In this document: positions 1-46,224 of the stretch, piece after piece | Numbering within the stretch: the stretch's first letter is position 1 | Layout of the letters: the number at the start of each line of letters is the position of its first letter | DNA from: Patescibacteria group bacterium | GTDB taxonomy: Bacteria; Patescibacteriota; Microgenomatia; UBA8517 | NCBI GenBank assembly: GCA_036846005.1 | Contig: DAIUCV010000003.1 | Span: forward strand, 1 to 46,224 | DNA: 46,224 bases | Direction of reading: 5' to 3' | Program-made: the position numbers and the translations under genes | The notes under the pieces: model-generated | Database searches by the model: none | What the model was told of the DNA's origin: nothing | What the model saw: only the letters and a program-made list of their open reading frames with translations

Positions 1-20
1 TTCACAGGATACAATAACCC

Positions 21-47
21 ATCCCGAATCAAATCGGGATTTTTATT
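21..47 (+). terminator. Rho-independent terminator-like hairpin for a gene ending upstream of the window
   Basis: ATCCCGA-atcaaa-TCGGGAT forms a perfect 7-bp stem and is followed by TTTTATT. Confidence 0.55.
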
Positions 48-56
48 GCTTAAATT

Positions 57-88
57 ATCCAGAGTTTACTGCTCTGGATTTTATTTTT
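57..88 (+). terminator. Second tandem terminator-like hairpin
   Basis: ATCCAGAG-tttactg-CTCTGGAT forms an 8-bp stem and is followed by TTTATTTTT. Confidence 0.55.
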
Positions 89-136
89 CCAAAATTTTTT
101 GGAAACGCCTCCCCTTAAGGCGAAATTTAAGGGATT

Positions 137-808
137 ATGATACGATTTTCATTTAATTTGCCTATCAAAAGACGTCTTCATTTAGAAATTGTAAAAAGGC
201 GTGAGGGTGATATTGATGAGTCAATATTTCCCACAATAGAATCTATAAAAAAGGTTCGCAAGGGCTCAAAGGTCTCCCGCTATTTCAGGCACGTTTTTGA
301 GCATAAAAATATGAAGAAAATCTTTGGTGTCAACATGACATTACTTATTGCCGCTTCAACTATCTATCCTACTCATGTAAGTTTACGGGCTGCCGAAACA
401 GAAAATTCAGTTATTTCTCAAAACGTAGCTGTTTTAACAACCCAAAAGGGAGTTCAATATCCTCTTGAAAAAATTAAAATTACCCAAACTTATAAATTTT
501 ATCACCCAGGAGTTGATTTTGACGGTATGACTGGAGATTCGATAAAACCGATTATGGCCGGTAAAGTTGAAGCTATAGACCGATCAAAATACGCTTACGG
601 CAACGCCGTACTTATTGACCACGGAAATTCAATTACCTCTCTTTATGCCCATTTATCAAAAATTGAAGTTACTGTTAATGAGGAAGTTGATATGAATACG
701 GAAATCGGAGAAGTTGGAGCAACAGGCCGTTCAACCGGAGATCATTTACATCTGGAAATAAGAGACCACGGAGTTCCTTTTAATCCTTCTTTTGTTCTTC
801 CTAAATAA
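137..808 (+). CDS. M23/LytM-family peptidoglycan metallopeptidase, membrane-anchored
   Basis: Contains YHPGVDFDG (HxxxD) and GDHLHLEIR (HxH) motifs. A hydrophobic anchor MKKIFGVNMTLLIAAST is present. The ATG at 137 is preceded by AAGGGA. An alternative internal ATG lies at 311. Confidence 0.85.
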   Translation: MIRFSFNLPIKRRLHLEIVKRREGDIDESIFPTIESIKKVRKGSKVSRYFRHVFEHKNMKKIFGVNMTLLIAASTIYPTHVSLRAAETENSVISQNVAVLTTQKGVQYPLEKIKITQTYKFYHPGVDFDGMTGDSIKPIMAGKVEAIDRSKYAYGNAVLIDHGNSITSLYAHLSKIEVTVNEEVDMNTEIGEVGATGRSTGDHLHLEIRDHGVPFNPSFVLPK

Positions 809-817
809 TACAAGGGG

Positions 818-1435
818 TTATATATTCTCCAAGCTTTTCCAAACGTACCACGAAGCAACAGTTCTATAGGGTTTCCAGCGTCTGGCAAATATTTTTATTT
901 TTTCGGATTCTAAATTTATACCTAACATCTTCCTTATTCCTTTTCTTATCCCCAAATCATCAACAGGAAATACATCTGGTCGAGCCAAAGAAAACATCAA
1001 AAACATTTCAGCAGTCCATTGCCCAATTCCTTTTACTTGAGTTAAATTTTCAATAATTTTCTCATTGGAGAGATTAGAAAGATTATTTATTTTTAAGTCT
1101 CCCCTATCTACTTTATGGGCTAAATCTTTCAAATATTTAACTTTTGCCCAGGAAAGACCATAGCTTCTGAGAGTAATGTCTTTGCATTTTATAATTTCGC
1201 TAGGGGATACGTTTTTTAAACCCAACCTTACTTTTTTAAAGATAGATTCAGCTGCTTTTCCCGACAATTGTTGCCCTATTATCGCCTCTACTAAACTCAC
1301 AAAATAATCATTTTTCCCTATGGGTTTTATAGTACAAACTCCATATTTTTCTATTAAGGAAGCTAAATATTTATCTTTTTTTAGAAATTGTTGTGCTTTT
1401 TTCCACATAATGTATTTTCCCCGAACTAACTTCAT
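818..1435 (-). CDS. HhH-GPD base-excision DNA glycosylase (AlkA / 3-methyladenine glycosylase II-like)
   Basis: Has the helix-hairpin-helix motif VKGIGQWTAEMFLMF, followed by PVDDLGIRKG with the catalytic Asp. An alternative start at 1408 (MWKKAQQFL) would shorten the overlap with the upstream ORF. Confidence 0.8.
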   Translation of the reverse strand: MKLVRGKYIMWKKAQQFLKKDKYLASLIEKYGVCTIKPIGKNDYFVSLVEAIIGQQLSGKAAESIFKKVRLGLKNVSPSEIIKCKDITLRSYGLSWAKVKYLKDLAHKVDRGDLKINNLSNLSNEKIIENLTQVKGIGQWTAEMFLMFSLARPDVFPVDDLGIRKGIRKMLGINLESEKIKIFARRWKPYRTVASWYVWKSLENI

Positions 1436-1757
1436 AATAAACTTCTTTTTTATTACGTGCTTTTCTCACATAGATAGTTTTATTCGACAACTCCAAAAAA
1501 ACCGTAGAGTAAATTAAGTTGTTGTTCGTAAAAGACAATACAACTCCGATTGTTTGATCTCCTGATTCTTTTTGGCAAATAATATCTTTTTGGTTGGGAT
1601 CTCCTTTAATCTCGATAGTATTAAACTTCCAAATTGCATTTTCTGAGATATTGACTCCTTCCAAACTGGATAATAATTCAATTTTTTCTTTAATCCACTT
1701 AAAAGGTTTACTCTCGCCAACTAACCCTCTAATAAAGATTTCTTCTTCCTTTTGCAT
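1371..1757 (-). CDS. Hypothetical protein (128 aa)
   Basis: This is the longest ORF in the gap and lies on the same strand as its neighbours. No motif was recognised. Its 3' end overlaps the glycosylase ORF in another frame. Confidence 0.45.
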   Translation of the reverse strand: MQKEEEIFIRGLVGESKPFKWIKEKIELLSSLEGVNISENAIWKFNTIEIKGDPNQKDIICQKESGDQTIGVVLSFTNNNLIYSTVFLELSNKTIYVRKARNKKEVYYEVSSGKIHYVEKSTTISKKR

Positions 1758-1800
1758 AGCCGAATTATATCTTAATCAAGAAGGATTTTTAATTTAGAAG

Positions 1801-3734
<1,934 letters not shown>

Positions 3735-3771
3735 TTATTTATTGGGCGGGAGTATTTTAAACAAAAATCGC

Positions 3772-3798
3772 TAGCAAACACTAGCATCGAGTGCTATT
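3772..3798 (-). promoter_or_regulatory. Degenerate CIRCE-like inverted repeat (putative HrcA operator) upstream of groES
   Basis: The minus strand reads ATAGCACTC-gatgctagt-GTTTGCTAG, against the consensus TTAGCACTC-N9-GAGTGCTAA. The halves match 8/9 and 6/9, with the correct 9-nt spacer. Confidence 0.5.
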
Positions 3799-3840
3799 GT
3801 AATAAACATTATTGACCTATGTCAAGTGTCAAGTAATTTA

Positions 3841-3890
3841 AAAAAATAAAGGCCTGCTGCTTATCGTTTTAAATGATAGCCAACAGGCCT
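3841..3890 (-). terminator. Rho-independent terminator after the MTAP-like gene
   Basis: AGGCCTGcTGcTTATC pairs with GATAgcCAaCAGGCCT in a 16-position stem with 2 mismatches and a 9-nt loop. A TTATTTTTT tail follows on the minus strand. Confidence 0.7.
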
Positions 3891-3911
3891 TGTCTTTATT
3901 TATTGTAAAGG

Positions 3912-4862
3912 CTAATTTTTGGGGTGGGTAAATTCTCCCAAATCAGTTTCTGAGAAAAGTTTTACACATTCACAATTTCTCTTCTGATTTAGAATCTGCT
4001 TTACCGCCCTATAGGAGATGACGCCTGTTGGCATTGCAACATCTTTGTAGAATTGTTGCATTCCGCCGTCAGGAGTCCATGCACCACCCTTTATTCCTTC
4101 TGCATAATTTGCTACCGGATTGATTGCTCCTATACACATTCCCAAAATTCTAGCAGCCCCCGCTTCCTGACCGGTAGATTGGTTGACTACGACTGCATCG
4201 GGAATTGTCCTGAGGTAGTAAGAAATTTCGGTCGCTGTTTCAAAAAAAGAAAGAGGAGTGGTAATTGTTGTACCTCCGGTAATAACCTCACCAATGGGAT
4301 GAGTTGGTTCTTCAGTCCCCTCTTTTTTTAACCTATGTGCTTGGTCTGAAAGTGCACTGGTTATCCGGGAACAAAAAGGTTTGTACATTCTTACCCAGGG
4401 GTCTTTCTCCAATTCCCATGCAAGTTTTGCCACTTGTTCTTTTGCGACCGGATGAATAAAAACATCCGAAGGTATCACGTAATCCCATGGCTTTGCTTTG
4501 AGGCCACCGACACTTGCATCGACCACGACCTGTTCTACGGCAAATTGATATAACAACCAAAATGTAGCAAGAGTATGATCTATCGTGGTTTTGGGTAACC
4601 TCCAGCCGTGATAGGGAATCCTAAGAACAGGTTGACCATCAATATCTATCAATTTTACGACCGGAACTTTTCCGAACGGTGTAGAAAGATCAGTTAAACG
4701 GGAAATTACCGTTTTTGGCCCCGCGCAGCTTAAGACCTCGGGAAAGCCACCTCCAACTGTATCTATAGTAAAAGTTCCCGAACCTCCTATCCATCCGGTT
4801 CTTACCTGAGACGTATTGAAATTTTCTCCTAGAGCATCTCTTAACGCTTCTATTGTGCACAT
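3912..4862 (-). CDS. MTAP/purine-nucleoside-phosphorylase-family protein (divergent)
   Basis: Recalled human MTAP aligns along the whole length: IGGSG for IGGTG, TPFGK, HG, SVGGL for ACGSL, PWDYVIPSD for PGDIVIIDQ, and KPFCS for EPFCP. It is the last gene of the ABC operon. Confidence 0.65.
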   Translation of the reverse strand: MCTIEALRDALGENFNTSQVRTGWIGGSGTFTIDTVGGGFPEVLSCAGPKTVISRLTDLSTPFGKVPVVKLIDIDGQPVLRIPYHGWRLPKTTIDHTLATFWLLYQFAVEQVVVDASVGGLKAKPWDYVIPSDVFIHPVAKEQVAKLAWELEKDPWVRMYKPFCSRITSALSDQAHRLKKEGTEEPTHPIGEVITGGTTITTPLSFFETATEISYYLRTIPDAVVVNQSTGQEAGAARILGMCIGAINPVANYAEGIKGGAWTPDGGMQQFYKDVAMPTGVISYRAVKQILNQKRNCECVKLFSETDLGEFTHPKN

Positions 4863-4870
4863 TTATCCTC

Positions 4871-5614
4871 CTAATCTGTCCATGGTTTTAAGATTAATTT
4901 GGTTAATATTCGGACAATCCAAGTTATTAATATTGAAGCTATTGTGGTTACAAGTACCGCTGCCATCAAGAGTGGAAATCGGTATTGAGAAACACTCATA
5001 ATAATAACCAGTCCCAATCCCTTGGTCGTTCCCATAAGTTCTCCCACAATTGCCGCAATTACGACACTACTTACCGCAACTTCTATACCTGCAATAAAAT
5101 ATGGTATTGAGCTTGGTAGTTGAAGTTTTGTAAAAAGCTGCCACTTTTTTGCCCGAAGAACAAAAAAACGTTCCAGCTGGTTTTTGTTAACACTGTCAAA
5201 TCCAGCCAGTAAATTAGCCATTATGGGGAAAAAACTGACCAAAATAACTATTACAATCTTAGCTAAGGGGCCATATCCGAAGACCATAAAAAGAATGGGT
5301 GCAATGGCCACAAACGGAACATTTCTGATTGCAATAGTTACAGGTACAATGGTTGTTTTTAAAAAGGGTGCAAAAAGACAAATTAAAGCGAGAGCTACAC
5401 CCACCAGAATGCTAATACCAAATCCCATAACGGCTTCGTAAAGCGTAACTTTGAGGTTATCCAAAATCCACAACCAATTTTTCAAAAGCTCTTGAAAAAT
5501 TATAGAAGGCCGAGGAAATATAAAGCTTACAATTCCGGTTGACCTCAAAATTATTTCAAAAGCGATTGTAACGAGAACGACAAATAAAAATGGGGCTAAA
5601 AACTTATTTTTCAT
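4871..5614 (-). CDS. ABC transporter permease (NitT/TauT-type, BPD_transp_1)
   Basis: Contains about six TM segments. The start was chosen at MKNKFLAPFLF (ATG at 5614), which overlaps the ATPase stop by 11 nt. The longest ORF extends to 5653. Confidence 0.85.
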   Translation of the reverse strand: MKNKFLAPFLFVVLVTIAFEIILRSTGIVSFIFPRPSIIFQELLKNWLWILDNLKVTLYEAVMGFGISILVGVALALICLFAPFLKTTIVPVTIAIRNVPFVAIAPILFMVFGYGPLAKIVIVILVSFFPIMANLLAGFDSVNKNQLERFFVLRAKKWQLFTKLQLPSSIPYFIAGIEVAVSSVVIAAIVGELMGTTKGLGLVIIMSVSQYRFPLLMAAVLVTTIASILITWIVRILTKLILKPWTD

Positions 5615-6380
5615 TTTCCCACCTCCTGATAGCTGTGCGGATAATATTGGCAATGTCGAAAAATTCGTTATTTATTATCCCCTCTTTGCCCATTCTCGGC
5701 CTTGGAAGTGGGATTTTAACAATTTCGCTAACTGATGCTGGTCGTCCCGTAAAAACATAGACCGTATCTGAAAGAACAACCGCCTCTTCGATTTGATGCG
5801 TAATTAATATTGCAGTGGAAATTAGACCGCGAATTTTTAGCTCTTCAACGAACATCCACATTTTTTCTTTAGTTAATGCATCCAAAGAGGCAAATGGCTC
5901 GTCCATTAGTAAAATTCTGGGAGCTGTTATTAAACTTGCTCCGAGGCTTATTCTTTGACGCATTCCTCCGGAAAGTTTGGCTGGTTTGATCTTTGAAAAA
6001 CTAGTCAGTCCGACATTTTTAAGCATTTCATCAGGAGTCATTCGGTCTTTTCCGTTTTTAAGAATCTCAAGCCCCAGGTTTAAATTTGAGGCAGAAGTTC
6101 TCCAAGGTAAAAGATTTCCCTCCTGAAAAATCATATCAACAATCCCTCCCTTTAAATTTATCGGATCTATCCCAAAAATAGATATACCACCCTCCAAAAT
6201 CGCAGGTATCATAGTAGGAATTATTCCTGCAATGATACGAAGGAGGGTGGATTTACCGCAACCAGAAGGGCCTATAAAAGCAATTATCTCCCCTTCTTGG
6301 ATGGATAAAGAGATATTAGAAAGAATTTGTAATTTCCCAAAGGAAAGGTTCAAATTCTTAATCTCTATTGCATTCATCAC
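5604..6380 (-). CDS. ABC transporter ATP-binding protein
   Basis: Has Walker A GPSGCGKST, the signature LSGGMRQR and Walker B LLMDEPF. Confidence 0.95.
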   Translation of the reverse strand: MMNAIEIKNLNLSFGKLQILSNISLSIQEGEIIAFIGPSGCGKSTLLRIIAGIIPTMIPAILEGGISIFGIDPINLKGGIVDMIFQEGNLLPWRTSASNLNLGLEILKNGKDRMTPDEMLKNVGLTSFSKIKPAKLSGGMRQRISLGASLITAPRILLMDEPFASLDALTKEKMWMFVEELKIRGLISTAILITHQIEEAVVLSDTVYVFTGRPASVSEIVKIPLPRPRMGKEGIINNEFFDIANIIRTAIRRWENEK

Positions 6381-6399
6381 ACCCTCCTTATTTATAAAT

Positions 6400-7476
6400 T
6401 TATGGGCTGGGTAGAAAAGAATTGTTAATTACCTCTTCGGCTTTGAAACTAGCCGGAATCTGGCCATACTTGAAAAGAAAGTCGATCATTTCTTGAACTT
6501 TCTCAAGATTTATATAGCCGACTCCATGAAGTTGTGTGTCTTCAGAGGTGGCAATCTTATTTTGTGCTGGAATTCTCCATGCAGCATGTTCCTGGGTCAC
6601 ACCGGGAATAGCCGATGTAATAGTGATTGCTTCTTCGGGATTATCCAGGGTATATTGAAGTCCCTGCATTGATGCTGCTACAAACGCTTTTACCATTTTC
6701 GGATGGGCTTCTATAAAAGCCTGCGTGGTTACGATCACATCGGAATAATAAAACGGCAGATAGTCTGATGCCAGAAACATCTCATAATCAACCCCTTCCT
6801 TTAAACCCTGTTGTTCAAGCATAAAGGGCTGATTGGTTGACCAACCGCAATAGAAATCGCACTGCCCGCTTAGTAAACAATCTGGCGTCCAACCGGCAGG
6901 GATTACTGTAAAATCCGTTCCGGAAACCAAAGGTCCCTTATCACAGACAGCTCCGAGAGCATCCACATACCACTGGGCTTCTGTCTGCATTGCCACCACA
7001 CGTCCTTTAAAATCGCAAGGATTTGTGGCTCTTTTGCCATCTTTAAGGAGACCTATAAAACCGCCCGGTTCATACTGGCTAATTGCCGCAATTGCGACAA
7101 CATCAACTCCTTGTGCATAAGCCTTAAGAACCAAACTTAGAGCGGCGGGGACCCCAAATCGGAGACTATCATCTATACCGTTTATTGCAAATATGGGATC
7201 TATTCCTGTAGATCCGCCTCCAGAAATAAGTGTAACATCGAGTTTTTGACTTGTATAAAAACCTTTCGCCTGTGCAACCTGCAAAGCAACAAATTCATCG
7301 TTGTTTAACCAACCTAAGGGAATTTGGATTTTGGTTAGATTGGTGACCGGTTCTGGAACAGGAGTGATTAATTTCTCAACCTCAACTGTTTTTATAATCG
7401 TAACCGGTGTAGGAGAAGCACAGCTTGCTAATAAAAGTATTGCCAAAACAAATATTAAGATTGTTTTTGTATTCAT
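6400..7476 (-). CDS. ABC substrate-binding lipoprotein, NMT1/THI5-like (NitT/TauT family)
   Basis: Has a lipobox signal, ILLLASC. The NMT1-like periplasmic binding pattern is present. It is the first gene of the SBP-ATPase-permease operon. Confidence 0.8.
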   Translation of the reverse strand: MNTKTILIFVLAILLLASCASPTPVTIIKTVEVEKLITPVPEPVTNLTKIQIPLGWLNNDEFVALQVAQAKGFYTSQKLDVTLISGGGSTGIDPIFAINGIDDSLRFGVPAALSLVLKAYAQGVDVVAIAAISQYEPGGFIGLLKDGKRATNPCDFKGRVVAMQTEAQWYVDALGAVCDKGPLVSGTDFTVIPAGWTPDCLLSGQCDFYCGWSTNQPFMLEQQGLKEGVDYEMFLASDYLPFYYSDVIVTTQAFIEAHPKMVKAFVAASMQGLQYTLDNPEEAITITSAIPGVTQEHAAWRIPAQNKIATSEDTQLHGVGYINLEKVQEMIDFLFKYGQIPASFKAEEVINNSFLPSP

Positions 7477-7831
7477 TTCCTTTTCCTTTCATTGAAAAGT
7501 GTTAGGTTAAATGATTTGAATTGGAATAACTCAGTCTTTACTTAAATTGGTACAGTTTTTCACTCCTTTCTTAAATTTTTTAGATTAGCCTTTACTTGTT
7601 AAAGTGCTTTTGATTATGGTTTTTTGAAAAAATGCTAAAATAACCATAAGCAGGGGTCTTAATGATGCTATAAACCAAAAATAAGTAGAGCTTTTCCAAA
7701 ATTTCTGACTTTTTTAGTTTTAGCCTTAGGACCCTTGTTTTTTTATTACTCCTTTACCCATTACCCTCGCTTAAAAGGGTATGTGTATGGGAGTATTTGG
7801 ATTTTACGGAATTCATTTTTACCGTATAAAT

Positions 7832-7856
7832 AAAAAAATCCCGAGTTGGACTCGGG
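7832..7856 (-). terminator. Rho-independent terminator downstream of the phosphoribosyltransferase gene
   Basis: CCCGAGT-tgg-ACTCGGG forms a 7-bp stem. An ATTTTTTT tail follows on the minus strand. Confidence 0.7.
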
Positions 7857-7987
7857 AAAATTAAACTGCTTACTAAATCAATATTAAAATTGAATTTTAT
7901 TACTGCCATTTTATAATTTAACAAGATTTCCTGCGGCTTACAGGATATTATTCTGTTGATTCAAGTTACTAAATCACTAAGTCTTTG

Positions 7988-8518
7988 TCAAGCTGGAAAA
8001 AGCGGTAATTTGATCAAATAAATTAAATCAGTTACCATACTATCGGACTTGTTTCCCTGTTTAAATAAAGATGCATGGCCTACCACTTTTGCATTTGTCC
8101 TGGCCATTAAACTATCAACAGTTTTAATTGTTCTTCCTGTTGAAACCACATCATCCAGTACCAAGACTTTTTTACCGCTAATCAGTTTTGCATCCCTGCC
8201 ATCCAAAACTAAACCAGGTTTTTCTTTAGAGATAACCGGTAGAACCATATATCCGTATATTCTTTTTCTGCAAACAACGTACCTTTGTTTTTTTAATATT
8301 TTGGAAATTTCATGAAGAATCGGCAATACTTTTACTTCGGGTCCTACTAGAAAATCAAACTCAATATTCTTAATTTTATCCGACAACATTTTCGACAATT
8401 CCTCAACCATTTGCCTATCACCCAATAAATTAACGGAAGCTATTTTTAGTTTCGGAGAAATTAAAACCAAAGGAAGTTCTCTTTTTAAGCTGCCTATCGT
8501 AAGAGTATAATATTCCAT
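7988..8518 (-). CDS. Type I phosphoribosyltransferase (purine/adenine PRT-like)
   Basis: Carries the PRPP-binding motif KVLVLDDVVSTGRT. Confidence 0.8.
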   Translation of the reverse strand: MEYYTLTIGSLKRELPLVLISPKLKIASVNLLGDRQMVEELSKMLSDKIKNIEFDFLVGPEVKVLPILHEISKILKKQRYVVCRKRIYGYMVLPVISKEKPGLVLDGRDAKLISGKKVLVLDDVVSTGRTIKTVDSLMARTNAKVVGHASLFKQGNKSDSMVTDLIYLIKLPLFPA

Positions 8519-8528
8519 ATAAAATATT

Positions 8529-9434
8529 TTAAACCAAGAGTTGGTTAAACCTTTTTTTAACTAGGCTTCCCCAATTAACAGGGTGGAAAATTGCTCTAGT
8601 CGGTGTTACAACTTCGCGTGTAATTTTTTCTCGCATATACCACTTCTGCAAACGATAGGCTAACGGCTCAACAAATTCAATTATGGACAAAATTAAATCA
8701 TCATTTTTAGATACTTTAGATACTTCTTGCTTAAAAGACACCGCATTTGGCCAAAAATCCTTAATCCATTTATTTTTGAGTATAAACTTCTCGTAAGTTT
8801 TCTCTTTGTTTACTAATGGAATCACTTGAGCAATTTCATGAGCAATAAACAGGTTTTTCATTCCACTCCAGCTTAGACTTTCTTCATCAAGCCACATATT
8901 AATACAAAGTTTATCCTTTTGTTCATCAATGAGAGGATTTTTTTCAAATTTCCTCACTTTTATTCCACTTAAGGTAAGGAGTACATAAGAAATAATTCTG
9001 GTTGTCCAAAGCGTTCCTTTTTTAGTAACTATCAATAAATCGATATCTGAATTTTCATTTGCATTATTCATTGCGACTGCACCCGTTAAAGCTACTAGAT
9101 CAATAGTCGGAATAAATGCAAGGATTTTAGCTGCTCTTTGTGCCATTATCTTTTTCCTCTCTCCTATTCTCTTTTTCAAAAGCCTTTGGAAAATAAAATT
9201 ATCTTGCCCTTTAAGATAAAAATATCCGTTTTTCAAACTTATTTTCGCAGATAATATATCTCTGGTGCTTTTATTTATAATCTTTGACGCTTTGTCTCCA
9301 GCAAACCATTTAATTAGCTCTTTTTGACTTAGTGGGTAATTAAAAATACTGTGATAAATTAGTGACACAATTTCATTTTTGGAGAAATTGTTATTGATGG
9401 AGTTTTTAATTTTCCTACTCTCTAAAAGAAGCAT
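8529..9434 (-). CDS. Nucleotidyltransferase-domain protein (Pol-beta superfamily-like)
   Basis: LTGAVAMNNANENSDIDLLIV resembles the G[SA]..D.D NTase motif. Nothing else in the protein was recognised. Confidence 0.5.
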   Translation of the reverse strand: MLLLESRKIKNSINNNFSKNEIVSLIYHSIFNYPLSQKELIKWFAGDKASKIINKSTRDILSAKISLKNGYFYLKGQDNFIFQRLLKKRIGERKKIMAQRAAKILAFIPTIDLVALTGAVAMNNANENSDIDLLIVTKKGTLWTTRIISYVLLTLSGIKVRKFEKNPLIDEQKDKLCINMWLDEESLSWSGMKNLFIAHEIAQVIPLVNKEKTYEKFILKNKWIKDFWPNAVSFKQEVSKVSKNDDLILSIIEFVEPLAYRLQKWYMREKITREVVTPTRAIFHPVNWGSLVKKRFNQLLV

Positions 9435-9443
9435 AAAAAAATA

Positions 9444-10904
9444 TTATTTTACTAATTTATACTGGGATAGTACTTGAGTTACCCCTTGTGCGGCGGTTTC
9501 TAATGCACTTTTTGCGGATTTCCCGCTATTTACTGAGTTGATTGCATCTTCAAAATACTTATTAATTTGGGAGTTTATTCCGGTAGGACCATCAAAAGTC
9601 CTACTCGCCAAATACCAACTTTGAGCATCGGGAGCAAGTTTAATTATCGACCCCAAAACAGGATTGTCCTTTAAGATATCCTCCATATCTTTTCTGGGGT
9701 AAGCCTCACCAAATCCCCTGGCACTTGCTGCTACCTGATACATCTTTTCCAAGGATTCTTTTGAGGAAATGAATTTTAAAAAATCCCAAGCGTATTTTTT
9801 ATTAGGGCTTCTAACCCATACTCCTTCTGCCCAATATGTTGCATATGACACGTCCTGCTCGTTGGGGTTGTCTTTGGGTAACTGGGGTAAGGGAACTGTT
9901 TTAAATTTCAAATTGGGGTTTTTTGACTTAAAATCAAAGGCTCTCCAGCTAGGTCCAAAATACATTGCCAGATTACCTACCCCGAAAGCTATTGTTGAAG
10001 GAGGAAGGGTTGCGTCCCAAACCCCATCTACATTGGAAAAAACAGTATAGAAAGTCAAAGCGTCTTCTGCTAATTTTCCTGTTGGATTGGTCAACGATAC
10101 CCCGTTTTGAATCATCATCAAGCCCAATATTTCCGGCCAATGATCAACATTCTCTGTTCTTCCCATAGCTACACCTGCCCTAGCAATAACCCCGTTTTCA
10201 ATTTTTGTTAACCTTTTTGCGGTTTCTCTTAGTTCATCCCATGTCGATGGAGGATTTACTCCCTCCGTAGTAAATATATCCTCGTTAATAAAGAGGGTTA
10301 AAGCGTCATAACCCAGAGGTACTCCCACCATACCGGTACCACTAGCCATATCGGAGGAAATTACAGGATAATAAAGTTGCGCATATTCGGCTGCACCCAT
10401 AAAAGACGAGGGGACATTGTCGAGTTCATTCGCAAACATAGGAACCCAAGTGTTGTGGAATCTAAAGATGTCAGGTCCATTTCCTTTTGCCAAACCATTT
10501 GTTAATCTTTCCCGATAATCTTGAGGAGATTGCCTTACGTATTTTATTGACACTTGGGGATTTTTTGCCTGATATTCTTTTATTAACGAATCAACTATAC
10601 TCTCGTCTTCCCATAAACCCCACCATGTAATTGTAATTTCTCCCGATTTCTTTAACCCTGGTAGCAGATTTTTGGCCAATAAATAAACACCAACCAATAA
10701 AACAAGCAATACAGGAATGATGACAACAATTTTCGGAAATTTCCTTCTAGGCGAAGTTGGAACTACCATTTTTGACGGCACAGGATTTACCCCCGGCGTG
10801 CTTTTTTCCACAACGGGTGGTTGTCTATAAATAGTGCTATTTGGATTAGGCAAGTTTGTATTTTGATTATTATTATCAACTGGCATCTTAATCCATGTTA
10901 TCAT
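9444..10904 (-). CDS. Extracellular solute-binding protein (family 1, sugar-type), TM-anchored
   Basis: The N-terminus is Pro-rich and is followed by one TM. The ITWWGLWEDE...YQAKNPQVSIKYV pattern matches family 1 SBPs. No cognate permease or ATPase lies adjacent. Confidence 0.75.
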   Translation of the reverse strand: MITWIKMPVDNNNQNTNLPNPNSTIYRQPPVVEKSTPGVNPVPSKMVVPTSPRRKFPKIVVIIPVLLVLLVGVYLLAKNLLPGLKKSGEITITWWGLWEDESIVDSLIKEYQAKNPQVSIKYVRQSPQDYRERLTNGLAKGNGPDIFRFHNTWVPMFANELDNVPSSFMGAAEYAQLYYPVISSDMASGTGMVGVPLGYDALTLFINEDIFTTEGVNPPSTWDELRETAKRLTKIENGVIARAGVAMGRTENVDHWPEILGLMMIQNGVSLTNPTGKLAEDALTFYTVFSNVDGVWDATLPPSTIAFGVGNLAMYFGPSWRAFDFKSKNPNLKFKTVPLPQLPKDNPNEQDVSYATYWAEGVWVRSPNKKYAWDFLKFISSKESLEKMYQVAASARGFGEAYPRKDMEDILKDNPVLGSIIKLAPDAQSWYLASRTFDGPTGINSQINKYFEDAINSVNSGKSAKSALETAAQGVTQVLSQYKLVK

Positions 10905-10940
10905 ACTATTCTAGAGATGTTCGAGATATTAATATAGAAA

Positions 10941-12695
10941 ATGATAAAGATAAAAAAACCTAAATTTATATCTTTAAAAATCCCCAGATTAATGTTAATT
11001 TGGGTTGTATTTCTTTTGGTAATATTTGCTTTTTACCATTCACTTTTTATAGGCAGAATATATCCTGGGATTTTTATTTCTGGAATAAATGTTGCAGGTA
11101 AAACCCCTGAAGAGGCAGAAAATTTATTAAAGTTTTCCATCAAACCACCCAAAGAAATAATCCTTTCTTATAAAGATCAATCTTTTTCGATTCCTGTTTC
11201 GGATTTAAACCTTAATTACGATTTATCAACATCTGTTGCTAAATCTTATCGAATGTACAGATCTAATGATTTGTTTCAAAACATAATACTTTCTATTGTT
11301 TCTCCAATTAACAAAACCAACTTTCCACTGGCAGTAACACTCAATGAGAATAAGTTAAGAGAAAACTTATCCGCAATCTCTGGAAAAATTGGCCAAGAAC
11401 CTATTTATCCTTCTATATATCTATCTCAAGGAAAACTGGTTGTAGAAAAAGGTTCTCTTGGTTATGAAATAGACAACGAAAAAATTATTAAAGACATTAT
11501 GTTTTCGCTAAGTTATTTAAAAACACCACAAATATCAATTTCTACTAAAATTAATGATCCTTCTTTATCCGATAAAGAAGTTGAAATACTTTATAATAGA
11601 GGAGATATATTACTCAATAAAAGTCTTATACTTTCATTTGAATTTCAGGAATTTTCGTATAGTAAAAGTGATATTATTAACCTTCTTGATCCAAAATCCG
11701 GATATAACGAAACTAAATTAAACTCTTTTATATCAAACATTATCTCAAAGGTCGAAAGAAATCCCCAAAACCCAGTTTTCGTCTTTACCGACGGCATGGT
11801 GAAAGAATTTGCCCCAGCCAAGGACGGGATTAAAGTAAAACAAACCGAACTGCTTAATAATATTAAAACTTCCTTAAACGATTTAGAGTCTACGGATAAA
11901 ACGTCTGTTACTATTTCAATACCCACCACCAACTCCTCTCCTGAATATAAAATTGAAGATGTAAACAACCTGGGAATTAAAGAACTCTTGGGAAGAGGGG
12001 TGTCACATTTTACCGGATCAATTACATCAAGAATTCATAATATTTCTTTGGCATCTAGTAAATTTAACGGAATTTTAATTAAACCAGGAGAAACTTTCTC
12101 GTTTAACAACACACTGGGAGACGTATCTGCTTTTACGGGTTATCAGCAAGCTTACATTATCCAGGATGGAAAAACGGTTTTGGGGGACGGAGGGGGTGTT
12201 TGCCAAGTATCCACCACTTTCTTCAGGGCTGCCTTAAATGCAGGTCTTCCCATAGTCGAAAGAAGGGCTCATTCCTATAGGGTTGGTTATTATGAACAGG
12301 GTTCCCCTGTAGGAATTGATGCAACAGTTTTTTCTCCGACAACTGATTTAAAAATTCAAAACGATACTCCTGCCCACCTCCTTATTCAAACATCAATCGA
12401 TACCAAAACCAAAACCTTGGTCTTTGAAATATACGGAACAAACGACGGTAGAATTGCCACTATTTCAAAACCCAGCATATCGGGAGTTACTCCCCCACCT
12501 GATGATCTTTATATCGACGACCCAACACTTCCTGCAGGAACCATTAAACAAATCGATTGGAAAGCATGGGGTGCCAAAGTAAATTTTATTTATAAAGTAA
12601 TAAGAAATAATGAAACTCTAATAGATAAAACCTTCTATTCAAACTACCAACCCTGGCAGGCAAAATTCCTAAGGGGTACAGGCCTTGCACAATAA
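10941..12695 (+). CDS. VanW-family protein with N-terminal TM anchor
   Basis: The VanW core GGGVCQVSTTFFRAALNAGLPIVERRAHSY is present. An N-terminal TM segment precedes it. Confidence 0.85.
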   Translation: MIKIKKPKFISLKIPRLMLIWVVFLLVIFAFYHSLFIGRIYPGIFISGINVAGKTPEEAENLLKFSIKPPKEIILSYKDQSFSIPVSDLNLNYDLSTSVAKSYRMYRSNDLFQNIILSIVSPINKTNFPLAVTLNENKLRENLSAISGKIGQEPIYPSIYLSQGKLVVEKGSLGYEIDNEKIIKDIMFSLSYLKTPQISISTKINDPSLSDKEVEILYNRGDILLNKSLILSFEFQEFSYSKSDIINLLDPKSGYNETKLNSFISNIISKVERNPQNPVFVFTDGMVKEFAPAKDGIKVKQTELLNNIKTSLNDLESTDKTSVTISIPTTNSSPEYKIEDVNNLGIKELLGRGVSHFTGSITSRIHNISLASSKFNGILIKPGETFSFNNTLGDVSAFTGYQQAYIIQDGKTVLGDGGGVCQVSTTFFRAALNAGLPIVERRAHSYRVGYYEQGSPVGIDATVFSPTTDLKIQNDTPAHLLIQTSIDTKTKTLVFEIYGTNDGRIATISKPSISGVTPPPDDLYIDDPTLPAGTIKQIDWKAWGAKVNFIYKVIRNNETLIDKTFYSNYQPWQAKFLRGTGLAQ

Positions 12696-12710
12696 CTATT
12701 TCCCTAAATT

Positions 12711-13778
12711 ATGAAAATAGTAAAAAAAGAACATATAAGTGTTGATGAAATAGTAAATGTTCTACAAAATAAAGGCCTTGTCATAATGCCTACTGAAACT
12801 TTGTACGGTGCATTTGTAGATGCTACCAACATAAAAGCTGTTGCCAAATTAAACGAGTATAAAGCAAGACCTTTTGGTAAACCCTATTCTGTGGCTGTAG
12901 CAAATCAACAGATGGCCAAGGAATACGTAGAAATAAATGAAAACGCAAAATCGCTCTATGACAGCTTCCTCCCTGGTCCTTTGACCATCGTTTCCAAAGG
13001 AAAACATCAAGTTGCGAAAGGGGTAGAATCCGAAAAAGGTTCGCTGGGAATTAGAATCCCGGATTATCAATTAGTAATAGATGTGATAAATAAATTAGGC
13101 AAACCCATTACGGCAACCTCCGCCAATGCCTCATATCAGAAACGTCCTTATAGGGTTGAGGATATTCTTAAAAACATATCACTAAAACAAAAAAAATTAA
13201 TAGATTTGATTATTGATGCAGGCGAATTACCCCACTTAGAACCTTCTACCGTTATCGATACAACCCTAGACGACCCTATTATTCTCCGACAGGGAGATAT
13301 AAAAATAAAGGATAAAAATGAGGTTTTATCGCAAAGTGTGGAAAATACCCAAAACCTTGCAAAAAACTTATATCAAAAATATGAAAAGCATCTGGATCAA
13401 AGAGCAATCATCTTTGCCCTTGAAGGTCCTATGGGAGCGGGGAAAACGGTTTTTACAAAAGGACTGGCAAAAGCGATGGGAATAGACGAAGAAATAGTCT
13501 CACCAACTTATGATTTGATGCTAAATTATGAATCAGAAAATAAAAAGAGTGAGTTGGTACATATCGATGCATGGAGGATGCTAACTTCTTCAGAATTTGA
13601 AGATTTGGGTATTAATAAAATGATTTCCGATAAGTCTGTTTTTGCAATTGAATGGGCGGAAAAAGTTTCTGGGGTAATTAGGAAATATAATGAAGATGCG
13701 GTTATTGTCTGGATAAAAATAGAGTATCCGAATTCTGATCAAGAGAACGAAAGAAAAATAACTTGGGGAGTTCTTTAA
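12711..13778 (+). CDS. Fusion of TsaC/YrdC (threonylcarbamoyl-AMP synthase) and TsaE (t6A ATPase)
   Basis: The N-terminal half has the YrdC motifs PTETLYGA, KPYSVAV and PGPLTIV. The C-terminal half has the TsaE motifs GPMGAGKTVFTKGLAKAMG and VSPTY. Confidence 0.85.
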   Translation: MKIVKKEHISVDEIVNVLQNKGLVIMPTETLYGAFVDATNIKAVAKLNEYKARPFGKPYSVAVANQQMAKEYVEINENAKSLYDSFLPGPLTIVSKGKHQVAKGVESEKGSLGIRIPDYQLVIDVINKLGKPITATSANASYQKRPYRVEDILKNISLKQKKLIDLIIDAGELPHLEPSTVIDTTLDDPIILRQGDIKIKDKNEVLSQSVENTQNLAKNLYQKYEKHLDQRAIIFALEGPMGAGKTVFTKGLAKAMGIDEEIVSPTYDLMLNYESENKKSELVHIDAWRMLTSSEFEDLGINKMISDKSVFAIEWAEKVSGVIRKYNEDAVIVWIKIEYPNSDQENERKITWGVL

Positions 13779-14857
13779 TGAAAACAGATATTAATACAAA
13801 AATCCTAGCTATAGACACATCTTGCGACGAAACTTCTGCGGCAGTTACCCAAGGAGTAAGGATTCTTTCCAATATTGTATGGTCTCAGGCATCTCTCCAT
13901 GCAGAATTTGGAGGTGTCTATCCATCTCTTGCCCAGCGGGAACATAAACTTAGGATAGATTGGGTAATAAATAAGGCAATTCAAAATTCTAAAATAGAAT
14001 TTAAAAATTTAGATGCAATAGCTGTTACTGTCGGACCAGGCCTGGCAATCGCATTGGGTGTCGGGATAGATAAGGCAAAAGAATTGGCAACAAAATTTAA
14101 TAAACCTATAATTGAGGTGAATCATATAGAGGGACATCTACTTAGCCCTTTTGCACGGTCTAGAAATGAGCAATCCTTAATTGTCGATAATCAATTTCCT
14201 GCTTTAGGATTAGTGGTATCCGGAGGGACAACACAAATCATATTGGCCGAAAGATTGGGCAAATATAAGATATTAGCAAACACTGTGGATGACGCTTTAG
14301 GCGAAGCACTGGATAAAGGTGCCAGGCTCCTTGGTTTGGGTTACCCGGGAGGAGCTATTCTTGAAAGAATCGCCCGCGACGGCAAAAAAAACTCCTATCT
14401 TCTACCCATTCCTATGTTGGGACGCGAAAACTTAAATAGATTTAGCTATTCAGGACTTAAAACTGCACTTGTCAGGCTGGTTGAAAAAATTAAAAAAGAA
14501 AAAGGGCAACTTTCCCAAACCGATATCCAAAACCTCGCTTTTGTTTATCAAGATGCAGCCTTTACCCACCTTATTCGAGTACTAACTTATATTATTCATA
14601 ATTCAAATATTAAAATTAATGATTTATTTGTCGGAGGCGGGGTCGGAGCTAATGTGTATCTTCGCAATCTCTTAAGAAAAATGGCTAGAGAAGAAAACCT
14701 AACGATACATTTCCCCTACTCTAAAATATTATTTGGAGATAACGCGGCGATGATAGGGGTCACGGCATATTTTTCTTATCAAAGAAGAAATTACCTAAAA
14801 TCCAAAGAAATTTCAAAAATTGATAGATCGCCGAAATTTAGAATCGACAGTATATAA
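13778..14857 (+). CDS. tsaD: tRNA N6-adenosine threonylcarbamoyltransferase TsaD
   Basis: Contains ILAIDTSCDETSAAV and NHIEGHL motifs. The start ATG shares one base with the upstream TAA (TAATG). The longest ORF begins at 13763. Confidence 0.92.
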   Translation: MKTDINTKILAIDTSCDETSAAVTQGVRILSNIVWSQASLHAEFGGVYPSLAQREHKLRIDWVINKAIQNSKIEFKNLDAIAVTVGPGLAIALGVGIDKAKELATKFNKPIIEVNHIEGHLLSPFARSRNEQSLIVDNQFPALGLVVSGGTTQIILAERLGKYKILANTVDDALGEALDKGARLLGLGYPGGAILERIARDGKKNSYLLPIPMLGRENLNRFSYSGLKTALVRLVEKIKKEKGQLSQTDIQNLAFVYQDAAFTHLIRVLTYIIHNSNIKINDLFVGGGVGANVYLRNLLRKMAREENLTIHFPYSKILFGDNAAMIGVTAYFSYQRRNYLKSKEISKIDRSPKFRIDSI

Positions 14858-14886
14858 ATTTCTTCTAATACTGTTATAATTTGGCC

Positions 14887-17031
14887 ATGGATAAAGTTTG
14901 GGATCATAAAAAATACGAGAGCGATATTTACAATCTTTGGGAAAAATCCGGTAGTTTTATACCACAGATAGATAAAAACAAAAAAGCTTTCTGTATGATC
15001 ATGCCTCCTCCAAATGCAAATGGAGATTTGCATATAGGTCATGCTCGTTTTGTAACGGTCGAAGATGTTATTACCCGCTATCACAGAATGAAAGGTGAGG
15101 TTACCTTATGGCTTCCGGGAACTGACCACGCAGGAATCGAAACCCAATACGTATTTGAAAAAGAATTGGCAAAAGAAGGAAAAAGCCGTTTCGACTTTGA
15201 TTCCGATACTCTTTATAAAATGATTGCAGAATATACCCTTAAGTATAAAGGCAATACCGAAAAACAATTAAAGGCTTTGGGTGCATCTTGTGACTGGACT
15301 AGAGAAAAATATACTTTGGATGCAGATATTGTAAAAATTGTTTACAAAACTTTTAAAGCGCTTTTTGACGACGGGTTAATCTACAGAGGAGAAAGAATCG
15401 TTAACTATTGTACGCACTGCGGAACATCGTATTCACAACTAGAAACAGATACTATAGAAAAAGATGACAAACTCTATTACCTGGATTACGGTCTTGTTAC
15501 CATTGCAACCACAAGACCTGAAACAATATTTGCCGATTGTGCAGTTGCAGTTAATCCTAAAGACACCCGTTATAAAAAACTCGTAGGAAAAAATGCGATA
15601 CTCCCAATTGTCGAAAGAGAATTACCGATAATAGAAAATGCACTTGTTGATATAGAGTTTGGAACAGGTGCCTTAAAAATTACTCCCGCTCACGATGCGG
15701 TTGATTTTGAAATAGGACAAAAGAATCATCTTCCAGTAATAGGGGTTGTTGACGAGAAAGGAAAAATGATAAACACCCCCGAGAAATATATCGGTTTAAC
15801 GGTTTATAAGGCGAGAGAAGAAGTAGTCAGTGACTTACAAAATCTTGGGAAAATCAAAAAAATAGAAAATATCCACCACTTGGTAGCTGTTTGCTACAAA
15901 GATAAGAGTATTATTGAGCCAAGAGTTTCTGATCAGTGGTTTATAAATGTTGGACCCTTGGCAAAACTCGCACTATCCGCTATAAAAGACAAAAAAGTAA
16001 CATTCACCGCTAAAAAATTTGAAAAGATTGCAATCCACTGGCTGAAAAACTTAAAAGACTGGAATATATCAAGACAAATTGTTTGGGGAATAAGAATACC
16101 TGCCTTTAAATGCGAAAAATGCCGAAAATGGACAATTACAGAAGGCATTAAGCCAAAAAGTTGTAATTATTGTAACCACAATATCTTGGTTCAGGATACC
16201 GATACTTTTGACACCTGGTTTTCATCGGGTCAATGGCCGTATGCTACCCTTTTAGCGTCGGATAGAATTACCAATTTCCAATTACCAATTTCAAAAAATA
16301 AATATAAAGACGCAAAAGATTTTAATTATTTCTATCCTACGTCTATTATGGAAACTGCCTATGACATACTCCCCTTCTGGGTATTAAGAATGATCATGCT
16401 AGGTCTTTATGCAACCGGCGAAGTTCCCTTTAAAGATGTTCTTCTACACGGATTAGTAAGAGATAAAGAGGGACAAAAAATCTCTAAATCTAAAGGTAAT
16501 GTAATCAATCCCCTCGCAATGATTGATAAATACGGCTGCGATGCTCTCAGAATGGGGTTGGTTTGGGGAGCTTTGGTAGAAAACGATGTATCTTTATCCG
16601 AAGAAAATATCAGAGGTCAACGGAATTTTTCTAATAAGATTTGGAATATAGGTCGCTTTGTCTTTCAAAATAAAACAAATAAGAAAAATTTAAAATTATC
16701 GATTCCAAAAACTTCAAATAAAGAAGATAGGTGGATACTAGAAGAATTAGAAACCACGATCAAGAAAGTATCCAGAGCCATTGATGATTACAAACTAAAC
16801 ACTGCGGCTGAAATGGTATACGATTTTATTTGGCACAAGTTTGCCGATAAATACATCGAAAGCATTAAATCTCGAAGAACAGAAGCCCAACCAACCTTAG
16901 AATATGTTTATTCAAATTCCCTTAAAATTCTTCATCCTTTTATGCCTTATGTTACAGAAGCAATTTGGTCCATGGGTTTTGCCAAAGATAAAAAAGATTT
17001 GATCATAAATGCTTCCTGGCCTACAAAATAA
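14887..17031 (+). CDS. valS: Valyl-tRNA synthetase, short form (about 714 aa)
   Basis: Has PPPNANGDLHIGHA (HIGH), WLPGTDHAGIETQ and KISKSKGN (KMSKS). A TTG at 14881 is an alternative start. Confidence 0.9.
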   Translation: MDKVWDHKKYESDIYNLWEKSGSFIPQIDKNKKAFCMIMPPPNANGDLHIGHARFVTVEDVITRYHRMKGEVTLWLPGTDHAGIETQYVFEKELAKEGKSRFDFDSDTLYKMIAEYTLKYKGNTEKQLKALGASCDWTREKYTLDADIVKIVYKTFKALFDDGLIYRGERIVNYCTHCGTSYSQLETDTIEKDDKLYYLDYGLVTIATTRPETIFADCAVAVNPKDTRYKKLVGKNAILPIVERELPIIENALVDIEFGTGALKITPAHDAVDFEIGQKNHLPVIGVVDEKGKMINTPEKYIGLTVYKAREEVVSDLQNLGKIKKIENIHHLVAVCYKDKSIIEPRVSDQWFINVGPLAKLALSAIKDKKVTFTAKKFEKIAIHWLKNLKDWNISRQIVWGIRIPAFKCEKCRKWTITEGIKPKSCNYCNHNILVQDTDTFDTWFSSGQWPYATLLASDRITNFQLPISKNKYKDAKDFNYFYPTSIMETAYDILPFWVLRMIMLGLYATGEVPFKDVLLHGLVRDKEGQKISKSKGNVINPLAMIDKYGCDALRMGLVWGALVENDVSLSEENIRGQRNFSNKIWNIGRFVFQNKTNKKNLKLSIPKTSNKEDRWILEELETTIKKVSRAIDDYKLNTAAEMVYDFIWHKFADKYIESIKSRRTEAQPTLEYVYSNSLKILHPFMPYVTEAIWSMGFAKDKKDLIINASWPTK

Positions 17032-17035
17032 TAAC

Positions 17036-17956
17036 TTATGGAGTTGAAGTGGGACTAGCCGATGGGCTTGAAGTGGGACTTGCGGAAGGAGTAGCGGTTG
17101 ATTCTATAAACATAAACGTAGACAGTATTAGATTTTTCGTTTCTTCAAAACCCTTCTTGGTTGGATCAGCCACCATTTCAGTAATTTCAACATATCTAGT
17201 ATCCATCAACGGATCTTGAAGATATAAGTAGGTTGATTGACCCAATAATTCAACTGTAAAAATATAACCGTCAGAATTACCTAATTTATAAGGAATGACA
17301 TTTTGTATTACTTTTACATCACCCGATTGTGTTAGTGCTTTTAAAGAATCATCCGCAACCATTTTTAAAGTTTTTCCTTTGGATAAATTTCCAATTTTAA
17401 AACTTAAGGAAATACCATCATAAAATTCCGTACCTTCTTTTTGAGTTGGACCCCAGATGCTAAGCGAGACTATACTGCCATATTCTTGTACTTTCGCATC
17501 CAGTGGGTATTTTAAGGAAAACTTCTCAGGAGAAGTAAATGTTTTCCAATTTTCAGTAGGATCAGCAGTTGCGGTTGGAGTGGAAATCATGGTAGGAATA
17601 GGGGTGGGAATTTCCGTGGTTTCTTTCGAAACCTTCTTTAGTCCTAAATAGTAAAACCCAATACCAGCTAGTGATAAAACAAAAAAAACCACAGCAATTA
17701 TAATTAGCGTCTTAGACGATTTATTGCTGTCCCCCATTGTTAAATTGGGAGGTGTACTGGTATTTTCTGTTTTTGTTTCCTGTTGAATAGGGGGTTGTAC
17801 TGCCGGGGGTTGATCGACGCTTTCACTATTTATTGCAGGTTGAACGCTCGTATTAATTCCAGGGGTGTTTGTACCTCCCTCATCTTTGGCGATTTCGCTT
17901 ATTCTTGACAATTCGTCCTGTGGATTAACAGAGCTGGTTGGTGTATCGTCACTCAT
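17036..17956 (-). CDS. Hypothetical secreted or membrane-anchored protein with Pro/Thr/Ser-rich ends
   Basis: An N-terminal low-complexity region is followed by one TM (IIIAVVFFVLSLAGIGFYYL). The C-terminal tail is ATPSASPTSSPSASPTSTP. Confidence 0.6.
   Translation of the reverse strand: MSDDTPTSSVNPQDELSRISEIAKDEGGTNTPGINTSVQPAINSESVDQPPAVQPPIQQETKTENTSTPPNLTMGDSNKSSKTLIIIAVVFFVLSLAGIGFYYLGLKKVSKETTEIPTPIPTMISTPTATADPTENWKTFTSPEKFSLKYPLDAKVQEYGSIVSLSIWGPTQKEGTEFYDGISLSFKIGNLSKGKTLKMVADDSLKALTQSGDVKVIQNVIPYKLGNSDGYIFTVELLGQSTYLYLQDPLMDTRYVEITEMVADPTKKGFEETKNLILSTFMFIESTATPSASPTSSPSASPTSTP
17044..17080. repeat. Short 24-nt-period direct repeat encoding the SPTS tail
   Basis: TTGAAGTGGGACT occurs exactly at 17044-17056 and again at 17068-17080. 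Confidence 0.7.
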
Positions 17957-17991
17957 GCTATTATTAAACTACAAAATAAGTTCTCAAATCA

Positions 17992-18315
17992 ATGGCTAAA
18001 AAAGAATTCCCGTTTATACTTATCTCTTTGTTCTTAGTCTTTCTTCTTACTATCTCTTACTTGAACCTGAAAGTATATTTTGAGGGTAACAAAGAGACAA
18101 AGGTTCTTTCGGCAGAATACGAAAAACCCAGCGAAGAAGAGTTTTGGGTAAATTATTTGGAATCAAATCCCAATTACTTTCCTGGATTAATAGAATTGGC
18201 AAAAATTCAAATAGCAAACTCCAAATATGACAGGGCTTTACAAACTTTATTAAAAGCAAAAAGTATTGATCCCAATTCTGATATTATTGAAGAGTTGGAA
18301 GAAGAAATAAAGTAA
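17992..18315 (+). CDS. Small membrane-anchored protein with a TPR-like repeat
   Basis: Has an N-terminal TM segment. The C-terminal AKIQIANSKYDRALQTLLKAKSIDPN stretch is TPR-like. Confidence 0.5.
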   Translation: MAKKEFPFILISLFLVFLLTISYLNLKVYFEGNKETKVLSAEYEKPSEEEFWVNYLESNPNYFPGLIELAKIQIANSKYDRALQTLLKAKSIDPNSDIIEELEEEIK

Positions 18316-18316
18316 T

Positions 18317-19009
18317 TTATTCTTTTTTCTCTTCTTCTTTTTCCGGAGCCGGTGCTTCTTCTTTTTCTACTGTTTCGCCTTCAGGTGTCTCTACCGGTAC
18401 TTCTCCCTCTCCAGCTTCAGGAACCGGAGCTACAGGTACTTCTTCTACTTCTTCTTTAATCGCCTCTACTTTAACCAAAATTACTTCCATGTCATTTTTG
18501 ATCTCTATTTTCTTTTTATCTACTTTTAAATCCTTCACAAATACTGCGTTATCAACTTCAATCAAATTAGAAATGTCCACTTCAAATTTATCAGGAAGAT
18601 CAGTTGGTAAAGCCTCTACTTCAATTTCTTGTATATATTGAACAACAGTCCCCAATCCTTGTTTTTCGGCTGGAGATTCTCCTACCAATTCAACTGGAAC
18701 TTCGGCGGTTACTTTCTCCTTAAGATCAACCTGAAGAAAATCGACATGAATCGGCTTATCACTTAAGGGGTCCATTTGAACATTGTGTACAAGAACCGGT
18801 CTTTTTTCTTTGCCTAATTCTATTTGAAGTAAGCTTGTTTCTCCGACTTTTTTAAACATATCTTCAAAATCTTTTTCTTTTACCATCAAAGAAACAGACT
18901 TAATATTTTTTCCATAAATATTTCCAGGAAGTATACCTTCTTTTCTCATACGTTTTACTTTTCTTCCTGTTATTTCCCTTTTTTCGGCTTTAAGAATTAA
19001 ATTTACCAT
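18317..19009 (-). CDS. rplY: Ribosomal protein L25/Ctc with acidic C-terminal tail
   Basis: LKAEKREITGRKVKRMRKEGILPGNIYGK matches the L25 N-terminus. The tail is E/P/V-rich. Confidence 0.9.
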   Translation of the reverse strand: MVNLILKAEKREITGRKVKRMRKEGILPGNIYGKNIKSVSLMVKEKDFEDMFKKVGETSLLQIELGKEKRPVLVHNVQMDPLSDKPIHVDFLQVDLKEKVTAEVPVELVGESPAEKQGLGTVVQYIQEIEVEALPTDLPDKFEVDISNLIEVDNAVFVKDLKVDKKKIEIKNDMEVILVKVEAIKEEVEEVPVAPVPEAGEGEVPVETPEGETVEKEEAPAPEKEEEKKE

Positions 19010-19014
19010 TTATT

Positions 19015-21876
19015 TTATTTCCTGAAAGAAATTCGCGAGACGATGTCTCGCGAACTAGACGCTGTATTATACTCAATTATATTTACTTTGGTCAAGGAAA
19101 AAGGATCTATTTCTTCAAAATTAATTTCTTGGGGAAATTCCAAAGTAATATTTGCTTTTAAAATATCTTGTCCCGCCTGTTTTCTCCAGTAAAATAGATA
19201 TTCTCCATTATTTTTAAAATTTAAATTGTGATTTCCACTCCACTCAAATGTTATTTGTTTAGATTGACCAGGAAGAATCTCGACAAAAACTCCTGCCTCT
19301 ACGTATCCTTCGATATTTTTAACAAAAGGATTTGTAACTTTCACATCTCCAGCTCCTTCGTCTCTTACTTCTTTAAATACACTCCCTCCAGGTGTATATA
19401 TCCTTATATATGATTTATATTTCCCTTTATAACCCAAGGCAGGATTAGCATTATTTTTAAAACTTAATGTCATTGTTCTGATAATCTTTTTTCCGTCTAT
19501 TCTATTTATTAATTTTCCATTTCTCTCAACAAAATAGTTAGCGCTATTACCCCCGACATTTGCTTCGATTACAGAAAGCCAATCCGAATAACAATTGTTT
19601 ATTTTACATAAAGGAAAGTTTATGCTTCCGTCCCATCCTAAATCAGAAATCGTTTTCTGGGCTTTGTTGTCGTGTAAAAACACTTGAACATGACGATCGT
19701 TTAATTCCTGGAAAATATTAGTATCAAACACTATTCTATTTTGCTGATTAAATGAAGGTATAATTTTTAATATTTCTCGTATTAAATCTGGATAATAATC
19801 ATTACTGATGTTTTTGACCGTAGAATCTCTGTTGGCTTGTGTTTGGATCATTTCGTAAAAATTATTTTCATCTAACGTCTGATTAAAACTTTTAAGATCC
19901 AACTTTCCGGTAATCCTTAATAAGTCTTTAATAAATTTCAAGTCAAGAGCAATTACTCCGTCAACAGACTCCCCTATTTCTTTATCTAAAAACCATTCTG
20001 CCCTTTGTGCTGAAGAGGGAAAATTAGGATCCCAATTTGAATCTCTCAAATACCAATTTTCTTGTCCTAAATAATTCTGTATTTCCGCTGGAGGCTCTAC
20101 CCAACCTTTTAGTTGCCCATCTACTGAATATACATCCATTATATTGGTATCTACCACACGACCTTTATTAAACTTTAATAGGGTAATTGCTTCAATAAAA
20201 CCTCCTGTTGGTCTTAACTGAAAATTATTTTGAAAAAGTATAAGATACGTTTTCGGAGCATCTTGGCCTAAAATATTCGGTAAGTAATCAACTAAAAGTT
20301 TTATTTTAGCAACCACATCTCTTTTCCCGGTTAAATTAATGTTTGCTGCTTGGTTTTTTAAGTACACAGAACCCAAACCGTTAAGTTCTTTATATTCTCC
20401 TTCTAAAAAAGATATTTCTCGATATAAAGAATCCAAGTCAAGAGAAAGATCTTTGGCGAAATTTACAACATCATAAGGAGAATTTCCCAGAATATTAGTC
20501 ATTAACAAACCTGATTTTTCATACACATCAGCTAGCTTAATAAGTACCTGTAAATTGTTATCTATAAATAACGCGTCTGTTTTCCCGGAGTAAAAGAATT
20601 TATTGAGAATGGGAATGAATGAATACTGTGAAAATATATAAGATGAAGCTTTTGAGGATGAAGATGAAACCACGAAAATATTTTTGGATAGATTTAAATT
20701 ACCTTTCAATAAGACTTTTTGTCCTAAATAAACACCAAATATAGATATTAATAGTAAAATTACAGGTAAAACCAATATTAGAAAAATAGTTATGATAATT
20801 TTGGTTATGAAATTTCCCAAGATCTTTTTCTTTTTACCGTTTTTCCCGATATAAATTTTATTTGTCTTTTTTAATTTATTTTCTGGTTCTTTTTCGGAAA
20901 TTGGTTTAGGTATTTTCCTTGGTTCTCTATTGGGTATCTTTATCGTTTCTGGATACGGTTGATGCGTATTTTGTTCAACAACTGTTGCTATTTGGGGTTC
21001 GTTCTTCTCACTTTCTTCTACTAAAAAATCTGGTTTGGATTTAGAGTACCAATCAATTGTTAATTTAATTGCATCTTTTAACGATGTATCACCTGTTATT
21101 GTTTCTCTTTTATTGCATTTTATTTCTGTCCATTCCTCTTTGGTTTTAAATATTAAACTACTATCAATTTCCATTAACTCTTCTATTCCACTTAAAGAAA
21201 CCTCTTTACCCAATAAAAGAACTTCTTCTCCGGGAAAACTGAATGAAAACAGATTTTTTACTATATTTCTCGCTGCATCTGCAATATAGATAGGTTTTAA
21301 TATTTCATTAGTTGTTGGTTTTGCTATCTTATCTGACAATATCTTCCCTCTTAAGTATCTGGAAATAAGAAATCTCTTGGTCAAAAGCATTCTTGGACCC
21401 ACTGGAGGGTCTATATAAACAATCTCAACGTTGGTGGGTATCTTACTAAAGAAATTTCCTACCAACTCTTCCATTTTATTAAAACCTTCTCTTAAATGAC
21501 TATTTGGAAAAACAAAAAGGCTCTTTACTCCTTTTTTATTAATGATTTCTACTGCCCTTGATAATTTTTCCTTTTCTTTGATAAATATTAAATCTTGATT
21601 CTTGCTGTCTATTTTTGCAAACAAAGCACTTTCATACAGTAAATAGCTAATATTTTCTTCCTCATCTAATTGGTTGTAACTTTTAATTGAATAATTAATG
21701 TTTTCTTTGAGGTGCGAGGAAAGAGATTTCCAATCTTGAATATTTTCTGTAAAAACATTTACACGGCAATAATTTGCCAGAAGACTTTCCAAAATACTGA
21801 TAGCTAAACCCTCTGGTTCTGAAAATAAAAATACTGTTGGTTTGTCAAACTCTTCAAGCTTAAAGGGTTCATTCAT
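19015..21876 (-). CDS. Large membrane protein with DUF4012-like extracellular domain
   Basis: A central TM is followed by LILFQNNFQLRPTGGFIEA, which resembles the DUF4012 signature as recalled from memory. The N-terminal roughly 230 aa look like a Rossmann-like fold without GxxGxxG. Confidence 0.6.
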   Translation of the reverse strand: MNEPFKLEEFDKPTVFLFSEPEGLAISILESLLANYCRVNVFTENIQDWKSLSSHLKENINYSIKSYNQLDEEENISYLLYESALFAKIDSKNQDLIFIKEKEKLSRAVEIINKKGVKSLFVFPNSHLREGFNKMEELVGNFFSKIPTNVEIVYIDPPVGPRMLLTKRFLISRYLRGKILSDKIAKPTTNEILKPIYIADAARNIVKNLFSFSFPGEEVLLLGKEVSLSGIEELMEIDSSLIFKTKEEWTEIKCNKRETITGDTSLKDAIKLTIDWYSKSKPDFLVEESEKNEPQIATVVEQNTHQPYPETIKIPNREPRKIPKPISEKEPENKLKKTNKIYIGKNGKKKKILGNFITKIIITIFLILVLPVILLLISIFGVYLGQKVLLKGNLNLSKNIFVVSSSSSKASSYIFSQYSFIPILNKFFYSGKTDALFIDNNLQVLIKLADVYEKSGLLMTNILGNSPYDVVNFAKDLSLDLDSLYREISFLEGEYKELNGLGSVYLKNQAANINLTGKRDVVAKIKLLVDYLPNILGQDAPKTYLILFQNNFQLRPTGGFIEAITLLKFNKGRVVDTNIMDVYSVDGQLKGWVEPPAEIQNYLGQENWYLRDSNWDPNFPSSAQRAEWFLDKEIGESVDGVIALDLKFIKDLLRITGKLDLKSFNQTLDENNFYEMIQTQANRDSTVKNISNDYYPDLIREILKIIPSFNQQNRIVFDTNIFQELNDRHVQVFLHDNKAQKTISDLGWDGSINFPLCKINNCYSDWLSVIEANVGGNSANYFVERNGKLINRIDGKKIIRTMTLSFKNNANPALGYKGKYKSYIRIYTPGGSVFKEVRDEGAGDVKVTNPFVKNIEGYVEAGVFVEILPGQSKQITFEWSGNHNLNFKNNGEYLFYWRKQAGQDILKANITLEFPQEINFEEIDPFSLTKVNIIEYNTASSSRDIVSRISFRK

Positions 21877-21974
21877 AGATTTATGCTAAGTTAATTACCG
21901 TAACTTTTCAATTTCCTTTATTAAAGAGGTGTAAGTCGGCCACTTGAAAAGAAAGTTTTTTTATGTGTAAGCGG

Positions 21975-22430
21975 TTAGAGATTTTTTTCAAAAATACTAG
22001 GACGTGAAATTTTCTTGATGTTTTCATCTAGTATTTTATTTACCAAAAAATCCGTTCGATGGTTTTTGTTTCTTGGAATAAAATTATAAAATATATTTAT
22101 TTTTAAATTATCTTCCATTTTTTTTATAGAAATAATTAAAGGTTTTAAATTTTTACTTTTTATTTTATATAAACCGCTTAATTGTTTAACAACCAGTTGT
22201 GAATCAAGAAAAAATATTATTTTAGAATATCTTTTCTTATCAGAATAATTCGCTAACCATTTATAAGCCATTAATACTGCATTGTATTCAGCAACATTGT
22301 TGGTAGCCTTACCTAAAAATCTTGATTCATTATATATTTCCTTACCTTTTATTAAGACGGCAAAAGCAGATGCAGCAGGACCAGGATTTCCCCTGGCTCC
22401 CCCATCGCAATAAATATTAAGTTCTTCCAT
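21975..22430 (-). CDS. rnhA: RNase H (type 1, RNase HI-like)
   Basis: IYCDGGARGNPGPAA, EYNAVLMAY and DSQLVVKQ supply the catalytic D/E/D positions. Confidence 0.85.
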   Translation of the reverse strand: MEELNIYCDGGARGNPGPAASAFAVLIKGKEIYNESRFLGKATNNVAEYNAVLMAYKWLANYSDKKRYSKIIFFLDSQLVVKQLSGLYKIKSKNLKPLIISIKKMEDNLKINIFYNFIPRNKNHRTDFLVNKILDENIKKISRPSIFEKNL

Positions 22431-22436
22431 GTTTGT

Positions 22437-23723
22437 TCAAGTAAATTTTATATCTTCTCGTAATATCATAGCAAAAATCAAGACTTCTAAAAGAAGATTC
22501 TGTTGAATGGTTATCCAATAATGATCAAAAAAACCTGTCAGTAAAACAAATAACAGTAAATAGATAAAATTTCTTTTATTAAAAGATAAAGTCTTATTAA
22601 GAATTCTTATTGAAAGAATAAAAAAGATTACCAGACCCATCAAACCTGTTTCAGCAAAAATTAAAAGATAGATATTGTGTACCGGTTGTAATAACCAGGA
22701 ATTGTCTTTTGAATATTTCGGAATATTTTTTATGAAATTACCCAAACCAACACCAAAAATAGGATGTTCCTTAATCATTTCTCCAGACGTTTTTATTAGA
22801 GAAATTCTTTGGTAGATATTTTCCACATTATTAATTTTAGATGTAATAAAATTAGTCTTTATACCCAATAAAAGAATACTTGTAATAATTAATAATATTG
22901 TTGTTAGTTTACCAACCATAATTTCTTTCTTTTTGTTATTAATTAAGAACCAAAATATTCCTGTTACACAAAGGGTGAAAATAACAGTCCTTGAAAAAGA
23001 AATTACTATTCCCAGAAAAGCAAATACAATCACTAAATAATAAAGTCTTCTATTTAAACTTTTACCGAATAACAAAAACAGGAGTATGGATATACCTAAA
23101 AACCCAGCTAATGAATTGGGGTGTGGGAAGGTCGAATAAGCTCGCATAAATTGTCTACCAAATATATCAACTAGTGCAATTCCCGGTGTATAGATAGAAA
23201 ATGCTCGCTCTCCTAAAATATAAAAGGCTCCCCCAATTGTTCCTTTATGAATAAATTGTAACATGCCAATTATTACAAAAAATATAATAGAAAATGCTAA
23301 AGGTTTAAATATCCATTTCTTGATTTCAATCTTCCGATATTGGACTACAAAAACGCACAACATGGCAAGCTCTAACAATTTTAACCATTTATAAATAGCT
23401 AAATAATAATTTGTAGTAAAAATAATATTTAAGAATATTAGAATTAATAAAGGTACCAGATATAAACCGAGGTTTTTAAACTTTACTTGATATCTGTTTA
23501 GCGAAATATCTATAAGCCACAGAAAAAAGATTGTTAAAATCAAAATATCACTTAAATATAGCGTGGGTGCAAGGTAATCTATACGTATACCATAAACAAA
23601 CGCCCATTTAGGCCAAAAATGTAAGGCAAGTTGACTGGGAATTAAAAATATGAAGATTTGAAAGGTTTTTTCAAGAAGAAAACTAACAGTTGGTATTAAT
23701 TTCTTTTTTCCGATAAATCCCAC
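22437..23723 (-). CDS. O-antigen ligase/Wzy-like polytopic membrane protein
   Basis: Has about 10-12 TM segments with the loop pattern typical of the Wzy_C family. The gene is very AT-rich. Confidence 0.6.
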   Translation of the reverse strand: MGFIGKKKLIPTVSFLLEKTFQIFIFLIPSQLALHFWPKWAFVYGIRIDYLAPTLYLSDILILTIFFLWLIDISLNRYQVKFKNLGLYLVPLLILIFLNIIFTTNYYLAIYKWLKLLELAMLCVFVVQYRKIEIKKWIFKPLAFSIIFFVIIGMLQFIHKGTIGGAFYILGERAFSIYTPGIALVDIFGRQFMRAYSTFPHPNSLAGFLGISILLFLLFGKSLNRRLYYLVIVFAFLGIVISFSRTVIFTLCVTGIFWFLINNKKKEIMVGKLTTILLIITSILLLGIKTNFITSKINNVENIYQRISLIKTSGEMIKEHPIFGVGLGNFIKNIPKYSKDNSWLLQPVHNIYLLIFAETGLMGLVIFFILSIRILNKTLSFNKRNFIYLLLFVLLTGFFDHYWITIQQNLLLEVLIFAMILREDIKFT

Positions 23724-23728
23724 ATTTG

Positions 23729-24217
23729 TTATTTTCTAGAAGGTTTTACAACTAAATATCGCTCTTCACCTTCCCCTATTGATTCTGTTTCTATTCCTTT
23801 AATATCACTTAAAACTACATGGATTATTCTTCTTTGAGAAGGATTTAAGTTATATAGAGATTGGGGGTTGCCAGTTTCTTTTACTCTATCTGCAGTTTGA
23901 ATTGCTAGATTTTTAAGATATTCTTCCTGCTTTTCTCTCCAATCTCCCACATCTACTGTTACTCTTCTCCACTCCCCAACTTTTTGCTTTAACATCATTC
24001 CTAGTGCAGCTTGAAAAGATATAAGTGTTTCACCATGATTTCCTATAAGAAGGCCTCTTTCACTCTCAGTAATGATGTTTACTTCTATTGCCTCGTTTTC
24101 CTTATCTTCACTAACCTCAACCTCTGCTTTAGAACCCATTAACTTTAAAAGTTTTTGGGCATGCTCTTTAACCAGCTCTACATCTTTTATTTCTTTCTTG
24201 TCTTTCGTTTTTGCCAT
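23729..24217 (-). CDS. jag: Jag/SpoIIIJ-associated RNA-binding protein (KH + R3H)
   Basis: Has KH GxxG (IGNHGETL) and R3H (NPSQRRIIHVVL) motifs. It sits downstream of yidC, as expected from conserved synteny. Confidence 0.9.
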   Translation of the reverse strand: MAKTKDKKEIKDVELVKEHAQKLLKLMGSKAEVEVSEDKENEAIEVNIITESERGLLIGNHGETLISFQAALGMMLKQKVGEWRRVTVDVGDWREKQEEYLKNLAIQTADRVKETGNPQSLYNLNPSQRRIIHVVLSDIKGIETESIGEGEERYLVVKPSRK

Positions 24218-24220
24218 ATT

Positions 24221-25033
24221 TTATGTTTTCGATTTTAGCAAACCAAAACGTTTTATCCAAGGCTCTAATGCTCCCCAACCGTTGCTTTGGTATTGTTGTA
24301 AAAACTGCCATAAAGAAAAGAGGAGCCAGTAAAGAGCAAGTCCCGCAGGAAAGCTCATTCCAAAAATTATAGTAAATAAGGGAAAAGTATAAACCATCGA
24401 TTTTTGCATTGCTGTTTGGATATCATCAGTAGCCCCTTTGGTCTTCTTGGCAATTTTTTGTTCCGCCTTAACAACCGGCATCATTAACTTAGACGAAAAT
24501 AGTTGAATTAAAGCAGCAAGTATAAGTATTGGTCCGGGTAATTTGAAAGGAATAGAAGGAATATGAAAAACATCCGGTTTGGTTACGTCTAAATATATAA
24601 ATTTTGTATTAACTATTTGATTCTGAGAAAACTTCAAGGGTTCATACAGAAGCTTGTTAAAATTTTCTGCGATATTCCCTCCTGGAGTTAAGGTTCTGGT
24701 GAATACGTTAAAAAATGCTATTAAAACGACTATTTGTAAAAGATAAGGTAGACATCCGGCTGAAGGGCTTACTTTATTTTGTTTATAAAAATCTGCTTGG
24801 GCTTGTGCAAACTTCATCTTATCCCCTTTATATTTTCTTTTTAACTTTTCCAATTGGGGTGCCAACTCCTTCATTTTTTGCATAGACTTCATATAGGGTT
24901 TGGTTAAGGGATTAAGCGCAAATCTTAAAAAGATACTAAATCCGATGATGGCAACTCCTAAATTTCCACCAAGTAATTTATAAAAAAGTATGAGGCCGTT
25001 AGCTAGAGGTTGAATAAGTATTGTTTCAAACAT
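24221..25033 (-). CDS. yidC: Membrane protein insertase YidC
   Basis: YidC/Oxa1 core pattern and conserved rnpA-yidD-yidC synteny. Confidence 0.93.
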   Translation of the reverse strand: MFETILIQPLANGLILFYKLLGGNLGVAIIGFSIFLRFALNPLTKPYMKSMQKMKELAPQLEKLKRKYKGDKMKFAQAQADFYKQNKVSPSAGCLPYLLQIVVLIAFFNVFTRTLTPGGNIAENFNKLLYEPLKFSQNQIVNTKFIYLDVTKPDVFHIPSIPFKLPGPILILAALIQLFSSKLMMPVVKAEQKIAKKTKGATDDIQTAMQKSMVYTFPLFTIIFGMSFPAGLALYWLLFSLWQFLQQYQSNGWGALEPWIKRFGLLKSKT

Positions 25034-25036
25034 AAA

Positions 25037-25261
25037 TTAGGGTATAGGATCCCAACCAAAACTTTTTGAAAAAGGATGACATTTAATTAACCTTAAAAGA
25101 GTAAATCTGGTTCCCCTAATAATACCGTGTTTTTGAATTGCCATATTGGCATACTCGCTGCAGGTTGGTTCAAACCTGCAACCGCCTCCGAATGTTAATT
25201 TTAATAAATTAGAAATCGTCGACTTATAAATAAATGTAATAAAACTAATTATTTTTTTCAT
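25037..25261 (-). CDS. yidD: Membrane protein insertion efficiency factor YidD
   Basis: Carries the CRFEPTCSEYA motif. Confidence 0.93.
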   Translation of the reverse strand: MKKIISFITFIYKSTISNLLKLTFGGGCRFEPTCSEYANMAIQKHGIIRGTRFTLLRLIKCHPFSKSFGWDPIP

Positions 25262-25601
25262 TTTTCAATTCCATTTTTTCCAAAAGTATTGTCATATCTA
25301 ACCTTAAATCTTCTTTTGTCTTAAGTATTACCTTCCTTTTTACTAAAAATATCAAGCTGTATCCTTTTTTGAGAAGCGCAATATTTGGAAGTAAAATTTC
25401 TTTAAGAATTCTTTTTATTCTATTTCTTGCAACTGCGCTTTTACTTATTTTGTTAGAGATTATTATTCCAATCCTAATGGGTTGATCGTCTTCTCTTTTG
25501 TATAGAACTGCTGAAAAACTTTCGGCTTGAAAGGTTTTACCTTCTTTTTTAATTCTATCGAAATTATCCTTTGCAGATAACCTGTTCTCCTTAGACAACA
25601 T
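25245..25601 (-). CDS. rnpA: RNase P protein component
   Basis: A basic 118-aa protein with the RNRIKRILKE motif. It sits between rpmH and yidD. Confidence 0.92.
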   Translation of the reverse strand: MLSKENRLSAKDNFDRIKKEGKTFQAESFSAVLYKREDDQPIRIGIIISNKISKSAVARNRIKRILKEILLPNIALLKKGYSLIFLVKRKVILKTKEDLRLDMTILLEKMELKNEKNN

Positions 25602-25611
25602 AAATTCTTTT

Positions 25612-25737
25612 TTAAGGTATCAGTCTTTTTCTTCCCTTTATTCTTCTTTTGGCTAAGACCTTTCCTTTCGATCTTTTTCTAAAACCAATTTTTCTGACTC
25701 TTTTAATCTTACTTGGTTGATAAGTTCTTTTCGGCAT
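25612..25737 (-). CDS. rpmH: Ribosomal protein L34 (41 aa; too short to appear in the supplied ORF track)
   Basis: Hand translation gives [41 protein letters not shown], followed by TAA at 25612-25614. It occupies the classic position upstream of rnpA. Confidence 0.9.
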
Positions 25738-25742
25738 AGGAA

Positions 25743-25748
25743 ATTATA
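25743..25748 (-). promoter_or_regulatory. Perfect TATAAT -10 hexamer 5 nt upstream of the rpmH ATG
   Basis: The minus strand reads TATAAT-ttcct-ATG. No Shine-Dalgarno sequence intervenes. Confidence 0.5.
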
Positions 25749-25801
25749 ACATGTAAAACTGGAATCAAAAAGAGTTTCGGTTTTTTTGGGGGTTGACTAA
25801 T

Positions 25802-25810
25802 TGTGGATAA
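25802..25810 (-). promoter_or_regulatory. Perfect DnaA box (TTATCCACA) in the rpmH/dnaA divergent region
   Basis: The plus strand TGTGGATAA is the reverse complement of the consensus. Confidence 0.75.
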
Positions 25811-25916
25811 CTTTTATAACTATTGGGTAACGTTAAAACAATTAGCAAGAATAAACTTCGACCCATAAAACTTACTTGCCCTCTTAAGCTATTTGCTATA
25901 CGCAATTTTTAATAAT

Positions 25917-27281
25917 ATGGAAGGTATAGATAAAAAACAAGTTTGGTTAGATTTTCTGGAGAATATCAAAGTTTCTGTATCCCCAGCTATATTTACAACG
26001 TGGTTCTCTCAAACCCACCTAACCAAGCTGGATAAAATAGATGATAAAAATATTGTCGAAGTAGGATGCCCTTCACCTTTTGTAAAAACAACTATTGAAA
26101 GTAGATATTACGGACTTATTCAGGATTCGCTTTCAAGCATTTTAGGTAATAAATGCGATTTAATATTCGTGGTTAAGGCAAATCCTAATCCTAAAATAAA
26201 TAACGGTAGTCCTTCACCACTTTTTGAGCAGGGAAAAGAAGACACCAACCTAGATTCCCAAATCAAGAATTCCCGTTTAAGAAAAAATTTTACTTTTGCC
26301 AATTTTGCTGTATCTTCTTCTAATCAAATGGCTTGGGCTGCTGCCGATGCCGTTTCACAAAATCCCGGAACTGCTTACAACCCTCTTTTTATCTGGGGAG
26401 GTGTTGGGGTAGGGAAAACCCATTTAATGAATTCCGTGGGGTATGAAATTCTTAAAAAAGGAAGTGATAAAAAAGTGCATCTTTGTACAGGTGAGGATTT
26501 TACTAATGATATTGTTGAGGGTATTAGAAAAAAGACAACGCAAAACTTCAGAAACAAATATAGAAAATTAGATGCACTTCTAATTGATGATATTCAATTT
26601 ATTGCCGGAAAAGATGCTGTTCAGGAAGAATTTTTCCACACTTTTAATGCAATTGTGGCAGCAGGAGGACAAATTATCCTTACTTCCGACAAATCTCCTT
26701 CTGATATCTCAAAATTAGAAGAAAGATTAAGAAGTAGGTTTGAAGCAGGATTAATTGTAGATATCGCCCCTCCAGATTTTGAGCTGAGATGCGCCATTAT
26801 TCAAATTAAATCTAAGGAAAAAGAAATTGATCTTCCTATGGATCTGGTACAACTTGCTGCTGGAAACTTGGATTCTGCAAGAAAAATTGAGGGTTTTTTA
26901 GTTAGACTATTTTCGGAAACAAAGTTAAAAAAAATTGTCATATCAGAAGATTTAATAAAATCAATATTGGGTAAAAACGAGGCTGAGAAATTGGATAATA
27001 AGCGGACGCCGGATGAAATACTAAATGCTGTCTGTAAACATTTTTCGATAGGGAAAAGGTCTATTTTAGGTCAGTCAAGAATAAGATCTTTCGCACTTCC
27101 CAGACAAATTCATATGTATATTTTAAGAACATCTCTCGGTATGCCTTATGAAGAAATAGGAAGAGTAGTGGGGGATAGAGACCATACTACGGTTATGCAC
27201 GCGGTTGATAAAATTACCACTCTGGTCTCAAACAATGTGCAAATACGTGAGGATATAGAGGGGATAAAAAGTAAGGTTTGA
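25917..27281 (+). CDS. dnaA: Chromosomal replication initiator DnaA
   Basis: Has Walker A GGVGVGKTHL, the AAA+ region and a C-terminal DNA-binding helix (DHTTVMHA). The longest ORF begins at TTG 25893. The ATG at 25917 (MEGIDKKQVW) is preferred. Confidence 0.95.
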   Translation: MEGIDKKQVWLDFLENIKVSVSPAIFTTWFSQTHLTKLDKIDDKNIVEVGCPSPFVKTTIESRYYGLIQDSLSSILGNKCDLIFVVKANPNPKINNGSPSPLFEQGKEDTNLDSQIKNSRLRKNFTFANFAVSSSNQMAWAAADAVSQNPGTAYNPLFIWGGVGVGKTHLMNSVGYEILKKGSDKKVHLCTGEDFTNDIVEGIRKKTTQNFRNKYRKLDALLIDDIQFIAGKDAVQEEFFHTFNAIVAAGGQIILTSDKSPSDISKLEERLRSRFEAGLIVDIAPPDFELRCAIIQIKSKEKEIDLPMDLVQLAAGNLDSARKIEGFLVRLFSETKLKKIVISEDLIKSILGKNEAEKLDNKRTPDEILNAVCKHFSIGKRSILGQSRIRSFALPRQIHMYILRTSLGMPYEEIGRVVGDRDHTTVMHAVDKITTLVSNNVQIREDIEGIKSKV

Positions 27282-27534
27282 GGATAATTAATAATTAATA
27301 TCCACTTATCCACAATTATTTGGGAATTGTCCACAATTCTATCCACATCTTGTTTATATTTAATATTAACAATTTAATTCGAGCGTAATCGAGAGTAAAT
27401 ATCCACTTATCAACACTCACTACTACTAGTACTACTATTTAAATAAGTAAAAACGTAAAAGAGAAAAAACTCAATAAATTAATTTCTTAATTCCTCTTGC
27501 TCTTTTTGTTATTCACTTTTATACTCTGACTACC
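27282..27534. other. Predicted chromosomal replication origin (oriC) in the dnaA-dnaN spacer
   Basis: DnaA boxes are TTATCCACA at 27306-27314, TTGTCCACA at 27327-27335, CTATCCACA at 27339-27347 and TTATCAACA at 27407-27415. A composite AATATCCACTTATC(C/A)ACA occurs twice, at 27297-27314 and 27398-27415. An AT-rich tract follows from about 27420 to 27530. Confidence 0.8.
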
Positions 27535-28635
27535 GTGAAGCTTCAAGTTTTACAAGAAGAACTGTCTAAAGCATTAAGTTTAGCTAATAGATTTGCATCT
27601 GCAAAAGCACAACTTCCAGTTCTTGGTAATATTTTATTTTCTGCTAAAAAAGGTAAATTACTTATTTCTTCCACAAATCTTGAGATTTCAATCAATATTG
27701 CTATCGGGGCAAAAGTAGAAACTGAAGGTGATATCACTATACCGGCTAAAGTAATAACGGATATTATTACTAATTTAAATCCTGAACAAATCAATCTGGT
27801 TTCTAAGGAAGAGAATCTAAATATCACAAATAGTGAATTTGAATCAACTGTTTCGGGTATGAATGCATTGGATTTTCCTGCTATTCCCAAAAGAATGGAA
27901 AGGGTAGATTTATCCATCCCCAAAGATGAATTAGCCAAAGCGTTATCTTTAGTTTTGTTTGCAGTCTCATCCGATGAAACAAGACCGATTTTGACAGGGG
28001 TTTTATTTATTTGTAAAAAAGGAGAACTAACTTTGGTTGCAACCGACGGATATCGATTATCCCACGTTGTACTTAAAAATAGCTCTATAACTAAAACTTT
28101 TAAATTTATATTACCTAAAGCCGTGTTGGGAGAATTGACAAGACTTCCTTCTGATGGTGATGTTGAATTTTTCTTTGACGAAACTAATAATCAGGCTGTA
28201 TTTAAATCGGAAAATATTATTTTATCTTCAAGGGTATTAGAAGGGGAATTTCCGGAATATCAAAAGATTATTCCCAAAGAATTCATCTTGAAAATAGCAG
28301 CGGATAAAGAAGATCTGATACAGGCGGTAAAACTGGCGTCTGTATTTGCCAGAGATTCTGCGAATATAGTTAAAATGAATATAAAAAGTGGAAAACTGGA
28401 ATTTAATACAGAAAGCCAATTATCAGGAAAACAGAAAACAAGAATAGAAGCAAAAATAGATGGAGAGGATTTAGAAATTGCATTTAACTACCGCTTTTTG
28501 GAGGAAATTTTGCAGGTTATAGAAGGTGAAGATGTATCGATGGAATTTTCAGGTTCAAGTTCGCCAGCAGTATTTACCTACCCTAAGGATACGAATTTTC
28601 TTCATATCATAATGCCAGTTAAACTTCAGGACTAA
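27535..28635 (+). CDS. dnaN: DNA polymerase III beta sliding clamp
   Basis: GTG start. The 366-aa protein has beta-clamp three-domain length and pattern. It occupies the canonical position after dnaA. Confidence 0.93.
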   Translation: MKLQVLQEELSKALSLANRFASAKAQLPVLGNILFSAKKGKLLISSTNLEISINIAIGAKVETEGDITIPAKVITDIITNLNPEQINLVSKEENLNITNSEFESTVSGMNALDFPAIPKRMERVDLSIPKDELAKALSLVLFAVSSDETRPILTGVLFICKKGELTLVATDGYRLSHVVLKNSSITKTFKFILPKAVLGELTRLPSDGDVEFFFDETNNQAVFKSENIILSSRVLEGEFPEYQKIIPKEFILKIAADKEDLIQAVKLASVFARDSANIVKMNIKSGKLEFNTESQLSGKQKTRIEAKIDGEDLEIAFNYRFLEEILQVIEGEDVSMEFSGSSSPAVFTYPKDTNFLHIIMPVKLQD

Positions 28636-28636
28636 C

Positions 28637-29851
28637 TTAAAAAGACAATAAAATTTTGTTGAGAAAACCCCTTTTATCAAGTAGATATAATGTATTGTTT
28701 GATATTCCAATTACTTCTTGAACAGATATATTGGTGGAAGGATTAGTGAAGTTGATAGGATACTTGGTAAAGTTTGTAGAATTTAAGCCATAAAACTGTA
28801 TTTTGTTTTGTAGTGTCTTAATAATTAGTAAATTTTCATCACTTATCCAGGCAATGTGTTCAGAAAATTCCGAGGATACTGATTTCTGAGCAAGACTCTC
28901 TAAATTAATAAGAGTAAGAGAATTAGATTTTTGGACAGCTAGAAAGCTATTACCCGGAGAAAGAGCGTAATTATTACCCACAATAGATAATACTGTTTTA
29001 TTTTGAGTAATATTAAATAAAGTTATTTTACTTTCATCAAGAGCATCAACCTTATCAAATAAAAGTAAGAGATTGTCGGTGACAACCCCTATTTTAGATG
29101 CTTTAATTCTGGTAATTTGTCTGGGTTGTAAATTTGTGGTATCTGTTACAAAAAGAGTAGACGACCTTGTTTTATAATCGAATTTTCCAATAAGATACAT
29201 ACTTTTGTTATCCGTACTCAGATGCGCATACATAATAGGAGTAATGCTTGAGATATCGATTTTTTGTGTTAGTTTATTTGACTGGGTATCGAAAACAAGT
29301 ATTTCGTTAATATTCTTGCGATCTACAAAAGTGATTAAAGGTTCAGAATATGAATAGAATGAAAGATTGCCTTCGTAAAGTGTGTTTACCTTATCGTTAA
29401 CTATAGAAACCAGTCGGGAGTTATTAACATCATAGGCAATTAAAACACCGTTGGTGTACAAGTTGACATCAGATATAAATGTTTGGGATATTGTCTCAGT
29501 TTTTTTAATTTCAATTTGGGTAATATCTCCCTTTATATTTTCTAGAGTTATATCAATATTAGTATTACTTTTAAGGTCAACCTCCTTATTAACGTTTATG
29601 TAGTTTGGTTTTGAAATTACAATTTCATGAGTACCTTTAGGTAGTTTTTTAGAGAAGTTGTTTATAGAAGAATACTTGTTGTCGACAAGAATTTCAGCTC
29701 CAGAAGGTTGAACATTAATATTTAATAAATATTGTTTCTGAATTAAATTTCTAATAATAAAAAGAATTAATAAGAAGAGAATAACCAAAATACCAGCAGA
29801 CAAAACCCTATTGGTCTTTATTTTTAGATATAACGTTTTTATCAAATACAT
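28637..29851 (-). CDS. Bitopic membrane protein with PEGA domain and a repetitive beta-rich ectodomain (last gene of the T4SS-like operon)
   Basis: An N-terminal TM is followed by the PEGA pattern INVQPSGAEILVDN...LPKGTHEIVISKPNY. The gene overlaps the upstream gene by 10 nt. Confidence 0.7.
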   Translation of the reverse strand: MYLIKTLYLKIKTNRVLSAGILVILFLLILFIIRNLIQKQYLLNINVQPSGAEILVDNKYSSINNFSKKLPKGTHEIVISKPNYINVNKEVDLKSNTNIDITLENIKGDITQIEIKKTETISQTFISDVNLYTNGVLIAYDVNNSRLVSIVNDKVNTLYEGNLSFYSYSEPLITFVDRKNINEILVFDTQSNKLTQKIDISSITPIMYAHLSTDNKSMYLIGKFDYKTRSSTLFVTDTTNLQPRQITRIKASKIGVVTDNLLLLFDKVDALDESKITLFNITQNKTVLSIVGNNYALSPGNSFLAVQKSNSLTLINLESLAQKSVSSEFSEHIAWISDENLLIIKTLQNKIQFYGLNSTNFTKYPINFTNPSTNISVQEVIGISNNTLYLLDKRGFLNKILLSF

Positions 29852-32424
29852 AATTGGCTTGGGTCAGTACAATTTCCTAAATTAAATTTGTCTTCAAAAT
29901 CCGCCTGTGGACAGATATCACCTGCACCATCGAAATCAAAACCTCCCGTGCTTATGCCAAAGTGTACATGTTCACCGTGTGCGTTTCCAGTTGTGTTAGT
30001 TGTCGCTATTACCTGACCACTGCTTACTTGTTGACCCAGGGTTACAAATATTTGACAGTTGTGTGAGTATAAATATCTTCTTCCGTCATTTCCATTTAAA
30101 ATAATATAGTTTCCCCCGGCAGCAGAGAAATCATCTTTCCAAATGTTGACGTAAGATATTGTTCCACTGGTATAGGCAACCAAAGGTTGATGTTCTGACT
30201 GGGGGAAGATATCAACATTATTCTTGTGATTCCAGTGATAACAAGCATAATTTGTATTCACACCAGGAGCTACGGGGAAAGCGTATTGATTATCGCTGGA
30301 AAAAATGACGCCGGTTACATCGGGCGGTGTACCTCCTGTGACATTGTCTATACAATCGCCTTCTTCTCCGGCGAATTCAGATCGGGGAACAACATATCCG
30401 CTTGTATTAATGATGTAGATGGTAATTATTAAAAACAATATTACGCAAAAACCTATTATTAGAGGTTTGATAATAACATCTAGAGTAAGCTCGGTTAATG
30501 ATCTAAAAAGGTTGGAGCGGCGAAACAATTTAGTTCTTCTGAAAAAACGATACAGACTACGAGCAGCAAGAAGACTGATGGGGATAGCCAAAACAGGGGA
30601 GTTTTCTTTTACCCAAGTTTTAATTTTATTCCAGTTTTTCCTAATGAATTCAACAATTGCTGAAAGAACCAGGACTATTAACGATACCAGCCAGGTAGGT
30701 ATTGCCGCGAGAACCGCAAACACTCCTCCTGCAGCTTTACCACCTGCTGTAAGAGCTGCAGTTGTACCTGCAGCTACTGGTTTTGAGGATATTACTTTAT
30801 ACAACAAAGAACCGATTTTATCGATAATGGGTCCTTTTATTGGTTTCTTGCCAATCCATACGACAAATTTTGAAGCCCCTTCGGAAAATACATTTCCTAA
30901 GGTAAACTTTCCTAAACCTGCTTGGATACCACCGAGATTAATAGATGCCGCCTCGATCATTCCCACTTCGCTTGTGTAGACAACCTTTGCCACCCAGAAA
31001 CTTTTGGGAAACGCAGAACTAAATAATGGTCTCATTAATCCGACACCCTTCCAGGCTATTCCAGGTAATGAACCAGGAGTAACCCCCGCAACTGCCGGCA
31101 GATATAAATTTGAAGCACCCGATGTCAGAAGAGGAATGTTTATTGCTGTCCAGCGCGTTATTAAACTCGTTTGGGATAATCCGACAACTGCTCCAGCTGC
31201 TGCGGTATAGGGGAGAATGCCTCCCGTTATAGATTTAAGTTTAGTAATTGGTTTATACCAAGAGTATTCTTTAACAATTGCGGAGTAACCACGCCTGCTT
31301 AACGAATTTATATATTCCAGATCTCCTCTTTGGATTGCTTTGTAAACCTGATTTCTAATATTGGCGGTTGTTTTCCAATAATCGATCATGGATTGTACGT
31401 CTGCTTGGTAGTTGGTTTGATCAGTGGGTTCTTCTGATATCTCGTGGTCTCTTGTTTTTTGGGTATTGTAGAAGTAAGTGGAGAGATTAGGTCCGATAAC
31501 CGGTGAAAGTAAGTTTTCGGATGTTACATCGTCCAATTCTTCTTCAAGAGCTATTCCTTGTGCGGCTTCTGAAATCTGTTTTCTGACTTCTTCATCAGGG
31601 ATAATTTTTACCAAATTAGGATCATTGGGATTAGCCAGGGAAGATAAAATTTCCAAGATATTAACTTGAGCCTGACCTACTGAATTATTATCTATTTTTA
31701 AAAGTTTGTCGGTAAAATCGATTGCTACAATTCTGGCAACATAATCAAGTTGTTCCGGAGAAAGGTTGTTTTTAACTTCTTTTGGGGCATACTTTAGTAT
31801 TTCTTGCACTCTTCTTTCGACAAACGAGTTGGGATCACTTCGAGCTTCATTAAGATAGTTTTCCAGTCTCACACGATCCTCTTCAGAGACTGTATTTGAT
31901 TCTGGGGGTTCTGGGGAGTTTAAGTAAACAATCTTGGGAATTACTGCAGGAGGTGGTGTTTTAACAACCTCTTTGATAACAGGCTTTTCGGTTGCAACCG
32001 GTTGAACCTCCTTATTGAGCAATTCTTTAGGTTTAGGAATCTTTTTGTTTTTACCCTTAAAATCAAGAATATTTTCCGTAACGTTATATAACACATCTTC
32101 TTTCTCATCGGTTGCTAAATTCTTAACACGTTCCATTTCTTTAGCAGCATCAAGAATTTCCTGCGCAGGCATATCACTTTCAACACCCTTATCGATAAGT
32201 TCAATCCAATAATCCAACACCATTAAGCTATCGGAGATTTCATTGGTGTCTGTTATGAGAAAAACGTATTTTAAGAAAAGCTGTTTGCTATACCCGTCGT
32301 AAGAATTGCTGAAGGGTTTAGTGATAGCCACATCAGGGGGATAAAAATAGGCAGGGTAAAAAATCCTAATCCCTTCACGAATCCACTCTATCCTTTTTCT
32401 TGAAAATACTATTGAATCATTCAT
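29842..32424 (-). CDS. 860-aa membrane protein with C-terminal M23-like peptidase domain (cell-wall hydrolase of the T4SS-like cluster)
   Basis: The C-terminus has NAHGEHVHFGIS (HxH) and LYSHNCQIFVTLGQQVSSGQVIA. The Gly/Ala-rich hydrophobic middle contains TM segments. The N-terminal roughly 380 aa match nothing recognised. The gene overlaps virB4 by 8 nt. Confidence 0.7.
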   Translation of the reverse strand: MNDSIVFSRKRIEWIREGIRIFYPAYFYPPDVAITKPFSNSYDGYSKQLFLKYVFLITDTNEISDSLMVLDYWIELIDKGVESDMPAQEILDAAKEMERVKNLATDEKEDVLYNVTENILDFKGKNKKIPKPKELLNKEVQPVATEKPVIKEVVKTPPPAVIPKIVYLNSPEPPESNTVSEEDRVRLENYLNEARSDPNSFVERRVQEILKYAPKEVKNNLSPEQLDYVARIVAIDFTDKLLKIDNNSVGQAQVNILEILSSLANPNDPNLVKIIPDEEVRKQISEAAQGIALEEELDDVTSENLLSPVIGPNLSTYFYNTQKTRDHEISEEPTDQTNYQADVQSMIDYWKTTANIRNQVYKAIQRGDLEYINSLSRRGYSAIVKEYSWYKPITKLKSITGGILPYTAAAGAVVGLSQTSLITRWTAINIPLLTSGASNLYLPAVAGVTPGSLPGIAWKGVGLMRPLFSSAFPKSFWVAKVVYTSEVGMIEAASINLGGIQAGLGKFTLGNVFSEGASKFVVWIGKKPIKGPIIDKIGSLLYKVISSKPVAAGTTAALTAGGKAAGGVFAVLAAIPTWLVSLIVLVLSAIVEFIRKNWNKIKTWVKENSPVLAIPISLLAARSLYRFFRRTKLFRRSNLFRSLTELTLDVIIKPLIIGFCVILFLIITIYIINTSGYVVPRSEFAGEEGDCIDNVTGGTPPDVTGVIFSSDNQYAFPVAPGVNTNYACYHWNHKNNVDIFPQSEHQPLVAYTSGTISYVNIWKDDFSAAGGNYIILNGNDGRRYLYSHNCQIFVTLGQQVSSGQVIATTNTTGNAHGEHVHFGISTGGFDFDGAGDICPQADFEDKFNLGNCTDPSQLCI

Positions 32425-34378
32425 TCTTATTTACTGTTTGAACAGAAGGATTAATATTTGTATCTGATTTATTCGCTTGATGGTAATATCCCAATTTTTC
32501 CTGAGGTTTGGTGGTTATTATCTTATGTTCTTCTTGTGAAGCCACAACTCTAATCGGGGCATGATGGGGACCAGCGAAAAATATACCCTCTCCAATATTT
32601 GCAGCCAAAAGAAGCTGTTTTTCTCCCTGGGAAAGATAGAAAACTTCTGCTATTCTATCGATTGCTGCAGGGGATTGTTTTAATAGAAGTCTTAGAGAGC
32701 TATTAGTTACTATTGCTTTACCGATATCCTGATTTAGAAAATCTTCAACGTCTTGGGTAATGGTGGTTAAACCCAGGAAGTATTTTCTGGCCCTTTTTAC
32801 AACACTCCACAGAAATTGGGCTGAGTCGGGATATCTCATCATATGCCAGGCTTCATCAACAATCAAAAGTCTTCTTTTTAAATCTCTTTGCACCCTAGTC
32901 CAAATAAAATCTAATACCATGAACATCGCGATGGGTCTTAAAGCTTCCTGCATGTCTTTTACGCTAAAAACTGTAAAAGGATTATTGATATTAATGTTTG
33001 TTTGTCTATCAAAGATTCCCACAAAGCTTCCTCTAACAAATTTTTCAATCCTTGCCGCCAAATCCATGGCATCAGGGGTCTCCATTCCTACCAGGGTTTT
33101 ATATAAATCTTCCATCAAAGGAGCCTCCCTTTTTTGAGTTGTAGGATCTTGGGTAATACCCTTACCGCGATAGGTGGCAATTAAGGCTCTATCCAGAAGA
33201 GCTTCCTGTATAGGATTTAACTGTCCCATAATGACTTTGAAAAAGGAATGCAAAGTAAGAATTTTTAATCCTAACTGATTTTCTCCTTCGGTATAAATTT
33301 GGGAAAGATCAAAAGGGTTAATTTTAGAAGAAGATCCGAAGGAAAAAGATATAAATTCTCCTCCCACGGCCTCAGCTATTGTTTTATATTCAGATTCCGG
33401 GTCAATTACTATAACTTCAGTTCCGAGCATTAGGCTGCGTATAGATTCGAGTTTAACAAAATAAGATTTTCCTGCTCCTGAGGTAGCGAAAATCGTCATA
33501 TTGGCGTTTTCAAGAGAGAATCTGTCGAAAATAATAAACGATTCGTTTTGTGAATTAATTCCGTATAAAACTCCTTTGTCACTGGAAAGTTCAGCAGAAG
33601 TCAGGGGAAAAGTAGTCGAAAGAGAAGTTGTATCCATGTTTCTGGTTATCGCAAGCTTGTCCAATCCGAAAGGAACTGTTGATAGAAAGCCGTTTTCGCA
33701 ATCAAGAGCGGCGTGTTTGGCAACAATCAAAAGTGAACCCAGGGTAGATTCCACCTGTCTGGTTATGTGATTTAATTCCTCAAGACTTGCGGCAGGTATG
33801 GTTATATAAAAAGAGAATTGGTAAAACCTTTCAGAACCTTTGACAAGTTGTTCTTGTAAAGACCTTGCATCCTCGAGTTTTGCTTGGGTTGAGGGGTTTA
33901 CTATTTTTCCTCTTTCTAAATCAGTGGCAATTTCTGCTTCCATCTCAGCAATTTTTCTTCGTAAATCATCCAAGACAGTTTTCCCCTCTACAGGGTAAAT
34001 ATAAAAGGAAGTATCAAGTGAACCGTCAAAGTTGATTATTGGTTCAAGCCATCCGGGAGCAACAAATCTGGGATATCCCGCAATGAATAGTGTGCGGAAA
34101 TAGGTGTTGTTTATTTTTATATAGTCAAAATCAATCTCTATTGACTCGGGTGCTAATAAATCGAGAAGATTTAGTTTTCTTTGGTAAAGTTCAATTGCAG
34201 GGTCGATTATCTTAGGCTTTTTGGGTAATCCGTTGAGATTATTTGAGGCTTGGGGTTGTTTTGCTTTTTCGTCTACCTCTTCAGGTTTTGGTGATTCGTA
34301 TAAATGACCCATATTACCACTGGGTGTTTGTGTTATTTGTTGGGGTTGAGTGGTTTTTTTAGTTTTAAATAGATTCAT
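32417..34378 (-). CDS. virB4: VirB4/TrbE/PrgJ-family T4SS ATPase (C-terminal 653-aa part)
   Basis: Has Walker A ATSGAGKSY and Walker B RRLLIVDEAW. TTITQDVEDF and the N-terminal YFRTLFIAGYPRFVAPGWL pattern are typical of VirB4. Confidence 0.9.
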   Translation of the reverse strand: MNLFKTKKTTQPQQITQTPSGNMGHLYESPKPEEVDEKAKQPQASNNLNGLPKKPKIIDPAIELYQRKLNLLDLLAPESIEIDFDYIKINNTYFRTLFIAGYPRFVAPGWLEPIINFDGSLDTSFYIYPVEGKTVLDDLRRKIAEMEAEIATDLERGKIVNPSTQAKLEDARSLQEQLVKGSERFYQFSFYITIPAASLEELNHITRQVESTLGSLLIVAKHAALDCENGFLSTVPFGLDKLAITRNMDTTSLSTTFPLTSAELSSDKGVLYGINSQNESFIIFDRFSLENANMTIFATSGAGKSYFVKLESIRSLMLGTEVIVIDPESEYKTIAEAVGGEFISFSFGSSSKINPFDLSQIYTEGENQLGLKILTLHSFFKVIMGQLNPIQEALLDRALIATYRGKGITQDPTTQKREAPLMEDLYKTLVGMETPDAMDLAARIEKFVRGSFVGIFDRQTNININNPFTVFSVKDMQEALRPIAMFMVLDFIWTRVQRDLKRRLLIVDEAWHMMRYPDSAQFLWSVVKRARKYFLGLTTITQDVEDFLNQDIGKAIVTNSSLRLLLKQSPAAIDRIAEVFYLSQGEKQLLLAANIGEGIFFAGPHHAPIRVVASQEEHKIITTKPQEKLGYYHQANKSDTNINPSVQTVNKNE

Positions 34379-34390
34379 ATATTTAATTTT

Positions 34391-35086
34391 TTAACTTTTT
34401 AGCAAATCCTGCTCGGACATTTTCAACGTAGGAGGTTCGGAATTATAGATACTAAAGAAAAGGTCTATTAGTTGGATGGTTGCTAATTGTTTTAACTTAA
34501 GCCCAAGTCTTCCCGCCTGTCTTATCAGATGATCTCTTTTGGGATAAAGTGCTATTTTAGCCTTCTTAATTACATATGATTTTGGGAAAGGTAAAGGACC
34601 CGCCTTTCTGGTTATAGAGGCAGCCGATTTGGCAACTCCAAGTTCCAAAGCACTAAAAGGAATAATTATGTAGAAACTTTTACCCAGAACATTTTTCTTT
34701 TTAATAGTATCCAGGATAAATTGTCTGTAACCCTGCATTAAATAAGAAAGCTTTGTGTTCTTGAGAGATTTTTGGGCGTTATCCAAATATTTAAGATAAT
34801 CAGAGATATCCTTTCTTTGAGAACGAATAAATATCTGTATTTGGAAAGATAATGAATTAATAAGAGCGGCATATGCTGCAATAACAGCTTGCTGTTCTTT
34901 TTCAGACAAAAGACCAAAATTAAGAGAAGTAGTTTCCATTACGATTGCGGCACCCCCATCTTTATAGAGAATAATATCTTCAGTAATATCCGCTATAGGG
35001 AGATGATTTTGGGAGGTGGAGATAATGGGTTTGTCAGGAATACTTAACAAGGGAATCTTGAAATTTTTTAAACCTGGTGTATTCAT
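34391..35086 (-). CDS. 231-aa soluble protein resembling the extreme N-terminal region of monoderm VirB4 proteins
   Basis: The pattern IADITEDIILYKDGGAAIVMETTSLNFGLLSEKEQQAVIAAYAALINSLSFQIQIFI matches the N-terminus of Gram-positive VirB4 (recalled from memory). The ORF is in the same frame as virB4, separated by one TAA plus four codons. Confidence 0.55.
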   Translation of the reverse strand: MNTPGLKNFKIPLLSIPDKPIISTSQNHLPIADITEDIILYKDGGAAIVMETTSLNFGLLSEKEQQAVIAAYAALINSLSFQIQIFIRSQRKDISDYLKYLDNAQKSLKNTKLSYLMQGYRQFILDTIKKKNVLGKSFYIIIPFSALELGVAKSAASITRKAGPLPFPKSYVIKKAKIALYPKRDHLIRQAGRLGLKLKQLATIQLIDLFFSIYNSEPPTLKMSEQDLLKS

Positions 35087-35091
35087 GTTTT

Positions 35092-36174
35092 TTAGAATTG
35101 AACCGTGCTTGGTTGGTTGGGATTATTGGGTAATACGGATTGAACATTAACAATAGCCTTTGCCTTGATGGCTATAGGTGGGATTATTTCTCCGGTGGTT
35201 TCAAATGTAACAGAATCAAAAATTAAACCATCTTTTTCCGTAATTATTTCGTAGCTTCCATTTTGTAAAGCAGTAACTATCATGAAGTGTCCCACTTTAT
35301 TGCTTCTTAATGCCCTTACAGGACGTCCAGCTGCATCTTTTATCTCAAGGATGGCACCCTCCACAATTTTCCCTTGGGGATCCATTACTTGACCGACAAC
35401 AGTGTTGGGAATAGAAGGGGGATTGGGAGGTGCTGCGTCTAATGAAAATTGAGCCTGCTGACTACCTATTCCTGTCTCGCTTAAGATTGGATTTATCTTG
35501 GTAGTTATATCTGTTTCCTTAACAGGTTCTTCCTGAACGGGTTTTTCTTCGATGACAATTTTTGGCCTAAATCCTTTAGAAGCAATTGTGAAAGATTTGT
35601 TAACAGGAGTTTCGACCGGTTTTATTATTTTGGGTGTGACTTTAGAAACATCTTCTTTTTTTGGTTCTTCCACAACAGTTGGCCGAATGGGTGTTACAGA
35701 GGAAGCAAAGATGTCTTTTACTTTATTTAAAAAATTTTTTTCGTAACCCTCTAAATTTGCAAGAAAACCCATACCCTGCGTAGGTAACTCTCTAAGGTAG
35801 GATTCCAGCACAACTTCACCATGTGGAGCTATTATACTTTCGTCTTTAGGCATAACTGTTTCTTCTTGGAAGAAATTGAGAGTTTCTCCTTCTTTTTTCC
35901 AGAAATAAGCGGTTGGAGAATAGATAGATTTGAAGAAAGCTAAAATCCATTTTGAAAGAGGTCTTTCCTCAAAGGGTAGAAAAGCAAGTGCGGCTCCCAA
36001 AGCGGCAAAAAAGATCATTAATGGCCATTTGACAATAGGATAGATATTGGTGGAATAAATCAAAAGAGAAATTAAAGCACCACCTGCAACTTGAAAAAAT
36101 TGCTTTAAGGTCATGTCTCCGACCAACCTAAACTGGTAAGATGAGATTTGTTGCGGTATGGGATGTTGTTCCAT
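35092..36174 (-). CDS. PrgI/VirB3-like membrane protein fused to a CarboxypepD_reg-like beta-sandwich domain
   Basis: The N-terminus is QISSYQFRLVGDMTLKQFFQVAGG followed by two TM segments, as in PrgI-family proteins. The C-terminus VVGQVMDPQGKIVEGAILEIKD...GSYEIITEKDG is CarboxypepD_reg-like. Confidence 0.65.
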   Translation of the reverse strand: MEQHPIPQQISSYQFRLVGDMTLKQFFQVAGGALISLLIYSTNIYPIVKWPLMIFFAALGAALAFLPFEERPLSKWILAFFKSIYSPTAYFWKKEGETLNFFQEETVMPKDESIIAPHGEVVLESYLRELPTQGMGFLANLEGYEKNFLNKVKDIFASSVTPIRPTVVEEPKKEDVSKVTPKIIKPVETPVNKSFTIASKGFRPKIVIEEKPVQEEPVKETDITTKINPILSETGIGSQQAQFSLDAAPPNPPSIPNTVVGQVMDPQGKIVEGAILEIKDAAGRPVRALRSNKVGHFMIVTALQNGSYEIITEKDGLIFDSVTFETTGEIIPPIAIKAKAIVNVQSVLPNNPNQPSTVQF

Positions 36175-36293
36175 AGTAAATAGCTGTAGCTCCTACATAA
36201 TTTAGCTTAACCCGTGAAGTATCTATTTCAACCCCAACCTATTTTCACAGATATTATTAGAAAATTTAATTACAAGATGTTAAAATATCAGGT

Positions 36294-45574: not shown

Positions 45575-46162
45575 TTATAAACCTAAACCCGGAATTTTTA
45601 GAATATCAACTCCGATAATTCTTAATATAAATACCGAAAATATTAAAAGTACCACACCCATTATAGCGCTTGTCAAAAGCTCCTGCCCAGCTTTTAATCT
45701 ATCCGGATTACCAGATGAGGTCATGATAATAAATCCGGCGTAAATCATTAAAAGAAACGCAATTCCTCCAGCTATACCTATACCCCAGGTGAGAATAAAA
45801 CCAAAAAATTCATTCTGGCTACCCAAAGGAATACAACCGAATGCCGTATCGATTTTAAAGTCATCCCCTGCACAGAGTGGTTCCGCTTGGTCGGTCGAAG
45901 GTACAGTGGGAATTGGAGTAGCAGTAACAGTGCCGGTGGGAGTTGCTGAAGGTGTTGGTGTTACACAGACACAGCTATTGGAACCGCCATCGCATTGAAA
46001 AGTACAACGGGCATAACTGTCACCTGTGCAGTGATTGTTACCACTATCCACAATACAATCTTCCAAAAAATGTGAACAGGTACAACTTTGAGCAAAACTT
46101 GTTTTGGGGAACATAACAAAAAACAAAAAGATAAGAGAAAAGAACAATAGTATTTTCTTCAT
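45575..46162 (-). CDS. Pilin paralog P1: signal peptide, 10-Cys head domain, Thr/Pro linker and VirB2-like hairpin
   Basis: The signal peptide is MKKILLFFSLIFLFFVMFPKTSFA|Q. The head is CTCSHFLEDC...CTGDSYARCTFQCDGGSNSCVC, followed by a TPTPSATPTGTVTATPIPTVPS linker. The hairpin core is IYAGFIIMTSSGNPDRLKAGQELLTSAIMGVVLLI. A TTG at 46192 is an alternative start. Confidence 0.7.
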   Translation of the reverse strand: MKKILLFFSLIFLFFVMFPKTSFAQSCTCSHFLEDCIVDSGNNHCTGDSYARCTFQCDGGSNSCVCVTPTPSATPTGTVTATPIPTVPSTDQAEPLCAGDDFKIDTAFGCIPLGSQNEFFGFILTWGIGIAGGIAFLLMIYAGFIIMTSSGNPDRLKAGQELLTSAIMGVVLLIFSVFILRIIGVDILKIPGLGL

Positions 46163-46224
46163 TAATTTTAGTTTAACATAACAGGAAACCAAGATTAAGA
46201 TTCTAGTTGCTATAATAGAACAAC

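What the first reader, a model, noticed from the sequence alone, without database searches (positions are those of the whole stretch)
28637..46192. Chromosomal, oriC-adjacent, monoderm-type T4SS-like apparatus with no visible DNA-processing module
Seventeen genes form a compact cluster. All but one lie on the minus strand, and many are joined by 1-11 nt gaps or overlaps. They encode the mating-pair-formation core of a Gram-positive-style type IV secretion system:
- a VirB4 ATPase
- a VirB6/TrbL-like channel protein
- a PrgI/VirB3-like protein
- two peptidoglycan hydrolases (SLT-like and M23-like)
- bitopic scaffold candidates
- eight VirB2-like pilins

Nothing in the window looks like a relaxase, a VirD4/FtsK-type coupling ATPase, VirB11, an integrase, att repeats or a flanking tRNA. 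The left boundary is the core gene dnaN, with a 1-nt gap, so nothing is missing on that side.

This fits a domesticated T4SS used for something other than conjugation. Options include a surface filament for host-cell contact, effector or hydrolase delivery, or DNA uptake by analogy with the relaxase-free ComB system of Helicobacter. The combination of a pilin multigene array with a monoderm-type core is not part of the textbook Gram-positive T4SS description.
Basis: partly seen in the sequence, partly recalled or inferred. Interest (0 to 1): 0.88.

Follow-up and report, generated by a model that had tools for sequence, protein, structure and literature searches.

The report
Patescibacterial origin-adjacent type IV secretion cluster
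This is a real, complete copy of the relaxase-free, pilin-rich type IV secretion system that ultrasmall Patescibacteria (CPR) carry next to their replication origin. That system was described in 2023-2025, so the find is sound but not new.

Summary
The 17-gene cluster exists as described. Searches confirm these parts:
- a VirB4 ATPase of the monoderm CD1110/MPF-FATA type
- a separate TrsD-like protein matching the N-terminal part of VirB4 profiles
- a PrgI/VirB3-like protein
- an M23 peptidase
- an SLT_3 lysozyme-like domain
- eight PF18895 VirB2-like pilins
- a polytopic protein that resembles VirB6 only by predicted fold

No relaxase, coupling protein, VirB11, integrase or tRNA lies within about 20 genes on either side, including 10 kb beyond the window. 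Both flanks are housekeeping genes, and a DnaA-box cluster lies 1.1 kb from the cluster. The window comes from a Woesebacteria-like (Microgenomatia) genome bin.

Wang et al. 2023 showed the Saccharibacteria counterpart is essential for epibiotic growth. Quiñonero-Coronel et al. 2025 described the phylum-wide system, including pilin arrays, missing relaxase and dnaA/dnaN proximity.

I add three incremental points:
- The eight pilins are positionally orthologous across 44 species.
- A large soluble protein encoded on the opposite strand occupies a conserved slot but is hypervariable.
- The VirB6-like family, which these authors found scarce in Microgenomatia, occurs in at least 541 species genomes.

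The parts
27279..27415 (.). Cluster of DnaA-box-like sites in the dnaA-dnaN spacer. This is the likely oriC and gives the context for 'origin-adjacent'.
   Evidence: Five matches to TTATCCACA with at most 1 mismatch lie within 137 nt, one of them perfect. Another perfect box lies at 25802. The cumulative GC-skew minimum is at about 24-26 kb. dnaA is at 25893-27281 and dnaN at 27535-28635.
28637..29851 (-). g1: 404-aa bitopic protein with one N-terminal TM segment, a PEGA domain and a probable beta-rich ectodomain. It is the last gene of the VirB4 operon. Its membership in the machine is inferred from gene overlap only.
   Evidence: Pfam PEGA E 5e-10. TM segment at residues 11-42. It overlaps g2 by 10 nt.
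29842..32424 (-). g2: 860-aa membrane protein with a C-terminal M23 peptidoglycan endopeptidase domain.
   Evidence: Peptidase_M23 56 bits at residues 738-828. Two TM regions. It sits in the same position as SEML1_0007, the essential gene with a C-terminal peptidase next to virB4 in Southlakia.
32417..34378 (-). g3: VirB4-type ATPase (653 aa) of the monoderm CD1110/MPF-FATA type. It lacks the N-terminal ~180 residues of full-length VirB4 profiles.
   Evidence: NF045971 378 bits (cutoff 325), profile positions 180-735 of 752. Pfam P-loop_TraG, AAA_10 and DUF87. PDB 4AG5 (Thermoanaerobacter VirB4) E 2.5e-47 against TrwK E 3e-4. Walker A ATSGAGKS and Walker B LLIVDE.
34391..35086 (-). g4: TrsD-like protein (231 aa). 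It corresponds to the N-terminal domain of VirB4, encoded as a separate gene.
   Evidence: It matches the N-terminal part of VirB4 profiles (NF045971 positions 2-130; NF045975 positions 104-233) and TrsD NF041427, all below their cutoffs. Precomputed PF26593 TraC-like hit, weak. It lies directly upstream of virB4 in 62 of 62 related loci that reach that far.
35092..36174 (-). g5: PrgI/VirB3-like membrane protein (360 aa) with a Pro-rich linker and a C-terminal CarboxypepD_reg-like beta-sandwich.
   Evidence: PrgI 28.5 bits (gathering score 27) at residues 5-87. CarboxypepD_reg 25.6 bits, below its cutoff. Conserved in 64 related loci.
36294..38603 (+). g6: 769-aa soluble orphan protein on the opposite strand. 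It is divergent from g5 and convergent with g7. The slot is conserved but the sequence is hypervariable.
   Evidence: No Pfam, NCBIfam or PDB hit, alone or as a 34-sequence profile. No TM segment. Only 90 representatives in 1.84 billion proteins. All 64 related loci have a 526-1083-aa opposite-strand ORF in this slot. These ORFs fall into five BLAST clusters with no profile-profile similarity. They share an acidic N-terminal motif.
38607..40208 (-). g7: polytopic membrane protein (533 aa), the VirB6-like channel candidate.
   Evidence: About 7-8 TM segments. No sequence-family hit. AF2 model pLDDT 76.9. The top Foldseek PDB hits are TrwI/VirB6 of R388: 8rt9_F prob 0.97, TM-score 0.49 on the target, E 0.32. 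Seven of the top 24 hits are VirB6 chains. More than 1364 homologues exist; the few that carry a source name are Woesebacteria or Patescibacteria. Homologues occur in 541 species genomes and are always linked to PrgI, TrsD and VirB4 where the flank allows.
40257..40748 (-). g8: 163-aa bitopic protein. It is a positional candidate for a VirB8-like scaffold, but this is unproven.
   Evidence: One N-terminal TM segment. No family hit. Only 7 homologues found. AF2 model pLDDT 56, too poor for a fold search. It overlaps g9 by 4 nt.
40745..42940 (-). g9: 731-aa exported Cys-rich protein. It has a conserved N-terminal ~570-aa domain of unknown function and a C-terminal SLT_3 lysozyme-like domain.
   Evidence: SLT_3 22.9 bits (below 27) at residues 616-712. 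An ES motif (read from the translation) and a GLFQ motif. Homologous C-termini from related loci score 32-45 bits in 4 of 6 cases. The N-terminal part is conserved in 73 of 80 loci and the C-terminal domain in only about 11.
42979..43302 (-). p10: VirB2-like pilin (107 aa).
   Evidence: PF18895 41.9 bits. Two-helix hairpin. Eighth position of the array in 44 of 44 eight-pilin loci.
43383..43760 (-). p11: VirB2-like pilin (125 aa).
   Evidence: PF18895 40.8 bits. Positionally orthologous in 44 of 44 loci; 63% mean identity to its orthologues.
43816..44217 (-). p12: VirB2-like pilin. The longest ORF is 133 aa from a TTG start; public gene calls give 119 aa.
   Evidence: PF18895 27.3 bits. Gene call of 119 aa. 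Orthologous position in 44 of 44 loci.
44192..44575 (-). p13: VirB2-like pilin (127 aa).
   Evidence: PF18895 20.4 bits, below the cutoff. It aligns with its paralogues. Orthologous position in 41 of 44 loci.
44581..44928 (-). p14: VirB2-like pilin (115 aa).
   Evidence: PF18895 19.8 bits, below the cutoff. Alignment. Orthologous position in 44 of 44 loci.
44932..45252 (-). p15: VirB2-like pilin (106 aa).
   Evidence: PF18895 26.5 bits against a cutoff of 26.6. Orthologous position in 40 of 44 loci.
45259..45573 (-). p16: VirB2-like pilin (104 aa).
   Evidence: PF18895 40.0 bits. Orthologous position in 42 of 44 loci.
45575..46192 (-). p17: first gene of the array. It is a pilin-like protein (195-205 aa) with a signal-like N-terminus, a Cys-rich module and a Thr/Pro-rich linker ahead of the pilin hairpin.
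   Evidence: PF18895 21.3 bits at residues 134-192. Sequence. Always in first position, 44 of 44 loci.

Best explanation
**What it is.** This is the chromosomal, Patescibacteria-type type IV secretion system of a Woesebacteria-like (Microgenomatia) genome. It belongs to the lineage derived from monoderm MPF-FATA conjugation machines.

**Anatomy (shown).**
- The energising ATPase is VirB4, split into a TrsD-like N-domain protein (g4) and the motor (g3).
- A PrgI/VirB3-like protein (g5) and a VirB6-like polytopic protein (g7) are the membrane components, by analogy with the VirB3/VirB6 translocon (inferred).
- Two wall hydrolases are present: the M23 endopeptidase g2 and the SLT_3 lysozyme-like g9.
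- Eight distinct VirB2-like hairpin proteins (p10-p17) are each individually conserved.
- The genes form two minus-strand operons, p17 to g7 and g5 to g1. They are separated by one divergently transcribed gene for a large soluble, fast-evolving protein (g6).
- No relaxase or coupling ATPase lies nearby. The cluster sits 1.1 kb from the likely oriC, between housekeeping genes.

**How it most likely works (inferred).**
- It is not a conjugation apparatus.
- The eight pilin-like subunits co-assemble into a heteromeric extracellular stalk or pilus.
- The hydrolases open the wall for that structure.
- The machine serves the host-dependent lifestyle by contacting a host cell and moving macromolecules across the envelope.
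- I lean towards export of proteins that lack Sec signals, with g6-slot proteins as candidate substrates or adaptors.
- Functional evidence exists only for the Saccharibacteria counterpart, which is essential for epibiotic growth.
For: - **Component identities:**
- **Chromosomal, non-mobile context:** there is no tRNA. The flanks are housekeeping genes: dnaA, dnaN, rnpA and yidC on one side; SpoIID, smpB and dnaG on the other.
- **Origin proximity:** DnaA boxes and the GC-skew minimum place oriC beside the cluster.
- **Lineage:** every related locus that carries a lineage name is Woesebacteria, Microgenomates or Patescibacteria; the generic or proteobacterial titles are discussed under 'noticed in passing'. 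The gene order g9-g7-[slot]-g5-g4-g3 is conserved in 62-64 species-level loci, and dnaN is seen downstream in 16.
- **Pilins:** eight pilins in 44 loci, with 97% positional orthology. Orthologues are 44-63% identical; the other seven window pilins are 25-36% identical to p10.
- **Literature:** the Southlakia cluster SEML1_0006-0019 has a similar gene order, and nearly all its genes, including all six pilins, are essential in Tn-seq (PMC10633639). A phylum-wide survey describes a VirB4 clade nested in MPF-FATA, TrsD, PrgI, VirB6, pilin arrays of 2-11 genes, rare relaxases and dnaA/dnaN proximity in Microgenomatia (PMC12102498). A review covers the same ground (PMC12857230).
Against: - No experiment exists for this lineage. 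Secretion direction, substrate and the existence of a pilus are all inferred.
- The VirB6 assignment rests on a weak Foldseek match (E 0.32) plus synteny.
- A VirB8-like part could not be shown.
- I examined only about 66 kb of one 135-kb contig. A coupling protein or relaxase elsewhere in the genome is not excluded. The survey reports VirD4-like homologues far from virB4 in most Patescibacteria genomes.
- I did not place this VirB4 in a phylogeny.
Confidence: 0.85

Rival explanations
1. The machine is the same, but it works inwards. It imports DNA, nucleotides or other macromolecules from the host, in the manner of ComB or Ced. This is the function favoured in the concluding remarks of the 2025 survey.
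For: - Patescibacteria lack nucleotide, amino-acid and lipid biosynthesis, and the authors propose import.
- No relaxase or T4CP is present here.
- A ComFC-like gene (double zinc ribbon plus PRTase) lies about 6 kb beyond the pilin array (L005 3286-3963).
- g3 has a faint CedB match of 47.6 bits.
Against: - The CedB score is far below its cutoff of 700 and far below the CD1110 score of 378.
- In Southlakia, comEC deletion abolishes transformation but not growth, while the T4SS is essential. Any import would therefore be independent of ComEC.
- The conserved slot for a signal-less soluble protein fits an export substrate better, although this is inference.
Confidence: 0.25
2. It is the mating-pair-formation module of an ordinary integrative conjugative element. 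The relaxase, T4CP and integrase lie outside the region examined.
For: The VirB4 is of the CD1110 conjugative type. T4CP and relaxase genes can be distant from virB4 in some elements.
Against: - Both flanks are core housekeeping genes, including oriC and dnaA-dnaN.
- There is no tRNA and no integrase. No att-type repeat search was run.
- GC content inside the cluster (0.35-0.40) is within the range of the rest of the window (0.28-0.41), so it does not mark the cluster as foreign.
- The same locus, in the same order and next to dnaN, recurs across dozens of species-level genomes at 30-50% protein identity. That pattern indicates vertical inheritance.
- Relaxases were found in only 103 of 3,035 Patescibacteria genomes.
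Confidence: 0.03
3. The eight pilin genes are a recently amplified, interchangeable repertoire used for antigenic or host-range variation, as proposed for Bartonella and Anaplasma VirB2 paralogues and suggested for Patescibacteria.
For: Paralogues are very divergent, 25-36% identical to p10. The survey offers this reading.
Against: - Each paralogue keeps its ordinal position in 44 species-level genomes. Each is more similar to its orthologues (44-63%) than to its neighbours.
- The array size is fixed at eight in 44 of the 68 loci with any pilin hit; most of the smaller counts are where the contig flank is cut short.
- All six Southlakia pilins are individually essential.
- Together these indicate non-redundant subunits.
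Confidence: 0.1

Closest known systems
T4SS of Candidatus Southlakia epibionticum ML1, SEML1_0006-0019 (Wang et al. 2023, Cell; PMC10633639)
   Same: - Both are chromosomal clusters a few genes from dnaA.
- The order is shared: wall hydrolases, VirB4, a TrsD-like protein, PrgI, a large unannotated protein, VirB6-like, then an array of PF18895 pilins.
- Neither cluster contains a relaxase or T4CP.
   Different: - Southlakia belongs to a different class (Saccharimonadia).
- It has six pilins on the opposite strand from the core. Here there are eight on the same strand as the core.
- Its large middle protein (SEML1_0011) is on the same strand as the core. Here it is on the opposite strand.
- Its VirB6-like protein is 1088 aa against 533 aa here.
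- It has an NTF2-like (VirB8-fold) protein. Here g8 could not be assigned.
- I did not compare the sequences directly.
Patescibacteria-clade T4SS as surveyed by Quiñonero-Coronel et al. 2025 (PMC12102498)
   Same: All headline features match:
- an MPF-FATA-related VirB4
- TrsD, PrgI/VirB3 and VirB2-like pilin arrays (most abundant in Microgenomatia and Saccharimonadia)
- no relaxase
- proximity to dnaA, dnaN, rnpA and rpmH in Microgenomatia
   Different: - The survey found VirB6 homologues scarce in Microgenomatia. Here a divergent family with a VirB6-like fold is universal in the related loci.
- The survey reads the pilin arrays as possible host-range versatility. Here they are positionally orthologous.
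- I could not confirm that this assembly was in their dataset.
Monoderm conjugative MPF-FATA systems (CTn2/CD1110 of C. difficile, pCF10 Prg, pGO1 Trs)
   Same: - VirB4 of the CD1110 family scores above the NCBIfam cutoff.
- PrgI and TrsD homologues are present.
- There are no VirB7/9/10 outer-membrane core proteins.
- Peptidoglycan hydrolases are present.
   Different: - There is no relaxase, T4CP or surface adhesin such as PrgB.
- There is an added multigene array of VirB2-like pilins.
- The cluster is chromosomal and vertically inherited, not on a mobile element.
Relaxase-free ComB DNA-uptake T4SS of Helicobacter pylori
   Same: It is a T4SS without a relaxase or coupling protein, used for something other than conjugation.
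   Different: ComB is a diderm VirB2-4/6-10 system that works with ComEC. No VirB7, VirB9 or VirB10 is present here. Its VirB4 is of a different class. This is an analogy only.

Membership tests
Patescibacteria-type T4SS (MPF-FATA-derived) | A VirB4 ATPase related to monoderm MPF-FATA VirB4 proteins | tested here: met
   NF045971 conju_CD1110 378 bits, above the cutoff of 325. The best PDB relative is Thermoanaerobacter VirB4 4AG5 (E 2.5e-47), against R388 TrwK at E 3e-4. Walker A and B motifs are intact.
Patescibacteria-type T4SS (MPF-FATA-derived) | The VirB4 falls inside the monophyletic Patescibacteria clade of the VirB4 tree | not tested
   I built no reference phylogeny. The indirect evidence is that syntenic homologues occur in 62 Woesebacteria/Microgenomates loci.
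Patescibacteria-type T4SS (MPF-FATA-derived) | A TrsD-like gene next to virB4 | tested here: met
   g4 matches TrsD NF041427 (25.6 bits, below its cutoff) and the N-terminal part of VirB4 profiles. It also has a weak PF26593 hit. It lies immediately upstream of virB4 here and in 62 of 62 loci. Sequence support is weak; positional support is strong.
Patescibacteria-type T4SS (MPF-FATA-derived) | A PrgI/VirB3-like membrane protein | tested here: met
   PF12666 28.5 bits against a gathering score of 27. Conserved in 64 loci.
Patescibacteria-type T4SS (MPF-FATA-derived) | A VirB6-like polytopic protein | tested here: inconclusive
   There is no Pfam, NCBIfam or PDB sequence hit, even as a profile. 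The AF2 model (pLDDT 76.9) has TrwI/VirB6 as its top Foldseek hits, but at E 0.32 and TM-score 0.3-0.49. Linkage to the T4SS genes is strict.
Patescibacteria-type T4SS (MPF-FATA-derived) | An array of VirB2-like pilins (PF18895) near virB4 | tested here: met
   Eight tandem genes all hit PF18895, four of them above the gathering score. All share a two-helix hairpin with a conserved SGGD-x(5)-A loop.
Patescibacteria-type T4SS (MPF-FATA-derived) | No relaxase or coupling protein within about 20 CDS of virB4 | tested here: met
   I ran Pfam scans of the listed window ORFs of about 100 aa or more, except four covered by public-contig domain calls (YidD, YidC, an R3H/KH protein and RnpA) and one 101-aa ORF left unscanned, and of the 10 kb beyond the window. 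None shows a relaxase, T4CP, VirB11 or integrase domain.
Patescibacteria-type T4SS (MPF-FATA-derived) | Chromosomal location close to dnaA/dnaN in a Patescibacteria genome | tested here: met
   dnaN ends 1 nt from the cluster. DnaA boxes lie at 27279-27415, and rpmH, rnpA, yidD and yidC are upstream. The relatives are Woesebacteria and Patescibacteria genome bins.
Patescibacteria-type T4SS (MPF-FATA-derived) | Required for host-dependent (epibiotic) growth | not testable with these tools
   This is shown only for Southlakia epibionticum, by Tn-seq.
Conjugative ICE / conjugative MPF-FATA element | A relaxase (MOB) and a VirD4/TcpA-type coupling ATPase associated with the MPF genes | tested here: not met
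   Neither is present in the window or in the 10 kb beyond it. The rest of the genome was not examined.
Conjugative ICE / conjugative MPF-FATA element | An integrase, att direct repeats or a flanking tRNA, and a patchy, mobile distribution | tested here: not met
   There is no tRNA and no integrase domain. No att-type repeat search was run. The same locus, in the same order, occurs in dozens of species, 16 of them with dnaN seen downstream. This indicates vertical inheritance.
VirB8-like scaffold (NTF2-like fold) for g8 | A bitopic protein with an NTF2-like periplasmic domain | tested here: inconclusive
   The topology fits. The AF2 model has pLDDT 56, so I did not attempt a fold comparison.

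The most novel reading that the evidence does not exclude
In Microgenomatia the T4SS may build a heteromeric filament or stalk from eight non-interchangeable VirB2-like subunits. The Cys-rich p17 would be a specialised first or tip subunit.

The hypervariable, signal-less 500-1100-aa protein always encoded on the opposite strand between the VirB6-like and PrgI genes would be the system's dedicated translocated substrate or host-specificity factor. It would be recognised through a short conserved acidic N-terminal tag (MPDGMSPE-like). That would be the first candidate effector class for a patescibacterial T4SS.
Probability: 0.15. Interest if true: 0.6.

Novelty: already known. Interest (0 to 1): 0.3.

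Why it matters
The system itself matters. It is among the most conserved envelope machines of the huge, mostly uncultivated Patescibacteria radiation. It is essential for epibiotic growth in the one species tested, and its substrate and direction of transport are unknown.

This window adds no new kind of system. It is a clean, complete Microgenomatia example that sharpens three open points:
- The pilin array looks like a fixed set of eight distinct subunits, not a variable repertoire.
- A divergent VirB6-like family fills the gap that HMM surveys reported for this class.
- A fast-evolving soluble protein in a conserved slot is a testable candidate for the missing substrate or adaptor.

Tried and rejected
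- **ICE hypothesis.** Rejected on context.
- **Sequence-level VirB6/TrbL assignment for g7.** Pfam, NCBIfam and PDB searches gave nothing, with the single sequence or with a 42-sequence profile. Only the fold search pointed to VirB6.
- **g8 as VirB8-like.** Only 7 close homologues were found. The AF2 model had pLDDT 56, so I ran no fold search.
- **g6 identity.** The word-indexed search found 2 proteins. The exhaustive HMMER search found 90 representatives. The Pfam scan of 34 family members gave only one below-threshold DUF7748 hit in a single member, and the PDB search with the 34-sequence profile found nothing credible. There is no Walker motif, so it is not a cryptic T4CP. I could not test a relaxase fold.
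- **Homology among the slot-protein clusters.** hhalign probabilities were at most 0.2%.
- **Promoter scan.** No more promoter-like sites than in shuffled sequence (52 against 57 ± 7); terminator-like sites were somewhat more frequent (23 against 14.6 ± 3.7) but none was followed up. The operon structure is therefore inferred from gene orientation only.
- **Assembly accession in the 2025 paper's supplements.** No hit in the files held.

Full report
**Observation**

The window is a low-GC (about 35%) stretch that is identical, in reverse orientation, to part of contig MGFQ01000019.1 of assembly GCA_001791965.1.

ORF listing confirms 17 genes between 28637 and 46192. Sixteen are on the minus strand, with overlaps of 4-10 nt or gaps of a few nucleotides at most junctions. 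dnaN (27535-28635, plus strand) ends 1 nt from the stop codon of the first cluster gene.

Upstream lie dnaA, rpmH, rnpA, yidD and yidC. Five DnaA-box-like sites cluster in the dnaA-dnaN spacer at 27279-27415, and the cumulative GC skew reaches its minimum at about 24-26 kb. The label 'oriC-adjacent' is therefore justified.

**Components**

- **g3 (VirB4).** It passes the NCBIfam cutoff for the CD1110 family of monoderm conjugative VirB4 ATPases (378 bits against 325). Its closest solved relative is a Firmicute VirB4 (4AG5, E 2.5e-47). Walker A and B motifs are intact.
- **g4 (TrsD-like).** The g3 match starts at profile position 180. The missing N-terminal part is matched, weakly, by the preceding 231-aa gene g4, which also hits TrsD and TraC-like models. 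This gives the TrsD-plus-VirB4 arrangement.
- **g5 (PrgI).** It is PrgI-like just above Pfam's threshold and has an extracellular beta-sandwich tail.
- **g2 (M23).** It ends in an M23 peptidase domain.
- **g9 (SLT_3).** Its C-terminal SLT_3 match is below threshold (22.9 bits). It carries ES and GLFQ motifs, and four of six homologous C-termini from related genomes pass the threshold.
- **Pilins.** All eight small proteins hit PF18895. They share a two-helix hairpin with a conserved loop.
- **g7 (VirB6-like).** The 'VirB6/TrbL' call is the weakest. No sequence model matches, even with a 42-sequence profile. An AlphaFold model (pLDDT 76.9) has R388 TrwI/VirB6 chains as its best PDB matches, at prob 0.97 but E 0.32 and TM-score 0.49 on the target.
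- **g8.** It could not be assigned because the model was too poor (pLDDT 56).

**What is absent**

I ran Pfam scans on almost all of the other substantial window ORFs, and on the seven genes in the 10 kb beyond position 46224; four small housekeeping genes are covered by the domain calls stored with the public contig. Those seven genes include SpoIID, a bPH-domain protein, DUF5657, an unannotated 626-aa protein, a ComFC-like protein and a NUDIX protein; SmpB and DnaG were identified from the domain calls stored with the public contig. None shows a relaxase, coupling ATPase, VirB11 or integrase domain. No tRNA is present. This covers roughly 20 CDS on each side of virB4. I did not examine the rest of the genome.

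**Relatives**

The g7 family has more than 1364 members; the few that carry a source name are Woesebacteria or Patescibacteria. It occurs in 541 species-representative genomes.

In the 80 best loci the order g9-(g8)-g7-[opposite-strand ORF]-g5-g4-g3 is conserved. Every locus with enough flank has PrgI, TrsD and VirB4 (62-64 loci). dnaN is visible downstream in 16. This is vertical inheritance of a chromosomal locus, not a mobile element.

**Comparison with what is known**

- Wang et al. 2023 (PMC10633639) found SEML1_0006-0019 in Southlakia epibionticum. It is a T4SS most like Gram-positive conjugative systems, with essential pilins and no recognisable relaxase or coupling protein. It is essential for epibiotic growth. 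Its gene order parallels this window.
- Quiñonero-Coronel et al. 2025 (PMC12102498) surveyed 3,035 genomes. They reported:
  - a VirB4 clade nested in MPF-FATA;
  - widespread TrsD, PrgI and VirB6;
  - VirB2-like arrays of 2-11 genes, especially in Microgenomatia and Saccharimonadia;
  - relaxases in only 103 genomes;
  - proximity to dnaA, dnaN, rnpA and rpmH, with co-option for a non-conjugative role.
- A 2025 T4SS review covers the same ground (PMC12857230).

1. **The pilins are a fixed set.** In 44 related loci the pilin array has exactly eight genes. Each window pilin's best match sits at the same ordinal position in 97% of cases. Orthologues are 44-63% identical; the other seven window pilins are 25-36% identical to p10. 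This favours eight non-redundant subunits over a variable repertoire. It also fits the individual essentiality of the six Southlakia pilins.
2. **A conserved slot holds a hypervariable protein.**
   - Between the VirB6-like and PrgI genes, all 64 loci carry a 526-1083-aa ORF on the opposite strand that lacks convincing TM segments.
   - These proteins fall into five BLAST clusters with no profile-profile similarity and no known domains.
   - Their N-termini share an acidic motif far more often than background ORFs: 31 of 64 against 44 of 648. I defined this pattern post hoc.
   - The window's member, g6, has only 90 representatives among 1.84 billion proteins.
3. **g9 has a conserved core and a variable end.** The conserved part is its N-terminal ~570 residues. 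The SLT_3 end is kept in only about 11 of 73 loci, largely the same loci that keep a g8 homologue.

**Mechanism**

- *Shown:* the parts list, the two-operon layout split by a divergent gene, chromosomal inheritance, and the local absence of DNA-processing genes.
- *Inferred:* VirB4 with TrsD powers assembly at a VirB3/VirB6-like membrane platform. The hydrolases open the wall. The eight pilin-like proteins form an extracellular heteromeric structure. The machine mediates host contact and macromolecule exchange.

I lean towards export and give import about 0.25.

**Verdict**

The finding is real, well read and correctly interpreted, but it is an instance of an already described system. Interest is low to moderate.

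Noticed in passing
window 42979-46192; loci L009-L087: The eight pilin genes are positionally orthologous across 44 species-level genomes, with 97% of best hits at the same ordinal position. Orthologues are 44-63% identical; the other seven window pilins are 25-36% identical to p10. The Cys-rich, Thr/Pro-rich p17 is always first.
   Followed up: yes
window 36294-38603 (+); same slot in 64 loci: The slot between the VirB6-like and PrgI genes always holds a large soluble protein on the opposite strand. These proteins fall into five mutually unrecognisable sequence clusters, yet their N-termini share an acidic MPDG/MSE...PE-like motif.
   Followed up: partly
window 40745-42940 and 40257-40748: The conserved part of g9 is its N-terminal ~570 aa, of unknown function. 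The C-terminal SLT_3 domain is kept in only about 11 of 73 related loci, mostly the same loci that keep a g8 homologue. One orthologue instead shows a GH5 cellulase-like hit (L053).
   Followed up: partly
window 28637-46192 relative to oriC at about 27.3 kb: Sixteen of the 17 cluster genes are on the strand transcribed towards the origin, so they are head-on to replication if oriC is in the dnaA-dnaN spacer. The 16 related loci that show dnaN have the same convergent arrangement.
   Followed up: no
L005 3286-3963 (about 6 kb beyond the window end): A ComFC-like gene (double zinc ribbon plus phosphoribosyltransferase) and a SpoIID-domain protein lie just beyond the pilin array. The 2025 survey noted comF near T4SS loci in another class (ABY1).
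   Followed up: no
window 12711-13778 (+): A single ORF combines a Sua5/YciO/YrdC (TsaC-like) domain with a TsaE domain. It sits directly upstream of tsaD, so it looks like a fused t6A-pathway protein.
   Followed up: no
window 137-808, 10941-12695, 19015-21876: Further cell-wall genes lie in the same window: a second M23 peptidase, a VanW plus PG_binding_4 protein, and a 953-aa DUF4012 protein.
   Followed up: no
L006 871-1191 versus L007 871-1191: In one metagenome contig the p15 pilin gene is called as two ORFs of 50 and 51 aa. In another contig it is intact at 106 aa. This could be a population variant or an assembly error.
   Followed up: no
loci L010, L011, L013, L015 and others: Many genome bins that carry this Patescibacteria-type locus are titled 'uncultured Gammaproteobacteria bacterium' in their records. 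These titles are probably placeholder or wrong taxonomy labels.
   Followed up: no
window 43816-44217: The start of p12 is ambiguous. The longest ORF (TTG, 133 aa) overlaps p13 by 26 nt, while public gene calls use a 119-aa version. Likewise p17 is called at 195 aa against a 205-aa longest ORF.
   Followed up: no

What the first reader, a model, noticed from the sequence alone, without database searches (positions are those of the whole stretch)
34376..35086. VirB4 appears split by a single in-frame TAA into 231-aa and 653-aa ORFs
Directly readable: the 231-aa ORF ends with TAA at 34393-34391 on the minus strand. Four sense codons follow (AAA ATT AAA TAT), then the ATG of the 653-aa VirB4 ORF at 34378, all in the same reading frame.

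The 231-aa product has the pattern I recall for the extreme N-terminus of monoderm VirB4 proteins (...DI.DGII..KDG....ILE...INF.L.SE.EQ...I..F..FLNSL.F.IQI...). The 653-aa ORF starts with a low-complexity Q/P/K linker. It then continues with the next VirB4 segment (Y.RTL.I..YP....GWL) and the ATPase domain. Together they total about 884 aa, which is near the size I recall for full-length Gram-positive VirB4 (roughly 800 aa).

Possible explanations are a genuine two-subunit VirB4, stop-codon readthrough or re-initiation, a sequencing or assembly error, or an inactivating nonsense mutation.
Basis: partly seen in the sequence, partly recalled or inferred. Interest (0 to 1): 0.7.

Follow-up and report, generated by a model that had tools for sequence, protein, structure and literature searches.

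The report
Two-gene VirB4 of a Patescibacteria T4SS
The "split" VirB4 is not a broken gene: this bacterial group normally encodes the N-terminal part of the secretion ATPase as its own small protein (TrsD-like), an arrangement already described, and the shared reading frame here is a coincidence.

Summary
The sequence observation is correct. On the minus strand a 231-aa ORF ends at TAA 34393-34391, 12 nt follow, and the ATG at 34378 opens a 653-aa VirB4 ATPase ORF in the same frame.

The 231-aa protein is homologous to the VirB4 N-terminus. Evidence comes from NCBIfam VirB4 and TrsD models, Foldseek hits to R388 TrwK/VirB4, and one relative with a fused 860-aa gene.

The split is inherited, not a lesion:
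- All 35 related species genomes examined keep the pair adjacent; 34 have two genes.
- Three further close relatives (77-82% identity) are also split and out of frame.
- The ATPase frame relative to the N gene is +2 in 17, +1 in 15 and 0 in 4 of 36 loci (35 relatives plus the window). Thirteen have an ATGA stop/start overlap.

So the in-frame TAA is chance. It is not a nonsense mutation, an assembly error or a readthrough signal.

The arrangement matches TrsD (227 aa) plus TrsE (672 aa) of staphylococcal plasmid pSK41 in gene order, sizes and split point. It is already published for Patescibacteria (Microb Genom 2025, PMC12102498).

The locus is a chromosomal T4SS next to dnaA/dnaN, with seven pilin genes. 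Verdict: real, functional, already known; low interest.

The parts
35092..36174 (-). PrgI-family (VirB3-like) membrane protein, 360 aa, with a C-terminal CarboxypepD_reg-like domain. It is encoded 5 nt upstream of the 231-aa gene.
   Evidence: Pfam PrgI 2.3e-06 (28.5 bits, cutoff 27), residues 5-87. The same gene sits upstream in relatives L011, L037, L039 and L040.
34391..35086 (-). TrsD-like / 'TraC-like' (PF26593) protein, 231 aa. It is a stand-alone homologue of the first part of the VirB4 N-terminal domain.
   Evidence: NCBIfam hits: VirB4_plasma positions 104-233/894 (7e-07), TrsD/TraD 17-142/201 (9.3e-06), CD1110 2-130/752 (2e-03). 2350 homologues; the best 120 are all 182-253 aa. AF2 model pLDDT 71. 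The top 11 Foldseek PDB hits are all TrwK/VirB4. hhalign against pSK41 TrsD gives E 9.3e-05 over 179 columns.
34379..34390 (-). 12-nt A/T-rich spacer (AAAATTAAATAT) between the TAA and the ATG. It is in frame by coincidence and has no Shine-Dalgarno motif.
   Evidence: The same spacing occurs only in the 94%-identical twin L001. Other loci range from a 26-nt overlap to a 72-nt gap.
32417..34378 (-). VirB4-type ATPase, 653 aa. Residues 1-53 form a Q/P/K-rich linker. Residues ~54-290 are the second part of the VirB4 N-terminal region. The P-loop domain carries Walker A SGAGKS (residues 300-305, window 33481-33464) and Walker B VDEAW (residues 507-511, window 32860-32846).
   Evidence: NCBIfam conju_CD1110 378.3 bits (cutoff 325), positions 180-735/752. 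Pfam P-loop_TraG 8e-27, AAA_10 and DUF87. BLASTP against pSK41 TrsE: 2e-44, residues 37-620 vs 7-626. Motif coordinates.
29842..32424 (-). 860-aa protein with a C-terminal M23 peptidase domain, a probable cell-wall hydrolase component of the T4SS. Its start overlaps the ATPase stop by 8 nt.
   Evidence: Pfam Peptidase_M23 4.5e-15. An M23 protein occupies the same position in L039 and L040. pSK41 has the membrane protein TrsF and the CHAP hydrolase TrsG at this position.
40745..42940 (-). 731-aa protein with a weak lysozyme-like (SLT_3) C-terminal match. It may be a VirB1-like component of the same locus.
   Evidence: Pfam SLT_3 1.2e-04, 22.9 bits, below the cutoff of 27.
42979..45573 (-). Seven tandem small genes (104-133 aa) encoding VirB2-like T4SS pilins.
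   Evidence: Pfam T4SS_pilin in all seven, E from 1e-10 to 9e-04; four (41.9, 40.8, 40.0 and 27.3 bits) reach the 26.6-bit cutoff, one (26.5 bits) falls just short and two (20.4, 19.8 bits) are clearly below.

Best explanation
The two ORFs are two genuine, separately translated subunits of one VirB4-type secretion ATPase in the chromosomal type IV secretion system of a Patescibacteria (Microgenomates/Woesebacteria-like) bacterium.

The 231-aa TrsD-like protein carries the first part of the VirB4 N-terminal domain. The 653-aa protein carries a short disordered linker, the rest of the N-terminal region and the P-loop ATPase.

The gene order is prgI(virB3-like) - trsD-like - virB4 - hydrolase, with junctions of +5, +12 and -8 nt. 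Inferred: the genes are co-transcribed and translationally coupled, and the two products reassemble non-covalently. Also inferred, by analogy with the R388 structure: the small subunit docks the ATPase hexamer to the VirB3-like membrane protein, because in R388 VirB3 wraps around the VirB4 N-terminal domain.

The shared reading frame and the single TAA are an accident of spacer length in this lineage. They are not a lesion or a recoding signal.
For: Homology of the small ORF to the VirB4 N-terminus:
- NCBIfam hits tile the CD1110 VirB4 model: 2-130 for the 231-aa ORF and 180-735 for the 653-aa ORF.
- The fused 860-aa relative in L011 matches VirB4_CagE positions 7-724/792 and VirB4_plasma 103-890/894 in one stretch.
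- The top 11 Foldseek PDB hits of the AF2 model are all TrwK/VirB4, probability 0.84-1.0.

Conservation of the split:
- 2350 homologues; the best 120 are all 182-253 aa.
- Among the best 150 of 1645 50%-identity clusters, the domain is always N-terminal. Of the ten longer members scanned, only one, P0145 (787 aa), carries the ATPase.
- 34 of 35 species genomes have two adjacent genes. Frame offsets are +2 in 17, +1 in 15 and 0 in 4. Thirteen have an ATGA overlap. N-gene stop codons are TAA 19, TGA 13, TAG 4.
- The nearest relatives after the 94% twin (82%, 78% and 77% identity) are split and out of frame.
- Purifying selection: 56 invariant columns across 51 sequences.

Precedent:
- pSK41 has trsC-trsD(227 aa)-trsE(672 aa)-trsF-trsG in the same order and sizes.
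- The 653-aa protein aligns with TrsE from near its first residue, so the split point is the same.

Literature:
- TrsD homologues are the most abundant T4SS component found in Patescibacteria, mostly next to virB4. They are stated to be remotely homologous to the VirB4 N-terminus, and the homologue in Ca. Southlakia epibionticum ML1 is listed as essential (PMC12102498).
- In R388, VirB3 wraps around the VirB4 N-terminal domain (PMC9259494).
Against: - No direct evidence here that the two proteins bind each other or PrgI. Translational coupling and non-covalent reassembly are inferred.
- The similarity to TrsD is remote: 25.6 bits against a family cutoff of 200, and hhalign probability 59%.
- The structural match to TrwK is modest (E about 1e-2, TMq 0.33-0.45), and the AF2 model has only medium confidence (pLDDT 71).
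- No Shine-Dalgarno motif precedes the ATPase start. This is true of nearly all genes in the window.
- In this lineage alone, a fused readthrough isoform cannot be excluded from sequence.
Confidence: 0.9

Rival explanations
1. A recent nonsense mutation turned a sense codon into TAA in a formerly fused full-length virB4, leaving a pseudogene or crippled system.
For: The two ORFs are in frame with only one stop between them. One relative, L011, carries a fused 860-aa gene.
Against: - The nearest relatives (82%, 78% and 77% identity) and 32 of 36 loci have the two genes out of frame or overlapping, so the split predates this lineage.
- Both ORFs are intact, highly conserved and have their own ATG.
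- The 94% twin L001, an independent MAG, has the same layout while the spacer DNA has diverged.
- pSK41 has the same split in a working conjugation system.
Confidence: 0.02
2. A sequencing or assembly error created the TAA, and the real gene is continuous.
For: None beyond the in-frame geometry. Read data are not available here.
Against: - An independent assembly (L001, DATEXQ010000035.1) has the same TAA + 12 nt + ATG.
- The 231-aa length class is shared by thousands of proteins from independent data sets.
- The split occurs at the homologous place in every relative except one.
Confidence: 0.01
3. Programmed stop-codon readthrough at the TAA produces some fused 884-aa VirB4 in addition to the two separate subunits.
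For: The in-frame layout is shared by the window and L001. A fused protein is evidently viable, as in L011 and P0145.
Against: - Frame is not conserved among relatives: 4 of 36 in frame, below the 1-in-3 chance expectation.
- TAA followed by A is, from general knowledge, a strong bacterial terminator context.
- TAA is the standard stop of this genome, 32 of 44 ORFs.
- The in-frame locus L009 has a second in-frame stop in its spacer.
- No recoding signal is evident in a 12-nt A/T spacer.
Confidence: 0.03
4. The 231-aa protein is an unrelated accessory protein that merely sits upstream of an N-terminally short VirB4.
For: - No hit in the local Pfam-A copy.
- No sequence hit to PDB chains.
- All similarity to VirB4/TrsD models is below the family cutoffs.
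Against: - Three independent VirB4/TrsD profiles hit the same region in the right order.
- The fused L011 protein aligns to full-length VirB4 models in a single stretch starting at model position 7.
- The fold search returns only TrwK/VirB4 at the top.
- Homologues carry precomputed PF26593 'TraC-like'.
- A published statement reports TrsD-VirB4 N-terminus homology.
Confidence: 0.03

Closest known systems
TrsD + TrsE of staphylococcal conjugative plasmids pSK41/pGO1. NCBIfam NF041427 'TrsD/TraD family' also names pIP501 TraD; the pairing with TraE is from my own knowledge.
   Same: - A stand-alone protein of about 230 aa lies directly upstream of a VirB4-type ATPase of about 650-670 aa that lacks the extreme N-terminal segment.
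- Same neighbours in the same order: small VirB3-like membrane protein, TrsD, ATPase, membrane protein/cell-wall hydrolase.
- Same split point: the 653-aa protein aligns with TrsE from residue 37 vs 7.
- Profile match of the small proteins over almost their full length.
   Different: - The sequence relationship of the small protein is very remote: 25.6 bits against the 200-bit family cutoff, 23% identity in hhalign.
- The window locus is chromosomal, next to dnaA/dnaN, and not on a conjugative plasmid.
- It has an M23 rather than a CHAP hydrolase and seven VirB2-like pilin genes.
- No relaxase or coupling protein was seen beside it in the window, though only part of the window was scanned.
Patescibacteria (CPR) T4SS as described by Quinonero-Coronel et al. 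2025 (PMC12102498) and studied genetically in Ca. Southlakia epibionticum (Wang et al. 2023, cited there)
   Same: - The components reported as widespread are VirB4, TrsD, PrgI/VirB3, VirB6 and VirB2-like pilins; VirB4, TrsD, PrgI and the pilins were identified in the window, VirB6 was not.
- TrsD is usually adjacent to virB4.
- The locus is often near the replication origin. The window has dnaA and dnaN 1-8 kb away.
- Homologues are annotated as Woesebacteria, Microgenomates or Patescibacteria.
   Different: Nothing substantive; the window is an instance of it. Points added here are the identical split point with TrsE, the frame and overlap statistics, rare fused variants, and the fold match to TrwK.
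Single-chain VirB4 (TrwK of R388, CD1110-family VirB4 of Firmicutes ICEs, Mbov_0397 of mycoplasma ICEs)
   Same: The concatenated 231 + 653 aa covers the same profile positions: CD1110 2-130 plus 180-735 of 752. The fold of the small protein matches TrwK.
   Different: The polypeptide is broken in a disordered linker inside the structurally defined N-terminal domain. In TrwK that domain spans residues 15-400 (PMC9259494).

Membership tests
VirB4-like conjugal transfer ATPase, CD1110 family (NF045971): 653-aa ORF | Whole-protein score above the curated cutoff of 325 bits | tested here: met
   378.3 bits, E 7.5e-113, model positions 180-735/752
VirB4-like conjugal transfer ATPase, CD1110 family (NF045971): 653-aa ORF | P-loop NTPase with Walker A and Walker B motifs | tested here: met
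   SGAGKS at residues 300-305 and VDEAW at 507-511. Pfam P-loop_TraG, AAA_10 and DUF87 all score above cutoff.
VirB4-like conjugal transfer ATPase, CD1110 family (NF045971): 653-aa ORF | Full-length coverage of the model, including the N-terminal ~180 positions | tested here: not met
   The 653-aa ORF starts at model position 180. Positions 2-130 are matched by the separate 231-aa ORF.
TrsD/TraD family conjugative transfer protein (NF041427): 231-aa ORF | Score above the curated cutoff of 200 bits | tested here: not met
   25.6 bits, E 9.3e-06, model positions 17-142/201. It is a remote homologue, not a subfamily member by NCBI's threshold.
TrsD/TraD family conjugative transfer protein (NF041427): 231-aa ORF | Stand-alone protein of about 200-230 aa encoded immediately upstream of a VirB4-type ATPase and downstream of a VirB3-like gene | tested here: met
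   Window gene order compared with pSK41 trsC-trsD-trsE. The same holds in 34 of 35 relatives.
TrsD/TraD family conjugative transfer protein (NF041427): 231-aa ORF | Homology to the N-terminal portion of VirB4 | tested here: met
   Stated in the literature: PMC12102498.
Pfam PF26593 'TraC-like' domain: 231-aa ORF | Match to the Pfam model above the gathering score | not testable with these tools
   The local Pfam copy returned no such family for the window protein or for its 94% twin P0001. The precomputed annotation lists PF26593 for P0001 and most homologues. For P0003, P0004 and P0006 it is marked 'weak'.
Patescibacteria chromosomal T4SS (MPF-FATA-like) | Co-located VirB4, TrsD, PrgI/VirB3 and VirB2-like pilins, often near the replication origin | tested here: met
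   PrgI, TrsD-like and VirB4. Seven T4SS_pilin genes. dnaA at 25893-27281 and dnaN at 27535-28635. VirB6 was not specifically identified.
Pseudogene split by a nonsense mutation | Close relatives carry an uninterrupted gene, and the downstream piece lacks an independent conserved start | tested here: not met
   Relatives are split, mostly out of frame or overlapping, and each has its own ATG.
Programmed stop-codon readthrough | Conservation of the in-frame relation and of the stop context across relatives | tested here: not met
   Only 4 of 36 loci are in frame. Stop codons vary (TAA/TGA/TAG) and spacing ranges from -26 to +72 nt.

The most novel reading that the evidence does not exclude
Detaching the first VirB4 N-terminal subdomain as a separate TrsD-like subunit may be functionally exploited rather than neutral. 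Examples would be a stoichiometry different from the ATPase hexamer, or regulated docking of the ATPase onto PrgI/VirB3 in the growth-essential T4SS of these epibionts. In other lineages the subunit carries Q/N/P-rich tails of about 100 to about 500 residues.

A narrower variant: in this lineage the in-frame TAA could additionally allow a minor fused isoform.
Probability: 0.1. Interest if true: 0.45.

Novelty: already known. Interest (0 to 1): 0.15.

Why it matters
It matters mainly as a caution for annotation.

An in-frame stop between two halves of a well-known protein looks like a pseudogene or a recoding site. Here it is the normal two-gene form of VirB4 in Patescibacteria and in pSK41/pGO1-type plasmids.

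Annotating the small gene as "hypothetical", or calling it too short, hides a conserved T4SS component. The collection's own gene call for this window was 182 aa. The homologue of this component is reported to be essential in the one genetically tractable Patescibacteria strain.

The comparative data gathered here could guide structural work on monoderm T4SS inner-membrane complexes. These data are the identical split point with TrsE, the rare natural fusions, and the variable disordered tails. They do not change current understanding.

Tried and rejected
- Sequence search of the 231-aa protein against PDB chains found nothing meaningful (best E 0.57, eIF4E). Only the fold comparison found VirB4.
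- The local Pfam-A copy gave no family for the 231-aa protein, even at E up to 10. PF26593, listed in the precomputed annotation, appears not to be in that copy.
- Guglielmini et al. 2014 (PMC4027160) does not contain 'TrsD' in its main text. The statement that TrsD is remotely homologous to the VirB4 N-terminus therefore rests on PMC12102498, which cites it, and on my own tests.
- The 2025 FEMS review (PMC12857230) does not mention TrsD.
- I looked for a Shine-Dalgarno motif upstream of the ATPase start and found none. Nearly every gene in the window lacks one, so this is uninformative.
- Alternative genetic code (TAA as sense): rejected, because TAA ends 32 of 44 long ORFs.
- I ran no further search on a concatenated or complex model.
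- I did not run a database search with the 653-aa protein. tblastn on 35 loci already answered the question.
Full report
**1. Observation**

On the minus strand the sequence reads ...CTA AAA AGT TAA AAA ATT AAA TAT ATG AAT CTA... The TAA is at 34393-34391 and the ATG at 34378-34376.

The ORF list gives 35086..34391 (231 aa) and 34378..32417 (653 aa).

TAA is the ordinary stop codon of this 35.7% GC sequence: 32 of 44 ORFs of at least 100 aa end in TAA.

**2. What the two ORFs are**

The 653-aa product is a VirB4-type ATPase.
- Pfam P-loop_TraG 8e-27, AAA_10 and DUF87.
- NCBIfam conju_CD1110 at 378 bits, above the 325-bit cutoff. It covers only model positions 180-735 of 752.
- Walker A SGAGKS lies at residues 300-305 and Walker B VDEAW at 507-511.

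The 231-aa product has no hit in the local Pfam copy and no sequence hit in the PDB. It does match three NCBIfam models:
- VirB4_plasma, positions 104-233/894, E 7e-07.
- TrsD/TraD family, positions 17-142/201, E 9.3e-06.
- CD1110, positions 2-130/752, E 2e-03.

The two ORFs therefore tile a full-length monoderm VirB4 model in the correct order.

An AlphaFold2 model built from 51 homologues has pLDDT 71 and pTM 0.59. It is an alpha/beta domain with a disordered N-terminal stretch (pLDDT below 50 over about the first 26 residues). The top 11 Foldseek hits in the PDB are all TrwK/VirB4 chains of the R388 T4SS, with probability 0.84-1.0, E about 1e-2 and TMq 0.33-0.45.

One related genome, L011, encodes a continuous 860-aa protein containing both parts. 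It aligns in a single stretch to TIGR00929 VirB4_CagE (positions 7-724/792) and to VirB4_plasma (103-890/894).

**3. Is the split a lesion, an error, a recoding site or the normal state?**

The 231-aa protein has 2350 homologues at E <= 1e-3 in the 90%-identity protein collection. The best 120 are all 182-253 aa and come from Patescibacteria, Woesebacteria and Microgenomates.

In the 50%-identity library there are 1645 clusters. In the best 150 the domain always sits at the N-terminus of the protein. Of the ten longer members scanned (332-787 aa), only P0145 (787 aa) carries the ATPase domain. The six longer proteins whose tails I inspected carry Q/N/P/S/T/A-rich low-complexity tails.

I fetched 35 species-representative genomes. 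For each I located the small gene's stop and the ATPase gene's frame and start.
- All 35 keep the pair adjacent, and 34 have two genes.
- Counting the window, the ATPase frame relative to the small gene is +2 in 17 loci, +1 in 15 and 0 in only 4.
- The 4 in-frame loci are the window, its 94%-identical twin L001, L009 (which has a further in-frame stop and a start 72 nt downstream) and the fused L011.
- Thirteen loci have the ATGA stop/start overlap typical of translationally coupled genes.
- Other loci overlap by 8-26 nt or have gaps of 1-72 nt.
- The small gene's stop codon is TAA in 19, TGA in 13 and TAG in 4.

The nearest relatives after the twin are all split and out of frame:
- P0003 (82% identity): 1-nt gap.
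- P0004 (78%): 23-nt overlap.
- P0006 (77%): ATGA overlap.

Both proteins are strongly conserved. The small protein has 56 invariant columns across 51 sequences. The ATPase is 75-83% identical across most of these loci.

Conclusions:
- The split predates this lineage and is maintained by selection.
- The in-frame arrangement is a coincidence of a 12-nt spacer, shared only with the twin L001.
- In L001 the spacer and flanks have already diverged at several bases, so it is an independent confirmation of the TAA.
- Nonsense mutation, assembly error and programmed readthrough are each very unlikely.

**4. Context**

The operon on the minus strand runs as follows:
- PrgI-family VirB3-like protein (36174-35092)
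- 5-nt gap
- TrsD-like gene
- 12-nt gap
- virB4
- 8-nt overlap
- 860-aa protein with an M23 peptidase domain
- 10-nt overlap
- PEGA-domain protein

Further along the same strand (at higher coordinates) lie a 731-aa protein with a weak lysozyme-like match and seven tandem T4SS_pilin genes. dnaA (25893-27281) and dnaN (27535-28635) lie 1-8 kb away. GroEL, a class I aminoacyl-tRNA synthetase and Sua5/TsaE genes are also present. This is therefore a chromosomal, origin-proximal T4SS.

Almost no gene in the window has a Shine-Dalgarno motif. Its absence before the ATPase start is uninformative.

**5. How it most likely works**

Shown:
- There are two conserved genes.
- The small one is homologous to the first part of the VirB4 N-terminal domain.
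- The break lies in a disordered linker. Residues 1-53 of the ATPase are Q/P/K-rich here. In other lineages the small protein carries the linker as a long tail.

Inferred:
- The pair is co-transcribed and translationally coupled.
- The two products reassemble non-covalently into a VirB4-like unit.

In the R388 cryo-EM structure the VirB4 N-terminal domain spans residues 15-400. VirB3 wraps around it, and it also mediates VirB4 dimerisation (PMC9259494). By analogy, the TrsD-like subunit, encoded directly after the VirB3-like PrgI gene, most likely docks the ATPase hexamer to the membrane platform. That step is an inference and was not tested here.

**6. Comparison with what is known**

pSK41 (NC_005024) has trsC (135 aa), trsD (227 aa, annotated as TrsD/TraD family), trsE (672 aa, DUF87 ATPase), the membrane protein trsF and the CHAP hydrolase trsG. 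The order matches the window, and the sizes of the small protein and the ATPase match closely. A 14-nt gap separates trsD from trsE, which are in different frames.

The window ATPase aligns with TrsE from residue 37 vs 7 through 620 vs 626 (E 2e-44, 24% identity). The split point is therefore the same. The profile of the small protein aligns with TrsD over 179 columns (E 9.3e-05, probability 59%).

The arrangement is already published for Patescibacteria in Microb Genom 2025 (PMC12102498):
- It was the most abundant T4SS component found: 2,272 homologues in 2,221 assemblies, 1,664 of them associated with virB4.
- The TrsD homologue of Ca. Southlakia epibionticum ML1 is listed as essential.
- The paper also notes the frequent origin-proximal location.

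By NCBI's threshold the 231-aa protein is not a member of the TrsD/TraD subfamily (25.6 vs 200 bits). It is a remote homologue with the same role in the same gene order. Its relatives carry Pfam PF26593 'TraC-like' in precomputed annotation. I could not rerun that model locally.

**7. Verdict**

The feature is real, functional and already known, so interest is low.

Small additions from this analysis are the frame and overlap statistics, the identical split point with TrsE, rare natural fusions (L011, P0145), and the fold match to TrwK.

Noticed in passing
L009:~5580-7265, L014:~5560-7245, L025:~5500-7075 (related loci, not the window): In three Woesebacteria genomes the VirB4 ATPase is interrupted by an in-frame insertion of about 530-560 aa, directly after GAGK of the Walker A motif. 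The insertion begins with Ser, ends ...HN|S and contains LAGLIDADG-like motifs (LLGLTTSEGH, YFEGDGG). It is a probable intein with a homing endonuclease. The window's gene has no such insertion.
   Followed up: partly
window 42979-45573 (-): Seven consecutive small genes (104-133 aa) all match Pfam T4SS_pilin (VirB2-like). The literature describes pilin gene clusters as an unusual feature of Patescibacteria T4SS among monoderms.
   Followed up: partly
window 25893-28635 (+): dnaA and dnaN lie 1-8 kb from the T4SS operon. The locus is therefore chromosomal and next to the presumed replication origin, as reported for many Patescibacteria T4SS loci.
   Followed up: partly
window 34391-35086 (-): The protein collection's own gene call for this window (P0005, 182 aa) starts at internal Met50. 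Homologues are conserved from about residue 10 onward, so the 231-aa start at 35086 is the better call.
   Followed up: yes
representative proteins P0217, P0236, P0265, P0169, P0138: In more distant lineages the stand-alone TrsD-like protein carries Q/N/P/S/T-rich disordered C-terminal tails of about 270-500 residues and no ATPase domain. In the window's clade a short linker of this kind sits instead at the N-terminus of the ATPase.
   Followed up: partly
window 36294-38603 (+): A 769-aa ORF is divergently oriented from the T4SS operon and has no Pfam or NCBIfam match. A 639-650-aa gene occupies the equivalent position in L037 and L040. Function unknown.
   Followed up: no
L011:2628-5210: This is the single fused 860-aa trsD-virB4 gene among the 35 species genomes. 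It could be a genuine secondary fusion or a MAG consensus artefact. A second fused form (P0145, 787 aa) exists in the 50%-identity library.
   Followed up: partly
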